Assembly (NCBI GenBank): GCA_965217585.1
Contig: OZ244561.1
Coordinates: 1,056,001 to 1,120,000, forward strand
Length of the DNA stretch: 64,000 nucleotides
DNA from: Candidatus Latescibacterota bacterium
GTDB taxonomy: Bacteria > Latescibacterota > UBA2968 > UBA8231
Direction: 5' to 3'
Each line of letters opens with the position of its first letter. Positions within the stretch are counted from its first letter, which is position 1. The notes below the pieces were generated by a model. That model was given only the letters and a program-made list of their open reading frames with translations. It had not been told where the DNA came from and searched no databases. Shown piece after piece: positions 1 to 64,000 of the stretch. The position numbers and the translations under genes are program-made.

Positions 1-1236
1 AATGACCCGCGCAATGGCCAGGAAAATGGCAAATGCCCCAAAGAAAAACACCACCGCCGCCACCACCGGTACCCCACTCAGCAGCAGCCAGCCGAGGAAG
101 TAGATCGCGCAGGCAATCCACAGCCACACGGCCGCCCGGTAGGAGAGAATCTCGTCTCCATCGTCGGCCTGAACGCCGCGCCTGAACGCCGCGCTGAACA
201 CTTGGCGCAAGTGGCCCCGCGCCGTCCACAGGATCGCCGCCACCAACACCAGCATCGCCCCCATCCCCTGGTGCGACAGGGCCACCGAAGAACCTGTGAG
301 CGCCTCGTTGTGCCCTTTGATCTGAAAGCCGATGACGTTAAAAACCCCGGTCTGGCAGCGGCTCAACAAGTGGAAAAACCACACCGAGAAAGCCACGTTG
401 AGATTGAGGAAGTACGCCACGCCAATGATGGCGAAATTGACGAAGATGTGCAGCCGCACGCTATCGCGGAAAAGCATCAACGGATCGAACACCAGCCGCA
501 CCTCGGGCACAAAAAAGAAATAGTGGTTCAGCCCGTCCAGCACTTGGATGGCAAAGGGCAACGCAAACCCGACCCACATCAGCGGGTTGCGAAACAACTG
601 CGGGAAAATGCCCTCGTCGTTGCCGCGCAGCATCTCCAAGGGCACCTGCGCCAGCGGGAAGACCAGCCGCTCCTGTTCGACCCAAGGCCGCCTGAAGACG
701 ACCATAGTGGCGATCATCAGCAAGTAGATCGCCACCATCGCGCTGCCCCAAGCCATAAGCGGCACCAGCCAAGCGGCCCACGGAATGCCCATCCCCTCGG
801 GCAGCCCTTCGTAAAAGAAGCGTGCTGCCTCGGCTTCGTGCGGTGCCAGCCAAGAGGGAATCAGCGGTTGAATCAACTCGGCCCAGCGGTTTTCTGGCGT
901 GGCGTAGTAGAAGGGGCGGGTGAGGATGTGGCACAGGTTGGTCACCAATCCCCAAGTGGGAATCGCGGAGGCGACGACCATCATCGCATACACGACCACC
1001 AACTCGCTCGTGCGCAGTGCCCAAGCCCTGAACGCGATCTTTAACAGGGGATTGACCAAGCCCACCAGCAGCAGGAAGACCATCATCGCGCCGGCCGCGA
1101 GGTAATCCGAAGTCAGGCCGGCGTTTTGCAGGACGAGTACTGTATAGGGACAAGCCAAGTTCAGGAAGAGAGCCGCCCCCGCGCCCAATACTAGGGCGCG
1201 CCGCGTCACCTCCAAGCCAGTTCGCTCCTTGTACAT
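1..1236 (-). CDS. DUF6785/DUF6784-type OPT-like polytopic membrane protein (5' part; runs off the left edge)
   Basis: Not in the ORF track. Translated by hand from ATG at 1236: MYKERTGLEVTRRALVLGAGAALFLNLACPYTVLVLQNAGLTSDYLAAGAMMVFLLLVGLVNPLLK... It carries the YYATPEN, RRQWVEQERLVFPLAQVP and SHQGMGAM motifs seen in the paralogs at 8448 and 18403. Confidence 0.85.
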   Translation of the reverse strand, partial: MYKERTGLEVTRRALVLGAGAALFLNLACPYTVLVLQNAGLTSDYLAAGAMMVFLLLVGLVNPLLKIAFRAWALRTSELVVVYAMMVVASAIPTWGLVTNLCHILTRPFYYATPENRWAELIQPLIPSWLAPHEAEAARFFYEGLPEGMGIPWAAWLVPLMAWGSAMVAIYLLMIATMVVFRRPWVEQERLVFPLAQVPLEMLRGNDEGIFPQLFRNPLMWVGFALPFAIQVLDGLNHYFFFVPEVRLVFDPLMLFRDSVRLHIFVNFAIIGVAYFLNLNVAFSVWFFHLLSRCQTGVFNVIGFQIKGHNEALTGSSVALSHQGMGAMLVLVAAILWTARGHLRQVFSAAFRRGVQADDGDEILSYRAAVWLWIACAIYFLGWLLLSGVPVVAAVVFFFGAFAIFLAIARVI

Positions 1237-1360
1237 GGCCGGAAAATAGCCGCTGACCCCGGCGGCGACAACCGCAGCGCGGCCCCATTGCTGCGCTCTA
1301 GCCCTGCCGTTACTTTTTTATAGCCGCACGGCCCCACCCATCAACCCCGGTAGCCATTAA

Positions 1361-2644
1361 ATGCCTAAAGTATATGTACCCATGTGCGTGGATTTGCTCC
1401 ACCAAGGGCATCTAAACATCATCCGCGTCGCGCGAGGATTGGGAGAAATTACCATTGGCCTGATGACCGACGAGGCTATGGTCAGCTACAAGCGCCTACC
1501 CTATCTGAACTACGAGCAGCGCAAGGCTATCGTCGAAAACATCAAGGGGGTAAGCGAGGTAATCCCCCAGACGACGCTCGACTACGTGGCCAACGTGCGC
1601 CGCCTGCGGCCGCGCTACTTCGTCCACGGCGACGACTGGCGCACCGGCGTCCAGCGGGAGGCGCGGCAGCGCGTCATCGAAGCGCTCAAAGAGTGGGGTG
1701 GAGAAGTGGTCGAGCCAGCCTACACCCCGGGCATTTCCTCGACGCGGCTGAACGCGGCCCTCCGCGAAGTGGGTTTTACGCCCGATGTCCGCCGCCAGCG
1801 GTTGCGCCGATTGCTAGCCGCCAAGCCGCTGGTGACCGCGCTCGAAGCGCACAGCGGCCTCACCGGCCTGATCGTCGAAAACGCGCAAGTGGAAGCGAAC
1901 GGCCAAACGCGGGAATTCGACGCCATGTGGGTCGGCAGCCTCACCGACTCCACGGCCAAGGGCAAGCCCGACATCGAATACGTCGATCTCACCTCGCGCA
2001 TGGCTACGGTGCAGGAAATTTTGGCCGTCACCAACAAGCCGCTCATCCTCGACGGCGATTCCGGCGGCTTGGTCGAGCACTTTGTCTTGGCGGTGCGCAC
2101 GCTGGAGCGAATCGGCGTTTCGGCCATTGTCATAGAAGACACAATGAGTCCATCCGGCGCGGCGGCCGCACAGCACCAAGAGGATGCCGATGCCTTTGCC
2201 TACAAAATCGAGCGCGGCAAAAAGGCCCAAATAGCCGACGACTTTATGATCGTGGCGCGCATTGAATCCCTCATCGCCGGCAAAGACGTGTGCGATGCCA
2301 TCGAGCGAGCGAGCGCGTACATCGGCAGCGGGGCCGACGGTATCCTGATCCACAGCCGGGAAAAGACCCCCTGCGAAATCCTTTCCTTCTGCGACGAATA
2401 CGCCAAGTTGTCCTCTCGCGTCCCCTTGGTCGCGATGCCTTCGACCTTCAGTCAGGTGACCGAGCAACAGCTCGTCGATGCCGGCGTGCAAGTAGTTCTC
2501 TACGCCAACCACTTGCTGCGTAGTGCCTATCCAGCTATGCTCAAAACCGCAGAGTCCATTCTCCTGCACCAACGGGCCTATGAGGCGGAAGAGCTATGCA
2601 CGTCCATCGAGCAGGTCCTGCACCTGATTCCCTTCCGGGATTAA
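1361..2644 (+). CDS. aepX: Cytidylyltransferase (HxGH) - phosphoenolpyruvate mutase fusion, AepX/PepM-like, with degenerate catalytic loop
   Basis: N-terminal DLLHQGH nucleotidyltransferase motif. C-terminal ICL/PEPM motifs [33 protein letters not shown] and LIHSR are present. The EDKx5NS signature is replaced by EDTMSPSG. Confidence 0.85.
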
Positions 2645-2693
2645 TTTTAGTGTCCCGCTAACTCGCTCAAAAATTTAGAATATAGGAGCACCT

Positions 2694-3410
2694 GTGCGTA
2701 AATCCCCGTACACGGCTGCGGACTTCAAGGCCAGCAAGCCCGAGGTCATGGGGCTGGTCGAAGTCCTGTTCAACCGCCGCCTCTCCACCCTGCTCACTCG
2801 CCTGTTGGTCCGCACTCCCCTCAGCCCCAACCAAGTGACGGTGCTTTCCTTTCTCGTCCTCCTGCCCGGCGCGTACCTGCTCTCCACGGGCGAGCGCATC
2901 GCCCTCATCGGGGCCGGCTTCCTCATCCAACTATCCTTTACGCTCGATTGCTGCGACGGCGAACTCGCTCGTTTGCGCGGCATCAGCTCGCCGTTTGGCG
3001 CTTGGCTCGACGGCTTGCTCGATCGCATTGCCGAATTGGCGCTCTGTCTTGCCTTGGGACGGGCATTGGAGCACCAAAGCGATGATCCGCACGCCTATTT
3101 CTACTCCTTTGTCGTCTTCGCTTCGCTAGCCATGACCCACATCGCCACCTTGATGAACGCTGCGGCCTTTGGCAAGGGACAACTAGCGGAATCCGCGGGC
3201 CGCGGCCTGATGGGCCGCTTGGCCGGCCTCGTACGCGTTTCGCCGCTGAAACTGCGCAACTATCTGCGCAGTGGCATTGACGTCTATTTGATGGTTTTTG
3301 CGTTGGGCGCAGTGTTTGACCAGCTCATGGGGGTCGTCTATTATTTCGCCGTTGTGCAGAACCTCTATTGGCTGGCCATCGTCTCAATGGTGGTAAGGCA
3401 AAAAAAGTAA
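2694..3410 (+). CDS. CDP-alcohol phosphatidyltransferase family membrane protein
   Basis: Full signature DxxDGxxAR...GxxxDxxxD (DCCDGELARLRGISSPFGAWLDGLLD), PNQVT motif and hydrophobic helices. GTG start with AGGAG RBS. Confidence 0.9.
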   Translation: MRKSPYTAADFKASKPEVMGLVEVLFNRRLSTLLTRLLVRTPLSPNQVTVLSFLVLLPGAYLLSTGERIALIGAGFLIQLSFTLDCCDGELARLRGISSPFGAWLDGLLDRIAELALCLALGRALEHQSDDPHAYFYSFVVFASLAMTHIATLMNAAAFGKGQLAESAGRGLMGRLAGLVRVSPLKLRNYLRSGIDVYLMVFALGAVFDQLMGVVYYFAVVQNLYWLAIVSMVVRQKK

Positions 3411-3423
3411 CTGGAGGTATCTT

Positions 3424-4260
3424 ATGGAGCCCAGCCCAGCCGCTGAGATGCTCGCCGTCCTTGGTTCCATTAAAGAGAGCTTCTTCCACGTGCTACCCAA
3501 GTTGGCCATCTCCCTATTCGTCCTGTTCGTCGGGTGGCTCGTGGCGTGGTCGCTTCGCGCGCTCGCGCGCCGAGTGATCGGGCGTTTTTCCAAGCGAATT
3601 TCCGCGGGCACGACCCAGGCCGCTTGGCAACAGGTCTTGGCCGACAAGGGACTCGGGCGCATCGTCTCAAGCAGCATCTATTGGCTCGTCTTGTTGGTCG
3701 CGGTCATGGTGACCAGCGAAGTCGTCGGCCTTCCGCTGCTGACCACCTATCTGGCCGCTTTGGCACACTACCTGCCCAAGGTCATCGTGGCGGTCGCGGT
3801 CTTGTTCGCCGGTGTCGTCGGAGCTCGCCTCGTCAGTGAGGCAGCCATGAGCACGGCCTTTCGCTTGCTGCCGCATCAAGGGCGGCAATTGGCCCGCCTC
3901 GTGCGAGGGCTCATCGTCGGCGCGGCCATTCTCGTGGCGACCAAGCAACTAGGTGTGGACGTATCGCTGCTGACGGACATCTTCTTGATCGTACTCACCG
4001 CGATTCTCGCCGGCGCAGCTTTTGCGTTTGGGCTGGGCGCCCGCACCATTATCGCCAACATCCTCGCCATGCACTACGTCAACAAGTCCTACGACGTGGG
4101 TCAGCGGATTCGCCTCGGCGACGACAATGGGCGCATCGTGCGGACGACCTCCACCACCGTTTTTGTCGAGCACGCCGACGGCGAGTTGGGCATCCCCGGG
4201 CAGCGCTTCTTCGAGGAGCGATGCCTCCGCATAAGCAAGGGGGTGTCCAGTGAACCTTGA
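3424..4260 (+). CDS. Small-conductance mechanosensitive channel-like (TM-helix/CmpX-type) protein
   Basis: Repeated LPK..I..VL..G TM-helix motifs, AFAFGLGAR..IANILA, and a short MscS beta domain (YDVGQRIRLG..GRI). Confidence 0.8.
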   Translation: MEPSPAAEMLAVLGSIKESFFHVLPKLAISLFVLFVGWLVAWSLRALARRVIGRFSKRISAGTTQAAWQQVLADKGLGRIVSSSIYWLVLLVAVMVTSEVVGLPLLTTYLAALAHYLPKVIVAVAVLFAGVVGARLVSEAAMSTAFRLLPHQGRQLARLVRGLIVGAAILVATKQLGVDVSLLTDIFLIVLTAILAGAAFAFGLGARTIIANILAMHYVNKSYDVGQRIRLGDDNGRIVRTTSTTVFVEHADGELGIPGQRFFEERCLRISKGVSSEP

Positions 4261-5116
4261 ACAACAGCTCCTCGCGCAATTTGCAACCGATCATCCGGCG
4301 GAAGTCGCGTGTGACCTAGCAGCCATGTCGCACCAAGAAGCGGCGCTGGTGCTCGGCGATCTAGCGCCAGCGGCTGCGGTGGGCCTCTTGCACTACCTGC
4401 CGTCGCTTGCTGCAGCCCTCGCCCTAGAGCAGCTATCCGTTGAAGCCGCCGCCGCCATACTCACTGCCGCGCGCCCGGATATCGCCGCGCCCATCTTGCG
4501 CGCGACCCCGAGCGAACGCCGCACCGCAGTCGTCGATCACTTCCCCTCGCGCCTCCAATCCGTGATTTCGAACCTGCTCATCTACGCCGAGGATACGGCC
4601 GGAGCACTCATGGACCCCGAAGTGCTCACCGCATTCGAGCAAGAACCAGTTTGCCAAGTGCTAGCGCGGCTCCAGCGCAATCCCGAGCACGCCCTCTACT
4701 ATCTCTACGTAGTAGCCGACAATCAACGGCTCATCGGCGTCGTCAACATGCGGGAACTGATGAGCGCGCGGCCCGATGTATCGCTGGCGTCTGTCTGCAC
4801 GCGCCATGTCGCGTCCATTGCCGCCAGCGCCACTTGGCAAACCGTGGTGGGACACCCGGCGTGGGGCAGCGTCCACGCGCTGCCCGTAGTGGACGAGGCC
4901 GGCCAGTTCGTCGGTGTCCTCCGCTACGAAACCGCGCGGGATTTGGAGCGGCGTCAAGCCAGCGACGCGCTGACATATAGCGGCCTACAAACGGCTTCGG
5001 CCCTCAGCGAAGTATTTGGCCTCGGCCTGCGCGGATTGTTTGGCCTCGGTCTGCGCGGCATGTTCCAAGAGACAGCCTCCGAGACCGCCGATGGCTCGGG
5101 CGAGCAGAAGCCGTGA
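4250..5116 (+). CDS. MgtE intracellular N-domain plus CBS pair protein with no transmembrane domain
   Basis: YAEDTAGALM, YYLYVV...LIGVV and LPVVDEAGQFVG motifs. Start overlaps the upstream gene. Confidence 0.8.
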   Translation: MNLEQQLLAQFATDHPAEVACDLAAMSHQEAALVLGDLAPAAAVGLLHYLPSLAAALALEQLSVEAAAAILTAARPDIAAPILRATPSERRTAVVDHFPSRLQSVISNLLIYAEDTAGALMDPEVLTAFEQEPVCQVLARLQRNPEHALYYLYVVADNQRLIGVVNMRELMSARPDVSLASVCTRHVASIAASATWQTVVGHPAWGSVHALPVVDEAGQFVGVLRYETARDLERRQASDALTYSGLQTASALSEVFGLGLRGLFGLGLRGMFQETASETADGSGEQKP

Positions 5117-6426
5117 TGGAACAGCTAACTCCGCACCAAGTGCTCATCCAGCGGTTCGTCGAACTCCATCCCGAGGAAGTGGCGCGCCAGCTAGACGACG
5201 CCGACGTGGACGAGGCCGTCGGCGTGTTGCAGCGCGGGGATGACGCGGTCGTGGCAACGGTCTTGCAGCGGATGGAGCTAGAGCGCGGCTCGCGCATTTT
5301 GACGTACTTGGACGACGAGGCCGTCGGTCTCCTCCTCAAACAGCTCGACGAGGCCGTTACCGCACGGCTACTCGCGCAGCTCGACGAGGCCGAGCGCGCG
5401 CGGATCCTCGCGTTGGCGGGCGCGGAGCGCGGCCGGGAAATCCAAGAGATCCTCTCCTATCCCCCGGGCACGGCCGGCTCCCTGATGGACGCTCAGGTCA
5501 GCACCTTCGCGCTGGATTGCCCGGTGGCCACCGCGCTAGAGCGGGTCCGCCAGCTAGGCAATCGCCGCGCCATGGCTCTCGTGCTCCGCGACGAAAACGA
5601 TCGCTACGCGGGCGTGGTGCGACTGCCGGACGTGGTCGCCGCCGACCCAGAGCTATTACTCGGCGAGCTCCGCGACGACACGGCCGTACAAGTGCAGCCC
5701 ATGACGCCGAGGGAGGAAGTGGTAGAACTCCTGAACACGTATCGTCTTACGAGCCTGCCGGTGGTCGATTTCCAAGAGCAAGTCATCGGCGTCATTCACC
5801 ACGATGGCCTCGTCAATGCGGCGCAGCAAGACCTAGCAGCTAATGTCCAAGAAATGGTCGGTGCGTCTGCCGAAGAGCGCGCCCTGTCCAAGCCGTGGGT
5901 GGGCATTCGCAGTCGGCTGCCCTGGCTCCACATCAACCTCGTAACCGCCTTTCTGGCGGCTGCGGTCGTCGGCCTCTTCGAGGACACGATTGCCAAGTTT
6001 ACCGCGCTCGCGGTCCTGCTGCCCGTAGTCGCGGGTCAGTCGGGCAATACCGGCGCGCAGGCCCTCGCCGTGACTATGCGGGGACTAGCACTGCGCGAGA
6101 TCCGCACCTCGCACGCTGCCCGCGTCCTCACCAAGGAGCTGGTAATCGGCTTTTGCAACGGGCTGGCCATTGCCGCGGTGACCGCGATCGGCGTCTTCAT
6201 CTGGAGCCAGAGCTTGGGGCTGGCCTTCGTCATGTTGTGCGCCATGTTGGTGTCCATGATCCTCGCGGCCATGGCCGGCGCGGCCATCCCGGTCGTGCTG
6301 TCCAAGCTGGGCCACGACCCCGTGACAGCGGCCTCGATCATTCTCACAACCGTGACCGACATCGTGGGTTTCCTCTCGTTTTTGGGCTTGGCAACGCTGC
6401 TGGCCAGTATGCTCCCGACCGGCTAG
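5113..6426 (+). CDS. mgtE: Magnesium transporter MgtE
   Basis: YPPGTAGSLM, CBS pair, RLPWL, GQSGNTGAQA, and DP..A...TTVTDIVG carrying the conserved Mg-binding Asp. Confidence 0.93.
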   Translation: MMEQLTPHQVLIQRFVELHPEEVARQLDDADVDEAVGVLQRGDDAVVATVLQRMELERGSRILTYLDDEAVGLLLKQLDEAVTARLLAQLDEAERARILALAGAERGREIQEILSYPPGTAGSLMDAQVSTFALDCPVATALERVRQLGNRRAMALVLRDENDRYAGVVRLPDVVAADPELLLGELRDDTAVQVQPMTPREEVVELLNTYRLTSLPVVDFQEQVIGVIHHDGLVNAAQQDLAANVQEMVGASAEERALSKPWVGIRSRLPWLHINLVTAFLAAAVVGLFEDTIAKFTALAVLLPVVAGQSGNTGAQALAVTMRGLALREIRTSHAARVLTKELVIGFCNGLAIAAVTAIGVFIWSQSLGLAFVMLCAMLVSMILAAMAGAAIPVVLSKLGHDPVTAASIILTTVTDIVGFLSFLGLATLLASMLPTG

Positions 6427-6435
6427 AACGCCTAC

Positions 6436-6519
6436 TCCCACACCAGACACTGCGACTCTTTAGACTGGTACATTCAATTCGCAATTCGCAATCCCCACAA
6501 CGGACATTGCGACTCTTTA
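6436..6519. repeat. Intergenic imperfect direct repeat (2 copies, 57-bp period) enclosing a short CAATTCG tandem
   Basis: GACACTGCGACTCTTTA (6446-6462) and GACATTGCGACTCTTTA (6503-6519), each preceded by CCCACA. CAATTCGCAATTCGCAAT lies between them. Confidence 0.7.
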
Positions 6520-6580
6520 TATTTTATAACGTAGAACGCGACATAATTTGACCCACAACAAGAAACAAGGAGATACCTAA

Positions 6581-7531
6581 GTGGACGCCATCGCAGCCAT
6601 CGGCGGCAGCCGGCCCCTCAAAGCAGAAGTATTCGCCCAACGTGCGTACGCGCATGCACTCAACCCCGCGCGCAACCCGCTCAAGGAAACGCTCGACTCG
6701 TGCGCGTCCGTGGCCAAAACCCCGCCCCTGTTGGGCGGCTTCAACGACGTCCCTTGGCACAAGCTACGCGACGCCGAGGTCCACGCTTGGGCCAAGGCCG
6801 GCTGGTCGTGGATAGTCAACGACGCCGAGCACAGCCAGTGGGAAGGCTGGTACGGCCGCGAGCAAAACGCCGTCCTCTCGCGCCACGGCATCTTGCCGGT
6901 CCAGCGTCTAGCCCGCGAGGCCCGCTCCGCACACGGCGACGCCTTCCAACTCGGAGCGCGGGCGACGATGCGCCCCTATGGCACCACCTACGAGGAGGCC
7001 GAGCGCTATTTCCGCGCCATTAACTTTCCCGTCCCCGGCCAAGCCACCCCCGACGACCGCGGCGGGTATCCGGTCCGCGACGGCGAGCGGACCATGATGT
7101 TCACTCCCGACGAATTGCGCGGCACCGAGACCGAGACCCAAGGCTGGATCCAGTTCGAGACCAAGGAATACATCATCGACATCGAGACCCGCGACCGCGT
7201 CCTCGACCTGATGGCTGCCCAAGGGCGCAATAAGGCCTGTGGCTTTGTCGGCCCGTTTGACGCCATCCTGCGCGAGGGCGACCTCCCCGAAGTCAACGAC
7301 GCGGTCAACGCCCTCTTCCGCGCCGCGGCCGAGCGCGGCGTCCACACCGGCCGCGTGGTTGGGCACGGCGCGATGGAAGACCCCCAAGACATCGAAGATG
7401 GCATGGTCGAGGCCATCGACAACGGCGCACGCCTGATCTGCGTGCATCCCCTCACCAGCGACATGGTCTTTCGCGGGGCCTACGCCATGGCCGAGCCTTT
7501 CTTCCGCGCCTGCAAGCGCTGCGGCTTTTGA
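6581..7531 (+). CDS. HpcH/HpaI-like aldolase (PK/citrate-lyase-like TIM barrel)
   Basis: WIVNDAEH (DxEH), IQFET (cf. VQIET) and FVGPFD (cf. FIGPxD) motifs. AAGGAG RBS before GTG. Confidence 0.75.
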   Translation: MDAIAAIGGSRPLKAEVFAQRAYAHALNPARNPLKETLDSCASVAKTPPLLGGFNDVPWHKLRDAEVHAWAKAGWSWIVNDAEHSQWEGWYGREQNAVLSRHGILPVQRLAREARSAHGDAFQLGARATMRPYGTTYEEAERYFRAINFPVPGQATPDDRGGYPVRDGERTMMFTPDELRGTETETQGWIQFETKEYIIDIETRDRVLDLMAAQGRNKACGFVGPFDAILREGDLPEVNDAVNALFRAAAERGVHTGRVVGHGAMEDPQDIEDGMVEAIDNGARLICVHPLTSDMVFRGAYAMAEPFFRACKRCGF

Positions 7532-7559
7532 ACACCCCTTCACAGTTTTAGGAGATCTC

Positions 7560-8348
7560 ATGCACCTGCTTTGCATACTGATCGGCATGGTCGCGCTAGT
7601 GGACACTGCCGTCCATGCTCAACCCGAAGACAACGCTCCAGCAGAGGAACCGGTCGCGCTTGAGGCCGAGGCCCCTGCCATCCATGCCCCCGTTCATGCT
7701 CCCCTCAGCTACGACCCCTACTACGTCCTGCCGGGCGGCCTAGGCTACACTAGCGTCGATATTGGCGTCCGCACCTCTCCCTCCACGATCAAAGAGCTCA
7801 AGGACGTGAGCGATATCGTGGCCGTAGCCAAATTCAATCCCCACGCTCGTGTTGAAGCAGGCGCGCATCTCACCTTTGGCTTTTTCAAGGACGGGAGTTC
7901 CAACTTTGCCTCGTTCGTGGTCGGCGGCAAGTATCAACTCGGCCCCAACCGCGCGGCGACCGCTAGCATCGCGCTGCCGGCTGGCGACATCTCCGACCCG
8001 GGGCTAGCCGTTGGTCTCATGCAGACCGCGCGAATCGGTTCCGCCTTCCGCTTCAACACTCGGTTGCAGGTCGCCGCGCTCAAAGGCTACGCCGACGAGG
8101 GCCTAGTCGTCGATCTCTTGCTCGAACCAGCCCACGTATTCGGCGAAAAACTAAGCGCGTACCTCGACTTGCTCCTCACGTCCAACACCTCCGACTTGGA
8201 GGACGAGCTCAGCGTCCGCTTAGAACCGAATTTCGACATTGGCCTCGGCGATGGCATGGTGCTAAACGCAGGGGTCAGCGTGGATTTGCAGGGCGGCGAC
8301 GAACAGGAGGACGTGGGGTTGTTCATAGTGCTATTGCGAGACATGTAG
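7560..8348 (+). CDS. Secreted hypothetical protein, probable outer-membrane beta-barrel
   Basis: Signal peptide ending AVHA, then an acidic/Pro linker and alternating amphipathic beta segments. AGGAG RBS. Confidence 0.6.
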   Translation: MHLLCILIGMVALVDTAVHAQPEDNAPAEEPVALEAEAPAIHAPVHAPLSYDPYYVLPGGLGYTSVDIGVRTSPSTIKELKDVSDIVAVAKFNPHARVEAGAHLTFGFFKDGSSNFASFVVGGKYQLGPNRAATASIALPAGDISDPGLAVGLMQTARIGSAFRFNTRLQVAALKGYADEGLVVDLLLEPAHVFGEKLSAYLDLLLTSNTSDLEDELSVRLEPNFDIGLGDGMVLNAGVSVDLQGGDEQEDVGLFIVLLRDM

Positions 8349-8447
8349 GGGTTTCACGGAGCGTCCCAATCGCCATCTTCCTCGTGCTTTGCCATCCGCC
8401 CCATTCCCAATTTCGCCTTGCTCTATCGCTGGGAACGCCCCTGACCA

Positions 8448-10382
8448 TCACCAGCTAAAGATGCGGTTGTCGGTCATGCCAGTACAGGCGTCGATGACCA
8501 GCCAGACCCCGGCGCTGGCAAACTGACCGAGGATCGCCCCCATGAAGAACGGGCGAACGGCGCGGAAGCCGCGCGGTCCCCAGTACTTGAGGACGATGGC
8601 CTTACAAAGCCAAGCCAAAAAGATCGAAAACCAAGAGTGGCTCATCAGCCAGAGGCCGGCGATGGGGAAGCCAATGGGATGTAGAGGCCACCACGTCAGG
8701 TAGTGCCGGGCCAGCATCAAGCCGCCCATGATCGCCGCGCCGATCCCCGTGGAAAACCAGCCTTCCCAGCTAGGCCCGGTAGGGTTGAGCAAAAGGCGAG
8801 TTACAAAGCTCTCGAAAGGGGCGCGGGCACCGCCGCCAAAAAACCAGCGGTTGAGGTTGATGCCGCCGTAGCGGTAGGACAAATCGAGGATCGCCCACAT
8901 CGAGCTAATCATGCTGACGAACACCGCGAGCATCAACGCCCAGAAAAAGGGGCGGTGGCGTCCCTGCTGGCCGTCGAGCAGCTTGAGGGCGTGGGCGGCC
9001 GAGGCCATTACCACGACGCGCAGTTCGGTGGCCCAAGTAAAGGAAAAGCCGAGAGCAGTAATGCCGGTTTCGCCGACTGCGGTCGTGCCGATCCCCGTGG
9101 CGACAAAGCTCTGCGGCATCATCGGCGTGCGTGCCTCGGGCACCCCACTTTCGGCGACGATGCGAGTCAGAGCCACGAAAATGGCAAAGGCGCTGAGCAG
9201 GAAGAGCAGGGCAACCAGCGGCGGCATGCCGCTCAGATAGAGCCAAATCCCGGCAAAACCCAAGCTCGCCAGCGCGCCGCCGACCGCGACTCGGTAGGAG
9301 AGGATCTCATCGGAGTCATCGACATCCTCAGCGTTAAAAAACGCCTTGCGGCACACGTCCTTGAGATGCCCGCGCCCCACCCACAGCGTAAGAACGACTA
9401 GCGCGATCAGTGCCCCCATTTCCTGATGGGCAATCGCCGGTGGATTGACGCTAAAGGTGTCTAATGCCTCGCCAGAGGTGATACCGAGCACTCCGTAGAG
9501 TCCCTTTTGCACATTGACCAGCACATTGCAAAACCACAGGCTGAAGGCGATGTCGAGATTGATCATATAGGCAAAGCCGAGGACCGGAAAGCTGAGCACC
9601 ACCGGCAGATGCACGGTGTCGCGGAAAAGGCTGACGCCCGAGGAAAGCTGGATTTGTGGAAAGACGTGGAAGTAGTTGTGGAAGGCATTGGTCGAAGAGA
9701 TGAGGCAGGGAATGGCAAAGCCGATCCACAAGCTCACACTTTTGAAAAACGGCGGCAGCCGACTCTCGTCACTTTGGCGCACCATGTCGAGCGGCAATTG
9801 CGCGAGCGGATAGATGAGCTTTTCGCGCTCGACCCACTGGCGGCGGAGGACGACGGCAACGCAGATCATGGCGAAGTAAACGGCGACAATCAGGGCGCTC
9901 CAGCCGAGTAAGGGAAGCAGCCAAGCGTCCCAAGGAATGGGCGCGCCCGTGGGCAGGCCCTCGTAGAAGTGCTTGATGGCGCGCGCGTCGTCGGGGACCA
10001 AGAAGTCGCGGATGTAGGGGTGGAACAGGTCGTCCCAGCGATTTTCCGGGGTGGCGAAGTAGAGCCAGGACCCCATGATCGGCAAGAGGTATTCAGAGAG
10101 GCCGCAGGTGGTAATCGCCGAGGCGATGAGCATCATGCTGTAGATCAGTAGCAGCTCGGCGCGGGCGAGGCCGCCGCTGGGGAAGGCGCATTTGTACAGC
10201 GCGTTGAATACGCCGACTAAAAAGAAAAACAGGAACAGCGCCCCAGGAGTGGAAAAGTCTTGGGTCATATACGAGCCGCGCAGGACCATGTTGCAATAGG
10301 GGGCCCCGGCGGCGAGAATAGCGGCGCAGAGCGCGCCCAAGAAGAAGGCTCTGAAGGTGTACCCTGAGCGGGGAAGGGACAT
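8448..10382 (-). CDS. DUF6785/DUF6784-type OPT-like polytopic membrane protein
   Basis: 644 aa with many TM helices. YFATPEN, RRQWVEREKLIYPLAQLP, RIVAESG, YRYGG.N, WWPLHPIG and G.ILG motifs. Confidence 0.85.
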   Translation of the reverse strand: MSLPRSGYTFRAFFLGALCAAILAAGAPYCNMVLRGSYMTQDFSTPGALFLFFFLVGVFNALYKCAFPSGGLARAELLLIYSMMLIASAITTCGLSEYLLPIMGSWLYFATPENRWDDLFHPYIRDFLVPDDARAIKHFYEGLPTGAPIPWDAWLLPLLGWSALIVAVYFAMICVAVVLRRQWVEREKLIYPLAQLPLDMVRQSDESRLPPFFKSVSLWIGFAIPCLISSTNAFHNYFHVFPQIQLSSGVSLFRDTVHLPVVLSFPVLGFAYMINLDIAFSLWFCNVLVNVQKGLYGVLGITSGEALDTFSVNPPAIAHQEMGALIALVVLTLWVGRGHLKDVCRKAFFNAEDVDDSDEILSYRVAVGGALASLGFAGIWLYLSGMPPLVALLFLLSAFAIFVALTRIVAESGVPEARTPMMPQSFVATGIGTTAVGETGITALGFSFTWATELRVVVMASAAHALKLLDGQQGRHRPFFWALMLAVFVSMISSMWAILDLSYRYGGINLNRWFFGGGARAPFESFVTRLLLNPTGPSWEGWFSTGIGAAIMGGLMLARHYLTWWPLHPIGFPIAGLWLMSHSWFSIFLAWLCKAIVLKYWGPRGFRAVRPFFMGAILGQFASAGVWLVIDACTGMTDNRIFSW

Positions 10383-10450
10383 GGTTCACTTTGAAAAGGA
10401 AATTGTCGTGGAAATCAAAGATAAGAAAATCTCGGGGGCCGTCCTCGAAT

Positions 10451-10479
10451 TTGACATTAATAACGTGCCGCGTTATTTA
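10451..10479 (+). promoter_or_regulatory. Sigma70 promoter with overlapping palindromic operator (higBA type)
   Basis: TTGACA at 10451, with an AT-rich -10 candidate about 17 bp downstream. Inverted repeat AATAACG-N5-CGTTATT at 10459-10477. Confidence 0.7.
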
Positions 10480-10500
10480 GAAATTGTCGACTATCATTAG
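10480..10500 (+). pseudogene. higB: Remnant last codons of a deleted HigB (RelE/ParE-type plasmid maintenance killer) toxin
   Basis: GAA ATT GTC GAC TAT CAT TAG = EIVDYH*, the typical HigB C-terminus, directly upstream of the higA RBS. Confidence 0.75.
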
Positions 10501-10509
10501 GAGGCAGAT

Positions 10510-10836
10510 ATGCCTGTAATGCCCCCCATTCATCCGGGAGAGATTTTACTCGAGGAGTTCCTCACGCCCCTGGGCTTGAGCCAATATCGCCTAGCAAAGG
10601 ACATCTCGGTCCCCCCACGCCGAATTAACGAGATCGTTCATGGCCAGCGCGCCATCTCCGCAGACACGGCTCTTCGACTATCTCGCTACTTCGGAACCAC
10701 CGATCGCTTCTGGCTCAATCTGCAGATGCGTTACGATCTGGAGTTGGAGAAAGATCGCTTGGGTGAACGATTGGAGGCGGAGGTACTATCGCTACGGAGC
10801 CGATGCGATGAGCAGCACCCTAGGAATCCTCACTGA
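10510..10836 (+). CDS. higA: HigA family antitoxin (Xre HTH)
   Basis: PPIHPGEILLEEFL, RRINEIVHGQRAISADTALRL and FWLNLQ..YDLE motifs. The tail overlaps the next gene. Confidence 0.93.
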   Translation: MPVMPPIHPGEILLEEFLTPLGLSQYRLAKDISVPPRRINEIVHGQRAISADTALRLSRYFGTTDRFWLNLQMRYDLELEKDRLGERLEAEVLSLRSRCDEQHPRNPH

Positions 10837-12538
10837 GCCCGACGTCCAAGTGCCCATGCGCGACGGCGTGCGCATGGCGGCGCACGTGTTTCGCCCCGAC
10901 GCCGATGGCCGGTTCCCCGGAATCCTGCTGCGCACGCCGTACGACCGCCCAAAGTCTGGATTCGAGCGCTACGTGCGCGCTGGGTACGCCGTGGTCACCA
11001 TGGACTCGCGCGGCCGCTACGGCTCCGAGGGCGACTGGGTGCCGTTCACCGTGGAGCACACCGGCGACGCTGAGGACGGCTACGACTCCGTGGAGTGGCT
11101 GGCGGCGCAGCCCTGGTGCGACGGTAGCGTCGGCACCCTCGGAGCCTCGTACAACGCCTATATGCAGTGGCAGCTAGCCAAGCTGCGGCCCCCACACCTA
11201 GTGGCCATGTGCGCGTACACCATCCCGCTGGAGTTGACGGAAGTCGACTGGCCGGGCGGGTTCCGGCCGGGGCGGCGCATCAAGTGGTGGCTTACCTCCA
11301 TGGCGCCGGACCTGCGCCGCCGGCATGGACTGACGCCGCCACACACGCCGGAGCAAGCGCGGCAGGAGTGGGACGCGGTCGCCGGCGAGGGCCACTGGAT
11401 CGGCTACCTGCCGTGGCTCGACTTCCCCCGCCAGTTGCCGCCTGGGCTGGCGGAGTACGCGAAGGACTGGCTTGAGCACCCGAACCGGCGCGCCTGGAAG
11501 TTCGACGAGGTACACAAGGAAGTAGCCGTGCCGAACCTCGACTTCAGCGGCTGGTACGACCACTGCAACGGCTCGATGCAGCATCTTCAACTCATGCAGC
11601 ACCACGGTCGCACCGAGCGAGCGCGGTCGCAGACGAAGCTGGTCGCCGGCCCGTGGAATCACCCGAGCCTTGGCAGCCGCACGGTGGCCGGATTCGACTT
11701 TGGACCACAGGCCGCGCTCGACCTGCCGGACCTGATCATCCGCTGGTTCGACCACTGGCTCAAGGGGATCGACAACGGCGTCAACCGCGAGCCAGCGGTA
11801 CGCTATTTCGCAATGGCCGGACGACAGGGGCAATGGCGCTCGGCCGACACTTGGCCACCAGCGAACACGACGCCCTGTGAGTACCTGTTGAGCAGCGACG
11901 GCGACGCCAAGTTTGGCGGTTCCGGCCGGCTGTCGATTGACGGCGGGCACACCGACGCCGCAGCCGATCGCTTCGACTACGATCCCCGCAATCCCGTACC
12001 GACCCTGTGGACGCGGGAGTGGTTCACGGGGCCGGCGGACCGCCGCCGTCTAGAAGGACGCGACGACATCCTCTGCTATCGCTCGGAACCGCTGACTGAC
12101 GCCGTGGAAATCGCTGGCTATCCAGAAGCCGTGCTCTTCGTCAGCTCGTCGGCACCGGACACGGACTTTTTCGCGCGGCTGGTGAATGAGCACCCACCCG
12201 CGGCTGGCGCAGGGGGTGAGATGACGAGTGGACCAGCTCCGGAAATGTGCTACGGCCTAGTGCGCGCCCGCCACCGCAACTCCCTCGACGTTGAAGAGTT
12301 GCTGACGCCCGGGGGCTTGGTGGAACTCCGCATCCGCATGGGGCCGACGGCCTGCCGCTTTGAGCCGGGCCATCGCATCCGCCTAGAGATCACGTCGAGC
12401 GACTTCCCCAACCACGATCGCAATCACAACACAGGCAAAAACGACCTAGCCGACACCGAGCTAGTCGTGGCTACCAATGCCGTGCATCACTCGGCAGCCC
12501 AGCCTTCGCGGCTCGTGCTGCCCGTGTCCGAGGGGTGA
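10808..12538 (+). CDS. CocE/NonD family serine hydrolase (S15)
   Basis: VPMRDGVR, RTPY, DSRGRYGSEG, nucleophile GASY, GWYD, GPWNH and SSDFP motifs. Start moved to ATG 10808. Confidence 0.92.
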   Translation: MSSTLGILTEPDVQVPMRDGVRMAAHVFRPDADGRFPGILLRTPYDRPKSGFERYVRAGYAVVTMDSRGRYGSEGDWVPFTVEHTGDAEDGYDSVEWLAAQPWCDGSVGTLGASYNAYMQWQLAKLRPPHLVAMCAYTIPLELTEVDWPGGFRPGRRIKWWLTSMAPDLRRRHGLTPPHTPEQARQEWDAVAGEGHWIGYLPWLDFPRQLPPGLAEYAKDWLEHPNRRAWKFDEVHKEVAVPNLDFSGWYDHCNGSMQHLQLMQHHGRTERARSQTKLVAGPWNHPSLGSRTVAGFDFGPQAALDLPDLIIRWFDHWLKGIDNGVNREPAVRYFAMAGRQGQWRSADTWPPANTTPCEYLLSSDGDAKFGGSGRLSIDGGHTDAAADRFDYDPRNPVPTLWTREWFTGPADRRRLEGRDDILCYRSEPLTDAVEIAGYPEAVLFVSSSAPDTDFFARLVNEHPPAAGAGGEMTSGPAPEMCYGLVRARHRNSLDVEELLTPGGLVELRIRMGPTACRFEPGHRIRLEITSSDFPNHDRNHNTGKNDLADTELVVATNAVHHSAAQPSRLVLPVSEG

Positions 12539-12545
12539 GCTCGGT

Positions 12546-14681
12546 TCAGAAATTGAACCTATAGCTCAATTTCGTCAGCAGTATCCGCTCTGGCTCTGTG
12601 GTGTCGGCTCGATGCTCGTTATAGGCGATATAGAACCGGCTGTTATTCGCGCCGAACGTATAGCTAAAAAGCAGGTTGAGATCGACGGTGTCACGGTGGA
12701 AGCTGCGCTGAAAAAAGCTGCGGATGAACAGATCCCGATGCAAAAAGTACGTCGTCCGCAGCAACAAGACGCGCTTCACCTCGTCTAATGCGCCGGAGGG
12801 GAAATACTCCCAGACAGATTCCGTACTAGAGTCAACAAAGAATCCCTCCCACAAATCGAACCGCAGCGTCCCGGATACGCGGCGGATGTCGCCGAGGTAT
12901 TCGTCCGCAAAGTCGTACTGATCCCGGAGTTGACCGCTGAGGCGGAGCCGGTACTTGCGTCCATTGCCGGTGTCAAAACCGGCATTGAATGAGTCGCCGT
13001 TGTACTTTTTTTTCTGCCATCGCAATTGCCAATTATAGTGGCCGAACCACGCCCGCGAGTCATCCAGCCGCCGTACGTACAGATCGACGTTGCTCCAGCG
13101 CCATTCCCACCCCTCTTCGTTGGTCCGCCGCTCGGCGACAAGATTCTGCCCCAAATAGATATTTCTAATGCCGAGGAAATCGGGACGCCAACCGTAGCTT
13201 CCATAGAGGCTGAATTCTCGCTCGCCGACGTCGGCGTCGTGCGGGATGAAACCGATTTGATCCACGTTGAACTTAGGCTCGATCCAAGATCCCCGAATCC
13301 CAAATGGGAAGCGATCGGAATTGTACCTAAAGCGACCGCTGTGCATTTTGTTGCGGCGGTCCGTGTCTGCACCAAAACTCATGGCCGAATTGAGGAAGAG
13401 CTTAGCATTGTCGTCCAAGCTCAAGACGAGATCGCTGCCTACCGCCTGTTGCCCTAGCGGACCATTTTTCCCGACGGCCAGGGCACCAATAGAGGAATTG
13501 ACCCCTACATCGCGCTTGAGGCGCAGGACGCCGAAATGCGGAGGGTCGCCGTCCCCATCCGATGGGCGATTCCGCGCTGCGATCAGGCCGACGCTGTTCT
13601 TGCCGATCTTCCCCGTTATTTTAGTGCCGGCATCCGGATCGCTAATGCGACGACTGTAGAAGAGATCCATCGCCGTAAACAGCTTTTGGCCTTCGAGAAA
13701 GAAGGGTCGTTTCTCCTCTAAAGAGAGTTCAAATCTCGTCAGGTTTATCTGGTTTTCGTCGGCTTCTATATGGGCGAAATCCGGATTAAAGGTGGTGTCC
13801 AAGGTGAGATTGGAGGCTATACTGTATTTCAGATCGAGCCCGAAATCGCTGGACCAGCCTTCTGCGGACCGACTCCCCACATTGCCATAGCCTCGGGTTG
13901 CATAAGGCAGTACCTCTAGGTGAAGTCCCGGTTTTATGTCTTCGAGTCCATGCAGGTGGCCGGCCTTGGACACTTTCAGGAGATATCGGTCGTCTCTCGA
14001 TATAAACGCCCAGTTGCTATTCTCCGTATAGGTCCGCTCAATGCGCTGGATGTTTATGCCCCACGTATGCTGATCCAATTCGGGAAATCGCAGCGTCTTG
14101 AATGGTATGGCAATCTCGGCACTCCAGCCTTGGTCGTGGATATGGGTTTCGGACTGCCAAATGCCGTCCCAGCTCTGATCGATTCCACCCCAGCCACCGG
14201 ACCCATCGTTTTCGACGCGAAAATCGTTCTGGACGCCGTAGGCATTTATATAGAACCCATAGGCATTTTGGTGGTCGTGATAGGTATCTAAGACGAGACC
14301 GACGAGGTCTAACGGGGAGAACGTGCCGTCCCGCTGCATGATGCGCCCCTTTATATTCCCAGGCTCCGCATCAATCATATTGAGGCCGATGTACAGGTAA
14401 TCGGCGTCGTAGAGTACGTGTATAAAGGTTTGGTTGGTCGCGGCGACGCCCTCTTCGGGTTCGATCAATATGAATCCCGTCGCCGGTGTAGCCCGCTTCC
14501 AGTCCTCATCGTCTAGGACGCCGTCGATGGTTGGCCGGAGGTGCGTTCTGAAGGCCCAAACGTCCTTTTCGCTGGGCTTTTCGTGGGCCGGTGCAGACGG
14601 TGCAACAACGAGCGCAGCCCCTATCATCCAGAGTAGCCATAGGTGTGTACGGAGGCACCTGGTCGGGTATGCCGTGCTCAT
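12546..14681 (-). CDS. CBM9-like / DUF5916 secreted outer-membrane protein
   Basis: Signal peptide, PTIDGVLDD..W, GWSAEIAIPF..LRF, NPDFAHIEAD, EKRPFFLEG and FYSRRI motifs. C-terminal KLSYRFNF barrel-type end. Confidence 0.88.
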   Translation of the reverse strand: MSTAYPTRCLRTHLWLLWMIGAALVVAPSAPAHEKPSEKDVWAFRTHLRPTIDGVLDDEDWKRATPATGFILIEPEEGVAATNQTFIHVLYDADYLYIGLNMIDAEPGNIKGRIMQRDGTFSPLDLVGLVLDTYHDHQNAYGFYINAYGVQNDFRVENDGSGGWGGIDQSWDGIWQSETHIHDQGWSAEIAIPFKTLRFPELDQHTWGINIQRIERTYTENSNWAFISRDDRYLLKVSKAGHLHGLEDIKPGLHLEVLPYATRGYGNVGSRSAEGWSSDFGLDLKYSIASNLTLDTTFNPDFAHIEADENQINLTRFELSLEEKRPFFLEGQKLFTAMDLFYSRRISDPDAGTKITGKIGKNSVGLIAARNRPSDGDGDPPHFGVLRLKRDVGVNSSIGALAVGKNGPLGQQAVGSDLVLSLDDNAKLFLNSAMSFGADTDRRNKMHSGRFRYNSDRFPFGIRGSWIEPKFNVDQIGFIPHDADVGEREFSLYGSYGWRPDFLGIRNIYLGQNLVAERRTNEEGWEWRWSNVDLYVRRLDDSRAWFGHYNWQLRWQKKKYNGDSFNAGFDTGNGRKYRLRLSGQLRDQYDFADEYLGDIRRVSGTLRFDLWEGFFVDSSTESVWEYFPSGALDEVKRVLLLRTTYFLHRDLFIRSFFQRSFHRDTVDLNLLFSYTFGANNSRFYIAYNEHRADTTEPERILLTKLSYRFNF

Positions 14682-14684
14682 TTA

Positions 14685-16859
14685 TCACCTCTCAATTGGG
14701 CTAAGCGTGAGATACTGGTCGAACCACCTGAGCACGCTCTCGTAGTAGTCCCTAGTATCAGCGGCAGACCATGTCATGATGTGTGATTCGCGCTGGTACT
14801 CTCTCATTTCTACGCGCTTGCCCAACCGCCTCAACGCCAAGAAGGTCTCACGGGCGCTCATGGCGGCGGGTTCGTCCTTGCTTCCGCACACAAGCATCAG
14901 CGGCGTCTCAACCTGGTCGAGGAGGAAAAACGGTGAGTTCTCGATGTAGCGCTCTCGTTTTTCCCAGGGTGTGCCTCCGGTGCGTCCCCCGGGGAATTCG
15001 CACCAGCGCATGGCATTGAAATTCGCAACATAGGTGCTCGTCATGTTGACTCCCGTAGGGGCATTAGCGACACCAGCGCGAAAGGCGTTGGTTTGGGTGA
15101 GAAGTGCCACTACGGCGTACCCACCATAGCTGTGGCCTCGCACGCCGACTCGCTCTGAGTCAGCAAGACCCATCTCTACTGCTCGCTGAACGGCAGGGAG
15201 CGTTACCCCCGCAATCTGGGCGATCGGGTCATGGTCCTCTATGATGGCATCTGGGTACATCGCTGCGTAGCCTGCGCCGGTGAGCAATTCGATCTCCAGG
15301 TCGTATAGGTCGAGTCCGGGTACGTGGCGCTCCGAGTTCGTCCTACCTGGATAGACGGTCACAACCATTGGTAGTGCGCCCCTGTCTTCTGCTCCTAGTG
15401 GTGTAAAGATCGCTGCCCTCTGCGTTCGACCATTCACATCTTCAAACTCGATGATCCGCCGCGAGGGAGCCTCCGTCTCCTTGCGCCAGGGGTTCAGTGT
15501 GAGCAGCGTCTTTGGCGTTCCTCCATCCATCGGGTATGCGTCAACCACCTCATCACCGGTCGCAACGCCACGGAGAAAAAAGAGCTCGCGGGTCGCTGCG
15601 GTCGTGAATTCGTTCGCAGCCGGAAGCGGCAGTGCTCGGACGGCCGTTGTTTTTCCAGAATCAGCATTGATACGGACGACACAGGAAGAGTCATCCCGAC
15701 CGTTGCGAGCGCGTCCATATAAATCGCCCCGATCATCCGTTTGCAGAACGGATTCGCCGTGGCGTTGTACGAGGAGATCGACATGGAGTTGGGTAGCGTT
15801 TGGATCTTCGGAGAGGCGATAACCAGTTCTCTCGTCAACAGAGAAAGCGTGCAGTGCGCCATCTTGCAGCCAGACGAGGCGCTTGCCGTCGGCGCTCCAC
15901 CAAGGTGCCTGATAGGGATGCGGAGCAGACTCCAATTCTGCCAGCATAGTAGGCTCCGCCGAGGCGTCCGCCGGGGCGACCCAGAGATGGTGCGGTTCTT
16001 TCGCGGCTCCCGTGACAAAGCAGATCATCTCACTGTCCGGCGACCATGAGAGACAGCTTGCATAGCTGTTGACCTGGACGTCTTCCGCGACGACATGGGG
16101 TTCGAGCCCATCGACCGGTACCACTAAGAGGTCGTGGACGTAGTGCGAGCGACCACCTACAGGGCTCTTGATATAGTTGAGCAGTGCCACTGCTCGCCCG
16201 TTCGGGGCTAAACGAGGAATGTTGAACTTCAAACCAGACCCGTACCGAGCAATAGCACCAGACTTCACATCCACAACACCCACACACATGTCTGCGTCTC
16301 GCCGTTGAAAGAATGGTTGGTTCTGATCGGCATCCAATTCTTTCGGGTCATAGGAGCGAACGATGACTTCGGGGTCCGTGGGGGATACTATCGCTTGGGT
16401 ATCCGCAGGGACGAGCGCCACTACAATGCGGAGGCCATCCGGTGTCCACTGGGGAACGCAGAAGTTCAGACCACAGTGGACGGCAGCGTCCCGGAACAGG
16501 CGCACTTCGCGTGTCCGTCGGTCCCACAAGCCGACACAGGCTTGGGTCTGAGAAGCAACCACGAATGCGGCGAGGGTCTGTCCGTCTGGCGACCACCTAC
16601 CCGCCCAACTCATAGGTGCGTCGGGAAACGGAACTATTGATTCGCCAGTCGCCGTGTCGAGCAGGAGGAGGTGGGCACCATTCGCTTCAAAATGGACGCC
16701 GTGGATCGTGCGGGAACTGCTCCCATCGCCGAGCGGTTCGCGTCGGTTCGCCTCGCTCAGCGTGACCGCGAGCAACTCTCCATCGGGAGAGAGATCCCAT
16801 GGGCAGCGATGGGCAAACTGATTGAGCTTCAGCAAGTCGTCCACGGTGAATGGTCGCAT
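14685..16859 (-). CDS. S9 family prolyl oligopeptidase-like serine peptidase with beta-propeller
   Basis: WSPDG propeller repeats, GHSYGG nucleophile, CGSKD Asp and ESH His. Start at ATG 16859 (MRPFTVDDLL) with AGGAG RBS. Confidence 0.9.
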   Translation of the reverse strand: MRPFTVDDLLKLNQFAHRCPWDLSPDGELLAVTLSEANRREPLGDGSSSRTIHGVHFEANGAHLLLLDTATGESIVPFPDAPMSWAGRWSPDGQTLAAFVVASQTQACVGLWDRRTREVRLFRDAAVHCGLNFCVPQWTPDGLRIVVALVPADTQAIVSPTDPEVIVRSYDPKELDADQNQPFFQRRDADMCVGVVDVKSGAIARYGSGLKFNIPRLAPNGRAVALLNYIKSPVGGRSHYVHDLLVVPVDGLEPHVVAEDVQVNSYASCLSWSPDSEMICFVTGAAKEPHHLWVAPADASAEPTMLAELESAPHPYQAPWWSADGKRLVWLQDGALHAFSVDERTGYRLSEDPNATQLHVDLLVQRHGESVLQTDDRGDLYGRARNGRDDSSCVVRINADSGKTTAVRALPLPAANEFTTAATRELFFLRGVATGDEVVDAYPMDGGTPKTLLTLNPWRKETEAPSRRIIEFEDVNGRTQRAAIFTPLGAEDRGALPMVVTVYPGRTNSERHVPGLDLYDLEIELLTGAGYAAMYPDAIIEDHDPIAQIAGVTLPAVQRAVEMGLADSERVGVRGHSYGGYAVVALLTQTNAFRAGVANAPTGVNMTSTYVANFNAMRWCEFPGGRTGGTPWEKRERYIENSPFFLLDQVETPLMLVCGSKDEPAAMSARETFLALRRLGKRVEMREYQRESHIMTWSAADTRDYYESVLRWFDQYLTLSPIER

Positions 16860-16908
16860 GGCATCACATCTCCTAGTTTGATGTCGCGTAAGATCGGGCG
16901 GATGTGAT

Positions 16909-16936
16909 AAGATAAGGAGACTTGACAAATTGTCAA
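16909..16936 (-). promoter_or_regulatory. Sigma70-like promoter for the S9 peptidase, within a TTGACA-AAT-TGTCAA palindrome
   Basis: Minus-strand TTGACA (16936-16931), N16, TATCTT (16914-16909). Confidence 0.55.
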
Positions 16937-16975
16937 TAAGTATTTATTTATAAATGACTTACGTACATATACCCC

Positions 16976-17004
16976 TTGACAAAATCAAAGACAATCAGTA
17001 TTTT
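16976..17004 (+). promoter_or_regulatory. Sigma70-like promoter with no downstream CDS
   Basis: TTGACA (16976-16981), N17, TATTTT (16999-17004). Confidence 0.6.
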
Positions 17005-17026
17005 ATTTATAGTAATTACAACGACG

Positions 17027-17063
17027 AAGGGGGGTTCCGATTCGGTCGGTAACCCCCCTTTTT
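17027..17063 (+). terminator. Rho-independent terminator-like hairpin
   Basis: AAGGGGGGTTCCGA-TTCGG-TCGGTAACCCCCCTT followed by a T run on the + strand. Confidence 0.7.
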
Positions 17064-17095
17064 GCGGCCTAAAAAAGATTATATAACTCTTGGGT

Positions 17096-18268
17096 TCAAC
17101 GCTGCTGCAAAGGTACGTCGCAGTGAGGTGCCCCATCTGACAGCCTCGGCACCTGCACTTTCCCCGCAATCAGTTCGTCCATCAACTCGTCAAAAGCAGC
17201 GCGGTCCACCGGAAAGGTGACCACCTGCCGTCGCAGCCCCGCCAGCAGGATCCCGCAGATCAGCTCCGTCGTCACGCGGGCACTGGCACCGTCCGTGATC
17301 GGCGTCCCACCGTCGAGGGCCGCAGTCGCGAAGCTGTCGAACAGGGTCGGCGAATCGGCTTCGGCACAATCGACGTCTTCCCAGCTTAGGTCGAGCCGTC
17401 CCACGGGCTGTGCGCCGCCAGCGATCATGGCCGCGAGAGGGCGCTCGTAGCGGACGAGGCGGAACAGGTCGGGCGCGCCGGGGACGTTGGCGTTGCGCTC
17501 GTCCTGAAACAGAATGCTGCCGCGCTCACCGGCGATCTGCCGGTAGTTGAGGCAGCGGTCCCAGGTGCTAAACTGCAAGCTGGCGATTACCCCCGAGTGG
17601 AAGCGCACCGTGGCAATGGCCGTGTCCTCCACCTCGTGCCGATGTCCGCGATTGCCGACGACGGCAGTGACCTCGGCGGGCGGACCGAACAGCCAGCAGA
17701 TTAGGTCAATGTCATGGCTCGCTTGGTTCAGTAGGACGCCACCGCCGGCGTGCTCCCAAGTGCAGCGCCAGCGATCGCGGGTGTAGTAAGCCTCCGCCCG
17801 GAGTTCCAGCCACTGCCAGACGACGCGCTGCACATCGCCAATGACACCCGAATCCACTAGCTGCTTCAGTCGCAGATTGCCGCGGTAGGTGCGGTACTGA
17901 TGCCCAACGGCGAGGATGCGTCCGGCCTGAGCCGCCGTGGCGACGAGGCGATCCGCGTCGGAGACCCTAGTTGCAATCGGTTTCTCCACGTACACATGGA
18001 GACCGCGCTCGAGGGCGGCTAGGGCCATGGGGGCGTGCAGGTGATGAGGCGTAGCTAGGACGACCGCGTCGAGATCGGTCTCGCTGGCGAGCAGCGCGTC
18101 GAAGCCGGTATAGGCGCGGGCGCTCGTGTCACCTACGGCGGCGCACGCCGCAGCTTCGTCGAGATCGGCGACCGCGACTAGGTCAGTCCGCGCATGTTCG
18201 CGGATGGATTGCAGATGGCCGCGGCCGACGCCTTTGACGCCGACAACGGCAGTGCGAAGTTGGCTCAT
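17096..18268 (-). CDS. Gfo/Idh/MocA family NAD(P)-dependent oxidoreductase
   Basis: VVGVKGVG Rossmann start, ATPHHLH, HVYVEKP and GGGVLLNQASHDID motifs. Confidence 0.93.
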   Translation of the reverse strand: MSQLRTAVVGVKGVGRGHLQSIREHARTDLVAVADLDEAAACAAVGDTSARAYTGFDALLASETDLDAVVLATPHHLHAPMALAALERGLHVYVEKPIATRVSDADRLVATAAQAGRILAVGHQYRTYRGNLRLKQLVDSGVIGDVQRVVWQWLELRAEAYYTRDRWRCTWEHAGGGVLLNQASHDIDLICWLFGPPAEVTAVVGNRGHRHEVEDTAIATVRFHSGVIASLQFSTWDRCLNYRQIAGERGSILFQDERNANVPGAPDLFRLVRYERPLAAMIAGGAQPVGRLDLSWEDVDCAEADSPTLFDSFATAALDGGTPITDGASARVTTELICGILLAGLRRQVVTFPVDRAAFDELMDELIAGKVQVPRLSDGAPHCDVPLQQR

Positions 18269-18402
18269 ATCGGGACCTCGATTGATTGAGTAGTGTTGAC
18301 GCAGTGCGATTCCCTATAGATAGGAATTTGCGGATTGGTGCATATTGCGTATCCAATTCCCTCAAAATACTGGTCTCTGCCTGTACATCAATCGAGAGAG
18401 TC

Positions 18403-20385
18403 CTATATCTGGGTGAGGAAACTATCCGTGTGCCCGGTTATATAATCGATGACCAGCCAGATGGCAGCCGCGACGATTTCCCCCGCGATCAGCCCCGTGA
18501 AGAACGGGCGGGCACCTCGGTACAGTTTAGGCCCTCCATATTTCAGCAGCAGCAACTTGATCAGCCAAGCGAGATACGCGCTGAAGGCGATGTGGGCCGT
18601 CTTCCAGTTGGCGCTGATCATATAACCTACTGGACTAAGGGGCCACCAGAGCAAGTGTTGCCGGGCCCACATCAACAGCGCCATCGCGGTGCCGCCAATG
18701 CCCATGAAGATCCAGGCCTCGGCAAGAGGGCCAGTAGGTTCGCCAGCTATGCGCGGAGCCATATTCGCAGGTCCAGCCCTCGCCGCTCCCCAGCCGTACC
18801 AGAGTGGATTGAGGTTGATTCCCCCGTATTTATACGACAGGTGCAAAGTCATATAAGTCGATGCGGCCAGACTGACCAGAATAGCAGTGATTACAACCCA
18901 GAAAAGACGCCGTTTCGAGCCTTTGAAAGCCTGACTTATCTTCAACCCGTTGGCCACCGAAGACATCACAAAAGAGCGGATCTCGGCATGCCATCCGTAG
19001 GTGAACCCCAAAGCCACTAAGCCTTCGGCTCCCAAAGAGGAAGTGCCCGCCCCGGCAATGAGAAAGCTAGCCGTGGTGATCGGTGGCCGCATTGCCGGTA
19101 GACCGCCTTCGGCCACGGCGCGAGTCAGGCCCAGATAAAGCACCATGGCACCGAGGGTGAATATCAGTGCCATCAGGAGCGGGAGACCGCTCATCCACAA
19201 CCCCATAACGATCAGGGATAGCGAGATAAGCAAACCGAAAAAGGCCTGCCGGTAGGATAGCATCTCGGCCGAATCGTCCGTCTCGAAATTCCGTCGGCAA
19301 GCCTTGTTGACTACTTCTCGCAAATGCCTGCGGGCAACCCAGAGCCCGACCCCCACGAAGACGATCATGGCCCCCATTCCCTGATGAGCGGAAAAAGGGT
19401 CGGGCGCGTATTCGTCCAACCGGTGCGTACTCTGCAGACCGATCATGCTGAAGATGCCGCGTTGAATTGTGGTGAGGGTATAGAAGACCCAGATGGAGGC
19501 GGAGATATCGAGATTGACGAAGTAGAAGAAGCCGATCCAGGGCGGGTTGAGCCAGAACTCCATGGCAACCTCGTTGCGGAACAGAAGGAGTCTGGCATGG
19601 CGTTCGACTTCTGGAAAAAAGGGGAAATGAGCATGCAGGCCATTGACGCTTAGCAGAATGAATGAGAAGGCGAAACCCATCCACATGATCCTATTGGCGA
19701 AAAAGGGCCTGCCGACGATTCCGCCCTTCTCCTGTTGGATCATCTCCATCGGCACCTGTGCCAGCGGATACACCAGCCTCTCCCGGTCCATCCATTGCTT
19801 GCGGAGAATCACCATACTGAAAATCATGGCCGCGCAGAGCACTAGGAAAAAGCCATACCAACAGGCCAGCGGGTAGATCCAGGGCACCCAGGGAGTCGAG
19901 GCACCCTGGGGCAGTCCTTCAAAGAAGAACCGCACGACGTTTTCGCCTTGCGGGATCATCCATGCGGAGATGTATTGATTGTAGGACTCGTCCCAGCCGT
20001 TTTCCGGCGTGGCGTAATAAGTGGAACCCACCAAGCAGGGAATCATGAACTGCGTGAACCCCATGCCGGGAATACAGCAGGCTATTATCAGCATGATGTA
20101 AATGGTGATCTGTTCGGCCTGGGTCAGGGCTAGAGGTCTGCGAATAAGGGCTACCAGCCCGTTGGCTAGGACCAGAAAAAAAAAGAAGAACAGTGCCGCC
20201 GGCGTACTGAAGTTCAGAGTGAGGTACGACCCGCGGATCATGGTGGTGGCGTAGACGTCCAGAAAATTGAGGAAAAAGGAGAGCACCGCCCCGATCAAGA
20301 TGCTCCGCAGCGTGATGCCGCTCGCCCCGGATGCGGTCCCAGCTTGGAGAGGACTTGTGTTTTCTTTTTGTCGAGCCTCAGTCAT
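18403..20385 (-). CDS. DUF6785/DUF6784-type OPT-like polytopic membrane protein
   Basis: 660 aa. YYATPEN, RKQWMDRERLVYPLAQVP, AHQGMGAM, RAVAEGG and WWPLSPVG motifs. Paralog of 8448-10382. Confidence 0.85.
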   Translation of the reverse strand: MTEARQKENTSPLQAGTASGASGITLRSILIGAVLSFFLNFLDVYATTMIRGSYLTLNFSTPAALFFFFFLVLANGLVALIRRPLALTQAEQITIYIMLIIACCIPGMGFTQFMIPCLVGSTYYATPENGWDESYNQYISAWMIPQGENVVRFFFEGLPQGASTPWVPWIYPLACWYGFFLVLCAAMIFSMVILRKQWMDRERLVYPLAQVPMEMIQQEKGGIVGRPFFANRIMWMGFAFSFILLSVNGLHAHFPFFPEVERHARLLLFRNEVAMEFWLNPPWIGFFYFVNLDISASIWVFYTLTTIQRGIFSMIGLQSTHRLDEYAPDPFSAHQGMGAMIVFVGVGLWVARRHLREVVNKACRRNFETDDSAEMLSYRQAFFGLLISLSLIVMGLWMSGLPLLMALIFTLGAMVLYLGLTRAVAEGGLPAMRPPITTASFLIAGAGTSSLGAEGLVALGFTYGWHAEIRSFVMSSVANGLKISQAFKGSKRRLFWVVITAILVSLAASTYMTLHLSYKYGGINLNPLWYGWGAARAGPANMAPRIAGEPTGPLAEAWIFMGIGGTAMALLMWARQHLLWWPLSPVGYMISANWKTAHIAFSAYLAWLIKLLLLKYGGPKLYRGARPFFTGLIAGEIVAAAIWLVIDYITGHTDSFLTQI

Positions 20386-20460
20386 CTATCTTTTTCTTAC
20401 AGATGTCGACCATTAATGGGGGGGGCCGAGCCCGAGGGGCAGACGGAAGGAAGAAGCCGC

Positions 20461-23025
20461 TCAATAGGCCAGGGAGATCAGTTTGGTCGCGATCGACTGG
20501 CCGAAGTCCTCGGCGTCCACCTCCATACCAACGCGACAAATGTACAGACCAGGCGGTGCGAGCTGACCACTGTCGTCGCGGCCGTCCCAGACCAGACGCT
20601 GAAGACCTGCAGCGTGCGCTGCGGGGTTTTCGAGTCGCCGCAGCAGGCGGCCCGACAGGCTGTACACCTCCAGCAGCATGACCTTTTGCCCCTGTATTTT
20701 GAATACCGGAAAGGCGAACTCCGCCACATCGTTGATGCCGTCTCCGTTCGGGGTGAAGGGATTCGGCACCACTTCTATCTCGCCTATCAGACTGCCGGCG
20801 GCCGGGCCCTGAACCGTCATCCCACCGCCCTCCACCAAGGTGGTTGCATCGCCGGCATCCACGCGTTGCCATATTCTTTCCCCCTCCTCCTCTCCCATTC
20901 CCACCAGGGCGATAAATTCATGGCTCACCAGATAGAGTACGCTTGCGAAACGCAATTCTACCAGTTGCTGGGACTCTTGCACTGGCTCGGGAAGCCGGAT
21001 CCACAAGGAGTCGGCTCCAGTTTCGAACCGTTCCAACTCGTCCGGGCCATACAATTTCCCCCCGCCCTCCGCCAGTTCGCTCTCCGACCCCACCCGCGCA
21101 TCCACCAACTCCGCCTCAATACCCGGAGGAAGTTCTACTAGCACTAGGTCGAATCCCTGGTGATTGTTCCCGAGTAGGGGCTTGAGGAAAAGGGATAGGA
21201 CTTCCCTCTGTCCGCTCTGTCGAGTTCTGCGCGGCCCAACCTCGCCTATGATCTGACTGGCCAAGGGATCTTCGAGGAAGATGCGCAGGTTGTGCAGCTG
21301 CGCCGCCCGCTCCGGGTCGTCGGAGAGTAAGGTGGCCTGGATCATCGCGTGGCTCCGGGGGCTGGGTGAGGTAATGGCCGCACCTGGCTCCAGATAGGGC
21401 GAACTCCAGTTGCTCCAGTCTTCTCCAGGAATAAAGGTAATCAGCGAATCCCCTCGCAGAAAACTCAGCGTTTTGTAGTATGTTTTCCTGTCCACCGGAA
21501 GCCCAGCCGAGGTGAAGTACTCGATCTTCTTGTCGATCTTGTCCCCGGTCCGGGTGCGGATCATCACCTCGGTTTTAGGGGGGGTGTCCGCCTCCCAGGC
21601 GATGCTGGAGAGAATGCGGGGATTCTGTCCCAACTCGATTATGTCCGAGGTCAGCGATACTCGGGGAATAAATCCGCGGCCATAGAGCTGGATCTCCCGT
21701 ATCTTGCTGCTAATCCACCTGGAGATGAGCAGGCGGTACGCGATTTTCACATAGCGCGCCCTAGTGAGGGGGAAGAGGTTGTCCTGGTAAAATCTCTTCC
21801 CCACCGCCGGATCCTGGGTCCCGTCTTGGCCTCGGGCGGCCAACTGCACGTAGACAAAACTGCCGTCCGGTGCTCGGGAGCCGTCCGATAAACTTATTAT
21901 GTGGTTGGGCAGCGTGGCATTGGATGATCCGTCGTTGCCCGCTTCTACGGCGAAGACGAAAAAGACCCGATTTATCCAGTACCAAGTACCCAGGTCGAAG
22001 AGAATCTCCCGGTCGATGACATCGACGACTGCGTTGCCACCGCCTACTGCCACCTGTACGTCCCAAAAAGATCTGTAGTCGCCGTCAATTGTGCGGAATT
22101 CGTTTCCCGAGTTGCCGAACCCGACCATCCGGCCGCCCCGGGCCACAGCGCCCAGACTGATGTTGTCGCCGGCGCTCCACACCTCGATCTCGGCCAGCCG
22201 CGGACGTTCCCGGCGATAGTACTTGATCGGACCGCGCTCCTCTGGGTCGGCAATGGCTTGGTACGCGTCCGGATCCACCTCGCGCAAGACGTCGGCGGCC
22301 TCACGGCGAAAGTAGAGAATATCGCCCCGATCCTCCTCGGGCAGGCTGTTCCAGCGCGCCTCGCTGATTTCTCCGGCCTGGCCTCCATCGCTGGCCGTGG
22401 CCACGATCTGGACGAATTGGATCAGATCCCCGAGCAGAGCTGGATCGGCCCTCAGGGACGGCTGTAGATCGAATTCGAAGACGCGCTGCGTCTTGTTGAG
22501 ACCTTCGCTGCGACCGACGAGGACGTAATTCAGCGCTTCGCTCTGCTGAAAGGCGGACAGGCCGTTTGAGGTGAGTAGATTGAATTGCAACAAGGGATCG
22601 CCGACCTCTTCGCCGACGAATTTAACCACTATTTTCTGCACCCATACCGTCCTGCCCAAGTCGATCTCGACCCACCATTTTTTTAGGGGAGTATTCGCGG
22701 CCGGTTCCCAGTAGGTATCGTCCTGCCCGTCTATGAGGTTGCCGGCCAGATCCAGGTTTGTTCCCGCGTCCCGGATGCCCCCTCTCAGCCCCTCCCCATA
22801 GGTGAAGGAGTCGGCATTCAGGGCCACATTGGTCCGCGCTTGGACGTATTGCGGCCGGGGCCCTGCGACGCCAAATTCCACCGCGCCATTGGGAAAGCTC
22901 CAGTCCCTCCAGTTCGTCTCGTCGACTACCAGTTCATCCCCTACAAAGCGGAAACCCTGGGCTCCTCCCCCTGACGCGAGCAGCAAAATACAGCCGATAA
23001 CCCGCAATTGGTCAGCGCCGCACAT
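20461..23025 (-). CDS. Secreted discoidin-like protein with C-terminal FTPNGDG / FlgD-Ig domain
   Basis: Signal peptide, NLIDG..DTYW and W.EIDLG (F5/8-like), WSNWSSPY, then PNPFTPNGDGIND...WDGRDDSG...PGLY. Ends in Tyr. Confidence 0.8.
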   Translation of the reverse strand: MCGADQLRVIGCILLLASGGGAQGFRFVGDELVVDETNWRDWSFPNGAVEFGVAGPRPQYVQARTNVALNADSFTYGEGLRGGIRDAGTNLDLAGNLIDGQDDTYWEPAANTPLKKWWVEIDLGRTVWVQKIVVKFVGEEVGDPLLQFNLLTSNGLSAFQQSEALNYVLVGRSEGLNKTQRVFEFDLQPSLRADPALLGDLIQFVQIVATASDGGQAGEISEARWNSLPEEDRGDILYFRREAADVLREVDPDAYQAIADPEERGPIKYYRRERPRLAEIEVWSAGDNISLGAVARGGRMVGFGNSGNEFRTIDGDYRSFWDVQVAVGGGNAVVDVIDREILFDLGTWYWINRVFFVFAVEAGNDGSSNATLPNHIISLSDGSRAPDGSFVYVQLAARGQDGTQDPAVGKRFYQDNLFPLTRARYVKIAYRLLISRWISSKIREIQLYGRGFIPRVSLTSDIIELGQNPRILSSIAWEADTPPKTEVMIRTRTGDKIDKKIEYFTSAGLPVDRKTYYKTLSFLRGDSLITFIPGEDWSNWSSPYLEPGAAITSPSPRSHAMIQATLLSDDPERAAQLHNLRIFLEDPLASQIIGEVGPRRTRQSGQREVLSLFLKPLLGNNHQGFDLVLVELPPGIEAELVDARVGSESELAEGGGKLYGPDELERFETGADSLWIRLPEPVQESQQLVELRFASVLYLVSHEFIALVGMGEEEGERIWQRVDAGDATTLVEGGGMTVQGPAAGSLIGEIEVVPNPFTPNGDGINDVAEFAFPVFKIQGQKVMLLEVYSLSGRLLRRLENPAAHAAGLQRLVWDGRDDSGQLAPPGLYICRVGMEVDAEDFGQSIATKLISLAY

Positions 23026-23103
23026 GGTACTCTTCCTTTGTCGTTTCCGAAGCTGTCTTAAAAATTCCGATGGTCCCAGAACGCGGGGATTTAAGCCAGC
23101 TGC

Positions 23104-24984
23104 TCAATAGACCACCGCGATAGTCCCCACTTCCCGATCCACGCCTTTTTCTGCCTCCACTGAGATTCGATAGACGTACAATCCCGGTGGCACCAGTTGC
23201 CCGTCGACGTCCATCCCATCCCAGGTAAAGCTGAATCTTCCACTCTGCTGGGAGCCCTCGTGGACCACCCTTATCAGTTGGCCGGACAGGTCGAAAATCA
23301 GCAGTTTGAGAGGAGCAACGCCTGTCAGCTGCAGCAGGTTGAATGAAAACCCGACTGTCTCGTTTATGCCGTCTCCATTGGGTGTGAAGGACGCCGGTTC
23401 CACCTGTAGATCCGCCAGCAGTCGCTTGAGAAAGGTCGTGCGCACGGATAGGGTTTCGCTCCGCAGTTCCCTGGCGGCATCTCCCGGGTTGATTCGCTGT
23501 GCCAGTTCCAGGGGGCGCGAGGTGTCCCGCACCCAGCCGGCGAATTCGGTGCTGTAGCGTAGTACGGGCGCGCGGAATAGCACCTCGACCAAGGTCCCGG
23601 ATTTCCCCGCTTCGAGGCGGTCCGACAGTTGGACGGCGAAAAAGGTCGAATCCAGAAGGTCGATATGCTGGGTGAACTCCACTGGAACCCCGCCGACCTT
23701 CACGGAATCGACGGCCACCAGTCCGAAGGGGGCCGATATTTCTATGCGGTCGAAACCCGAGTGCTCGGTCCGGATGGTGGGCTGAATGGCATAGGTGAGC
23801 CGGGCCGTCTGTCCCAGAGGCACCTCGGGAGGATAAATTTCCCCGCGCACGTCTTCGGCCAGCGGCGGTTTGGTGGCGCTCAATTCGACGAACTCCAGCT
23901 CTCCGCCGTCCCCGGCCGTGGGCGAGAAATCGACCCTCAACTGAACAACCGAATTGGGGCCCGGAGAGAGAAAGGGTGTGCCACTGCTGTCGGCAAAAGC
24001 GTAGGGCGGTGACCAGAAACTCCAGTTCTCAGTATCATAGGTAATTTCAGCGGCCTCGCCGGGCTTCAGGCGGCGGTAGGCGTTCGCGTCCAAGGGATTG
24101 CCGTTCCTGTCGAAGCGGGCAGTTTCGCTGCCCCGCCCGGTAAACCGCCAGTACACATTTGGATCTAGGTCTTTGCCGGTCCGCGACTGTATCCAGACCC
24201 TGGCCTGGGGATCGCTGCGCCCCCCCCATTTCAAATCGCCCCAGATCGCCGGTTCTTCCAAGTCGATGAACTCTCCCACATAGAAGGCTTGGTCGATGTA
24301 CCCCTCCCCGTAGACCTCAATTTCCGCCATCTTCACTTCTTTGGCCAGATCCGTTCGGGTGAATACCATGTACACGCTCCTGGCCAGCGTCGAGGGAAAC
24401 CCCACGTCAATTGTATCCTGCACATTTTCGGTCAATCTGAGGATCACATTGCCGCTCACCGCATTCAAAACCTCAAGGCTCGGTGCCGGGGTTGGGTAGG
24501 TAGCGATATCCAGTCTGTCCGGATAATGGCCGCTGCCAAAGGTGAAAATCCGCACCCGGTCTATGTGGAACAGACCGCCTAGATCCAAGGCGACCGGTAT
24601 GGTCCGGCCGCCCCAGGGACCAGCGGGCACCCAATTGTAGAAGGTGCCGGGGTCGCCGTCCGTTATCTTGCGAGTGTCGTCGGACACTCCAAAACCGGCG
24701 TACACCGCAGCGGAGGTATGAGCCCCACCACCCCGCGCCAAGCTGGTGCGCGCGATATTCTCCCCCGCGTTCATGAAAAGGGGCCGCAGAATCCCCCGGG
24801 CCAGGGCCTCTTCGTCGAGGCCCTGCTGTTCCGTGAAATCGCTCCACTGCAGCTGGTGGTAATTCACCTCGGGTAGGTCCACGCGGGGTTTGTCTGCTCC
24901 ACCTATGCGGTAGACCTCCAAGGCCTCGACCCATCCCGCGGCCAGTACCAGCACCGCCAGCAGGGTCGCGATACTCGTTCTCAT
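23104..24984 (-). CDS. Secreted discoidin-like protein with C-terminal FTPNGDG / FlgD-Ig domain
   Basis: Signal peptide MRTSIATLLAVLVLAAGWVEA, then ALDLGG, EIEVYGEGY, WSFWSPPY and FTPNGDGINE...WDGMD..G..VPPGLY. Ends in Tyr. Confidence 0.8.
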   Translation of the reverse strand: MRTSIATLLAVLVLAAGWVEALEVYRIGGADKPRVDLPEVNYHQLQWSDFTEQQGLDEEALARGILRPLFMNAGENIARTSLARGGGAHTSAAVYAGFGVSDDTRKITDGDPGTFYNWVPAGPWGGRTIPVALDLGGLFHIDRVRIFTFGSGHYPDRLDIATYPTPAPSLEVLNAVSGNVILRLTENVQDTIDVGFPSTLARSVYMVFTRTDLAKEVKMAEIEVYGEGYIDQAFYVGEFIDLEEPAIWGDLKWGGRSDPQARVWIQSRTGKDLDPNVYWRFTGRGSETARFDRNGNPLDANAYRRLKPGEAAEITYDTENWSFWSPPYAFADSSGTPFLSPGPNSVVQLRVDFSPTAGDGGELEFVELSATKPPLAEDVRGEIYPPEVPLGQTARLTYAIQPTIRTEHSGFDRIEISAPFGLVAVDSVKVGGVPVEFTQHIDLLDSTFFAVQLSDRLEAGKSGTLVEVLFRAPVLRYSTEFAGWVRDTSRPLELAQRINPGDAARELRSETLSVRTTFLKRLLADLQVEPASFTPNGDGINETVGFSFNLLQLTGVAPLKLLIFDLSGQLIRVVHEGSQQSGRFSFTWDGMDVDGQLVPPGLYVYRISVEAEKGVDREVGTIAVVY

Positions 24985-25022
24985 AATTGTCAACTCTGGT
25001 TTTGCAACGGCTCCAAGCCGCC

Positions 25023-27734
25023 TCATTCGAGCGCCGCATGGGTCGTGATGAACAGGTTCATCCCTGAGAAGGGGTCTTCCCCCTTGCGGTCCAACCGGCT
25101 GCTCCGCAAACCCACCTGGGTAGTCAGGCGATAGCCCAAGTAATCGCCCGTATTGGAGTACTGGACTGCGAGGATGGTCTCCCGAAAATCCTCCTGCAAA
25201 CCCGGTGGTGCCGGGTCTTTGAGCTGACTGAATACGGTGTACTCGACCCCCATCTGTACGTCGGAACTGGCCAGCAACCCCATGCGGGCGATCAAGAAGA
25301 AGATGAAGGTATTCTCTTTTCTCACGGGATCGTTTTTCAGTAGCGGCGCTTCGAGTCTCAGTTCGTTTTTGATCTTGGGAATCACCTCGACGCCACCCAA
25401 AGGCTGTCGGTACTCGGCCTTGTTGATCAAGCCGAAGAACTGGTGATTGCGGCGGAACGTCGGCTGGCGCTGGCGCTGGTGCCAGATTTCGTATTTCAGC
25501 TTGTTGACGAGTTTCAAATTGGCTCTTCCAGTATAATCGAAAGAGAGAAAGGTGGAGTTGATCCAGGTGTTGGAGGCGGCCAGCGGATCATCGATGCGCT
25601 TCAGGGTTCCCTGAGAGCCCACCGGTTGCACCCACTGGACGAGATGGTCCGGGATCTCATCTTCGACTATTTTGAACAGTTCGAAAAGCCGGAACCGGCC
25701 CACCCCGGCCATATCGAGGTTCCAGGTGAGCAGACTATAGACGCTTCTATCGACCCGGTCGTCGGACAGCATGTGCGCCCGTTTATATCCGGTGGTCAAG
25801 CGCATTTCTGGCGTGATATACACTCCGGTGTAGGCATTGATGCCCGCCTGGTCGCGATCGTAGGGATAATCCGGCTCCTCGTCGTTTTCAAAGCGGTCGA
25901 TCCAAAAGTTATTGTTCATATCCACCCCGAAGAGGAACTCCGGGCGGTCGACGTTGTAGCGCAGGAAGGGCTCTTCGTAATCGGGGATGAAATTTGGGCG
26001 GAACTCGTTGTCGTTCTGGTTGAAATCGGAGATGAAATCGTTGTTTTCGTCCCAACCCGGAAAAATATTCAGATCCGGACCGCCCTGGTTTAGCCGCTGC
26101 CAGTCGGGGGTGCGGTCCTGGTCGTCGTTGTCTTCTACCCACTCGTAGAAGTACCTGCGCTCGTTCTCGTAGTCGATGTCGCCGGCTAGGTTGGCGATTA
26201 GGCTCGTCGTACCGTAGCCGCGGTCCATACTATACGCTTCCCCAAAGAAAAACCACGGGTGCCACTTTCTGGCCAGATTGACCATATAGGCATTGGCGTT
26301 CTCCTCACTTGTGCGGTGAGTATCGAAGGTCCGATTCGGATATTTGCGGAAACGCCGGCTGCGGTCAAACTCGGCGTAAAGGTCAAAGCCCCACGCATTC
26401 TGCAGCTCGAGGTTGAAGCCAATGACATCATTCCCCGTGGGCAGACCATAGTCTAGTTTCACGACCTGCACGTTGGAGCCATCCTTTACATTTTTCGCCG
26501 CCCGTTTCATGGTCAGGAAGACGGGCTGCGGGGACGACTGGAGGTTGGTCTGGCGGTCCGAGCTCATCTCGATGTGGTAATCGTTGGCCACTACCAGTTC
26601 GACTGAGACTCGGCGAATGGTGGAAGGATCGGGGCCTCTATACGCGCCGGCGCGAAAGTCGTAGGTCATGTCGATCTGCTCGCTCCCATCGGCAACCAAA
26701 AACCCCTGGCCCTTGAAGCCGCCCTCGACAATGGGCTCAAAACCGATCTCACTGCCGCGGACTACTTCCTTGCGGCGCCCCACGACCCGCTCTCCCTGCA
26801 GATTCTCACCCACCGTATCGGTTTCGGCCTCGATGAGGATATCCCACGAAAATAGCGTCGCCCCACCCTCGCGGTCATCCGGTGAATCGTCGCTCAAGCG
26901 GATGAAGAGCTGGCCTATGTGTTCGAGATTCTGGCCTACCGTCAGCGAACCGCTCAGCGGATTCCCCTTGAAGCTCTCCAGCAGCGTCAGGGCGTTGTGG
27001 GCGTTTACGTACGTGCCGCCCAAGGTGATGAAATCGCCGATCTGTCCCGTGCCGTGGAAGCCGTAGAGATTGGTGCTGTTGGTGGTCTCCACCGGAACCT
27101 GAGTGGAGAAGCCTGGGGCATTGATCCGCGATGCCAGTAAGGTCAGGGCGTACTTGTCCGACTGATAATCGGCCTGGACTCCGTCGAAGGCGGGTTTGGA
27201 GAAGGTCATCGGCGTCAGCGTGGTGCGAATCCGGCTGCCAATGGTCAGCGTCAGGTGGTGCTGGCCTTTTCCGTCCGAGGAGATGACCACCTGGTTGAAC
27301 CACGCATTGAATTTCGGGTCTTTGAAAATGACGCTGCCAAATTGCTCCGGCTGCTGCTGGCGCCAGTCGTAGATGAGCCAGCCCCGGGAGATGAAAGAGC
27401 CGTACAGGTCGTAGAAATAATCCCCCTCGATAATGGTAGATACATAGCGCTGGTATTGGTCCCGGGCGTAGTTGGTGTACTCCCACTGCTTCCACTTGTA
27501 GAAGTGGTGGAGTTCCTGGGGCACGTACCACCGCCGCACAGCCGGGTCCAGCGCGTCGAAGAGCACGCCCGACCCCAGGGGTTCGTACGAGACTTCTCCA
27601 CCGCGCGTCTGGCCCAGTCGGGAGCCGTAGTCGATCCTCTGGGCCCCGAGTCGGCTCGCTAGCATTGCAATACATGCAATGCAGAACAAGGCGAGAAGAA
27701 GGTGATTGTCCGCGCGGCTGCTCCATCCCGTCAC
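25023..27734 (-). CDS. Large secreted protein, probable outer-membrane beta-barrel with an Asp-rich Ca-binding insert
   Basis: GTG 27734 with AGGGAGG RBS and a signal peptide. Amphipathic aromatic-rich strands. DNDDQD, WDENND and DMNNN motifs. Confidence 0.7.
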   Translation of the reverse strand: MTGWSSRADNHLLLALFCIACIAMLASRLGAQRIDYGSRLGQTRGGEVSYEPLGSGVLFDALDPAVRRWYVPQELHHFYKWKQWEYTNYARDQYQRYVSTIIEGDYFYDLYGSFISRGWLIYDWRQQQPEQFGSVIFKDPKFNAWFNQVVISSDGKGQHHLTLTIGSRIRTTLTPMTFSKPAFDGVQADYQSDKYALTLLASRINAPGFSTQVPVETTNSTNLYGFHGTGQIGDFITLGGTYVNAHNALTLLESFKGNPLSGSLTVGQNLEHIGQLFIRLSDDSPDDREGGATLFSWDILIEAETDTVGENLQGERVVGRRKEVVRGSEIGFEPIVEGGFKGQGFLVADGSEQIDMTYDFRAGAYRGPDPSTIRRVSVELVVANDYHIEMSSDRQTNLQSSPQPVFLTMKRAAKNVKDGSNVQVVKLDYGLPTGNDVIGFNLELQNAWGFDLYAEFDRSRRFRKYPNRTFDTHRTSEENANAYMVNLARKWHPWFFFGEAYSMDRGYGTTSLIANLAGDIDYENERRYFYEWVEDNDDQDRTPDWQRLNQGGPDLNIFPGWDENNDFISDFNQNDNEFRPNFIPDYEEPFLRYNVDRPEFLFGVDMNNNFWIDRFENDEEPDYPYDRDQAGINAYTGVYITPEMRLTTGYKRAHMLSDDRVDRSVYSLLTWNLDMAGVGRFRLFELFKIVEDEIPDHLVQWVQPVGSQGTLKRIDDPLAASNTWINSTFLSFDYTGRANLKLVNKLKYEIWHQRQRQPTFRRNHQFFGLINKAEYRQPLGGVEVIPKIKNELRLEAPLLKNDPVRKENTFIFFLIARMGLLASSDVQMGVEYTVFSQLKDPAPPGLQEDFRETILAVQYSNTGDYLGYRLTTQVGLRSSRLDRKGEDPFSGMNLFITTHAALE

Positions 27735-27795
27735 TATGCGCCTCCCTATGTGCTTGTTGCGGCCCGGCCCGACTGCCCACAGGCGACTACAGGGC

Positions 27796-29520
27796 CTAAT
27801 AGGCGATGGTAATAGCACTGCTGCTGCGTTCCGTCCCCACATCCGTTTCCACTTCGACCCGGATTGCGTAAAGTCCCGGCGGCAGCAGTCGACCGTCTGC
27901 GTCCCGGCCGTCCCACGAATACGAGAAGCGGCCGCTCGTCGCCTCCTGCCGGGTCAACTGCGCGAGCCGATTCCCAGCCAGATCGTAGACTGATAGGAAC
28001 ACCGGTGCCATTCTCGTCAAGTGCAACAGATCGTACTCTATGACGGTCCAATCATTGACTTCATCCCCATTCGGGGTGAACGGATTGGGCGACGCCTTGA
28101 TCCGGTTAATCAACCTTCCCGTCAGCGGTATCCTCACGCTCAGATCGTCGCCGGGTAGTTCCGTCGAGGCGTCGCCCTCGTCAATTTCCTGGGGCAAGGT
28201 CTCAATCCGGCGGTCGATGAGGCGTCCGGCAAAGACTGTTTCGTAGCGCAGAACCACGGTGTCGAAAACTACTTCCAGGTGATGCGTTCCGCTCTGGCCG
28301 GCGAATTCGAGCACCAAGCCGCGGGCTCCGGTTGTCGCTGCGAAGTCCAGTTCTCGATCGTCGAGGCGGACGGATCGGACCGCCTCGACGGGGGCCGAGG
28401 TATCGATCTCCAAGCGGTCAAAGCCGCGGGCGTTGACCACGCGGACGACATAGGTAAAGGTCGTATCGCCGACGGAGACCTCTTGGGGCCATATCTCCCC
28501 GATGATCGAATCCGCCAAGGCGGGACGGGAGACTTCAAAAGCTAGGGAGTCGAGGCCCACACCGTCTTCCAGACCGTCGCTGGCAAAATCCACTTTGAAT
28601 TGAAAATAGCGGCGTGGTGCCGGCGAGCGCACCCGGGTATTGCTGCTCTTGTAAGGAGAAGACCAGAGGCTCCAGTCCTCCGGCGCGTCCGCCGGAGACC
28701 GGCTACTGCCGCTCCGGGTGCTAATGGCCAAACGGGACTTTTCGGTCTGCCCCTGGTGCTCCGCCGCCCAACTCAACCGGCCCCAGATGGCTGGTTGGTC
28801 GAAATCGAAAACCTCGGATACATAGACCGCCTCCGGGACGAACCCCCGCCCGAAGATTTCGAGTTCGTCGATCTCCCAATTGAATCGCTGGGTGGATTCC
28901 AAGCGGATGTAGCGCACGTACTGCAGGGGGAACCGGACATTGACCGTGTCGCGTTTGTTGCCGCCGTCCTGGGCTATTTGACTGAACAGGGATTGGTCCG
29001 GCAGTCTGGTGAAGGAAGACGCGATGAGGTCGGCACCGAATACCCCGTCGTTGATGGAGAGGACATACCCTTTGAGAAAATCATCCGGGAAAGAGGGCCG
29101 GGGAAAGAAGCGGATGTGGTTGACCCCGAACCGGGCACCCAAGTCAATGACCAGCAGAATGCCGGTGGCCGCTACGTTTTTGACCTCAAAAGCCGTTTGG
29201 TTGTCGCCGTCGACTATGTTCCGCAGAATGTCTCCGAGGGCCTCTCGGTTCAGGCGCAGCACGGTATGGGCATTCGGCGAGGTCACCCGCCCGCCGCGTC
29301 CGTAAGTCTCTAGGGCGATATTGGTATTGAGGGCTACGTTTCCAGGCAGGATCCATCCCGGTCGGGCGGCAAAGTCGATTACCGGCGCCGAACCGGCGGC
29401 CTCTTCCCAGCGGAGTCCGCTGCCCTCCCCACCCACCACAAAGATTTCCGTGGCCGCGGCGACGGGATTCAGCGGCACCAGCCAGAGCAACGCGCCCAAG
29501 GTCGTACACAAGTTGCGCAT
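27796..29520 (-). CDS. Secreted discoidin-like protein with C-terminal FTPNGD / FlgD-Ig domain
   Basis: Signal peptide, VIDLGARFGV..IRFFPR, ELEIFGRGF, WSLWSSPY, SPAPRRYFQ and PNPFTPNGDEVND...WDGRDADG..LPPGLY. Ends in Tyr. Confidence 0.8.
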   Translation of the reverse strand: MRNLCTTLGALLWLVPLNPVAAATEIFVVGGEGSGLRWEEAAGSAPVIDFAARPGWILPGNVALNTNIALETYGRGGRVTSPNAHTVLRLNREALGDILRNIVDGDNQTAFEVKNVAATGILLVIDLGARFGVNHIRFFPRPSFPDDFLKGYVLSINDGVFGADLIASSFTRLPDQSLFSQIAQDGGNKRDTVNVRFPLQYVRYIRLESTQRFNWEIDELEIFGRGFVPEAVYVSEVFDFDQPAIWGRLSWAAEHQGQTEKSRLAISTRSGSSRSPADAPEDWSLWSSPYKSSNTRVRSPAPRRYFQFKVDFASDGLEDGVGLDSLAFEVSRPALADSIIGEIWPQEVSVGDTTFTYVVRVVNARGFDRLEIDTSAPVEAVRSVRLDDRELDFAATTGARGLVLEFAGQSGTHHLEVVFDTVVLRYETVFAGRLIDRRIETLPQEIDEGDASTELPGDDLSVRIPLTGRLINRIKASPNPFTPNGDEVNDWTVIEYDLLHLTRMAPVFLSVYDLAGNRLAQLTRQEATSGRFSYSWDGRDADGRLLPPGLYAIRVEVETDVGTERSSSAITIAY

Positions 29521-29542
29521 CGGTTTCTACACGCGGGCCATA

Positions 29543-29582
29543 CAAAATACCGCCATACCGGATACTCCCGGCATGGCGGTAT
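29543..29582 (-). terminator. Intra-operon hairpin/terminator after the first gene of the envelope locus
   Basis: Minus strand ATACCGCCATGCCGG-GAGTAT-CCGGTATGGCGGTAT followed by TTTG. Confidence 0.65.
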
Positions 29583-29602
29583 GACCCCACGAAGGGGTAC
29601 AA

Positions 29603-30484
29603 CTACTCGGCAAAGGTGGCCTTCAACCGGCCCCACCCCACCTCCTCCACCGCCGTGGCCTTCTGATCGGCCCAATTGATATCGGGATCGATCGGCGCCA
29701 ACAGGAAGTCGGTGAGCAGATCGCCTTCCCGGAAACTATCCGTCTGGCCGCTCAGCACCCAATATCCGTCGTACGAACCAGAGTCTTCCACATTGTCTTC
29801 ATCGACCATGGTGAAATTGAAACCGACGATCTCGTTTTCCGCGAGTTGGTGGACCACGCTGGTCTCGGCACCGTTCCAGTCCAGGTCGTCCCACCCTGTT
29901 ATCATGGTCTCGGCGTAAAAGAACCCTTCCCCACCCTCTGGAACCGACTGGCTCGTGGCCCAATCGCCCCACGGCGGCATAGTGTGCCACTGCGCCTTGT
30001 GCCAGGCCAAGGTGCCCGGACCGCCGTTATTGATGCCGTAATTTTGCGCCTGGGCGCCGTGCAGGCGGTCTGCTTCCTCCTGCGTATCCACCAAATCGTT
30101 GAACATGCCAAACCGACCACCGCTGTGGTCGGCATCGAATTCAAATTCCATGGAATCCCAATCGGTCAGCACCCAAATGGCGTCGTCGAAGCGGTCTTCC
30201 ATGATGTATAACCTGTTGATGGTGGGATTCCAGCCAAGAATAACGCGCACCGACAAATCCGTCGCGTCCCAACTGGTGCCCAGCCCCGTCACGGTCTCGA
30301 CCAATTGTTCGTGGGTGATCCAATAGGTCTCATTCACTACATCCCACTCGGCGATATCGCCGTCTATGGTGGGAAGGTTGGCATCGGGAAATTGGACAGC
30401 TGGATAGATTACCCCTGCGGGTGTATGGGCCCAAGCTGCGGCGGCGAGCAGGATGAAGCCAGCGGTGAGAAGAAGCCTTTTCAT
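29603..30484 (-). CDS. Secreted CBM9/DOMON-like protein with C-terminal TAVE..WG..K tail
   Basis: Start MKRLLLTAGFILLAAAAWA at 30484. PTIDGDIAEW, DSME..FDADHSGG, GFNFTMVDED. Ends ATAVEEVGWGRLKATFAE. Confidence 0.8.
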   Translation of the reverse strand: MKRLLLTAGFILLAAAAWAHTPAGVIYPAVQFPDANLPTIDGDIAEWDVVNETYWITHEQLVETVTGLGTSWDATDLSVRVILGWNPTINRLYIMEDRFDDAIWVLTDWDSMEFEFDADHSGGRFGMFNDLVDTQEEADRLHGAQAQNYGINNGGPGTLAWHKAQWHTMPPWGDWATSQSVPEGGEGFFYAETMITGWDDLDWNGAETSVVHQLAENEIVGFNFTMVDEDNVEDSGSYDGYWVLSGQTDSFREGDLLTDFLLAPIDPDINWADQKATAVEEVGWGRLKATFAE

Positions 30485-30677
30485 GAGCGTTACTCCAGGT
30501 TTGGGGGGAGGATTATTTTTCTGGGTATGAGGTCCCATTTCTTCGCCTCTGCCAACCTCCTTTCGCAAAAAAGAAATCTGACAAAGCGCATAATTTTGCT
30601 TTGTGATACAACCCATCCATCCATATAATCTACGCTCATAGTAATAAATGTCTCTTAGAGATGTCAAACAAATTTCC

Positions 30678-31508
30678 ATGCGCATCATCGATACCCATGT
30701 TCACGTCCTCGACAACTACGCGCCCGTCGACCCCGACCAAGAGAAAGGGGAAAATTGGTTCGAGGGACGGTGCGAGCGGCTGCTCCAGCACATGGACGAG
30801 TGCGGGGTGGAAAAAGCCGTTCTCGTCCCCGTGGTGGCGGCATATTCGCCACACAACAACGAGGAGTGCGCCCACCTCGCTAAGGTACACCCCGACCGCT
30901 TGGCCACCCTAGTCGACGTTCAGCTCGACAATCCAGATGCGGCGGAGCAGGTTGCCCGGGCCCGGGAGGAATTCGGTGCCGTGGGCATCAGCTACTATCC
31001 CCCGGATGGCGATCTCAGTTGGATGGTGCAGCCGGACCGCGAACCCCTCTGGGAGGCTTTCAGGTCCTGCGGTCAGGTCTGCAATCTACAGATCCGCCCG
31101 CCCGCTTACCCCGTCCTCCTGCAGCTAGCGCGGACCTATCCCGATATCCGCTTCGTGAGCAACCACCTCGGGCTGCCGGCCCAACTCTTCGAGCCGGACG
31201 AGCCCAGTTACGGCGGGCTGCTGGAGGGTGAGTCGCCGTCCAATCTCTTCGTCAAGGCGTCTGGGTTCTATGCCGCGGCAGCAACGCCCTGGGATTTTCG
31301 CTGCCCACGGATTCTGGGCTTCATTGCTCGGTTGCTCGACGGCTTGGGCACCGACCGCGTCCTCTGGGGCTCGGACTGGCCGCCGGCGGCTCTCCACCTC
31401 ACCTACAGACAGAATCTGGAACTCGTACGCAGCTTTGTCGAGCACCTGGACCATGGCGGACGGACTCTAGTACTGGGCGAAAACGCCGCCAGAGTGTACG
31501 GCATTTGA
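30678..31508 (+). CDS. Amidohydrolase_2 family (LigI/lactonase-like) protein
   Basis: IIDTHVH, NHLGLP, VKASG, VLWGSDWP and LGENAARVY motifs. Confidence 0.9.
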   Translation: MRIIDTHVHVLDNYAPVDPDQEKGENWFEGRCERLLQHMDECGVEKAVLVPVVAAYSPHNNEECAHLAKVHPDRLATLVDVQLDNPDAAEQVARAREEFGAVGISYYPPDGDLSWMVQPDREPLWEAFRSCGQVCNLQIRPPAYPVLLQLARTYPDIRFVSNHLGLPAQLFEPDEPSYGGLLEGESPSNLFVKASGFYAAAATPWDFRCPRILGFIARLLDGLGTDRVLWGSDWPPAALHLTYRQNLELVRSFVEHLDHGGRTLVLGENAARVYGI

Positions 31509-31526
31509 CAATCTTCGGTTCGCCTT

Positions 31527-33479
31527 ATGAATACCGTCTCTCTTTTCTTTAATGGCTGTTGTCCCACAGGGGGATGCCAGTGGCTGGTAGGCGTCTTCCT
31601 GAGCGCCCTCTGCGCCGCCTCCTGCGGACAGCAGGAGTCTCCCCCAGAGGAAAATGGCCGGATCCTAGCGCAGGTTGGGGAGAAGACGGTCTCGGTCCAG
31701 GATCTCGAACGCTTCGTCGCTAAGCTGCCGGCCTGGACCACAAGTGAGCAAGAAGGCAGCGCCCAGGTCCGCGATTATCTGCAGACCTTGATCGATCGCA
31801 TCCTCATTCTGCGCGAAGCGCGGATCTTGGATCTGGAGAAGAGCCGGAATGTCCGTAAAAAGCTGGCACGCGTAGTGGCGAAAAAGCTGGGCCAAGAGGC
31901 CGCCTCCCGCCACATCCGGCCCCGAGTGGAGGTTGACGAGGAGGAAATAGAGCGGGCCTTTGCTCAGGGCCACTGGAATCGCCGGCTAAAGATCGCCCAC
32001 ATCGTCGTGAGCACCCGGCAACGCGCCGACGAGGTCGTGGCGGCCCTGCGAGTCGGACGGTCCTTTGATGCGGTGGCGCGCCAGTTCTCGGAGTATCCGC
32101 CCAGTGCGAAGCGCGGTGGCGAATTGCTCCATTACTACAGTCCCGACGGCGCTACTCAGGTAGTGCGCGATGCGCTGTTCCACCTGCGGGTGGGCGAAAT
32201 CTCGGAGGTAGTTCCCAACCCCAAAGGGTACGAGCTTTTCAAAGTCTTGGACGAGCAGCAGGTAGCCTACGAAGAGGTCCGAGACCGGATCCGCAAGGGA
32301 ATCGTCCGGCAGCAGTTGGACGCGGTGCGCCGGTCCTACATCGATTCGCTGGCGCAGCGGTTCGGGCTGGAGCCAGATTCCGCCGGCCTCGGCACTCTGA
32401 TGGGGCTATTGCGCCGGGTCCAGGAAGAAGGCGTGGGGCGTCTATCCGTGGCCACTTCCGCAATGCCGCTTTTCAAGTACGAGAACGGATATATTCCCCT
32501 CGGAGAGGCCATAGAGCAATCGCCATTTATTCGCCACGGCAAAGGCGTCGACGACAGTCTGAAGGTAATCCACTTTCTAGAGCGCGATGTGGTCGTGCCA
32601 CAGCTCTTGCTGCTCTGGGCGTATGAGTTGGGAATTGATCGGGAGCCCGAAATCAAAGCCTGGAGCAAGCACAGAGAGGAGGAGACCCTGATTCGGGAGA
32701 TACGCCGGCTCAAAGCGACGCAGAAAGTGGTCGTGACCGACCGGGAAGTGTCGAGATTCTACGAGGAGAACAAAGACACGTACCGAACTCCTTCGGAAGT
32801 CGAGGTCGTAGAGATTCTGGTCGGGGACGAAACCGAGGCCCGGAAACTGCTCGAGCAGATGGGGTCGGACCTGCACCGGGCGACACCACTGATCGCCCTT
32901 TGCAAGCGGTTCAGACAGAAACTGGCGAGTGGGCGGGCCACCGGGGAGGAGGTAAAAGCCCTGCGGGAACTGGGCGGCGACCCGCCGGTCTTCGCTTGGC
33001 TGAGCCGGCGGCTGGACGACGAAGAGCAAATGGCGCAGGTGCTCGCAGAGATCGCCAGTGCCCCGAGCCCCGAGGACTTGGTGGAGCAGTACATCGCGCG
33101 GCAGTTGGCGGTTGCCCAAAGTGTGCGCCCAGGCAGTGCCCAGACAGAGGGCCATTACCACCTCCACTGGTACGACGAGGCGCGTTTCGGCCCCTTGGTC
33201 AGGGAGGCGATGGAAGCCGAGATCGGCGCTCTCATCGGCCCTTTGGCGATCGACTCTCTCTATTCGGTCGCCAAAGTGATCAGTCGCCGGGAATCGGCGA
33301 TACAGCCCTTTGCGGAAGTAGAGGAGCGGATTACCGCCAGACTGCGCCGAGAAAAAGAGCACGTATTATTCGGCCGCTGGCTGGAAGAATTGCGTGCCAC
33401 CTACAAAGACGAGGTGATCTTCTTCGATGAAAACATCGAAACGCTCGGACGAAAATTCCCGGCGGCAGTTGGGGATTGA
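31527..33479 (+). CDS. Parvulin/PpiC-type peptidyl-prolyl isomerase lipoprotein (SurA/PrsA-like, duplicated architecture)
   Basis: Lipobox LCAASC, HIVV...F..VARQFS...SAKRGGEL, and a second rotamase-like half (VEILV...G.LIGP). Start uncertain. Confidence 0.8.
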   Translation: MNTVSLFFNGCCPTGGCQWLVGVFLSALCAASCGQQESPPEENGRILAQVGEKTVSVQDLERFVAKLPAWTTSEQEGSAQVRDYLQTLIDRILILREARILDLEKSRNVRKKLARVVAKKLGQEAASRHIRPRVEVDEEEIERAFAQGHWNRRLKIAHIVVSTRQRADEVVAALRVGRSFDAVARQFSEYPPSAKRGGELLHYYSPDGATQVVRDALFHLRVGEISEVVPNPKGYELFKVLDEQQVAYEEVRDRIRKGIVRQQLDAVRRSYIDSLAQRFGLEPDSAGLGTLMGLLRRVQEEGVGRLSVATSAMPLFKYENGYIPLGEAIEQSPFIRHGKGVDDSLKVIHFLERDVVVPQLLLLWAYELGIDREPEIKAWSKHREEETLIREIRRLKATQKVVVTDREVSRFYEENKDTYRTPSEVEVVEILVGDETEARKLLEQMGSDLHRATPLIALCKRFRQKLASGRATGEEVKALRELGGDPPVFAWLSRRLDDEEQMAQVLAEIASAPSPEDLVEQYIARQLAVAQSVRPGSAQTEGHYHLHWYDEARFGPLVREAMEAEIGALIGPLAIDSLYSVAKVISRRESAIQPFAEVEERITARLRREKEHVLFGRWLEELRATYKDEVIFFDENIETLGRKFPAAVGD

Positions 33480-33506
33480 ACAGGCCTTCCGGCAGGTGGA
33501 CAGCCG

Positions 33507-34385
33507 ATGATCCAGCGCGAACTCCGCAAGTTGATCCCAGCCCTGCTCGGCCCCGGTCTCCTGCTGCACGTCCTGTTCTTCGTGGTGCCGGCACTCAACG
33601 CCTTTTATTACTCGCTGACCTCCTGGTCGGGCATAACCCCGTACAAGCATTTCATCGGACTGGCCAATTTCGTCCGGGCTTTCTCCGACCGCACCTTTCT
33701 CCTCGCGTTGGAGAACGTCGTCCTCTTCGGGATTCTCGGATTCCTGGTAGTCTTTCCGCTCAGTCTGCTCTTCGCCGTAGTGCTAGCCAGCAAACCACCT
33801 TTTGAACGTTTCCTCAAGTTCATCATCTTCGCCCCTGCGCTCCTGTCCGTGGTCGTCACCGCGGTGCTTTGGGGCAGTATCTATAACCCGGTCATCGGTC
33901 TGCTCAACGAGACGCTGCGGGCGCTCGATCTGGGAGCCTATTCCCAGCCTTGGCTTGGACGCCACAGTACCGCACTGCCGGCCATTACTGCGGCCATGGT
34001 CTGGCAGGGTCTAGGGACCTATGTCATTCTCTTCCTAGCCGGCCTGCAGAAGATTCCCCGCAGTTTCTACGAATCGGCCGAACTGGACGGAGCCAGCGCC
34101 TGGCAACAATTCTGGCATGTGACCCTGCCCCTGCTCTGGGATGTCGTCCAGATTCTGGTCGTTCTCTGGATCATTAACGCGGTTCAGGCCTTCGCGTTGA
34201 TTTTCGTCATCACCCGCGGCTATCCCAACGTCATCGAGGTGCTGGGAACCTATATCTATTGGGCCGGATTTCAGGGACAGAGTGTCGGTTACGGCACGGC
34301 CATGGGCGTAGTCATGTTCCTCATAGTGCTGACCATCAGCCTGCTGGTCAGCCGCCTGATGCGCCGCGAGGCCGTAGAATATTGA
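33507..34385 (+). CDS. Carbohydrate ABC transporter permease
   Basis: FIGLANF, LAGLQKIP and the EAA loop YESAELDGAS. Confidence 0.93.
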   Translation: MIQRELRKLIPALLGPGLLLHVLFFVVPALNAFYYSLTSWSGITPYKHFIGLANFVRAFSDRTFLLALENVVLFGILGFLVVFPLSLLFAVVLASKPPFERFLKFIIFAPALLSVVVTAVLWGSIYNPVIGLLNETLRALDLGAYSQPWLGRHSTALPAITAAMVWQGLGTYVILFLAGLQKIPRSFYESAELDGASAWQQFWHVTLPLLWDVVQILVVLWIINAVQAFALIFVITRGYPNVIEVLGTYIYWAGFQGQSVGYGTAMGVVMFLIVLTISLLVSRLMRREAVEY

Positions 34386-34397
34386 GGAAGGGAAGAG

Positions 34398-35243
34398 ATG
34401 AATAATAGACAATACGGACCGGCCCTGCTGAAGCTCGTCACCATTCTGTTGATGGGCTTCTACTGCCTGAGTTCGCTGGGAGCGATCTGCTGGGTGGTCT
34501 ACACTTCCTTCAAGTCCAATGCGGAATTCTTTTCCAGCACCTGGTCCCTGCCCGCAACGCTGCGTCTAGACAATTATACCTACGCTTGGAAGAACGCCGA
34601 AATTGGCCTCTACTTTTTCAACACTGCCTATATCAGCGCGCTGGCCACCTGCGGGTCCGTGGTGCTATCCGCTATGGTGGCTTACATCCTGGCGCGGGTG
34701 GTCTTTCCCTTCAGGCAGTTAGCCTTCTTTCTATTCTTGGCAGCCTTGATGGTGCCGACCATGCTGTACATCTTCCCGCTCTTCGTGCAGATGCGGCAAA
34801 TGCACCTGACCAACAATCATCTGGGTCTGCTGCTCCTCTACATAGCCATGGGCCTGCCGTTTTCCGTCTTCGTACTCACCGGTTTTTTCAGAACTTTGCC
34901 CAGTCAAATGGAAGAGGCGGCCATGATTGATGGGGCCTCGCCGTGGAAGACCTTCTGGTCGATCATGCTTCCCTTGGCCAAGCCCGGATTGATCACGGTC
35001 TCCATTTTCAACTTCATCAATGTCTGGAACGAATTCTTCTGGTCGCTGGTCCTCCTGCGCAGCGGCCGGCTCTACACCATGGCCCGCGGATTGCAGACCC
35101 TGTTTTGGAATATGTCGACGGAATCGCGCTGGACAGAGCTATTCGCCGGGCTAGTGATCGTCATGCTCCCCTTGGTCATCGTATTTATCTTTCTCCAAGA
35201 CCGCATCACCGAGGGCCTGACCGTCGGTGCCCTGAAGGGATAG
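34398..35243 (+). CDS. Carbohydrate ABC transporter permease
   Basis: SFKSN, EEAAMIDGAS, WNEFF and FLQ..I.EGL..GALKG motifs. Confidence 0.93.
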   Translation: MNNRQYGPALLKLVTILLMGFYCLSSLGAICWVVYTSFKSNAEFFSSTWSLPATLRLDNYTYAWKNAEIGLYFFNTAYISALATCGSVVLSAMVAYILARVVFPFRQLAFFLFLAALMVPTMLYIFPLFVQMRQMHLTNNHLGLLLLYIAMGLPFSVFVLTGFFRTLPSQMEEAAMIDGASPWKTFWSIMLPLAKPGLITVSIFNFINVWNEFFWSLVLLRSGRLYTMARGLQTLFWNMSTESRWTELFAGLVIVMLPLVIVFIFLQDRITEGLTVGALKG

Positions 35244-35246
35244 GTC

Positions 35247-36578
35247 GTGAAACGCAGAGATTTTCTCAAATGCATGGCAGCCGGCACCCTAGGAGGAGGC
35301 TGCGGCAACTACCTGCCCGACGAGGAGCTGATGGAAATCTCGATCCCCGGTTTCCAGCGGCGGGTTTCCCAAGTGCGGATCAATCAACTGCTGTGGAAGG
35401 TGGTGGATCGCTTTGGGGAACAATACCCCCATCTGCGCGTCGAGCCGGCCAGCGGCGGCGGCGGCGGCTATCAGGAGTTGATGATCCGCGTGATGGAGGG
35501 CAACCCCCCCGATATCATGTCCTTTGCTGGAGCCGATACCGGCCTCATCTTCTCTTATGTCAAACAGGGGCACGTCCTCGACATAACCGACTACCTTCAG
35601 ACCCCGGCTTACGACAGCGAGGGAGCGACTTGGCTGGAGACGATCGACCCGCTCTACCACGAAAGCCTGATGTACGAGGGCCGTTTCTACGCCATCCCCC
35701 AGAATGTCTACTCCCTCCAGCTCTACTGCAACGCAGACCTCTACCGGCGCGCCGGAGCCAATCTCAATCCGCAGACCTGGGAACAGTTCCTCGACAACTG
35801 CGAACGCCTCAAACGCAGCGGCGTGGTGCCGATCACCCAGGACGGCATCCATTGGTACACGGTTTGGTGGCTGGAGCACCTGGCCCTGCGCCTGCTCGGT
35901 GCCGAGAAGCTGCGTCAGGCCCTGCGGGATCCACAGCGGCGGACCCCGTGGACTGAAGCGGGTTTTCTCCGGGCCGCCCGCATGGTGGAAAATATGCTAG
36001 ACAGGGGCTACTTCGTCGAAGGTTTTTCCGGGCTCAACCACATAGAGTCCGAATTCCTGTTCTGGCGGGGCCAGGCCGCCACCGTCTTTGTGGGCAATTG
36101 GCTGACCAGTGCGCGGCGGGATATCATGGGGGATTTTCCCCTCTATACCTATGCCTTTCCCGCCGTCGAGGGGGGTGAGGGCAGTCTGCGCGAATTGATG
36201 GGCTATGCCAGAGCCCTCAGTATCCCCTCCCTAGCGCGCCATCCCGAACCAGCCGCCCATTTACTGCGCCTGATAAACAGCCGCTGGCACCAGCAGCAGA
36301 TGGTGGAAGAGGTTCTCAGAATCAGCTCAATCATTGGCGTGTCTATCCCGACTACTCACCAGGGCCTGGACGTCGTCTTGGGAGAGAAAACGAGTTTCTA
36401 CCCCTTTTCATTCGATCTCGAAGGCGAGCACCCCTTTCTATACCGGCAGTACTGGGACGAGTGGAACCGCTTCATGGTAGCCCGCGAAATCTCGGCAGTC
36501 CAATTGCTGGAGAACCTCGAACAGATATTCACCCGCTACTTCCAGAACGCGGCGATCGCCTTCCCCGATCCGCTCTGA
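35247..36578 (+). CDS. Carbohydrate ABC transporter substrate-binding lipoprotein (Tat signal)
   Basis: KRRDFLK twin-arginine signal and a Cys lipobox. GNPPDI, G.FYAIP, LYCN.DL and P.TWEQF SBP_bac_1 motifs. Confidence 0.88.
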   Translation: MKRRDFLKCMAAGTLGGGCGNYLPDEELMEISIPGFQRRVSQVRINQLLWKVVDRFGEQYPHLRVEPASGGGGGYQELMIRVMEGNPPDIMSFAGADTGLIFSYVKQGHVLDITDYLQTPAYDSEGATWLETIDPLYHESLMYEGRFYAIPQNVYSLQLYCNADLYRRAGANLNPQTWEQFLDNCERLKRSGVVPITQDGIHWYTVWWLEHLALRLLGAEKLRQALRDPQRRTPWTEAGFLRAARMVENMLDRGYFVEGFSGLNHIESEFLFWRGQAATVFVGNWLTSARRDIMGDFPLYTYAFPAVEGGEGSLRELMGYARALSIPSLARHPEPAAHLLRLINSRWHQQQMVEEVLRISSIIGVSIPTTHQGLDVVLGEKTSFYPFSFDLEGEHPFLYRQYWDEWNRFMVAREISAVQLLENLEQIFTRYFQNAAIAFPDPL

Positions 36579-36616
36579 CCCCCGCCATGATCCAACCAGC
36601 ATGAGGTCTCAAAGCC

Positions 36617-38713
36617 ATGACCGCAGAGCTTGTTTCGCCGTATCGGCACCCCCTGACCATCGACCACACCCGAGTGCGCAACACCGACCAGCAGGACTTT
36701 CCGCTGCTGGTCCGCCTCTGCGACCCGACCCTGCGCAACACCGCCGCCGGCGGCCACGTCGCCCATTCCCACGGCGCCGATCTCTTCTTCACCCAGGCCG
36801 ATGGCCGCACCCGGCTGCCCCACGAATTGGCCGCCTACGACCCCGAGCAGGGCCAGCTAGAGGCCTGGGTCCAAGTGCCGATCCTATCGTGTCGCCAAGA
36901 CGAGGTCCTGTATCTGTATTACGGCGATCCGGTCATTGCCGCGACGGCTCCGGCCCAGGGCGTTTGGGAGGACTCGTATGGTCTGGTGCAACACGGGGAG
37001 CGGGTGGTGGCCGGCTCGAGCGCGATGGAGTTGGCCGAGGAGCTGACCGTGGAGGCGTGGGTGCGGGGGACGGGATCGGGGGCCGAGATCCTGCAGCCGC
37101 TGGTGTCCAAGTGGGCGGTGCGGGAATCCTTCGATGCCTTCAGTGCCTACGACGCCGGACGCACCGACGGCCTAGACAGCATCGGCTATCTGGGGGGCAC
37201 TTTCGACGGCCGCTATGTGTACTGGCCGCCCAATCGCCGCACCAACGAGCGGGAGTCGGTGCACGGCGTGGTGCTGCGCTGCGATACCCAAGGCGATTTC
37301 CACGATCCTCAGAGCTGGGAAGCGCACGATGTCGAAAACATAACGTCACTGAGGACAGTAAATTACTACGGCGCTGTCTTCGACGGCCGCTATGTGTATT
37401 TCGTCCCCCAGGACGAAGGTACGGCATACCACAGCCGAGTGTTGCGCTACGACACCCGGCGGGACTTCAAGAGCATTGCCAGTTGGGAGGTATTCGATGT
37501 GGGTTTGGCCCACTCGTACCAGGGCGCGGCCTTTGACGGCCGCTATATCTACTTCTGCCCCGGGTACGAAGGAACACCGGGCGTCTCGCTAATTGCCGAA
37601 GACAAATACAGTGGGAGCGTCGTCCGCCTGGATACTAGAGGCGAATTCAAAGACGCCGCGAGCTGGAAAATCTTCGACGCGAAAAGCGTTGCCCCAAACG
37701 CCACGTGTTTTGACGGCGGAGCCTTTGACGGCCGCTATATCTACTTTGTACCGCTGACTAACGGCGTGGTCGTGCAATGCGATACTAAAGGCGATTTCAC
37801 CGACCCGGATAGCTGGCGCACATACGATATCGGGTCGTTCAGCGGCAGCGGTTGGTGCGTCGGCGCAGTTTTCGACGGGCGCTATATCTACCTCGTGCCC
37901 TACATGCACGGCGTGGTCGTGCGCTGCGACACACACGGTGACTTCACCGCCGACAGCAGCTGGGAGTCCTACGATTCCAACGATACGGGGGGGCTAGATA
38001 CCAGCGGCGCGGACGGCGGTTTTTTCGACGGCCGCTACGTCTACTTCATCCCCTGGGCTGGCCGCTTGAAAGGGCCGCAAGGCTCTGGGCATCACGCCAA
38101 CTTTCTGCGCTACGATACCCGGGGGGCCTTCGGCGATCCCCAAAGCTGGTCGGCACACGACGCCAGCGCCACCGATGGTCTGCAGACCATCGGGTACAAC
38201 GGGGGAGTTTTCGACGGCCGCTTTATCTATACTTCGCCGCTGTGCGACGACGAGCTTTTCCACGGCCGGGTGTTGCGCTACGACACAGCAGGGTCTAACG
38301 CCTCGTTCAGCCTGCGCTATGGCGACTACGGACACAACGGCGGGCTGTGCGCCGCCGTGCCCGGTCCCAGCTTTTCGATCAACACCGCTAAAGGAGCGCG
38401 GAGCGTGGCCGCCCATCAGGCCCTGACCCCGGGCTGGCACCACCTAGCCGGCGTGTACAACGGCCACACCCTCAAGCTGTGGGTCGACGGCCGCCTGGTG
38501 GCCGAGCGCTCTGGTACTGGGTCCCTGCAGGTCAATCAGGTCCCGGTGACCATCGGCGGGTTGGCCAACGGTACGGCGCAATTTCGCGGTCAGATCGGGG
38601 AGGTGCGGGTAGCCACGGTAGCCCGCAGCGACGATTGGCTCAAGACCGCCTACCAGAATCTGGTCGATCCCCAGGGCTTTATCCGCCCTGGAGAAGAGGA
38701 AAAAGTGAAGTAA
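36617..38713 (+). CDS. DUF2341-like + LamG protein with an inserted 7-blade FDGRY beta-propeller (copy 1)
   Basis: N-terminal DFPLLV...L.HE..YD......AWV.VP.....LYLYYG. LamG halves LTVEAWV and WHHLAGVY...LWVDG...F.G.I.EVR. Seven G.FDGRY.Y repeats. Confidence 0.85.
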   Translation: MTAELVSPYRHPLTIDHTRVRNTDQQDFPLLVRLCDPTLRNTAAGGHVAHSHGADLFFTQADGRTRLPHELAAYDPEQGQLEAWVQVPILSCRQDEVLYLYYGDPVIAATAPAQGVWEDSYGLVQHGERVVAGSSAMELAEELTVEAWVRGTGSGAEILQPLVSKWAVRESFDAFSAYDAGRTDGLDSIGYLGGTFDGRYVYWPPNRRTNERESVHGVVLRCDTQGDFHDPQSWEAHDVENITSLRTVNYYGAVFDGRYVYFVPQDEGTAYHSRVLRYDTRRDFKSIASWEVFDVGLAHSYQGAAFDGRYIYFCPGYEGTPGVSLIAEDKYSGSVVRLDTRGEFKDAASWKIFDAKSVAPNATCFDGGAFDGRYIYFVPLTNGVVVQCDTKGDFTDPDSWRTYDIGSFSGSGWCVGAVFDGRYIYLVPYMHGVVVRCDTHGDFTADSSWESYDSNDTGGLDTSGADGGFFDGRYVYFIPWAGRLKGPQGSGHHANFLRYDTRGAFGDPQSWSAHDASATDGLQTIGYNGGVFDGRFIYTSPLCDDELFHGRVLRYDTAGSNASFSLRYGDYGHNGGLCAAVPGPSFSINTAKGARSVAAHQALTPGWHHLAGVYNGHTLKLWVDGRLVAERSGTGSLQVNQVPVTIGGLANGTAQFRGQIGEVRVATVARSDDWLKTAYQNLVDPQGFIRPGEEEKVK

Positions 38714-38747
38714 ATCGGCAAGAAACAACAGATTGGAGGATATCCCT

Positions 38748-40850
38748 ATGACCACAGAGCCTTTTTCGCCGTATCGGCGTTCCCTGACCATCGACCACAC
38801 CCGAGTGCGCAACACCAACCAGCGGGATTTTCCGCTGCTGGTCCGCCTCTGCGACCCAACGCTGCGCAGCACTGCTAGCGGCGGCCACGTCGCCCACCTC
38901 CACGGTGCCGACTTCTTCTTCACCCAAGCCGATGGCCGCACCCGGCTGCCCCACGAATTGGTCGCCTACGACCCCGAGCAGGGCCAGCTAGAGGCGTGGG
39001 TCCAAGTGCCGGTCCTATCGTGTCGTCAGGACGAGGTCCTGTATCTGTATTACGGCGATCCGGTCGTTGCAGGGACGGCACCGGCCCGGGGCGTTTGGGA
39101 GGACTCGTATGGTCTGGTGCAACACGGGGAGCGGGTGGTGGCCGGCTCGAGCGCGATGGAGTTAGCCGAGGAGCTGACCGTGGAGGCGTGGGTGCGGGGG
39201 ACGGGATCGGGGGCCGAGGTTCTGCAACCCCTGGTGTCCAAGTGGGCGGTGCGGGAATCCTTCGATGCCTTTAGTGCTTACGACGCCGGACGCACCGACG
39301 GCCTAGCGTGCGTCGGGTTCTACGGTGCCGTCTTCGACGGCCGCTACGTGTACTGGTGCCCGATCCGCTCCCACCGGGAACGCAGTACAGTGCACGCCAA
39401 CATATTGCGCTGCGATACCCAAGGCGATTTCCACGATCCTCAGAGCTGGGAAGCGCACGATGCTCGCGGCACGGACGGGTTGAATACCGTGTGCTACTAC
39501 GGGGCGGCCTTTGACGGGCGCTATGTCATCTTCACACCGCGCGACGACAGCGAGGGCTACCACAGCCGGGTGTTGCGCTACGACACGCATCGTCCCTTCA
39601 AAAACGCCGCGAGTTGGGAAGCGCACGATGCGGACCTGCCGCATTCGCACCAGGGGGTCGCCTGCGACGGCCGCTACCTCTACTTCTGCCCGGGATACGA
39701 CGGGGCGTCGGAGGGCTCCTTGACCGAGAGTAAACTCAGCGGCAAGGTGCTGCGCATGGATACGCAGGCCGACTTCAAAGATCCAGCCACCTACCGGGTC
39801 TTCGACACCAAGGGGCTCGCGGAGGAGACTGTGTGTTTCGACGGGGGGGCCTTTGACGGGCGCTATATCTACTTTGTACCGCTGACCAACGGCGTGGTCG
39901 TGCAATGCGATACTAAAGGCGATTTCGCCGACCCGGATAGCTGGCGCACATACGATGCCCGGCCATTGAACATGCAGATGAACGTCGGTGCCGTCTTCGA
40001 CGGCCGCTACCTCTACTTCTGCGCCTACAGTCACAGCCATATGATCCGCTACGACACGCAGAGTGATTTTACCGACGACGCCAGTTGGGCAACCTTTGAC
40101 GCCGCCAATACCTCGGGTTTGGATACCGGCGGTTTCGACGGCGGTTTTTTCGACGGTCGCTACGTCTATTTCATCCCCTGGACGCGGACAGTACCCGCGG
40201 AGGAAGACAAAAGCACGTACCACGCCAATTTTCTGCGCTACGATATCCGGGGGGCCTTTGACGCCCCTCAGAGCTGGGAGGCGTGCGACGCCAGCAGCAC
40301 CGACGGCTTGAAAACAGTGGGCTATAACGCCGGAGCCTTTGACGGGCGCTATTTTTATGGAGCGCCGCTGTACGACGGAGAGGGAGATGCCTTCCACGGC
40401 CGGGTGTTGCGCTACGACACAGCAGGATCCAACGCCTCGTTCAGCCTGCGCTATAGCGACTACGGACACAACGGCGGGCTGTGCGCCGCCGTGCCCGGGC
40501 CCAGCTTTTTGATCAATACCGCTAAAGGACCGCGGAGCATAGCCGCCCACCAGGCCCTGACCCCAGGCTGGCACCACCTAGCCGGCGTGTACAACGGCCG
40601 CACCCTCAAGCTGTGGGTCGATGGCCGCTTGGTGGCGGAGCGCTCTGGCACTGGGTCCCTGCAGGTCAATCAGGTACCGGTGACCATCGGCGGGTTCGCC
40701 GACGGTTCAGCCCCGTTCCGCGGCCAAGTCGGAGAGGTGCGGGTGACCACGGTGGCTCGCAGCGACGACTGGCTCAAGACCACCTACCATAACCTGGTCG
40801 ATCCCCAAGGCTTTGTCCGCGTTGGAGAAGAGGAAATAGTGGCAACATGA
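38748..40850 (+). CDS. DUF2341-like + LamG protein with an inserted 7-blade FDGRY beta-propeller (copy 2)
   Basis: Tandem paralog of 36617-38713. ATG 38748 with GGAGG RBS. Seven DGRY repeats. Confidence 0.85.
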   Translation: MTTEPFSPYRRSLTIDHTRVRNTNQRDFPLLVRLCDPTLRSTASGGHVAHLHGADFFFTQADGRTRLPHELVAYDPEQGQLEAWVQVPVLSCRQDEVLYLYYGDPVVAGTAPARGVWEDSYGLVQHGERVVAGSSAMELAEELTVEAWVRGTGSGAEVLQPLVSKWAVRESFDAFSAYDAGRTDGLACVGFYGAVFDGRYVYWCPIRSHRERSTVHANILRCDTQGDFHDPQSWEAHDARGTDGLNTVCYYGAAFDGRYVIFTPRDDSEGYHSRVLRYDTHRPFKNAASWEAHDADLPHSHQGVACDGRYLYFCPGYDGASEGSLTESKLSGKVLRMDTQADFKDPATYRVFDTKGLAEETVCFDGGAFDGRYIYFVPLTNGVVVQCDTKGDFADPDSWRTYDARPLNMQMNVGAVFDGRYLYFCAYSHSHMIRYDTQSDFTDDASWATFDAANTSGLDTGGFDGGFFDGRYVYFIPWTRTVPAEEDKSTYHANFLRYDIRGAFDAPQSWEACDASSTDGLKTVGYNAGAFDGRYFYGAPLYDGEGDAFHGRVLRYDTAGSNASFSLRYSDYGHNGGLCAAVPGPSFLINTAKGPRSIAAHQALTPGWHHLAGVYNGRTLKLWVDGRLVAERSGTGSLQVNQVPVTIGGFADGSAPFRGQVGEVRVTTVARSDDWLKTTYHNLVDPQGFVRVGEEEIVAT

Positions 40851-40894
40851 AGGGGGCGGTTTTCGGCGCGGTTGGCACTAGAGGAGGACGAGCA

Positions 40895-42073
40895 ATGACG
40901 GCAGAGCACCTCGAATACGCCTTGTTTTCCCGGCAGGAGATGGAGAGGCGCTATTCCCGGGCCCGAGCTATGATGGCCCATCGGGGGATCGACGCCCTCT
41001 TAGTGTCCGGCGAGGAAAATTTCCAATATCTGGCAGGCACGGCCGCCAGCATTGCGCTGCACTACTCCCTCACCCGGCCATCTCTCTTTATCCTGCCGCT
41101 GGAGAAAGAGCCCATCATCGTCACCCAGGGCAGAGCCAACCTCGCGCTGGGTTCCTATGTAGCCGATCTGCGGGACTATACCAACATTCTCGACTTTCCC
41201 CACCAGATCGTCCTACAAGCGCTGCAGGACGCTGGTCTTAAAAACAAGCGCCTAGGGGCGGAACTGGGCCAGGAGCAGCGGATGGGCATACCCGTGAGTA
41301 CCTATAACGCCCTAGTGGAGGCCCTTCCCGACGTTGAATTCGTCGATTGCGCCGACATCCTGATCGGACTCAGGATGGTAAAATCCAGCGAGGAACTGGC
41401 CTACATGCGCCAAGCCGCTGCCATTACCGGCCGGGCTCGACAACGGCTCTTCGACCAAGTGGAACCCGGCATGACGGAACGGCAGGTGGCCCGTCTCACC
41501 CGGCGATTGATCCTAGAGGAGGGCGGCGACCGGACGGCTTACGTCATTTTGCAACTCGGCATCCCCGGGTCCGGCAACCCGTTCCACTACGACCGCCCCC
41601 TCGAAAAAGGCATGGTCCTGGCCGTGGACACCGGGGCTTATGTCGGGATGTACACCATCGACTATCCCCGCATGGCCACCTTGGGACCGGCCACGTCCGA
41701 GCAACGGCGCGTCTACCAAGCCGCCTTGCGCGTGGACGAAAAGATGGCGCAGGCACTCAGACCCGGAGTTCGGTGTTCCGAGTTATACCAGATAGGCGTC
41801 GAGGCCATCGCTGAAATCCGAGCTGAACTCGGCGCCTTGGAACAACTGCCGAGCGCCCGCATGGGGCACGGCCAAGGCCTACTGGTGACGGAGCCGCCGA
41901 GCATATGCCCAGAGGATCACACGGTGCTAAAAGAGGGCATGGTGATCAGCACCGAACCGGGGGTACAGTGGGGTACTGTGCAGTATCTGTGGGAAAACGT
42001 CCACGTCATCACCGCAGACGGCCACGAGCAGCTCACGCTGGAAACCGACGCCTTGAGAGAGCTGCCCTGGTGA
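40895..42073 (+). CDS. M24 family Xaa-Pro peptidase-like enzyme (creatinase N-domain)
   Basis: EN.QYL.G, R.VKS.EE, and metal ligands D(TG)...D(YPR)...H(GQG)...E(PG)...E(N). ATG 40895 after GAGGAGG. Confidence 0.9.
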   Translation: MTAEHLEYALFSRQEMERRYSRARAMMAHRGIDALLVSGEENFQYLAGTAASIALHYSLTRPSLFILPLEKEPIIVTQGRANLALGSYVADLRDYTNILDFPHQIVLQALQDAGLKNKRLGAELGQEQRMGIPVSTYNALVEALPDVEFVDCADILIGLRMVKSSEELAYMRQAAAITGRARQRLFDQVEPGMTERQVARLTRRLILEEGGDRTAYVILQLGIPGSGNPFHYDRPLEKGMVLAVDTGAYVGMYTIDYPRMATLGPATSEQRRVYQAALRVDEKMAQALRPGVRCSELYQIGVEAIAEIRAELGALEQLPSARMGHGQGLLVTEPPSICPEDHTVLKEGMVISTEPGVQWGTVQYLWENVHVITADGHEQLTLETDALRELPW

Positions 42074-42110
42074 CCGTCTCAAACCCGTCCCAAGCTGTCG
42101 CGTACTTAGC

Positions 42111-43559
42111 TCATAGATAGGGATAGGTCGCTTCTGGGTCGTAGTCTGGCAAGAGTGCGTCATGGGGTTGGCCGGGAATTAAGCGCGTGCCATCCACAAA
42201 ACCTTCTGGTCGGTCTTTGAGGAATTCACTGAGGCGATTTCGCCAAGGCTGCATCCTAGTTTCAGCAGCGGGATCGCGAGACAGATCGCGCATTTCCTGC
42301 GGGTCTTCGTCCAAGTCGAAAAGATGTTCTTGGCCCGTTTGCGAATACCAGATGTACTTGCAGCGCCCATCGGTGACATAGTGATTGCCGTGGTCGCGGG
42401 CGTAACAGCCAGCGTGTTCTCCGTGCAGAAATTCTCTGACGCCGTCGGCATCGCCCTGCATGACGGGCAGGAGGCTTTTGCCCGTGCAGGTATCGGGGAT
42501 GTCGATGCCGGCTGCATTGAGGATGGTGGGCATGATGTCCTGGATGCCGACGGGACTTTTGCCAATGACTTCTGCGGGATAGTCCCAATTTTTGGGAGCG
42601 CGCATGAAAAATGGGACTCGCGCCGAAGCTTCATAGGGCCAGGTTTTGCGAAAGAGGTTGTGGTCGCCCAGCATTTCGCCGTGGTCGGAGGTGAAGATGA
42701 CTAAGCAGTTGTTGAGACCCCCAGTAAACTGGATGAGGCGGCCGATCTGATCGTCTATAAAATTGACCATGCCGTAATAGGCCGCGCGACAACAGCGCAT
42801 ATCGTGTTCGTTGAGACGAATTTCCCACCCATTGGGATTGAGACCTTTTTCGGGGCCATCGAATGCGGGCGCCCAGTCGCCGACGAGTGGATCGGGCAGA
42901 CTGCGGTGGATATAGCGGTCGTAATAAGGAGCGGGTGGAACAAGCGGGGGATGAGGATCGATAAAGGAAAGATTGAGAAAAAACGGCGCTGAAGGATCGC
43001 GTTTGCGCAGAAAGTCCATCGCCCGATCAACGCACCAGAAGGTATGCATCTGTTCTGCGGGCAAATGATGCGGGCGACCGATCCAGCCATTGGCGGAAAT
43101 GCCGTGGGCCATGCCGGGATCTACTTCGTTGCGGCCGTGGTACTGCCGCAGCCATTCGACATAGTCGTTGTCGGCACCCCGGGTGCCATCGGCTAGCTGC
43201 ATGTGGTCAAAGCCGTAGCGCTTGCGATGGGGGGTTAAGTGGAGTTTGCCGATCATCTCCGTCTGATAACCAGCCTTGGACAGCTCGCCGGCTAGGGTGT
43301 GCGGCGGCTGCCACGGAGCGCTTTTGAAGCCAACGGCCCCATTGGCCGCGGGCGCCGTGCCGGTCATCAAGCTGCGGCGCGCGGGAATGCAACTGGGGCA
43401 TTCGGAGTAGCCGTGGTGAAAGTGCGTGCCGGTGCGGGCAAGCCAGTCTAAGTTGGGCGTTTGCAGACACGAGGGACTGTGGGGATCGAGCCCCATGCAG
43501 TCGCCGCGCTGCTGATCGGTCATGATGAGCAGGATATTGGGGCGAGCGTCTGACATCAT
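42111..43559 (-). CDS. Arylsulfatase/choline-sulfatase-like formylglycine sulfatase
   Basis: PNILLIMTDQQR, CIPAR.SLMTG, GKLH, DPHPP, SDHGEMLGDH and LFDL..DP.E motifs. Confidence 0.95.
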   Translation of the reverse strand: MMSDARPNILLIMTDQQRGDCMGLDPHSPSCLQTPNLDWLARTGTHFHHGYSECPSCIPARRSLMTGTAPAANGAVGFKSAPWQPPHTLAGELSKAGYQTEMIGKLHLTPHRKRYGFDHMQLADGTRGADNDYVEWLRQYHGRNEVDPGMAHGISANGWIGRPHHLPAEQMHTFWCVDRAMDFLRKRDPSAPFFLNLSFIDPHPPLVPPAPYYDRYIHRSLPDPLVGDWAPAFDGPEKGLNPNGWEIRLNEHDMRCCRAAYYGMVNFIDDQIGRLIQFTGGLNNCLVIFTSDHGEMLGDHNLFRKTWPYEASARVPFFMRAPKNWDYPAEVIGKSPVGIQDIMPTILNAAGIDIPDTCTGKSLLPVMQGDADGVREFLHGEHAGCYARDHGNHYVTDGRCKYIWYSQTGQEHLFDLDEDPQEMRDLSRDPAAETRMQPWRNRLSEFLKDRPEGFVDGTRLIPGQPHDALLPDYDPEATYPYL

Positions 43560-43583
43560 ATCATTCTCCGCTTAAGGGGTCTG

Positions 43584-45701
43584 TCAATCGGGTAGATGCA
43601 GCGTCACCGACTGGACGTGGTCGTATCCACCCGGCGCGCGAATCGGCTGCCGCTGGCTTTCGACGTCCACGCTGGTGCCCTGACAGGTGAAGCGGTACGC
43701 ACCCGCTTCGGGCAACACGAACCACGAGGTGCCCGCCAGATCGGCCCGCACAGCATAGGGCAGGACCGTTTGCTCGGCCAGCGGGGTCACGAGCACGCAG
43801 GCCCGGGCGACCGGTCGCCCGTCGCGCATCACTCGCACCAGCACTTCCGGCAATCGCTCGTGCGCCAGCGGCCCCACATCCCGCCCGGCGAGCCGGCGGA
43901 ACAACTCCTGTGACCAAGCCGTCGTCGCCGTCGGACGAGAAACCGGCTGCTGTGGGTCGCACCAGTTGAGACACAGCCGATGCTTGCCCCGCGCCGCCAG
44001 CGTCCCCACACCGAAAGGGTCAATGCGGGCATCCGCCCCCGACTGCGACGGCCACGTGACCTCCATGTCGAGCGGTCCAGCCAACATCCCCGGCACGTGG
44101 TCGGTAAAGCCTCGGTAGTCCATGTCGGCAAAGAAAAACGTCTGTAGCCCGTGTACATTGCGCTCCGGCATTGAGGTCAGAAATTCCCACCAGCCTTCCG
44201 ACAGTGGCGGCTCCTCCTGCTCTCCCCAAGAGGCTTCCGCGAAGATGCCCGCCTCACCGACCCGGATCGGTTTTACCGGGAGCCTACTGCGGATCACGTC
44301 GATGCTCTCCTCAATGTTCTCCAAGCCGCTAAACAGCCGATAGCAATCAATCAACTCTATCAGTTCGTCCGTGGCCACCGACGGATCAAAGGTGACTTCG
44401 GCGATGCGGCTGTCGTCGAGTTCCTTCACCTTGCGCAGCAGAGGCACGCAGTATTCGGGTTCCCTTGCGTCGGTAATGTCCCAAAACAGTATCGACGGGT
44501 GGTTGCGGGCCGAGCGGATCCAGCGATCAGCCACTGCTAGCTGGTACTCCCTTACCAGCGCCTGCTCCCGCACGTCCAGCCCTGGCGTATACACCTGTCC
44601 CGTACCAACGCAAAAGTTGGCACCTACCACGAACACGCCAAGCTCGTCGGCCACGTCGTAAAACACCGGCGGCGGGTCGTAGCGGTGGTGCTCGACAATG
44701 CTGACATTGGCGTCGGCCAGATCGACGAACTTCCGCGTCAACCACTGACGCTCGTACACGTACGGCACCGTGTGATCTCCCCAAGGCATTAGCTGAGTGC
44801 CGTTGAGCAACAATCGATCCCCCTCGCTCCAGATCTCGCGGAAGCCGAAACGCGTCACGGCGGTATGCACGGCACGACCTGCTGAGAGCAGCGAGCTTTC
44901 AAGGAAGTACAACACCGGCTCGCCATACGGCGGACGGCCCCAGAGCACGGCGTCGCGCCAGGACGCTGCGGTCTCCAAGCGACGACTCTCCCCCGGTGCC
45001 AGATCGAGATCGCAGCCTGCGAGTTCCAACTCAGTCTCGCCCGCGCGGCGCACCCGGAGACGAACGTCGCCGTGAAACCCTTCATCGCCGTCGTTGCGGA
45101 CGGTCAACCCAACGCGGATTTCGCGCTCCCGCACCGACGTGCCGATCTGCACGTCTTCGACCCGCACCCGCGACTCCCAACTCAGCCACACATCCGACTC
45201 CATGCCAACGGTGGCGGCGCTCGTGAACCAGAAGCGAGTGTCGAGGGCCTTTTCCGCCTCTTCGCTCAGCCGTGGGGCGTCGGGATGAGCATAGCGGCCG
45301 CTACAGTTGTGGGTGAACACATCCAGTCGGTGATCCTGACCCGGACGAATGCTAGCGGTCAGATCAATGCGCCAAGGCAAGCGCATACCATAGTGCTCGC
45401 CGAGCACTTCACCGTCGAGATAAGCTCGCCCAAAGTGGCGGACCCTCCCTAAGTCGAGGACGATGCGCCCGCCTGCATCCCAGCCTTCGGGCAGGCGCAG
45501 ATCTGTTCGGTACCAGCCGGACTCGGGCGGCTCGTCTTCAAATTCGCGCGAGCGATGAGGCACGCGCACGCGCTCCCAGCCGTCGGTTGGCGGGTCGCCA
45601 TCGGGGCCTTCAGCAAACTCCCACTCGCCGTTCAGCAGCAGGCGAACATCGCCGCCCTCGATCGCGTCCCGAAGTACCTTAGTATGAGTACTCGAGTCCA
45701 T
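43584..45701 (-). CDS. Glycoside hydrolase family 2-like protein
   Basis: LNGEWEF, GWYR, RFGFREI, LLLNG, ADELGV.V, RNHPSI..W and KPI.VGE.G motifs. Confidence 0.85.
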   Translation of the reverse strand: MDSSTHTKVLRDAIEGGDVRLLLNGEWEFAEGPDGDPPTDGWERVRVPHRSREFEDEPPESGWYRTDLRLPEGWDAGGRIVLDLGRVRHFGRAYLDGEVLGEHYGMRLPWRIDLTASIRPGQDHRLDVFTHNCSGRYAHPDAPRLSEEAEKALDTRFWFTSAATVGMESDVWLSWESRVRVEDVQIGTSVREREIRVGLTVRNDGDEGFHGDVRLRVRRAGETELELAGCDLDLAPGESRRLETAASWRDAVLWGRPPYGEPVLYFLESSLLSAGRAVHTAVTRFGFREIWSEGDRLLLNGTQLMPWGDHTVPYVYERQWLTRKFVDLADANVSIVEHHRYDPPPVFYDVADELGVFVVGANFCVGTGQVYTPGLDVREQALVREYQLAVADRWIRSARNHPSILFWDITDAREPEYCVPLLRKVKELDDSRIAEVTFDPSVATDELIELIDCYRLFSGLENIEESIDVIRSRLPVKPIRVGEAGIFAEASWGEQEEPPLSEGWWEFLTSMPERNVHGLQTFFFADMDYRGFTDHVPGMLAGPLDMEVTWPSQSGADARIDPFGVGTLAARGKHRLCLNWCDPQQPVSRPTATTAWSQELFRRLAGRDVGPLAHERLPEVLVRVMRDGRPVARACVLVTPLAEQTVLPYAVRADLAGTSWFVLPEAGAYRFTCQGTSVDVESQRQPIRAPGGYDHVQSVTLHLPD

Positions 45702-45704
45702 AGC

Positions 45705-47519
45705 TTACCCCTCGTTGCGAGCCATTGCCCCGTTCGGCTCCAGCCGGATAAAGGTCTTCAACAGCTCCCACTGCCAAGAATGCGGGAAGCCGTAGGGATC
45801 TTGCTGACTCGGCCAGCCAGTCCAGCGGGTGGTGTTGCAGGGGTAGCGGATAATTAGCTGCGCTAGGAAGATGTCGGGCAACTCCCGCACCCAGATTTCC
45901 ATCGCCTTGACGAACAGCTCCATGAGTTCCTCGTCGCCGACCTGTAGGGGGGCGATGCGCTCGACAATGCGGTCAAATTCCTCGTCGCGCCAGCGCGAGG
46001 TGGCCGACCACAGCGGTACCGGCTGCCCCGTGGGCCGGAAGTACTGCGAGGTGTAGTAAGACAGCATCAGATAGGGGTCCATGCCGCGCACGCCGCTGGG
46101 TCCCTTGCAGCCGAGAGAAACCTTCTGCTCTCCCGTCTGCACGAGAGAGGTCAAGCCGGGTGAGGTGTCAAAGTTCGCATCAAAGCCGGCGTCGCGTAGT
46201 TGCTGGGTCAGCGGCGGACCGTAGGCCCGCAACCACTGCGGCACGTACATGGCGATTTCGAGGCGCTCGTCCTCTGAACTGACCCACAAGCCCTCGTCGT
46301 CCTTGCGATAGCCTTTCCCCTCCATGATCCGGTCCACCTCTTGCAGGTGTGGCTGGCTGTCGTACCCGTGCTGCGCGAGGATCTCCTGCAGGGCCTCGTC
46401 AAAGGGCGCAAACCATTCGTAGGGCGTGAAGGGATGCAGCGCGACCACGCCCGCCCCCGACTCGGCTAGCTGGACGAGTTTCTCCCGATCAATGGCCATG
46501 CTGATCGCCCGGCGAATCTGCGGATCGTCAAAGGGCGGCTCCGAGCAGTTCATGTTGAGGTCGATGGGGCACCAGTCCAAGTAGCCGTAGGGCGGCTGCC
46601 GATCAGCGAAGGTCACGACCCGCGCATTGCGTTCTAATACGCTTTCGAGGGTGAGCACCTGCATGATGGGGGCCATGTCGAGCTGATCGGTCAGCAGCAG
46701 TTGCGCGGCCTGACTCTCCTCCTGCTGCGGCACATAGATAATTCGCTCAATCCTCGGCAGGCGCTTGAACCCCGTCTTGGCCGCCCACCAGTCCTGGCGC
46801 AGATCGTAGATTTTCTGGTGCGGTGAAGCATGGACCAGGCGGTAGGGACCCGTGCCGAGGGGCAGGCCGCCGTCGATGTCGTGGAAGGTGAACTCTAGGG
46901 GGTCCTGGCCTTTCCAGATGTGCTCGGGCAAGACGAAGATGCCGTGGTTGCTGCTCAGCGTGGTCGCCCAAAACGCCGGCCCCGCCTTTTTCAGCACCAG
47001 CCGCACGGTGTGGTCGTCAACGACCTCGGTAGAGTCGAAGAACTCGGGCAGATCGGCCAGATGCACCATGGACTCGGCGTGATCGCGCAGCAGACCGAAG
47101 GTGAAGGCCACATCGCGCGCCGTGAAAGGGACGCCGTCCGCCCATTCGATGCCCTCGCGGATCTTCACGGTCAGCACGGTAAAGCTGTCGTTGTACTCCC
47201 AGCTTTCGGCCAGCCAGTTCTCGTGTTCCCCGGTTAGCACGTTGTACATAATCAGCGGCTCGAACACCGCCGGCAGCGTGCCCATGTGGTATCCTTGGTC
47301 GGAGCCGGGAATGTAGGGGTTCTGATTGTCGAACAGGGAATACTGATTCGGACCGCCATTCATCAAAATCATGGTGCGGTCCCGGGGGACCTCGTCCAGC
47401 ACCACAGCCGGCCCGCAGCTAGCCAAAATTGCACACGCCGCGAAGATGGCATGTAGGGGCGACCGGCCGGTCGCCCCTACGGACGAAATCAAATGCCTCC
47501 AGCCCATTCGCCTCATCAT
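45705..47519 (-). CDS. Opp/Dpp-family ABC substrate-binding lipoprotein (family 5)
   Basis: Lipobox LASC, WLAESW, IREGIEWADG.PFTA.DV.FT, GTGPY and RRAIS.AIDR motifs. Confidence 0.92.
   Translation of the reverse strand: MMRRMGWRHLISSVGATGRSPLHAIFAACAILASCGPAVVLDEVPRDRTMILMNGGPNQYSLFDNQNPYIPGSDQGYHMGTLPAVFEPLIMYNVLTGEHENWLAESWEYNDSFTVLTVKIREGIEWADGVPFTARDVAFTFGLLRDHAESMVHLADLPEFFDSTEVVDDHTVRLVLKKAGPAFWATTLSSNHGIFVLPEHIWKGQDPLEFTFHDIDGGLPLGTGPYRLVHASPHQKIYDLRQDWWAAKTGFKRLPRIERIIYVPQQEESQAAQLLLTDQLDMAPIMQVLTLESVLERNARVVTFADRQPPYGYLDWCPIDLNMNCSEPPFDDPQIRRAISMAIDREKLVQLAESGAGVVALHPFTPYEWFAPFDEALQEILAQHGYDSQPHLQEVDRIMEGKGYRKDDEGLWVSSEDERLEIAMYVPQWLRAYGPPLTQQLRDAGFDANFDTSPGLTSLVQTGEQKVSLGCKGPSGVRGMDPYLMLSYYTSQYFRPTGQPVPLWSATSRWRDEEFDRIVERIAPLQVGDEELMELFVKAMEIWVRELPDIFLAQLIIRYPCNTTRWTGWPSQQDPYGFPHSWQWELLKTFIRLEPNGAMARNEG
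47453..47480. repeat. GTAG-type REP palindrome inside the SBP signal-peptide coding region
   Basis: GTAGGGGCGACCGGCCGGTCGCCCCTAC is a perfect 28-bp palindrome and reads VGATGRSPL in frame. Confidence 0.85.
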
Positions 47520-48578
47520 TCACCTACCTCCGTAGGACAGGCCGGCAACCTGTTCTTCCGACAGCACGGTGGCCTCCTCGTAGAGATAGCAGGCAGCAGC
47601 GCGGCCAGCATCGGTCTGCACCAGCGGCGGACGCTGTTGCCGACAGCGGGGCATGACGTGGGGACAGCGTTCGGCAAAGGCGCAGCCGCCGGTGATGCTC
47701 GGGGTCGGTGAGTCCTCTTCCACAGTCGGCGACTTCACCGCGCCGCTAGGCGTGCCATCGATGGCCCCTTCTCCCCAGCGGCGTTTTGCGTCCGGCAGCG
47801 GGATGGAACTCACGAGTAGCTGCGTGTAGGGGTGTTTCGGTGCCTTGATGACCTGCTCCACGCCGCCCACCTCGACTACCGCACCTTGGTACATGACGAG
47901 AATGGTGTGACTCAGTTGGTACGCCGTAGTCAGGTCATGCGTGATGTACACCAGACTGATGCCGCGCTCTCGGTGGATGCGAGACAAGGTCTCCAGAATG
48001 GTAGCACGCAACGAGGCGTCCACCATGGACACTGGCTCGTCGGCCACGATCACGCGCGGATCGAGCAGCAGCGCCCGCGCCACCATGATGCGCTGGCGCT
48101 GACCGCCGCTTAGCTGATGGGGATAACGTCCAAGGGTCTCCTCCGGGCGCAGACCGACCGCTTGCAGCCCCTCCTCAATCCGCTGCCACCGCTCGTTGCG
48201 CGACAGCTCTGGAAAGAACTTGGCGACCGGCACCGTCAGAGTGTGGTCCACCCGGTAGAACGGGTTGAACACCTCAAAGGGATCCTGAAATACAGCCTGC
48301 ACCTGCCGGCGGAAAGTCTGGCGCGCCTTAGCGTCGAGCGCGTGCAGTTCCACACCCCGGTAGCGCACCGATCCATCGGTGGGAGGCAAAATACCCAGCA
48401 GCAAACGCGCCAAAGTGGTCTTGCCGCTGCCGCTCTCGCCGGCAATGGCCACCACCACAGGCTCGTCCTCCGGGATTACCAGCGAGGCGTCGGCGACCGC
48501 GACGAACTGCTGTCGATCGAACACGCCGCCGCCAAAGGCTCGGCTGGCTCCCCGCGCTTCGAGCAGTGGCGTACTCAC
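47520..48578 (-). CDS. Oligopeptide-type ABC ATPase (OppF-like)
   Basis: GESGSGKT, LSGGQRQR, VADEP, HPYT and a C-terminal Cys motif. Confidence 0.93.
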   Translation of the reverse strand: MSTPLLEARGASRAFGGGVFDRQQFVAVADASLVIPEDEPVVVAIAGESGSGKTTLARLLLGILPPTDGSVRYRGVELHALDAKARQTFRRQVQAVFQDPFEVFNPFYRVDHTLTVPVAKFFPELSRNERWQRIEEGLQAVGLRPEETLGRYPHQLSGGQRQRIMVARALLLDPRVIVADEPVSMVDASLRATILETLSRIHRERGISLVYITHDLTTAYQLSHTILVMYQGAVVEVGGVEQVIKAPKHPYTQLLVSSIPLPDAKRRWGEGAIDGTPSGAVKSPTVEEDSPTPSITGGCAFAERCPHVMPRCRQQRPPLVQTDAGRAAACYLYEEATVLSEEQVAGLSYGGR

Positions 48579-49558
48579 GAGACCTCAGTGTGCAGGTGAC
48601 AGGCCGCCCGGCGCTCGGCAGCCACCAATTCTAACTCTGGCACGCGATCCGAACAGCGATCCATCACCTGCGGACAGCGCGGGTGGAAGGGACATCCCGG
48701 CGGCGGCTCCAGTAGCGAGGGCGGCAGTCCAGGAATGCCGCGAAATACGCCTTTGCGCTCCAGCGACGGCAGGCTTTCTACCAGCATGCGCGTGTACGGA
48801 TGCAGCGGCTCTTCGAGCAGGCTTTGCACCGGCCCCAGTTCGGCCAGCCGACCGGCGTACATCACGCCGATGCGGTCCACGCACTGGGCCATCAAACCCA
48901 TGTCGTGGCCCACCAAAATCACCGCGGCGTCGAGTTCCTCCTGCACGCGAAACAAGGTGTCCATCACCCGCTTTTGCACCACCACATCCAGAGCGCTGGT
49001 TGGCTCGTCGGCGACGATCACCTGGGGGCGCAAGGCCACGGCAATGGCCATGCCCACGCGCTGTTTCATGCCGCCGCTGAGTTCGTGGGGGTACATGCGC
49101 GCCGTCGCCGGGTCCAGCTCGACCAGCGCCAGCAGGTTCCGCACCCGCTCCTGCAGGGCCTCGCGGTCCGGCCGCTCCTCGTGCGCCTCAATCGTGTCAG
49201 CGATCTGTGCGCCCACTCTCATCACCGGATTGAGCGAGTTCATCACGCCCTGGGGGATCAGGGAAATGCGCGAAAAGCGCACAGCCCGCATCTCCTCCTC
49301 GGACAGTGCCAACAACTCCAGTTCGTCGAGATCGACCCGGCCCGCTTCGATCCGCCCGGGCGGCCGGATCAGTCGCAGCAGAGCCATGGCCGTCGTCGAT
49401 TTGCCCGAGCCAGACTCGCCCACCAAACCCAACCGCTCTCCCGCCCGCAACTCAAAGCCGACGCCCTCCACGGCGCGCACCGGTCCCCTCGGAGTGTGGT
49501 AGTGGACGCGCAGGTCCTGCACCCGCAGCACGACGCGGCTCTTGCTCTCGGCGTTCAC
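48575..49558 (-). CDS. Oligopeptide-type ABC ATPase (OppD-like)
   Basis: GESGSGKS, YPHELSGGMKQR, ADEPTSALD and GCPFHPRC. GTG start overlaps the permease stop. Confidence 0.93.
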   Translation of the reverse strand: MNAESKSRVVLRVQDLRVHYHTPRGPVRAVEGVGFELRAGERLGLVGESGSGKSTTAMALLRLIRPPGRIEAGRVDLDELELLALSEEEMRAVRFSRISLIPQGVMNSLNPVMRVGAQIADTIEAHEERPDREALQERVRNLLALVELDPATARMYPHELSGGMKQRVGMAIAVALRPQVIVADEPTSALDVVVQKRVMDTLFRVQEELDAAVILVGHDMGLMAQCVDRIGVMYAGRLAELGPVQSLLEEPLHPYTRMLVESLPSLERKGVFRGIPGLPPSLLEPPPGCPFHPRCPQVMDRCSDRVPELELVAAERRAACHLHTEVS

Positions 49559-50412
49559 GACGAGACCTTCCATATGCGCGGATTGGCGATGCGATCCAAT
49601 CCCATGGAGACGAGGAACAAGCCGATGAAAATCAGTACGATCATCACTATCGGCGGCGCCCACCACCACCACATTCCCCGCAGCAGCGAGGTGTAGTACA
49701 AAGCCCAGTAAATGGTCATCCCAAGGGTAGGCTCGTTCTGCGGCCCCAAGCCCAGCGCTTCCAGTCCAATCGACGCCAGCACCGCGGCACCCACGGCGCT
49801 GACAAAGCTGGCCGCCAGATAGGGCAGCAGGTTCGGCAGCAGCTCACGGGCGATGATCTCCAAGTCCCTCATGCCGGAGAGCCGCGCCACCTGCACGTAG
49901 GCGCGCTCGCGCATCGACAGCACCTGCGCGCGGATCGTGCGCGTCGGCAGCATCCACGCCAGCGAGGCCACCACCAAGGCCATCATATCGACGGTGACGG
50001 CCGTGCGCAGAGAGGTCGCCAACACCACGAGAAACAGCAGTCCGGGCACAGTCAGCAGCACGTCAGCGGCACCCCGAATCAAGGTATCTACCAAACCGCC
50101 AAAGTACCCAGCGAGAAAGCCGAGGATAATACCGATGCCAAGCCCCACAGCACCAGCGAGAAAGCCGACCCTGAGCGTGAGCGGCGTACCCGCCACCATC
50201 ACCGCGAGCAGGTCCCTCCCGGCTGCATCAGTACCGAGAAGGTGCTCCAGCGACGGCGATAGATTGGGTTCTGCCGAGCCGACGCGGGCCAGATTCGTAT
50301 CGACGAACAGGGTCCCCACAGGACCAAAGGCGAGCACGACAAAGACGATGATTAAGCCGGCTGTTAGCTGGGGATGGCGGCGCGCCGCTGTGGAGAGCGA
50401 AGAGAGCGTCAT
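49555..50412 (-). CDS. Oligopeptide-type ABC permease (OppC-like)
   Basis: HLLGTD..GRD, YV..AR..G and WWWW.PP motifs. Confidence 0.92.
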   Translation of the reverse strand: MTLSSLSTAARRHPQLTAGLIIVFVVLAFGPVGTLFVDTNLARVGSAEPNLSPSLEHLLGTDAAGRDLLAVMVAGTPLTLRVGFLAGAVGLGIGIILGFLAGYFGGLVDTLIRGAADVLLTVPGLLFLVVLATSLRTAVTVDMMALVVASLAWMLPTRTIRAQVLSMRERAYVQVARLSGMRDLEIIARELLPNLLPYLAASFVSAVGAAVLASIGLEALGLGPQNEPTLGMTIYWALYYTSLLRGMWWWWAPPIVMIVLIFIGLFLVSMGLDRIANPRIWKVSS

Positions 50413-51410
50413 CGGCGGTAGGCAATGCGCGGATCGAGGAGCGGATAAACCAAGTCGAGGATCAGAGTCACCAAGGCGATAGCCAAGATAACCATGAGCA
50501 CGACGCCGTAGATGACGAAGTAGTCAAAAGTCTGCACGGCGCGGTACAGCACCGTACCCACACCCGGATACGCGAACACCACCTCCACCAGCACGGCCCC
50601 AGACACCACGTAGCCCATAGCCAGCGCCAAAGCCGTAGTCTGCGGCAACAGAGCGTTGCGCAAGGCGTAGCGGAAGAAAATCTCGCGGCTCTTCAGCCCT
50701 CGGGCCTCGGCGTAGTTCACGTAGTCCTCGCCCTGAACGGTGACCATCATGCCGCGCATCGACAAAGCCCAAAACCCCACCGACGACAGCACAATCGACA
50801 GGGCGGGAACGATGGAGTGATAGATCACGTCAATGGCAAAGGCCAAGGTCGGCCCAGGCAGCGTTCCCAAGGTAAAACCACCGCCGAGGGGAAAGGCGCC
50901 CAGAGTGAAACCCAGCAAGAACACAAGAACCAAGCCAAGCAAGTAATAGGGAATCGCCGACAGCGCCAAGAAAGGCGCGGCAAAGTAGTGCAGGGCACCG
51001 GGTGATCGCGGCCAAGCCAGCAAAGCGCCGAGCACCGTGCCGAGGGCAAAGGCGATCAGCGTCGCCGTCGTCAGCAGACCGAGCGTCCACGGCAGGGCGC
51101 GCATGATGATGTCGGAAGCGCGGCTCGGAAAATTGGCGATAGAAACCCCAAAGTCGAGGCGCGCCACATCCCCGAGGTAGCGCAGGTACTGCTTCCACAG
51201 GGGTTGATCGAGACCGAAGCGAGCCTCATACGTGGCCACCACCGCCTCCATGTCGGTCTTGCCCGCGCCGCCGAAGGACACCGCCTGCAACAAGCGTTCG
51301 CGGATGGGATTCACCGGAGCCAGCCGGGGCATCAAGAAGTTGATGGTGGCCCCTGCCCACACGATGAGCAGGAACACCCCGAAGCGGCGAAAGACGTAGT
51401 TGAGTGACAA
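50409..51410 (-). CDS. Oligopeptide-type ABC permease (OppB-like)
   Basis: FGLDQPLWKQY, EDYV..A.A.GL, VE.VF.YPG.G and YPLLDPRI motifs. TTG start at 51410. Confidence 0.92.
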   Translation of the reverse strand: MSLNYVFRRFGVFLLIVWAGATINFLMPRLAPVNPIRERLLQAVSFGGAGKTDMEAVVATYEARFGLDQPLWKQYLRYLGDVARLDFGVSIANFPSRASDIIMRALPWTLGLLTTATLIAFALGTVLGALLAWPRSPGALHYFAAPFLALSAIPYYLLGLVLVFLLGFTLGAFPLGGGFTLGTLPGPTLAFAIDVIYHSIVPALSIVLSSVGFWALSMRGMMVTVQGEDYVNYAEARGLKSREIFFRYALRNALLPQTTALALAMGYVVSGAVLVEVVFAYPGVGTVLYRAVQTFDYFVIYGVVLMVILAIALVTLILDLVYPLLDPRIAYRR

Positions 51411-51411
51411 G

Positions 51412-52554
51412 TTAGCTCGACTCCGCGTCGAAGAAGCCGAGGTCCTCGCGCGCCGCGCTGCGCGCCACTTCCTCGTCGAGTGTGACTCCAAGACCAGGAG
51501 CCTGCGGCAAGGGGATCCGCCCGTTGACGATCAGATCGCGTTCTACCGTGAGGCTGTTCCACAGCTCGTTGTCGAGGTGGTGGAACTCCAACACTTGAAA
51601 GTTGGGCGAAGCAGCGCACGTGTGGCACATGGCCACCGTGCCGATTGGGCTACAAATGTTGTGCGGTGAAATTGGGATGTAATAAATGTCGGCCAGATCG
51701 GCGATGAGCCGTCCCTCGGACAGGCCGCCGGCCTTAGCCAGATCGGGTGAGATGATATCCGTCGCCTGCGTCTCGACCAGCTCGCGGAACCCGTGGCGCG
51801 TGTACAGGTTTTCGCCGGTGCAGATCGGCGTGCGCGTCGCGTTCTTCACTTCCTTGAGCGCGACGACGTTTTCGGCCGGAATTGGATCTTCCAACCACAT
51901 CAAATCCAGCGCTTCAAAGGCATAGGCAACCTTGAGAATGTCGTGGGGAGCGTACGCCCAGTGGGCGTCGATGAGCAAATCCGTGTTGGGATGCAGCGCC
52001 TCGCGGAGCGCTGTGACCACTTCGATGTGGAAGGCGATGTCGCTGTTGCTCATGGTGCGATTGTAGTGGTCGCGCCGGTCGGGACGCGGGTCGATGTCGA
52101 ACTTGATGGCGTCGAAGCCGCGCGCTTCCACTTCCTTGGCCTTGGCCACCCAAGATTCGGGATTATCGTCCTCGTCGCCAGCGTGACAGTCGTTGTACAT
52201 GCGAATTGAGTCGCGGTACGCGCCGCCCAGCAATTGCCAGATCGGCACGCCAATCGCCTGCCCGGTGATATCCCACAGCGCCATCTCAATGCCGCTGATC
52301 GCGCTCATCACCGCGCCTTGGTAGTACCCCGACGCCGACATCGAACTTTTCATGTCGCGGAAGAGCTTGTCAACGTTGCGCGGGTCTTGGCCGATGAGAG
52401 CGCGTTGGGTGAGGCGTTCGTCCACGGCAATGTGGTGGACGCCGGCCCCGTGATAGGCCTCGCCAATGCCGGTAATCCCCTCGTCGGTGCGCACCTTCAC
52501 CAGCACCCACGGCATGGGTTGCAACAGCACAGCACCCACGTCAACAATTTTCAT
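51412..52554 (-). CDS. Mandelate racemase/muconate lactonizing enzyme family (galactonate dehydratase-like)
   Basis: TDEGITGIGE, SGIEMALWDI.G, P.WQLLGG, KFD, IDAH, WLEDP, TGEN and PHN motifs. Confidence 0.92.
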   Translation of the reverse strand: MKIVDVGAVLLQPMPWVLVKVRTDEGITGIGEAYHGAGVHHIAVDERLTQRALIGQDPRNVDKLFRDMKSSMSASGYYQGAVMSAISGIEMALWDITGQAIGVPIWQLLGGAYRDSIRMYNDCHAGDEDDNPESWVAKAKEVEARGFDAIKFDIDPRPDRRDHYNRTMSNSDIAFHIEVVTALREALHPNTDLLIDAHWAYAPHDILKVAYAFEALDLMWLEDPIPAENVVALKEVKNATRTPICTGENLYTRHGFRELVETQATDIISPDLAKAGGLSEGRLIADLADIYYIPISPHNICSPIGTVAMCHTCAASPNFQVLEFHHLDNELWNSLTVERDLIVNGRIPLPQAPGLGVTLDEEVARSAAREDLGFFDAESS

Positions 52555-52759
52555 CGCTACCCTCCACGTCTGTTAGTATCCTCAATCAGCGAGAGGCATT
52601 TATACAGCCATTGAGTAAGGACAGGCACCTTATTAGATTGAACATGGCGGCCAAAGCGCCGCCAATGTATCGCCTCCCCCACCCTCCGTCAAGCTCTGCG
52701 GAAGAAACGACGACGCTCGCGATGCTTTGACGTTTTAACGCTATGAGGTTATCACCTTT

Positions 52760-52993
52760 ATGACTAATGCGACCAAACGAATCACCATCGACTTTGATCC
52801 TGCGATTCACCGTGCCCTTCAGCGACAGGCCGCTGAAGCGAACCGGTCCATCTCCGCCTTGGTCAATGATGCCGTGAGGCGCACCCTAACCGAGGATGTC
52901 GAGGATTTGAGTGCCTTCGACGAGCGGGACGCCGAACCCAATTTGCCGTTTGAGGATGTCGTCAAAGATCTCAAGCGCAGTGGCAAGCTATAA
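52760..52993 (+). CDS. CopG/ribbon-helix-helix antitoxin
   Basis: KRITIDFDP.IHRAL...AAE..RSISALVNDAVR..L.ED.EDL. Overlaps a RelE-like start. Confidence 0.85.
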   Translation: MTNATKRITIDFDPAIHRALQRQAAEANRSISALVNDAVRRTLTEDVEDLSAFDERDAEPNLPFEDVVKDLKRSGKL

Positions 52994-53040
52994 AATTCAG
53001 ATCAAGCCCTCTGCCGTCCGGGAAATCGAGGCGATTCCTC
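52980..53040 (+). pseudogene. relE: Truncated RelE/ParE toxin (first ~20 codons only)
   Basis: GTG GCA AGC TAT... = MASYKIQIKPSAVREIEAIP, a typical RelE N-terminus. The homology stops abruptly. Confidence 0.8.
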
Positions 53041-53060
53041 TTTCTTTTCTTAGTTACGTC

Positions 53061-53264
53061 CTGATGTTACGCAGCCTCTGTCTTCTTAGGGCAGCCTCTT
53101 CCGCCCGCTTGGTGCCTGTGCGGTCCCGGTGTCATGCCTGCGAAAGCAGGCATCCAGAAAGGCCGTTTGAGGCTAAGGCGCTGGGCTGGATTCCCGCTTT
53201 CGCGGGAATGACGACAGGCAGGGCAGCAAGGCGGCAGACACTACATAAGTCTTCGTAACGTCAG
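53061..53264. mobile_element. MITE-like 204-bp element with terminal inverted repeats and 7-bp target-site duplication
   Basis: Left end CTGATGTTACGCAGCCT versus reverse-complemented right end CTGACGTTACGAAGACT (14/17). TTACGTC at 53054-53060 and 53265-53271. Confidence 0.75.
53131..53212. repeat. Double-hairpin palindromic repeat (GTCAT..CGAAAGC..ATCCA / TGGATTCCCGCTTTCGCGGGAATGAC; RPE/REP-like)
   Basis: GTCATGCCTGCGAAAGCAGGCATCCA ... TGGATTCCCGCTTTCGCGGGAATGAC. Confidence 0.85.
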
Positions 53265-53310
53265 TTACGTCTTTAACTCACCCTCTGTCGAGCGCTCCGG
53301 GAGAAACCAC

Positions 53311-54144
53311 ATGATCCGTCTCAACCAACAGCAACTCAACTTTTTCGACACCTTCGGCTACCTCGGGCTGCCGGGGTTGATGGCCGACTGCATCGACGAA
53401 ATCATCGACGCCTTTGAGCAGGTCTGGGCCGAGCGCGGCGGAGGCCACGACGGCCAACCGCACGACGACCAACGACGTTCCTGCATCGTGCCTTTCATCG
53501 ATCAACACGAGCGCCTGTGCGCCCTGCTCGACGATCCGCGCATCGAGGGATTACTCGCCAGTCTGCTCGGCGACAACTTCAACTACAGCAGTTCCGACGG
53601 CAACTACTACGCCGGCGACACGCAGTGGCACTCCGACGGCTACCAGAAGGAAGTGCGCCACGTCAAGATCGCCTTCTACCTCGACCACTTAACCCGCGAC
53701 ACCGGCTGCCTGCGCGTGATCCCAGGCAGCCACCGGCTCCGCGATCAGTACGCCGATGCACTCGAAGCAAACGCGCGCCAATCGCAGGAGCAGTGGGGCA
53801 TCTCCGGCGACCAGGTACCCGCCGTCGCGCTGGAGATCGTCCCAGGAGACGTCGTCGTCTTCCAACACAACCTCAAACACGCGGCCTTCGGGGGCGGTGG
53901 CCGCCGCCGCATGTTCACCATCAACTGCATGGTGCGCGTGCCCGACGATCAGCTCGACACCGTCAAACAAGACATCGCCGGGCTGGCCCGCTTCTGGGCG
54001 GAGCGCGCGTACGGCGAGAAGATGATCGCCACGGCGAGTGCCCGTCGCATGGTGCATCTCAAGCAACGCATGGCCAATGACGGCCACCTCAAAGAACTAG
54101 CGGCGAAGGCGCGGGCCGAGATGGCCGAGCCGTCGCGGGGATAG
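53311..54144 (+). CDS. Phytanoyl-CoA dioxygenase (PhyH) family Fe/2OG enzyme
   Basis: F.TFGYL, WHSDG (HxD), GCLRVIPGSH, PGDVVVF...L.H and RR motifs. Confidence 0.92.
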   Translation: MIRLNQQQLNFFDTFGYLGLPGLMADCIDEIIDAFEQVWAERGGGHDGQPHDDQRRSCIVPFIDQHERLCALLDDPRIEGLLASLLGDNFNYSSSDGNYYAGDTQWHSDGYQKEVRHVKIAFYLDHLTRDTGCLRVIPGSHRLRDQYADALEANARQSQEQWGISGDQVPAVALEIVPGDVVVFQHNLKHAAFGGGGRRRMFTINCMVRVPDDQLDTVKQDIAGLARFWAERAYGEKMIATASARRMVHLKQRMANDGHLKELAAKARAEMAEPSRG

Positions 54145-55078
54145 GGCAATCAGGAGCGACCACTACGAATTCAAAATGGGGATCTACCTCGGAGAGCTGC
54201 AGCAGCCATTCGAGCAATCGCTGGCCACGGCGCGCGACCTCGGCGCGCACTACATCTGGTGCGGCATCCACTCCAACAATCGCAGCTTCTACGAGCTTTC
54301 CGACGCCGAGATAGACCAAGCCGCCGAGCAAGTTGCCGCGCACGGTCTCGAGTTTTTCCTGCTCGACGGCGCTGGGTTGTTCAAGACAGTACACCTCGCC
54401 GAGCTTGAGCCGGGCAAGATGCTCGAACACGCCCAATTCAAGGATCATTTCACCAAGCTGGAACGGTCGATGGAGGTTTCAGCCCGCTTGGGAATCGCCG
54501 CGGTCGGCTGCAGCAGCTTCGCTTGGCCGGCCGAGTATACCGGCGGCAAGCCCACTTGGCCGATGCGCTGGGCAACGCGCGGCGGCATCATCTCCGACGG
54601 CGACATGGCAAAGCTCGTCGAAGCATTCTCCATGTTCGCCGATATCGCCGAAAAATACGACGTCGATATCGCCTTCCTGATGATGCAGTGGAATTACGGC
54701 AACACCAGTCGCAACTTCCGCCGCATCGTCGAAGCAGTCGGCTCGCGGCGGTTCAAGGTGCTCTGGTGTCCGGCGGACAACTACAACTGTGGCGAAGTTG
54801 ACAATGCCACCGCCGGATTCGAAAACCTCCGCCCCTACCTGCACGGCGTCCACGCCAAGGACCTGCGCACCATAAACGGCTCAAAGCTCGAATTTGAGTA
54901 CACGCCCATCGGCGAGGGCGACGTCGATTACCCGACGATCCTGCGCAACCTGCGCGACAACCGCTGCGACGTCGTCCTGTCGATTGCCACCCACTTCCTA
55001 CCGGCAAGCGGCTCGCGGCTCGAAGCCATGCAGACGAACTACACCAACATCCGCAGGCTGATTGGCGAGTTGGCGTAG
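54061..55078 (+). repeat. Long direct repeat copy A (PhyH 3' end + TIM-barrel gene)
   Basis: Collinear with 60178-61195. The offset is 6117 bp at both ends. Confidence 0.95.
54176..55078 (+). CDS. Xylose isomerase-like/AP endonuclease 2 TIM-barrel protein (copy 1; upstream ATG mutated to AGG)
   Basis: H.KD and P.GEG.VDY motifs. 16 aa differences in 300 versus copy 2 by hand count. Confidence 0.85.
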   Translation: MGIYLGELQQPFEQSLATARDLGAHYIWCGIHSNNRSFYELSDAEIDQAAEQVAAHGLEFFLLDGAGLFKTVHLAELEPGKMLEHAQFKDHFTKLERSMEVSARLGIAAVGCSSFAWPAEYTGGKPTWPMRWATRGGIISDGDMAKLVEAFSMFADIAEKYDVDIAFLMMQWNYGNTSRNFRRIVEAVGSRRFKVLWCPADNYNCGEVDNATAGFENLRPYLHGVHAKDLRTINGSKLEFEYTPIGEGDVDYPTILRNLRDNRCDVVLSIATHFLPASGSRLEAMQTNYTNIRRLIGELA

Positions 55079-55212
55079 CTTTTATCGCTTCACTTGATAG
55101 GAATGGATTTGACAATACTGTGGAAAGTTTATTTTTTGCAAACGGTTGCTTGACCGCTTATATTATAGCTGCAAGGCAACTCGAAGCGGGTGCCCGCCGA
55201 GCTGTCCCAGAC

Positions 55213-55247
55213 GCGTCCGTGCGGACGGGTTCGAGTACTAGCGTCCC
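55213..55247 (+). repeat. Short imperfect direct repeat upstream of the WD40 gene
   Basis: GCGT-CCGTGCGGACGGGTTCGAGTACTAGCGTCCC matches 60120-60155 at 28/36. Confidence 0.7.
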
Positions 55248-55307
55248 AAGCCCGACAGTGCGGAACAGCCGCGCAACAGTCAATCTCCGGCCAAGGAAGG
55301 ATTTCAG

Positions 55308-58300
55308 ATGAAAAAGTCTCGATTGTTCAACCTCATCCTCTTGTTAGTCGCGCTCCTGTTCGTGCAGGACAGCCACGCCCAGACCATCCTCGAAGGGCAT
55401 AGACGAGATGTCACTTCCGTAGCGTTTTCACCCGATGGCACAACCCTCGCTTCCGGGTCAAAGGACAACACGGTCAAGCTGTGGGATGTAGAAACCAGAG
55501 AAATTATCGCCACCCTTGAGGGGCATACGAGTGATGTGACTTCCGTGGCGTTTTCTCCCGATGGGACACTGCTTGCTTCTGGATCAGAGGATGAAACAAT
55601 CAAGCTGTGGGACGTGGCGACGAAAACAAATATTGCCACCCTCGAAGGGCATAGACGAGATGTCACTTCCGTAGCGTTTTCACCCGATGGCACAACCCTC
55701 GCTTCCGCATCGTGGGATGACACAATCAAGCTGTGGGATGTAGAAACCAGAGAAATTATCGCTACCCTTGAGGGGCATACGAGGGATGTGACTTCCGTGG
55801 CGTTTTCTCCCGATGGGACACTGCTTGCTTCCGGGTCAGAGGACAACACGGTCAAGCTGTGGGATGTGGCGACGCATACAAATATTGCCACCCTTGAAGG
55901 GCATACGAGTTATGTGACTTCTGTGGCATTTTCACACGACGGAACCACCCTCGCTTCCGGGTCAAAGGACAACACGGTCAAGCTGTGGGATGTGGCGACG
56001 AAAACAAATACCGCCACTCTTGCTGGACATACGGGTGACGTCCATTCCGTAGCGTTTTCACCCGATGGGACCACCCTCGCTTCCGCAGGGGGAACGTTTG
56101 ATGAAAAGGTCAAGCTGTGGGATGTGGCTGGACAATATTCTTTCGCCACCTTCGAGCATACGGGTGACGTCCATTCCGTGACATTTTCACCCGACGGGAC
56201 CCTGCTCGCTTCCGGGTCAGAGGACAAGACGGTCAAGCTGTGGGATGTCTCAGAATGGCTGGTTCCCCGTCCTTTTAGGTTAGTGATAATCTCTGGTGAT
56301 GACCAGCAAGGTACGCCCGGTGCTGCATTGCCCCACCCTCTAATCGTTGAAGTCAGAGACAAGGACAATAATCCCCTACCAGATGTACAGGTCACCTTTA
56401 CGGTCACTGCTGGTGCAGGAGAGCTCAGCGGGCAGTTCGCGGTTGAGCACGTAACGACCGATGCCAATGGCCGCGCACAACGGACGCTTACGCTTGGTCC
56501 CGGTCCGGGAACACACACCTTTGTTGGGGTATCTGTCCTTGGGGGTGCGTTGCTGGTGACGTTTAATGCGGTAGGCACTGGAACGCCTGATGTCCTGTTT
56601 TTGCGGGACGGCCTTACCGAGGACACCCTTGAAGGGCATACGAGTGATGTGACTTCAGTGGCGTTTTCGCCCTATGGGACACTGCTCGCTTCCGGGTCAG
56701 ATTATGGCACAGTTGTGCTGTGGGACGTGGCGACGAGCACAAACACGGCCACATTTGAAGATAATGTTTATGGCGTCTATTCTATAGCATTTTCACCCAA
56801 TGGTACAACCCTCGCTACCGCGTCTTTATATCGCATCAAGCTGTGGGACGTGGCGACGGGCACAAATATCGCCATCCTTGCAGGAAAATTTTTCGAATCT
56901 GTGGCGTTCTCACCCGATGGGAAGACTCTTGCTTCCGCATCTTGGGATGGGCTCAAGCTGTGGGATGTGGCGACGCGTAAGAGTACCGCCATACTTGAAG
57001 AGACGCCTTATGGTCGTGTCTATTCTATGGCGTTTTCACCCGATGGCACACTCGCCACCGCGTCAGATGAAGGCACGATCAAGCTATGGGACATAGCGAC
57101 TGGAAATTCCGCCACCCTTAAAGGGCATACGGATAATGTCTATTCTGTGGCGTTTTCATCCGATGGCACGCTGCTTGCCTCTGGATCAGAGGATGGCACG
57201 GTCAAGCTGTGGGATGTGGTGAGGCGTACAGATACCGCCACCCTTAAAGGGCATACGCTGGCAGTCACTTCTGTGGCATTTTCACCCAATAGCGCAACCA
57301 TCATATCCGGGTCAGAGGATGGCACGGTCAAGCTGTGGGATGTGGCGACGGGCACAAATACCGCCATACTTGATGGGCATACAGATGAGGTTCTTTCGGT
57401 GGCATTCTCGCCCCATGGGACGATTGTCGCGTCTGGATCAAAGGATAATACGGTCAAACTGTGGGATGTGGCTGAGGCGGTTCAGCCACAGTCTTTCGGG
57501 TTGGTGAAAATCTCAGGCGATGACCAGCAAGGCATACCTGGTGCCACGTTGCCCAACCCCCTAATCGTTGAAGTGAAAGATCAGTACGGTAATCCCTTAC
57601 CAAGTGCTCAAGTCACTTTTACGGTCACCGCCGGTGAGGGGAAGCTCAGTGGTCAGTTCACAGTTGAGCAGGCAACAACCGATGCCAATGGCCGCGCAGA
57701 ACGGACGCTTACGCTTGGTCCCGGTCCGGGAACATACACTCTTGTTAGGGTATCTGATGGGCGCAGGCTGGTGATATTTACTGTTGGGACGCCTGACGTG
57801 CCACGTAGCAGGGACGGTGATTATTGGACATGGCATTTACCCGATGGCGTAATCGCACGTTTGGGTAAAGGTTTGATATTGGATATAGCGTACTCAGCCG
57901 ATGGTACGCGGTTGGCAGTGGGCAGTGGCATCGGTGTTTGGGTCTATAATGCACTCACCGGCGACGAGATCGACTTCCTAACGGAGCATACATCTGCAGT
58001 CCGCAGCGTCGCGTTCAACCCAGATGGCAGCACACTCGCCAGTGGCGAGTGGGACGGTACAATCCATCTGTGGGATGCGGACACAGGACAGCACTTGAAA
58101 ACGATCACAGGGCATACATCTGCAGTCCGCAGCGTCGCGTTCAACCCAGATGGTAGCACACTCGCTAGTGGCAGTCAGGGCGGTACAATCCGTCTGTGGG
58201 ATGCGGACACAGGACAGCACTTGAGAGGGCTCACTACGCAGGATGTATTTGGAAATGCGGAGATCGTCAATAGTATCGCGTTCAGGCCGGATGGCAGCAC

Positions 58301-60119
58301 ACTCGCTAGCGCTGGAAAATCTTTCCTTAGTAGTGTAATCCATCTGTGGGATGCGGACACAGGACGGCATTTGGAAACGATTACAGCGCCTGGGGCAGGC
58401 GGATTCTGGAGTGTCGCATTCAGCCCGGAGGGTAGCAGGCTCGTCAGTCCCAGTCAGGTTCTCCCGGGATTTCGCCGAGGCGACCTCTATCTGTGGGATG
58501 CGGATACAGGACGGCGTTTGGAAAGGTTGGAGCATAGGGATAATTTTTCTGAGCCTACCTATTATTATAGCGCCGCGTTCAGCCCGGAGGGCAACACACT
58601 CGTCAGTGGAGGCGGAAAGTTTTTTGGAGGAGGTAATATTGATCTGTGGGATGCGGACACATGGCAGCACCAGCAGAGGCTCTCAGGACATTCGTGGCCT
58701 GTGCGGAGTGTCGCGTTCAGCCCGGAGGGGAAGAGGTTCGCCAGTGGAGGTGGGGAGGAACTCCTTCTGTGGGATGCTACGGGACTGCCCTTGAACACGG
58801 TCCTTGGGCATAACTGGTTGGGTCGAAGCGTCGCACTTAGCGCGGATGGCACACTCGCCAGTGGCGGTTGGGGCGGCACAATTGATCTGTGGGATGTGGA
58901 TACAGGACAGCCCTTGAAAACGATCACAGGGCATACATCTACAGTCCGCAGCGTCGCGTTCAACCCAGATGGCAGCACACTCGCTAGTGCGGTTGGCCCA
59001 AATCTTCGGCTATGGGATGTGGTCACAGGACAGCATAAAAAGAATCTGATCGAGAATAGATCCTATGGACAAGGCTCCGGCATCGGCATTGGTATTGGTG
59101 GCTTCGGATTCGGTGACACCAGCGGCGGTCTCACTGGTATTAGAGTTGGAGGCATTACCCTCGGTTTTAGTGTCGGCGGTGGTAGTACCTATAGACCTCC
59201 TGATATTTTGTCGGTCGTATTCTCAAGGGATGGCAGTATGCTCGCGGTTGGGGATGAGGCAAATAGAATTAAATTGATAGATGTTGACACGGAACGGGTA
59301 CTGAACACGCTCGAAGGCCATACAGATGATGTCTGGGGCGTCGCATTCAGCCTGGATGGCACGCTGGCTAGTGGGAGCGCAGACGGCACCATTCGTCTGT
59401 GGGATATCACCACCGGACAGTCCCTGAACACGCTCGAAGGCCATATAGATGATGTCTGGGGCGTCGCATTCAGCCTGGATGGCACGCTGGCTAGTGGGAG
59501 CGCAGACGGCACCATTCGTCTGTGGGATGTTATCACTGGACAACTCAAGCAGACGCTTGAAGGGCATACGGATGATGTCCGGAGCGTCGCATTCAGCCCG
59601 GATGGCCACTCGCTCGCCAGTGGAAGTCTGGACCGTACCATTCGTCTGTGGGATGTCTCCACAGGACAGCTCAAGGAGACGCTCGAAGGGCATATGTCTG
59701 AAGTCTGGAGCGTTGCGTTTAGTCGGGATGGCAGCATACTCGCCAGTGGAAGTTTGGACGGCACGATTTTGCTGTGGGACGTGGCCGAATGGACAAATTC
59801 GGGAACTACCGTCGCGGCGAATAAGTTGATCGGCCTGCCGGATGAACTCCAGTTGCAGCAGAACGCGCCCAACCCGTTCAACAGCCAGACGGTCATCTCC
59901 TACTTCCTGCCAAAATCGGGCCCGACGCGCCTAGAAGTGTTTTCAGTGACCGGTCAGCGGGTGGCGGTCTTGCGCCAAGGGCACCAGCAGGCTGGCTACC
60001 ACCAGCTCCACTGGAATGCCCGCGACAGCGCAGGCCGTCCCCTAGCCAGCGGCATTTACCTGTACAGGCTGGTGACAGACGAGGGTATCTTGACGCGCAA
60101 ACTCACCCTGCTACGTTAA
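55308..60119 (+). CDS. Secreted 1603-aa WD40-repeat protein with two Ig-like (Big_1-like) modules and a C-terminal T9SS-A/FlgD-like domain
   Basis: Signal peptide, many GH...V.SVAFSPDG..LASGS.D.T.KLWD repeats, two ISGDDQQG.PG..L..PL.VEV modules, and QNAPNPFN...W..RD..G...ASGIY.Y.L...RKLTLLR. Confidence 0.95.
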   Translation: MKKSRLFNLILLLVALLFVQDSHAQTILEGHRRDVTSVAFSPDGTTLASGSKDNTVKLWDVETREIIATLEGHTSDVTSVAFSPDGTLLASGSEDETIKLWDVATKTNIATLEGHRRDVTSVAFSPDGTTLASASWDDTIKLWDVETREIIATLEGHTRDVTSVAFSPDGTLLASGSEDNTVKLWDVATHTNIATLEGHTSYVTSVAFSHDGTTLASGSKDNTVKLWDVATKTNTATLAGHTGDVHSVAFSPDGTTLASAGGTFDEKVKLWDVAGQYSFATFEHTGDVHSVTFSPDGTLLASGSEDKTVKLWDVSEWLVPRPFRLVIISGDDQQGTPGAALPHPLIVEVRDKDNNPLPDVQVTFTVTAGAGELSGQFAVEHVTTDANGRAQRTLTLGPGPGTHTFVGVSVLGGALLVTFNAVGTGTPDVLFLRDGLTEDTLEGHTSDVTSVAFSPYGTLLASGSDYGTVVLWDVATSTNTATFEDNVYGVYSIAFSPNGTTLATASLYRIKLWDVATGTNIAILAGKFFESVAFSPDGKTLASASWDGLKLWDVATRKSTAILEETPYGRVYSMAFSPDGTLATASDEGTIKLWDIATGNSATLKGHTDNVYSVAFSSDGTLLASGSEDGTVKLWDVVRRTDTATLKGHTLAVTSVAFSPNSATIISGSEDGTVKLWDVATGTNTAILDGHTDEVLSVAFSPHGTIVASGSKDNTVKLWDVAEAVQPQSFGLVKISGDDQQGIPGATLPNPLIVEVKDQYGNPLPSAQVTFTVTAGEGKLSGQFTVEQATTDANGRAERTLTLGPGPGTYTLVRVSDGRRLVIFTVGTPDVPRSRDGDYWTWHLPDGVIARLGKGLILDIAYSADGTRLAVGSGIGVWVYNALTGDEIDFLTEHTSAVRSVAFNPDGSTLASGEWDGTIHLWDADTGQHLKTITGHTSAVRSVAFNPDGSTLASGSQGGTIRLWDADTGQHLRGLTTQDVFGNAEIVNSIAFRPDGSTLASAGKSFLSSVIHLWDADTGRHLETITAPGAGGFWSVAFSPEGSRLVSPSQVLPGFRRGDLYLWDADTGRRLERLEHRDNFSEPTYYYSAAFSPEGNTLVSGGGKFFGGGNIDLWDADTWQHQQRLSGHSWPVRSVAFSPEGKRFASGGGEELLLWDATGLPLNTVLGHNWLGRSVALSADGTLASGGWGGTIDLWDVDTGQPLKTITGHTSTVRSVAFNPDGSTLASAVGPNLRLWDVVTGQHKKNLIENRSYGQGSGIGIGIGGFGFGDTSGGLTGIRVGGITLGFSVGGGSTYRPPDILSVVFSRDGSMLAVGDEANRIKLIDVDTERVLNTLEGHTDDVWGVAFSLDGTLASGSADGTIRLWDITTGQSLNTLEGHIDDVWGVAFSLDGTLASGSADGTIRLWDVITGQLKQTLEGHTDDVRSVAFSPDGHSLASGSLDRTIRLWDVSTGQLKETLEGHMSEVWSVAFSRDGSILASGSLDGTILLWDVAEWTNSGTTVAANKLIGLPDELQLQQNAPNPFNSQTVISYFLPKSGPTRLEVFSVTGQRVAVLRQGHQQAGYHQLHWNARDSAGRPLASGIYLYRLVTDEGILTRKLTLLR

Positions 60120-60155
60120 GCGTACCGTGCGCCAAGGTTCAAGTGCTAGCGGCCC
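60120..60155 (+). repeat. Short imperfect direct repeat immediately after the WD40 stop codon
   Basis: GCGTACCGTGCGCCAAGGTTCAAGTGCTAGCGGCCC, partner of 55213-55247. Confidence 0.7.
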
Positions 60156-60177
60156 GATATAGGCTCGAAAGTACATG

Positions 60178-60261
60178 GAACAGCGCATGGCCAACGACGG
60201 CCACCTCAAAAAACTAGCGGCAAAGGCGCGGGCCGAGATGCCCGAGCCGTCGCGGGGATAG
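60178..60261 (+). pseudogene. Duplicated 3' fragment of the PhyH gene
   Basis: EQRMANDGHLKKLAAKARAEMPEPSRG* versus KQRMANDGHLKELAAKARAEMAEPSRG*. Confidence 0.92.
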
Positions 60262-60268
60262 GGAAATC

Positions 60269-61195
60269 ATGAGCGACCACTACGAATTCAAGATGGGGAT
60301 CTACCTCGGAGAGCTGCAGCAGCCATTCGAGCAATCGCTGGCCACAGCGCGCGACCTCGGCGCGCACTACATCTGGTGCGGCACCCACTCCGACAATCGC
60401 AGCTTCTACGAGCTTTCCGACGGCGAGATAGACCAAGCCGCCGCGCAGGTCGCTGCACACGGTCTCGAGTTTTTCCTGCTCGACGGCGCGGGGTTGTTCA
60501 AGACAGTGCATCTCGCCGAGCTTGAGCCGGGCAAAATGCTCAAACACGCCCAGTTCAAGGATCATTTCACCAAGCTGGAACGGTCGATGGAGGTTTCGGC
60601 CCGCTTGGGGATCGGCGTGGTCGGCTGCAGCAGCTTCGCCTGGCCGGCCGAGTACACCGGCAGCAAGCCAACCTGGCCGATGCGCTGGGCGACCCGTGGC
60701 GGCATCATCTCCGACGGCGACATGGAAAAGCTCGTCGAGGCGTTCTCCATGTTCGCCGACCTCGCTGAGAAATACGATGTCGATATCGCCTTCCTGATGA
60801 TGCAGTGGAACTACGGCAACACCAGCCGCAACTTCCGCCGCATCGTCGAAGCCGTAGGCTCGCGGCGCTTCAAGGTGCTCTGGTGTCCAGCGGACAACTA
60901 CAACTGCGGCGAAATCGACAACGCCACCGCCGGCTTCGAAAACCTGCGCCCCTACCTGCACGGCGTCCACGCCAAGGACCTGCGCACCCTAAACGGCGCA
61001 AAGCTCGAATTCGAGTACGCGCCCATCGGCGAGGGCCACGTCGATTACCCGACGATCCTGCGCAACCTGCGCGACAACCGCTGTGACGTCGTCCTGTCGA
61101 TCGCCACCCACTTCCTGCCGGCCAGCGGCTCACGGCTCGAAGCCATGCAGACGAACTACGCTAATATCCGCAGGCTGATCGGCGAGTTGGCGTAG
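60269..61195 (+). CDS. Xylose isomerase-like/AP endonuclease 2 TIM-barrel protein (copy 2, intact start)
   Basis: MSDHYEFKMGIYLGE...; about 95% identical to copy 1. Confidence 0.88.
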   Translation: MSDHYEFKMGIYLGELQQPFEQSLATARDLGAHYIWCGTHSDNRSFYELSDGEIDQAAAQVAAHGLEFFLLDGAGLFKTVHLAELEPGKMLKHAQFKDHFTKLERSMEVSARLGIGVVGCSSFAWPAEYTGSKPTWPMRWATRGGIISDGDMEKLVEAFSMFADLAEKYDVDIAFLMMQWNYGNTSRNFRRIVEAVGSRRFKVLWCPADNYNCGEIDNATAGFENLRPYLHGVHAKDLRTLNGAKLEFEYAPIGEGHVDYPTILRNLRDNRCDVVLSIATHFLPASGSRLEAMQTNYANIRRLIGELA

Positions 61196-61244
61196 CCTTC
61201 CTATCTCGGCGACTCAAGACACCGAGATATAAGGAGTATGACCT

Positions 61245-63437
61245 GTGAAGTATTTGATCGGCTGTTTCATCGGATTGGTGCTGAGCGTGAGCGTCGGCGC
61301 AGAATCTCTCCTTGAAGGCCGGGTGCGGCTGTCGTCTGGGCAGCCAGCCATTGGCGCACAGGTGCGGCTGTTTGACTTGACCGATCTGCGTCGGTTTGTC
61401 GGCACGACCACGGACGAGACTGGGCGTTTCGCACTGCCGCTGCGAGCACTCTCTACGGCAAGGGGCACGGCTCTGCCGACCGACTTTGCGCTGGGGCAGA
61501 ATTACCCCAATCCGTTCAATCCTTCGACTGTCATTCCCTATCAATTGCCGACGGCTGCTCATGTGCGGCTGGAGGTGTTCAATCTGCTGGGGCAGCGTTT
61601 GGCGACGTTAGTGGATGGGGTGCGGTCGGCAGGGGTGCATATGGTGCAATGGGATGCTACGGATGCAGCGGGGCGAGCCGTGGGCGCAGGGGTGTATATC
61701 TACCGGCTGAGCAGCGATGATCAGACGGAGAGTCGGCGGATGGTGTTGGTGGATGGGCAGGCCGGGATTCCAGCGGCTCAGGGGCCGGTGCGGTCGGCGG
61801 TCGAGGATTTAGTGGCAGCGGATGGCTCGGTCTATGGGCTGACTATCTCGGGCGAAGGATTGGTTGCGTATGTGAACCCGGCTTTTCGGATGGGGATTGA
61901 CGGGGCGGACATTGTGATCGAAGAGCACGGCGGCATCCCACGAATGAAGGTGGCCGCGGGCGGGTTATTAGGGGATGTGAACAACGATGGGCAAGTCGAT
62001 ATCTCGGATGTGCTGTACATACTATTATATATTATGGCAGACTCCTCCATTATTCTTCCCAACAACGGCGACATTTCCCTCGGCGATATAAACAACGATG
62101 GCACGGTCGATTTGGCCGACCTCTTGCTCCTCGTCCGCTACACCGACAATCCGTCCGATCCGACGTTGCCGCTGATCGGCGATGATCATGGCGACGCGCT
62201 CTCTGAGGCGACGGAGGTGCCTTTGGGGAGTTCGACTGTTGGCTCGATATCGGAGGGTGATGTGGATTATTTTCGCCTTGAGATGAGCACTGCGGGCGTC
62301 TTGTCGGCTTCTGTGACGAGCAGCATGGGTGCCTACACCTTCATTTTGGATAGCTCTGGCAACATCTTGGCTAGGGATGGCGATTCCGATGCGGGTTTCA
62401 ATTTCCAAATTCTTGTTCCCGTCAGTTCAGGTACTTACTACATCCATGTAGAGGCGTACAGATCGACGACAGACTATACGCTTGATGTGCGGAGTCTCAG
62501 CAGCGCTAGCAACATCGCAACGAACCTCACCCAGAACGCCAGTGACGACTGGGCTCCTGTTTGGTCTCCCGACGGCCAACGCCTCGCCTTCGCGTCCAAT
62601 CGCGATGGCAACACAGAGGTCTATGTCATGGCCGCCGACGGCACCAACCCCACCAACCTCACACAGAACGCCGACACCGACGGGTGGAATCTCGTTTGGT
62701 CCCCCAACGGCCAACGCCTCGCCTTCACGTCTGAGCGCGACGGCAACACGGAGGTCTATGTGATGGCCGCCGACGGTACCGATCCCACCAACCTGACCCA
62801 AAACGCTGGCGACGACTGGGCTCCTGTATGGTCTCCCGACGGCCAGCGCCTCGCCTTCGCGTCCAATCGCGATGGCAACACAGAGGTCTATGTCATGGCT
62901 GCCGACGGCACCGACCCCACCAACCTCACGCAGAACGTCGGTGACGACTGGGCTCCTGTTTGGTCTCCCGACGGCCAACGCCTCGCCTTCGCGTCCAATC
63001 GCGACGGCAACACAGAGGTCTATGTCATGGCTGCCGACGGTACCGACCCCACCAACCTGACCCAAAACGCTGGCGACGACTGGGCTCCTGTTTGGTCTCC
63101 CGACGGCCAGCGCCTCGCCTTCGCGTCCAATCGCGATGGCAACATAGAGGTCTATGTCATGGCTGCCGACGGCACCGACCCCACTAGCCTCACATACCAC
63201 TTCAGCGGTGAGTGGGCTCCTGTATGGTCTCCGGATGGCCAACGCCTCGCCTTCTTGTCCGATCGCGATGGCAACACGGAGGTCTATGTGATGTCCGCCG
63301 ACGGCAGCAACCCAACCAACCTCACGCAGAACGTCGGTGACGACTGGTCTCCTGTATGGTCTCCGGATGGCCAACGCCTCGCCTTCTTGTCCAATCGCGA
63401 CGGCAACACAGAGGTTTATGTCGTAGACGTCGACTAG
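61245..63437 (+). CDS. Secreted protein: N-proximal T9SS-A/FlgD-like domain, dockerin-like, PPC-like, and seven TolB/PD40 repeats
   Basis: Signal peptide, QNYPNPFNPST...WDATD..G....GVY.YRL, GDVNNDGQVDISD / GDINNDGTVDLAD, DDHGD...DVDYF, and 7x TNLTQN.GDDWAPVWSPDGQRLAFASNRDGNTEVYVM. Confidence 0.92.
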   Translation: MKYLIGCFIGLVLSVSVGAESLLEGRVRLSSGQPAIGAQVRLFDLTDLRRFVGTTTDETGRFALPLRALSTARGTALPTDFALGQNYPNPFNPSTVIPYQLPTAAHVRLEVFNLLGQRLATLVDGVRSAGVHMVQWDATDAAGRAVGAGVYIYRLSSDDQTESRRMVLVDGQAGIPAAQGPVRSAVEDLVAADGSVYGLTISGEGLVAYVNPAFRMGIDGADIVIEEHGGIPRMKVAAGGLLGDVNNDGQVDISDVLYILLYIMADSSIILPNNGDISLGDINNDGTVDLADLLLLVRYTDNPSDPTLPLIGDDHGDALSEATEVPLGSSTVGSISEGDVDYFRLEMSTAGVLSASVTSSMGAYTFILDSSGNILARDGDSDAGFNFQILVPVSSGTYYIHVEAYRSTTDYTLDVRSLSSASNIATNLTQNASDDWAPVWSPDGQRLAFASNRDGNTEVYVMAADGTNPTNLTQNADTDGWNLVWSPNGQRLAFTSERDGNTEVYVMAADGTDPTNLTQNAGDDWAPVWSPDGQRLAFASNRDGNTEVYVMAADGTDPTNLTQNVGDDWAPVWSPDGQRLAFASNRDGNTEVYVMAADGTDPTNLTQNAGDDWAPVWSPDGQRLAFASNRDGNIEVYVMAADGTDPTSLTYHFSGEWAPVWSPDGQRLAFLSDRDGNTEVYVMSADGSNPTNLTQNVGDDWSPVWSPDGQRLAFLSNRDGNTEVYVVDVD
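62520..63434 (+). repeat. Intragenic tandem repeat, 7 units of ~132 bp
   Basis: Near-identical 44-codon units. Unit 2 has one extra codon. Confidence 0.92.
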
Positions 63438-63481
63438 CTCAGTCTTCGGGGGCGAGATACGCTTCGGTGCCCTGAATTGCT

Positions 63482-63711
63482 TCCACGCCAAGGACCTGCG
63501 CACCATAAACGGCCCAAAGCTCGAATTCGAGTACGCGCCAATCGGCGAGGGAGACGTGGACTACCCGACGATCCTGCGCAACCTGCGCGACAACCGCTGC
63601 GACGTCGTCCTGTTGATCGCCACTCACTTTCTACCGGCAAGCGGCTCGCGGCTCGAAGCCATGCAGACGGACTACGCCAACATCCGCAGGCTAATCGACG
63701 AGTTGTCGTAG
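63482..63711 (+). pseudogene. Third, 3'-only fragment of the TIM-barrel gene
   Basis: HAKDLRTINGPKLEFEYAPIGEGDVDYPTILRNLRDNRCDVVLLIATHF...DELS*. Collinear with 60966-61195 and followed by TATCGCTTCACT, as after copy 1. Confidence 0.93.
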
Positions 63712-63840
63712 ATTCTATCGCTTCACTCGAAACGCACTTCCGGGCCGACGGATCGCTTCACTGACAACCTATAAGCGCGTTTGGAGTTCGACCAAGCGAC
63801 GGATGCAATCCGGTGCTTATCGCCGTAGCGAAAAAATTTC

Positions 63841-63869
63841 TTGACATCTTGTCTTACATTGAATAGGCT
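63841..63869 (+). promoter_or_regulatory. Sigma70-like promoter
   Basis: TTGACA, N17, TAGGCT upstream of the edge CDS. Confidence 0.55.
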
Positions 63870-63949
63870 GTCTATTTTTCATCGTCCTGTAGGATACCCT
63901 ATCCCGGCTGGAGACGGCCTGTTTCCACTCAATCTAAGGAGGAAGAATC

Positions 63950-64000
63950 ATGCTTCGTGTTGTCCTAACTTCGTTCACGGCGATTGCCCTTATGGGAATG
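63950..64000 (+). CDS. Start of a probable secreted protein (truncated by the window edge)
   Basis: AAGGAGG RBS, ATG, and signal-like MLRVVLTSFTAIALMGM. Confidence 0.65.
   Translation, partial: MLRVVLTSFTAIALMGM

Follow-up and report, generated by a model that had tools for sequence, protein, structure and literature searches.

How did pieces of one metabolic operon come to stand three times in series, with genes for large secreted proteins between them? The question is raised by a window (the whole stretch of DNA that was analysed, 64,000 nucleotides) from the MAG of a sponge-associated Candidatus Latescibacterota bacterium, referred to here as G000. Our reading is that 'insertion with long target duplication' took place serially in a hypervariable slot that follows the PhyH-TIM operon, probably by the integration of circles through single crossovers, and we give this reading a probability of roughly 55%. 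The features on which the argument turns are as follows, with positions counted from the first letter of the window.

53100..53267, strand not assigned: MITE-like repeated element of 168 bp in the left intergenic region, upstream of PhyH
53311..54144, + strand: PhyH-family dioxygenase gene, single full copy and left anchor of the operon (PF05721, E 2.7e-17)
54064..55079, + strand: repeat copy 1, containing the final 81 nt of PhyH, the spacer between the genes and the whole of TIM1 (self-BLAST)
54176..55078, + strand: TIM1, gene for a xylose-isomerase-like TIM-barrel enzyme of 300 aa (PF01261, AP_endonuc_2, E 1.5e-22)
55083..55094, + strand: tag g, the native TIM 3' flank, behind copy 1 (exact 12-mer)
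55308..60119, + strand: cargo 1, gene for a WD40 repeat protein of 1603 aa (Pfam WD40, 21 stretches)
60120..60180, + strand: junction J2, the 3' flank of the WD40 gene joined to PhyH position -81/-84 (novel joint, unique in the genome)
60181..61196, + strand: repeat copy 2, comprising a PhyH 3' fragment (60181-60261), the spacer and an intact TIM2 (self-BLAST, Pfam)
60269..61195, + strand: TIM2, intact, 308 aa (Pfam)
61245..63437, + strand: cargo 2, gene for a secreted PD40/TolB-like beta-propeller protein of 730 aa (Pfam, NCBIfam)
63438..63478, + strand: junction J4, where the sequence 3' of the PD40 gene meets TIM nt ~671-673 (flank as in relative G001 up to 63478)
63479..63727, + strand: fragment 3, the terminal 233 nt of another, third TIM allele with native tag g at 63716-63727 (self-BLAST)

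All three repeats are direct, derived from PhyH-TIM and sharp-ended, and identity outside each of them falls to the chance level (4-13 of 30 positions). In self-BLAST, copies 1 and 2 align over 1016 bp with 69 mismatches and no gaps (93.2% identity); the mismatches are spread evenly, the longest identical run being 53 nt, and the piece of PhyH inside copy 2 measures 81-84 nt. Fragment 3 matches the end of TIM1 together with its flank (54846-55094 vs 63479-63727; 249 bp, 92.0%) and the end of TIM2 (60963-61195 vs 63479-63711; 233 bp, 91.0%). The 7.32-Mb genome contains these three copies of the repeat and none beyond them. The repeat geometry described in a sequence-only reading of the window is therefore real, with coordinates that agree with ours within 3 nt, and its further claim that the gene was restored at each step is upheld.

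The three pairwise homologies stop at different points. That between TIM1 and TIM2 ends 1 nt past the stop codon and that between TIM2 and fragment 3 ends at the stop codon, whereas that between TIM1 and fragment 3 extends 16 nt further, into tag g (all by self-BLAST). The tag, TATCGCTTCACT, occurs exactly at 55083-55094 and 63716-63727 and with 1 mismatch at 63751-63762, against a chance expectation of 0.19 matches, and it was absent behind copy 2 when looked for there; these 12-nt matches bear out the earlier observation that the tag follows copy 1 and fragment 3 only. A flank related to tag g also lies behind TIM in relatives G001 and G021. The reading frame of fragment 3 is still open, and the fragment is followed downstream by a PEGA-domain gene that starts at 63950. 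All five junction sequences of the array (J1 to J5) occur once in the genome, and no repeat is shared among them; at J2, the first ~35 nt past the stop codon are common to the WD40 gene of G003, and the sequence is unique thereafter.

The MITE-like element is the sole repeated thing nearby. Its 168-bp stretch recurs with 98-99% identity at 2 other sites in the genome, with partial copies elsewhere, and its 27-29-nt hairpin units are found at about 25 sites. It is unrelated to the junctions and no component of the array.

In the WD40 protein, a signal-peptide-like N-terminus is combined with a C-terminal T9SS type A sorting domain (TIGR04183, 40.9 bits vs a cut-off of 23; NCBIfam), and a promoter-like site for its gene lies at 55135-55164. 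The PD40 protein carries, besides PD40, the domains CarboxypepD_reg, FlgD_ig/Por_Secre_tail-like, dockerin and PPC; its sorting domain is internal (residues 87-167, NCBIfam), not C-terminal. The PD40 gene follows TIM2 in tight coupling, with a hairpin and an RBS in the 48-nt spacer between them. In the start region of TIM1, the upstream ATG of the relatives is AGG in G000 in the alignment.

What occupies the same position in other genomes? PhyH and TIM form a conserved operon, behind which lies a slot whose content is hypervariable within the genus. PhyH lies directly upstream of TIM in 13 of the 14 relatives examined (in G002, a cargo gene stands between the two), and 16 relatives carry one full TIM with 92-96% amino acid identity to TIM1; among the 41 genomes searched, two full copies were found in G000 only. 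Gene c3 directly follows TIM at 12 of 23 PhyH-TIM loci. In G000, the slot is taken up by an island of 25 kb that encodes secreted or eukaryotic-like proteins, and its occupants elsewhere include a WD40 gene (G003), a PD40 gene (G021, G002 and G001), an LRR-cadherin gene (G001) and others, as expected from the earlier suggestion that relatives would carry different cargo at this site. The joint between TIM and the PD40 gene in G000 is also present in G002. In G003 and G010, the slot is filled without duplication.

Some relatives carry scars of their own, independent of the one in G000. In G002, an 85-bp duplication (90.6% identical) of the end of PhyH and the start of TIM flanks a T9SS-tailed gene of ~1000 aa, and its PhyH end lies at -64, vs -81/-84 in G000. 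G001 and G019 carry TIM 3' remnants of about 170 bp whose starts, at TIM nt 732 and 734, nearly coincide (about 2 nt apart) and whose upstream flanks are unrelated; the arm of fragment 3, by comparison, starts at TIM nt 671. The lengths of 85, ~170, 233 and 1016 bp mean that the arms vary at this locus. The near-coincident starts in G001 and G019 are a hint of an old remnant common to both or of a preferred site, rather than of random ends, and the G019 remnant sits beyond conserved backbone genes, a placement that simple cassette insertion leaves unexplained. We also compared the intergenic sequences of G000 and G002 behind the PD40 gene for an empty site of fragment 3; the spacers proved too diverged.

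A preferred site would suit site-specific integrative elements that have the TIM 3' end as their target, bring a replacement gene end (the repeats then being att repeats) and accrete in tandem, the integrase having been lost later or acting in trans. Elements of this kind typically duplicate a 3' gene end in a way that restores the target; examples are e14 and phage 21 at icd, and the accretion of ICEs and CIMEs. We nevertheless regard this origin as very unlikely. First, no integrase or transposase domain was detected in the Pfam-scanned ORFs of at least 90 aa in the interval 34-84 kb, a result that upholds the absence of a recombinase claimed from the sequence, and no integrase was found in or near any other island inspected. 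Second, the genome as a whole has 5 matches to PF00589 (tyrosine recombinases) and 0 to PF00239 (serine recombinases), the nearest PF00589 match being about 113 kb away. Third, arm length at this one locus varies from 85 to 1016 bp, and the arms take in an entire functional gene and a portion of its upstream neighbour. Fourth, about ten target genes would demand as many specificities.

Are the TIM copies decayed duplicates of one gene or different alleles? TIM1 and TIM2 are 95% identical as proteins, in agreement with the difference of about 5% from which a fresh exact duplication had been discounted; their dS is 0.258 with a dN/dS of 0.09, against between-species dS values of 0.19-0.31. Forty-seven of the 69 differences between them are states found in 14 other species, and in the tree TIM2 clusters with the genes of G001, G005, G007 and G019, with TIM1 outside (support 96/95). 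A simple in-situ tandem duplicate in decay was rejected because 0 sites are exclusive to TIM1 and TIM2 together and because TIM2 groups with other species. The closest full genes to fragment 3 are the TIM genes of G001 and G019 (94.0%). It has 4 unique substitutions in 229 nt, 3 of them nonsynonymous and one at the junction, where it may not derive from TIM; its remaining differences from TIM1 and TIM2 are found in the TIM genes of other species. Judged by these patterns, the three TIM copies are different alleles from the pool of the genus, diverged as far as genes of separate species are. Divergence that stays even up to both arm ends is what a donor copy paired with a resident copy at every site would give. 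Each relative is a patchwork in its matches at the 69 variable sites, and neither a single crossover point nor a single donor was identifiable along them.

This patchwork counts against our preferred explanation, in that frequent allelic recombination could have diversified an in-situ duplicate later. On such a view, a tandem duplication by microhomology or by an unequal sister-chromosome event came first, and cargo turnover and ordinary double-crossover replacement of one copy by foreign alleles followed, causing the divergence and stabilising the copies. The genome would be a suitable setting, with 253 direct pairs of at least 150 bp lying 0.8-40 kb apart, 130 direct vs 2 inverted pairs in one size class and several large tandem paralogue arrays, and recombination is heavy in the genus, with mosaic alleles. 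More steps are needed, however: the unit p-TIM-g-WD40 must be duplicated, the second g-WD40 lost, and a joint between TIM and PD40 made, a joint that G002 has as well. Moreover, no identical tract lies beside the novel junctions, the first mismatch being 2 nt from an arm end, and two full copies occur in G000 alone. We consider a duplication in situ an unlikely beginning for this array.

The integration of circles by single crossover would proceed as follows. DNA from sister lineages of the genus would enter the cell, each piece consisting of a part of the operon, which serves as homology arm, and the donor lineage's own downstream cargo. Addition would occur by homology alone, most likely by end-joining of the fragment to a circle and one RecA-type crossover in the arm (Campbell-type), and each event would leave an intact TIM, the new cargo and a second copy of the arm leading into the previous content. 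At this locus, one circle would have comprised TIM nt 671-903, the PD40 gene and 41 nt, and would have entered a resident TIM-g-downstream arrangement; the other would have comprised the last 81-84 nt of PhyH, TIM, g, the WD40 gene and 61 nt, and would have entered PhyH-TIM. Either order is possible. This two-step single-crossover model is supported by its reproduction of all repeat ends and of the tag pattern: the homology between TIM1 and TIM2, for example, would end where it does because the donor flank g there meets the resident joint between TIM and PD40. The circular intermediates, the crossover, the donors and the route of DNA entry are what we infer from this pattern. There is experimental precedent in the text available of Amarir-Bouhram et al. 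2011 (PMC3240628), where, with homology at one end, 56 of 60 E. coli clones had 109-950-bp duplications formed by single crossover of recircularised DNA, whereas 4 of 60 were illegitimate-end events, which had deletions. Two negative results count against this route: Ku was searched for in the genome and not found, and short Logan unitigs showed neither a circle nor an excised form nor a collapsed allele.

The minority class in that assay corresponds to a second homology-based route, in which linear DNA integrates at one end (homology-facilitated illegitimate recombination, or 'sequential displacement'). Pairing would be homologous upstream, the far end would be joined illegitimately in the resident PhyH/TIM 3' region, and the old end with its cargo would be pushed downstream, giving an identical final geometry. 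In the part of PMC5361080 available to us, this route is put forward to explain the orphan arrays of T6SS effector-immunity and Rhs loci. J2 and J4 would suit it, both being novel joints at which any microhomology does not exceed 2-3 nt; ComEC and DprA are present, yet were matched in most control genomes too and do not discriminate. Besides the minority of such clones, it is to be weighed that a deletion of about insert size is usual in the published events, and that strand exchange should continue across the entire PhyH-TIM homology instead of halting 81 nt before the PhyH stop codon. We therefore think a linear route improbable here. The circle and single crossover proposed in the sequence-only reading fit in geometry, alleles and repeat ends; the linear and the duplication-first routes would leave the same scar.

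Could the array be an artefact of assembly, a strain-chimeric join of alternative alleles from the metagenome? The three units do resemble alternative alleles that occur singly in other species. Against this, the genome is a single 7.32-Mb contig, and unitigs with 0 differences cover J1 (55007-55417; runs X9 and X10), J3 (61093-61405; run X9) and J5 (63640 onward; runs X9 and X10), runs that may represent the source sample. Like joints also occur in independent assemblies, namely the succession of T9SS gene, PhyH fragment, TIM and PD40 gene in G002 and the TIM remnants in G001 and G019. J1 was in addition found in a run of another study, with 8 differences, and no joint between TIM copies was among the unitig joints listed. 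The listed pieces did not include J2 or J4; run X13 left parts uncovered and the WD40 repeats gave many skips, from which we draw nothing. A strain chimera, the outcome against which the earlier reading had warned, was thus not found, the unitigs being short and spanning three of the five junctions, with none across the whole array; we consider it extremely improbable.

Does the same scar occur elsewhere in G000? At 8 of the 12 loci inspected, a full core gene is followed by an insert and then by an orphan 3' copy of that core gene, 151-517 bp long and 89-98% identical to it. Whole-gene duplications were found at two further loci, one of them around a Druantia-like system. Duplication lengths at the other loci range over 151-1033 bp, and the loci of this build, whose presence had been anticipated, number at least eight, and at least ten with the whole-gene cases. 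An identical fixed arrangement with no other such loci, the opposite picture, was not found. The inserts include a Hachiman system, type I R-M systems (at two loci) and a DDE transposase; contrary to the earlier framing, the array type is not specific for surface proteins, since the same scar flanks defence systems. At the Hachiman locus, most of 30 relatives have an empty site, in which the 224-bp segment stands once, and of the 11 positions that distinguish the two copies in G000, 8 are polymorphic in 14 empty-site relatives. A genome-wide strand-and-side scan gave a noisy count of 27 loci on the expected side vs 14 on the wrong side, the latter mostly internal repeats or cases of ambiguous strand; high G+C yields spurious reverse-strand ORFs in such a scan. 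Because this count is unclean, we rely on the loci verified by Pfam. A full-text literature search gave no account of the array or of such scars in Latescibacterota, and in the available portion of PMC12993501, which deals with ELP domains in sponge Latescibacterota, the word 'mobile' has 0 occurrences.

The recurring scar of a restored core gene, cargo and a diverged extra gene end points to homology-only additive integration from sister species. Only tentatively, and with more doubt than belief, do we extend this to the proposal that recombinase-free homology-arm cassettes are a main route of gene gain in sponge-associated Latescibacterota. In such a system of "integrons without an integrase", fragments made of a core-gene end and cargo would circularise, add themselves by one RecA crossover and build heteroallelic arrays for host interaction and defence against phages, from which units might be shed or re-donated via the diverged arms. 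To our knowledge, the gain and exchange of eukaryotic-like proteins and defence systems by sponge symbionts is poorly understood, and most such symbiont islands are without a mobility gene. If the pattern is general, it offers a simple rule for spotting recent acquisitions in long-read MAGs and explains why alternative hotspot alleles are kept side by side rather than replaced. It also predicts circles with hybrid arms and collapsed alleles, which can be checked in existing long-read metagenomes.

How does the locus compare with known systems? The closest is insertion with long target duplication, reportedly described by Nobusato et al. in 2000. According to the text available of Furuta, Abe and Kobayashi 2010 (PMC2853133), R-M genes that have no mobility gene with them are bordered by long target duplications (46-423 bp), and most of the species concerned are naturally competent. 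Both there and here, the insert lacks a mobility gene, the direct repeats vary in length and often extend over a gene's 3' end, the repeat is single-copy at the empty site of relatives, and the repeats are imperfect (there e.g. 384/412); R-M cargo is likewise common to both, through the type I systems at two other loci of G000. In contrast, the present locus has three anchor copies in series with two cargoes, one 1016-bp arm with a whole working gene, and arms whose differences of 7-9% fall on positions that vary between species; its cargo consists of secreted repeat proteins, and at least ten like loci occur in this one genome. Campbell-type insertion-duplication likewise places a duplicated arm of matching size around foreign DNA (109-950 bp in the part of PMC3240628 available, 85-1016 bp here), but there in a plasmid assay by E. 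coli conjugation, whereas here the events are natural, are known from sequence and involve diverged sister donors.

The Rhs, CDI and T6SS effector-immunity arrays, as presented in the available part of Kirchberger et al. 2017 (PMC5361080), resemble this locus in their constant upstream anchor, in old 3' ends displaced downstream, in the lack of an integrase and in modules that come from other strains; what is displaced there is a variable toxin end with its immunity gene, with a functional effect. Here, by contrast, a metabolic gene without any relation to the cargo serves as anchor and is simply restored, and each cargo gene is whole and stands on its own. Minimal mobile elements of Neisseria and replacement-type flexible islands are exchanged by recombination in flanking core genes. 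They share with the present slot its position between conserved genes, its lineage-specific occupants and its lack of mobility genes; their double-crossover replacement, however, leaves no duplicated anchor, whereas an array needs an additive one-armed event. Integron cassette arrays are, like this one, ordered and growable series of promoter-proximal cargo units, but no intI, attI or attC is present here, the repeats are pieces of host genes, and no tyrosine recombinase lies within 113 kb. The kind of event seen behind PhyH-TIM has already been published; what is new is the serial heteroallelic array and its genome-wide frequency, and the value of the case lies in its scale, serial form and biological setting rather than in a new principle.

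How did three copies of one gene come to stand in series? Comparison of the window with itself gave three repeats, within 3 nt of the coordinates read from the sequence alone: 54064-55079 with 60181-61196 (1016 bp, 93.2% identity, 69 mismatches, ungapped), 54846-55094 with 63479-63727 (249 bp, 92.0%), and 60963-61195 with 63479-63711 (233 bp, 91.0%). Beyond the ends of each repeat, identity is at chance level, and no further copy was found in the whole source genome (G000), a single 7.32-Mb contig. The gene content and order described in the sequence-only reading were recovered by Pfam and NCBIfam searches.

Features of the array, in order
PhyH gene, first in the array (Pfam)
TIM1, xylose-isomerase-like barrel gene, directly after PhyH (Pfam)
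55308-60119, + strand, WD40 protein gene, 1603 aa, after TIM1 (Pfam, NCBIfam)
PhyH 3′ fragment and intact TIM2, after the WD40 gene (Pfam)
61245-63437, + strand, PD40/TolB-like protein gene, 730 aa, after TIM2 (Pfam, NCBIfam)
TIM 3′ fragment (fragment 3), last unit of the array

The 12-nt tag g, the native 3′ flank of TIM, is exact behind TIM1 (55083-55094) and fragment 3 (63716-63727) and missing behind TIM2, again as first read; it recurs with one mismatch 35 nt past the fragment-3 occurrence. At 54152, TIM1 has AGG where TIM2 (60269) and the relatives have a start codon (ATGAGCGACC...), and TIM1 therefore starts 8 codons later (300 aa versus 308 aa). At 53100-53267 lies a MITE-like element of two short hairpins; this 168-bp stretch has 98-99% identical copies at two other genome sites and partial ones in further places, hairpin units of 27-29 nt from it are present at about 25 genome sites, and an overlapping 115-aa ORF (52911-53258) has no Pfam match. 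That the array is a chimera of the assembly is highly unlikely, because zero-difference unitigs, though possibly from the source sample, span three of the five junctions and the same joint types occur in independent assemblies.

TIM1 and TIM2 have intact frames with a dN/dS of 0.09, and both look functional. Their synonymous distance, 0.26, falls within the between-species range of the genus (0.19-0.31), and they share no derived site exclusively when set against 14 other species, so that they are not a fresh duplication, in agreement with the first reading. Among these species, 47 of the 69 differences are states also found elsewhere, and a maximum-likelihood tree places TIM2 with G001, G005, G007 and G019 (support 96/95) and TIM1 outside. 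Fragment 3 differs from both by 8-9%, and only four changes in 229 nt are its own (three nonsynonymous; one, located at the junction, may have a source other than TIM). Until rather recently, therefore, it was part of a functional TIM allele. By the interspecies-level distance, the tree and the allele states, the array is a row of three distinct alleles that belong to a single locus: PhyH-TIM-WD40, (PhyH end)-TIM-PD40 and (TIM end)-g-downstream. Each unit resembles the single arrangement of another species: TIM-WD40 occurs in G003, the TIM|PD40 joint is identical in G002, and in G019 TIM is followed by the same downstream genes as the third unit. Two full TIM copies were found only in the source genome among 41 genomes searched.

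The conserved backbone order is MR_MLE (- strand), PhyH, TIM, c3 (a 247-aa gene) and more conserved genes. Relatives carry other cargo at this site, as anticipated: at 23 loci with PhyH adjoining TIM, c3 lies directly behind TIM in 12, after a 1.9-4.9-kb insert in 3, and nowhere within 10 kb in 8. In the source genome, the 25 kb from TIM1 to c3 encode WD40, PD40, PEGA, TPR, dockerin/FlgD_ig-metallopeptidase, collagen-PD40, MotA/ExbB-like, FHA, PP2C and kinase-ankyrin proteins. The last, a 635-aa Ser/Thr kinase with ankyrin repeats (L027 14105-16012, window-equivalent 78105-80012), forms the right end of the island and adjoins the FHA and PP2C genes. In the G002 island, an IS110-family transposase (DEDD_Tnp_IS110 + Transposase_20; L014 12857-13810) sits between genes adjacent in G000.

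Some sequencing runs with small shares of the window are labelled sponge metagenome, and eukaryotic-like repeat proteins are on record for sponge Latescibacterota (PMC12993501). The WD40 protein has a signal-peptide-like N-terminus and ends in a T9SS type A sorting domain (NCBIfam), and cargo proteins of relatives terminate in the same tail. The repeats of the WD40 gene (55376-59784; 126-nt units) and of the PD40 gene (62411-63505; 132-nt units) reach mutual identities of 92%. In four runs, many unitig skips fall inside the WD40 gene; variation in repeat number or cross-mapping may be the cause. A similar T-rich promoter-like motif, ...GCAA(A)CGG...TTGACC/CCCTGxCC...TATATT, precedes cargo genes of different genomes (window 55120-55165; G001, L013; G021, L024), and the downstream PEGA gene retains TTCTTGACATCTTGT at whatever position in G000, G002 and G019. 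Judging by these recurrences, the units seem to travel together with their own promoters.

We consider one-armed additive integration, which accounts for every repeat end, the most likely origin. In a first event, a fragment that starts at TIM nt ~671, includes the PD40 gene and stops 41 nt after the end of that gene would have closed into a circle. A single crossover with a resident arrangement TIM-g-downstream would then have given TIM|PD40, J4 (the joint of the PD40-gene 3′ flank with a TIM end), the last 233 nt of a TIM gene, g and the previous downstream DNA. In a second, a fragment that starts at PhyH -81/-84, takes in TIM, g and the WD40 gene and stops 61 nt after the end of the WD40 gene would have integrated likewise, giving PhyH-TIM1-g-WD40-J2-(PhyH end)-TIM2, J2 being the WD40-flank/PhyH-end joint. 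As this model predicts, in the window self-comparison TIM1/TIM2 homology stops just past the stop codon, TIM2/fragment-3 homology stops at it, and TIM1/fragment-3 homology continues through g. Divergence stays even as far as the two ends of every arm, as the model also predicts, since at each site one copy would be donor and the other resident. The circular single crossover of the sequence-only reading thus fits all ends and the even divergence and is the best-fitting mechanism, still unproven.

A linear one-ended event (HFIR, homology-facilitated illegitimate recombination, or sequential displacement) would leave an identical scar and is a proposed origin of the orphan arrays at T6SS and Rhs loci (PMC5361080); we regard it as unlikely, since in published descriptions such events are usually deletion-linked and occur less often than single-crossover integration. 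The single-crossover route has experimental precedent: an E. coli assay designed to detect one-ended illegitimate integration yielded 109-950-bp duplications in 56 of 60 clones, produced when a partly degraded molecule recircularised and crossed over once, and the 4 illegitimate events came with deletions (PMC3240628). In-situ tandem duplication followed by allelic replacement fits the commonness of local duplication and recombination in this genome and genus, but it requires more steps and no identical tract lies beside the novel joints, which makes it similarly improbable.

Independent scars mark the PhyH-TIM operon of relatives. In G002, the end of PhyH and the start of TIM are duplicated over 85 bp (90.6% identical) on either side of a T9SS-tailed gene of ~1000 aa, with a joint other than J2. 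In G001, a TIM remnant of 172 bp lies 14.5 kb downstream of TIM, beyond LRR-cadherin, PD40, WD40-Big_1 and regulator genes and with no recombinase in between. The G019 remnant (~170 bp) is frameshifted by a 2-bp deletion; it lies outside the slot, 9.4 kb downstream (L016, oriented 12427-12596), where conserved backbone genes (c3 ... sigma factor) precede it and an AhpC gene follows. The integration model leaves unexplained this position beyond the backbone and the near-coincidence of the G001 and G019 remnant ends. The latter would suit decayed or trans-mobilised integrase elements, which otherwise fit poorly and are quite improbable: the arms reach whole-gene size, about ten different targets are involved, and recombinases are absent. 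Pfam searches of ORFs of at least 90 aa found no integrase or transposase domain in the 25-kb island, in line with the first reading, and the genome has five tyrosine-recombinase and no serine-recombinase matches, the nearest ~113 kb from the array.

The expectation of other loci of the same build was borne out. At eight of 12 inspected loci in the source genome, a complete core gene is followed by an insert and then by an orphan copy of its own 3′ end (151-517 bp, 89-98% identical to the gene).

Core gene and insert at the eight loci
SDR: GNAT
DMFA2-like: type I R-M
PLP enzyme: DDE transposase
Ldh_2: two small ORFs
2-Hacid_dh: AAA-ATPase/PD-(D/E)XK
DUF3604-like: TPR-amidohydrolase
962-aa gene: type I R-M + SIR2
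Second PhyH: Hachiman-like HamA + 1142-aa protein

The Hachiman-like pair (L038, genome 145,316-150,223), at the 3′ end of the second PhyH with a 224-bp, 95% duplication, is common to G001, and most of 30 relatives have an empty site with a single 224-bp copy; 8 of the 11 differences between the G000 copies are polymorphisms among 14 empty-site relatives. Two further loci have whole-gene repeats. A 270-aa gene pair (89.4%) surrounds ABC-transporter genes, and an epimerase pair (854 bp, 92.6%) surrounds a 12-kb Druantia-like system (L041, genome 4,039,258-4,053,102; DruA and proteins of 962, 360 and 1884 aa) that a search of 30 relatives found in none of them. Past the distal epimerase, part of the native flank is present a second time, so this locus holds two hotspot alleles in tandem; in G013, G002 and G041, 81-160-bp epimerase ends lie a few kb from their own full gene. 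A mechanical genome-wide scan returned 27 loci of the expected geometry and 14 of the mirror geometry, and since the latter are mostly internal repeats or ambiguous-strand calls, we give this count no weight. Local repeats in the class tested were direct in 130 cases and inverted in 2. Multi-kb modules with 80-90% identity form large tandem arrays at genome positions 6.787-6.854, 2.852-2.873, 3.642-3.660, 7.184-7.194 and 7.299-7.308 Mb.

In kind, the array is an "insertion with long target duplication". Such insertions are known for restriction-modification genes from several phyla, chiefly in species that are naturally competent; their repeats measure 46-423 bp, and in that account no mechanism is agreed (PMC2853133). 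What is new here, compared with that kind, is the serial form with three copies, an arm that is a complete and apparently working second gene, arms that are interspecies alleles, a cargo of secreted eukaryotic-like proteins, and the number of such scars within one genome.
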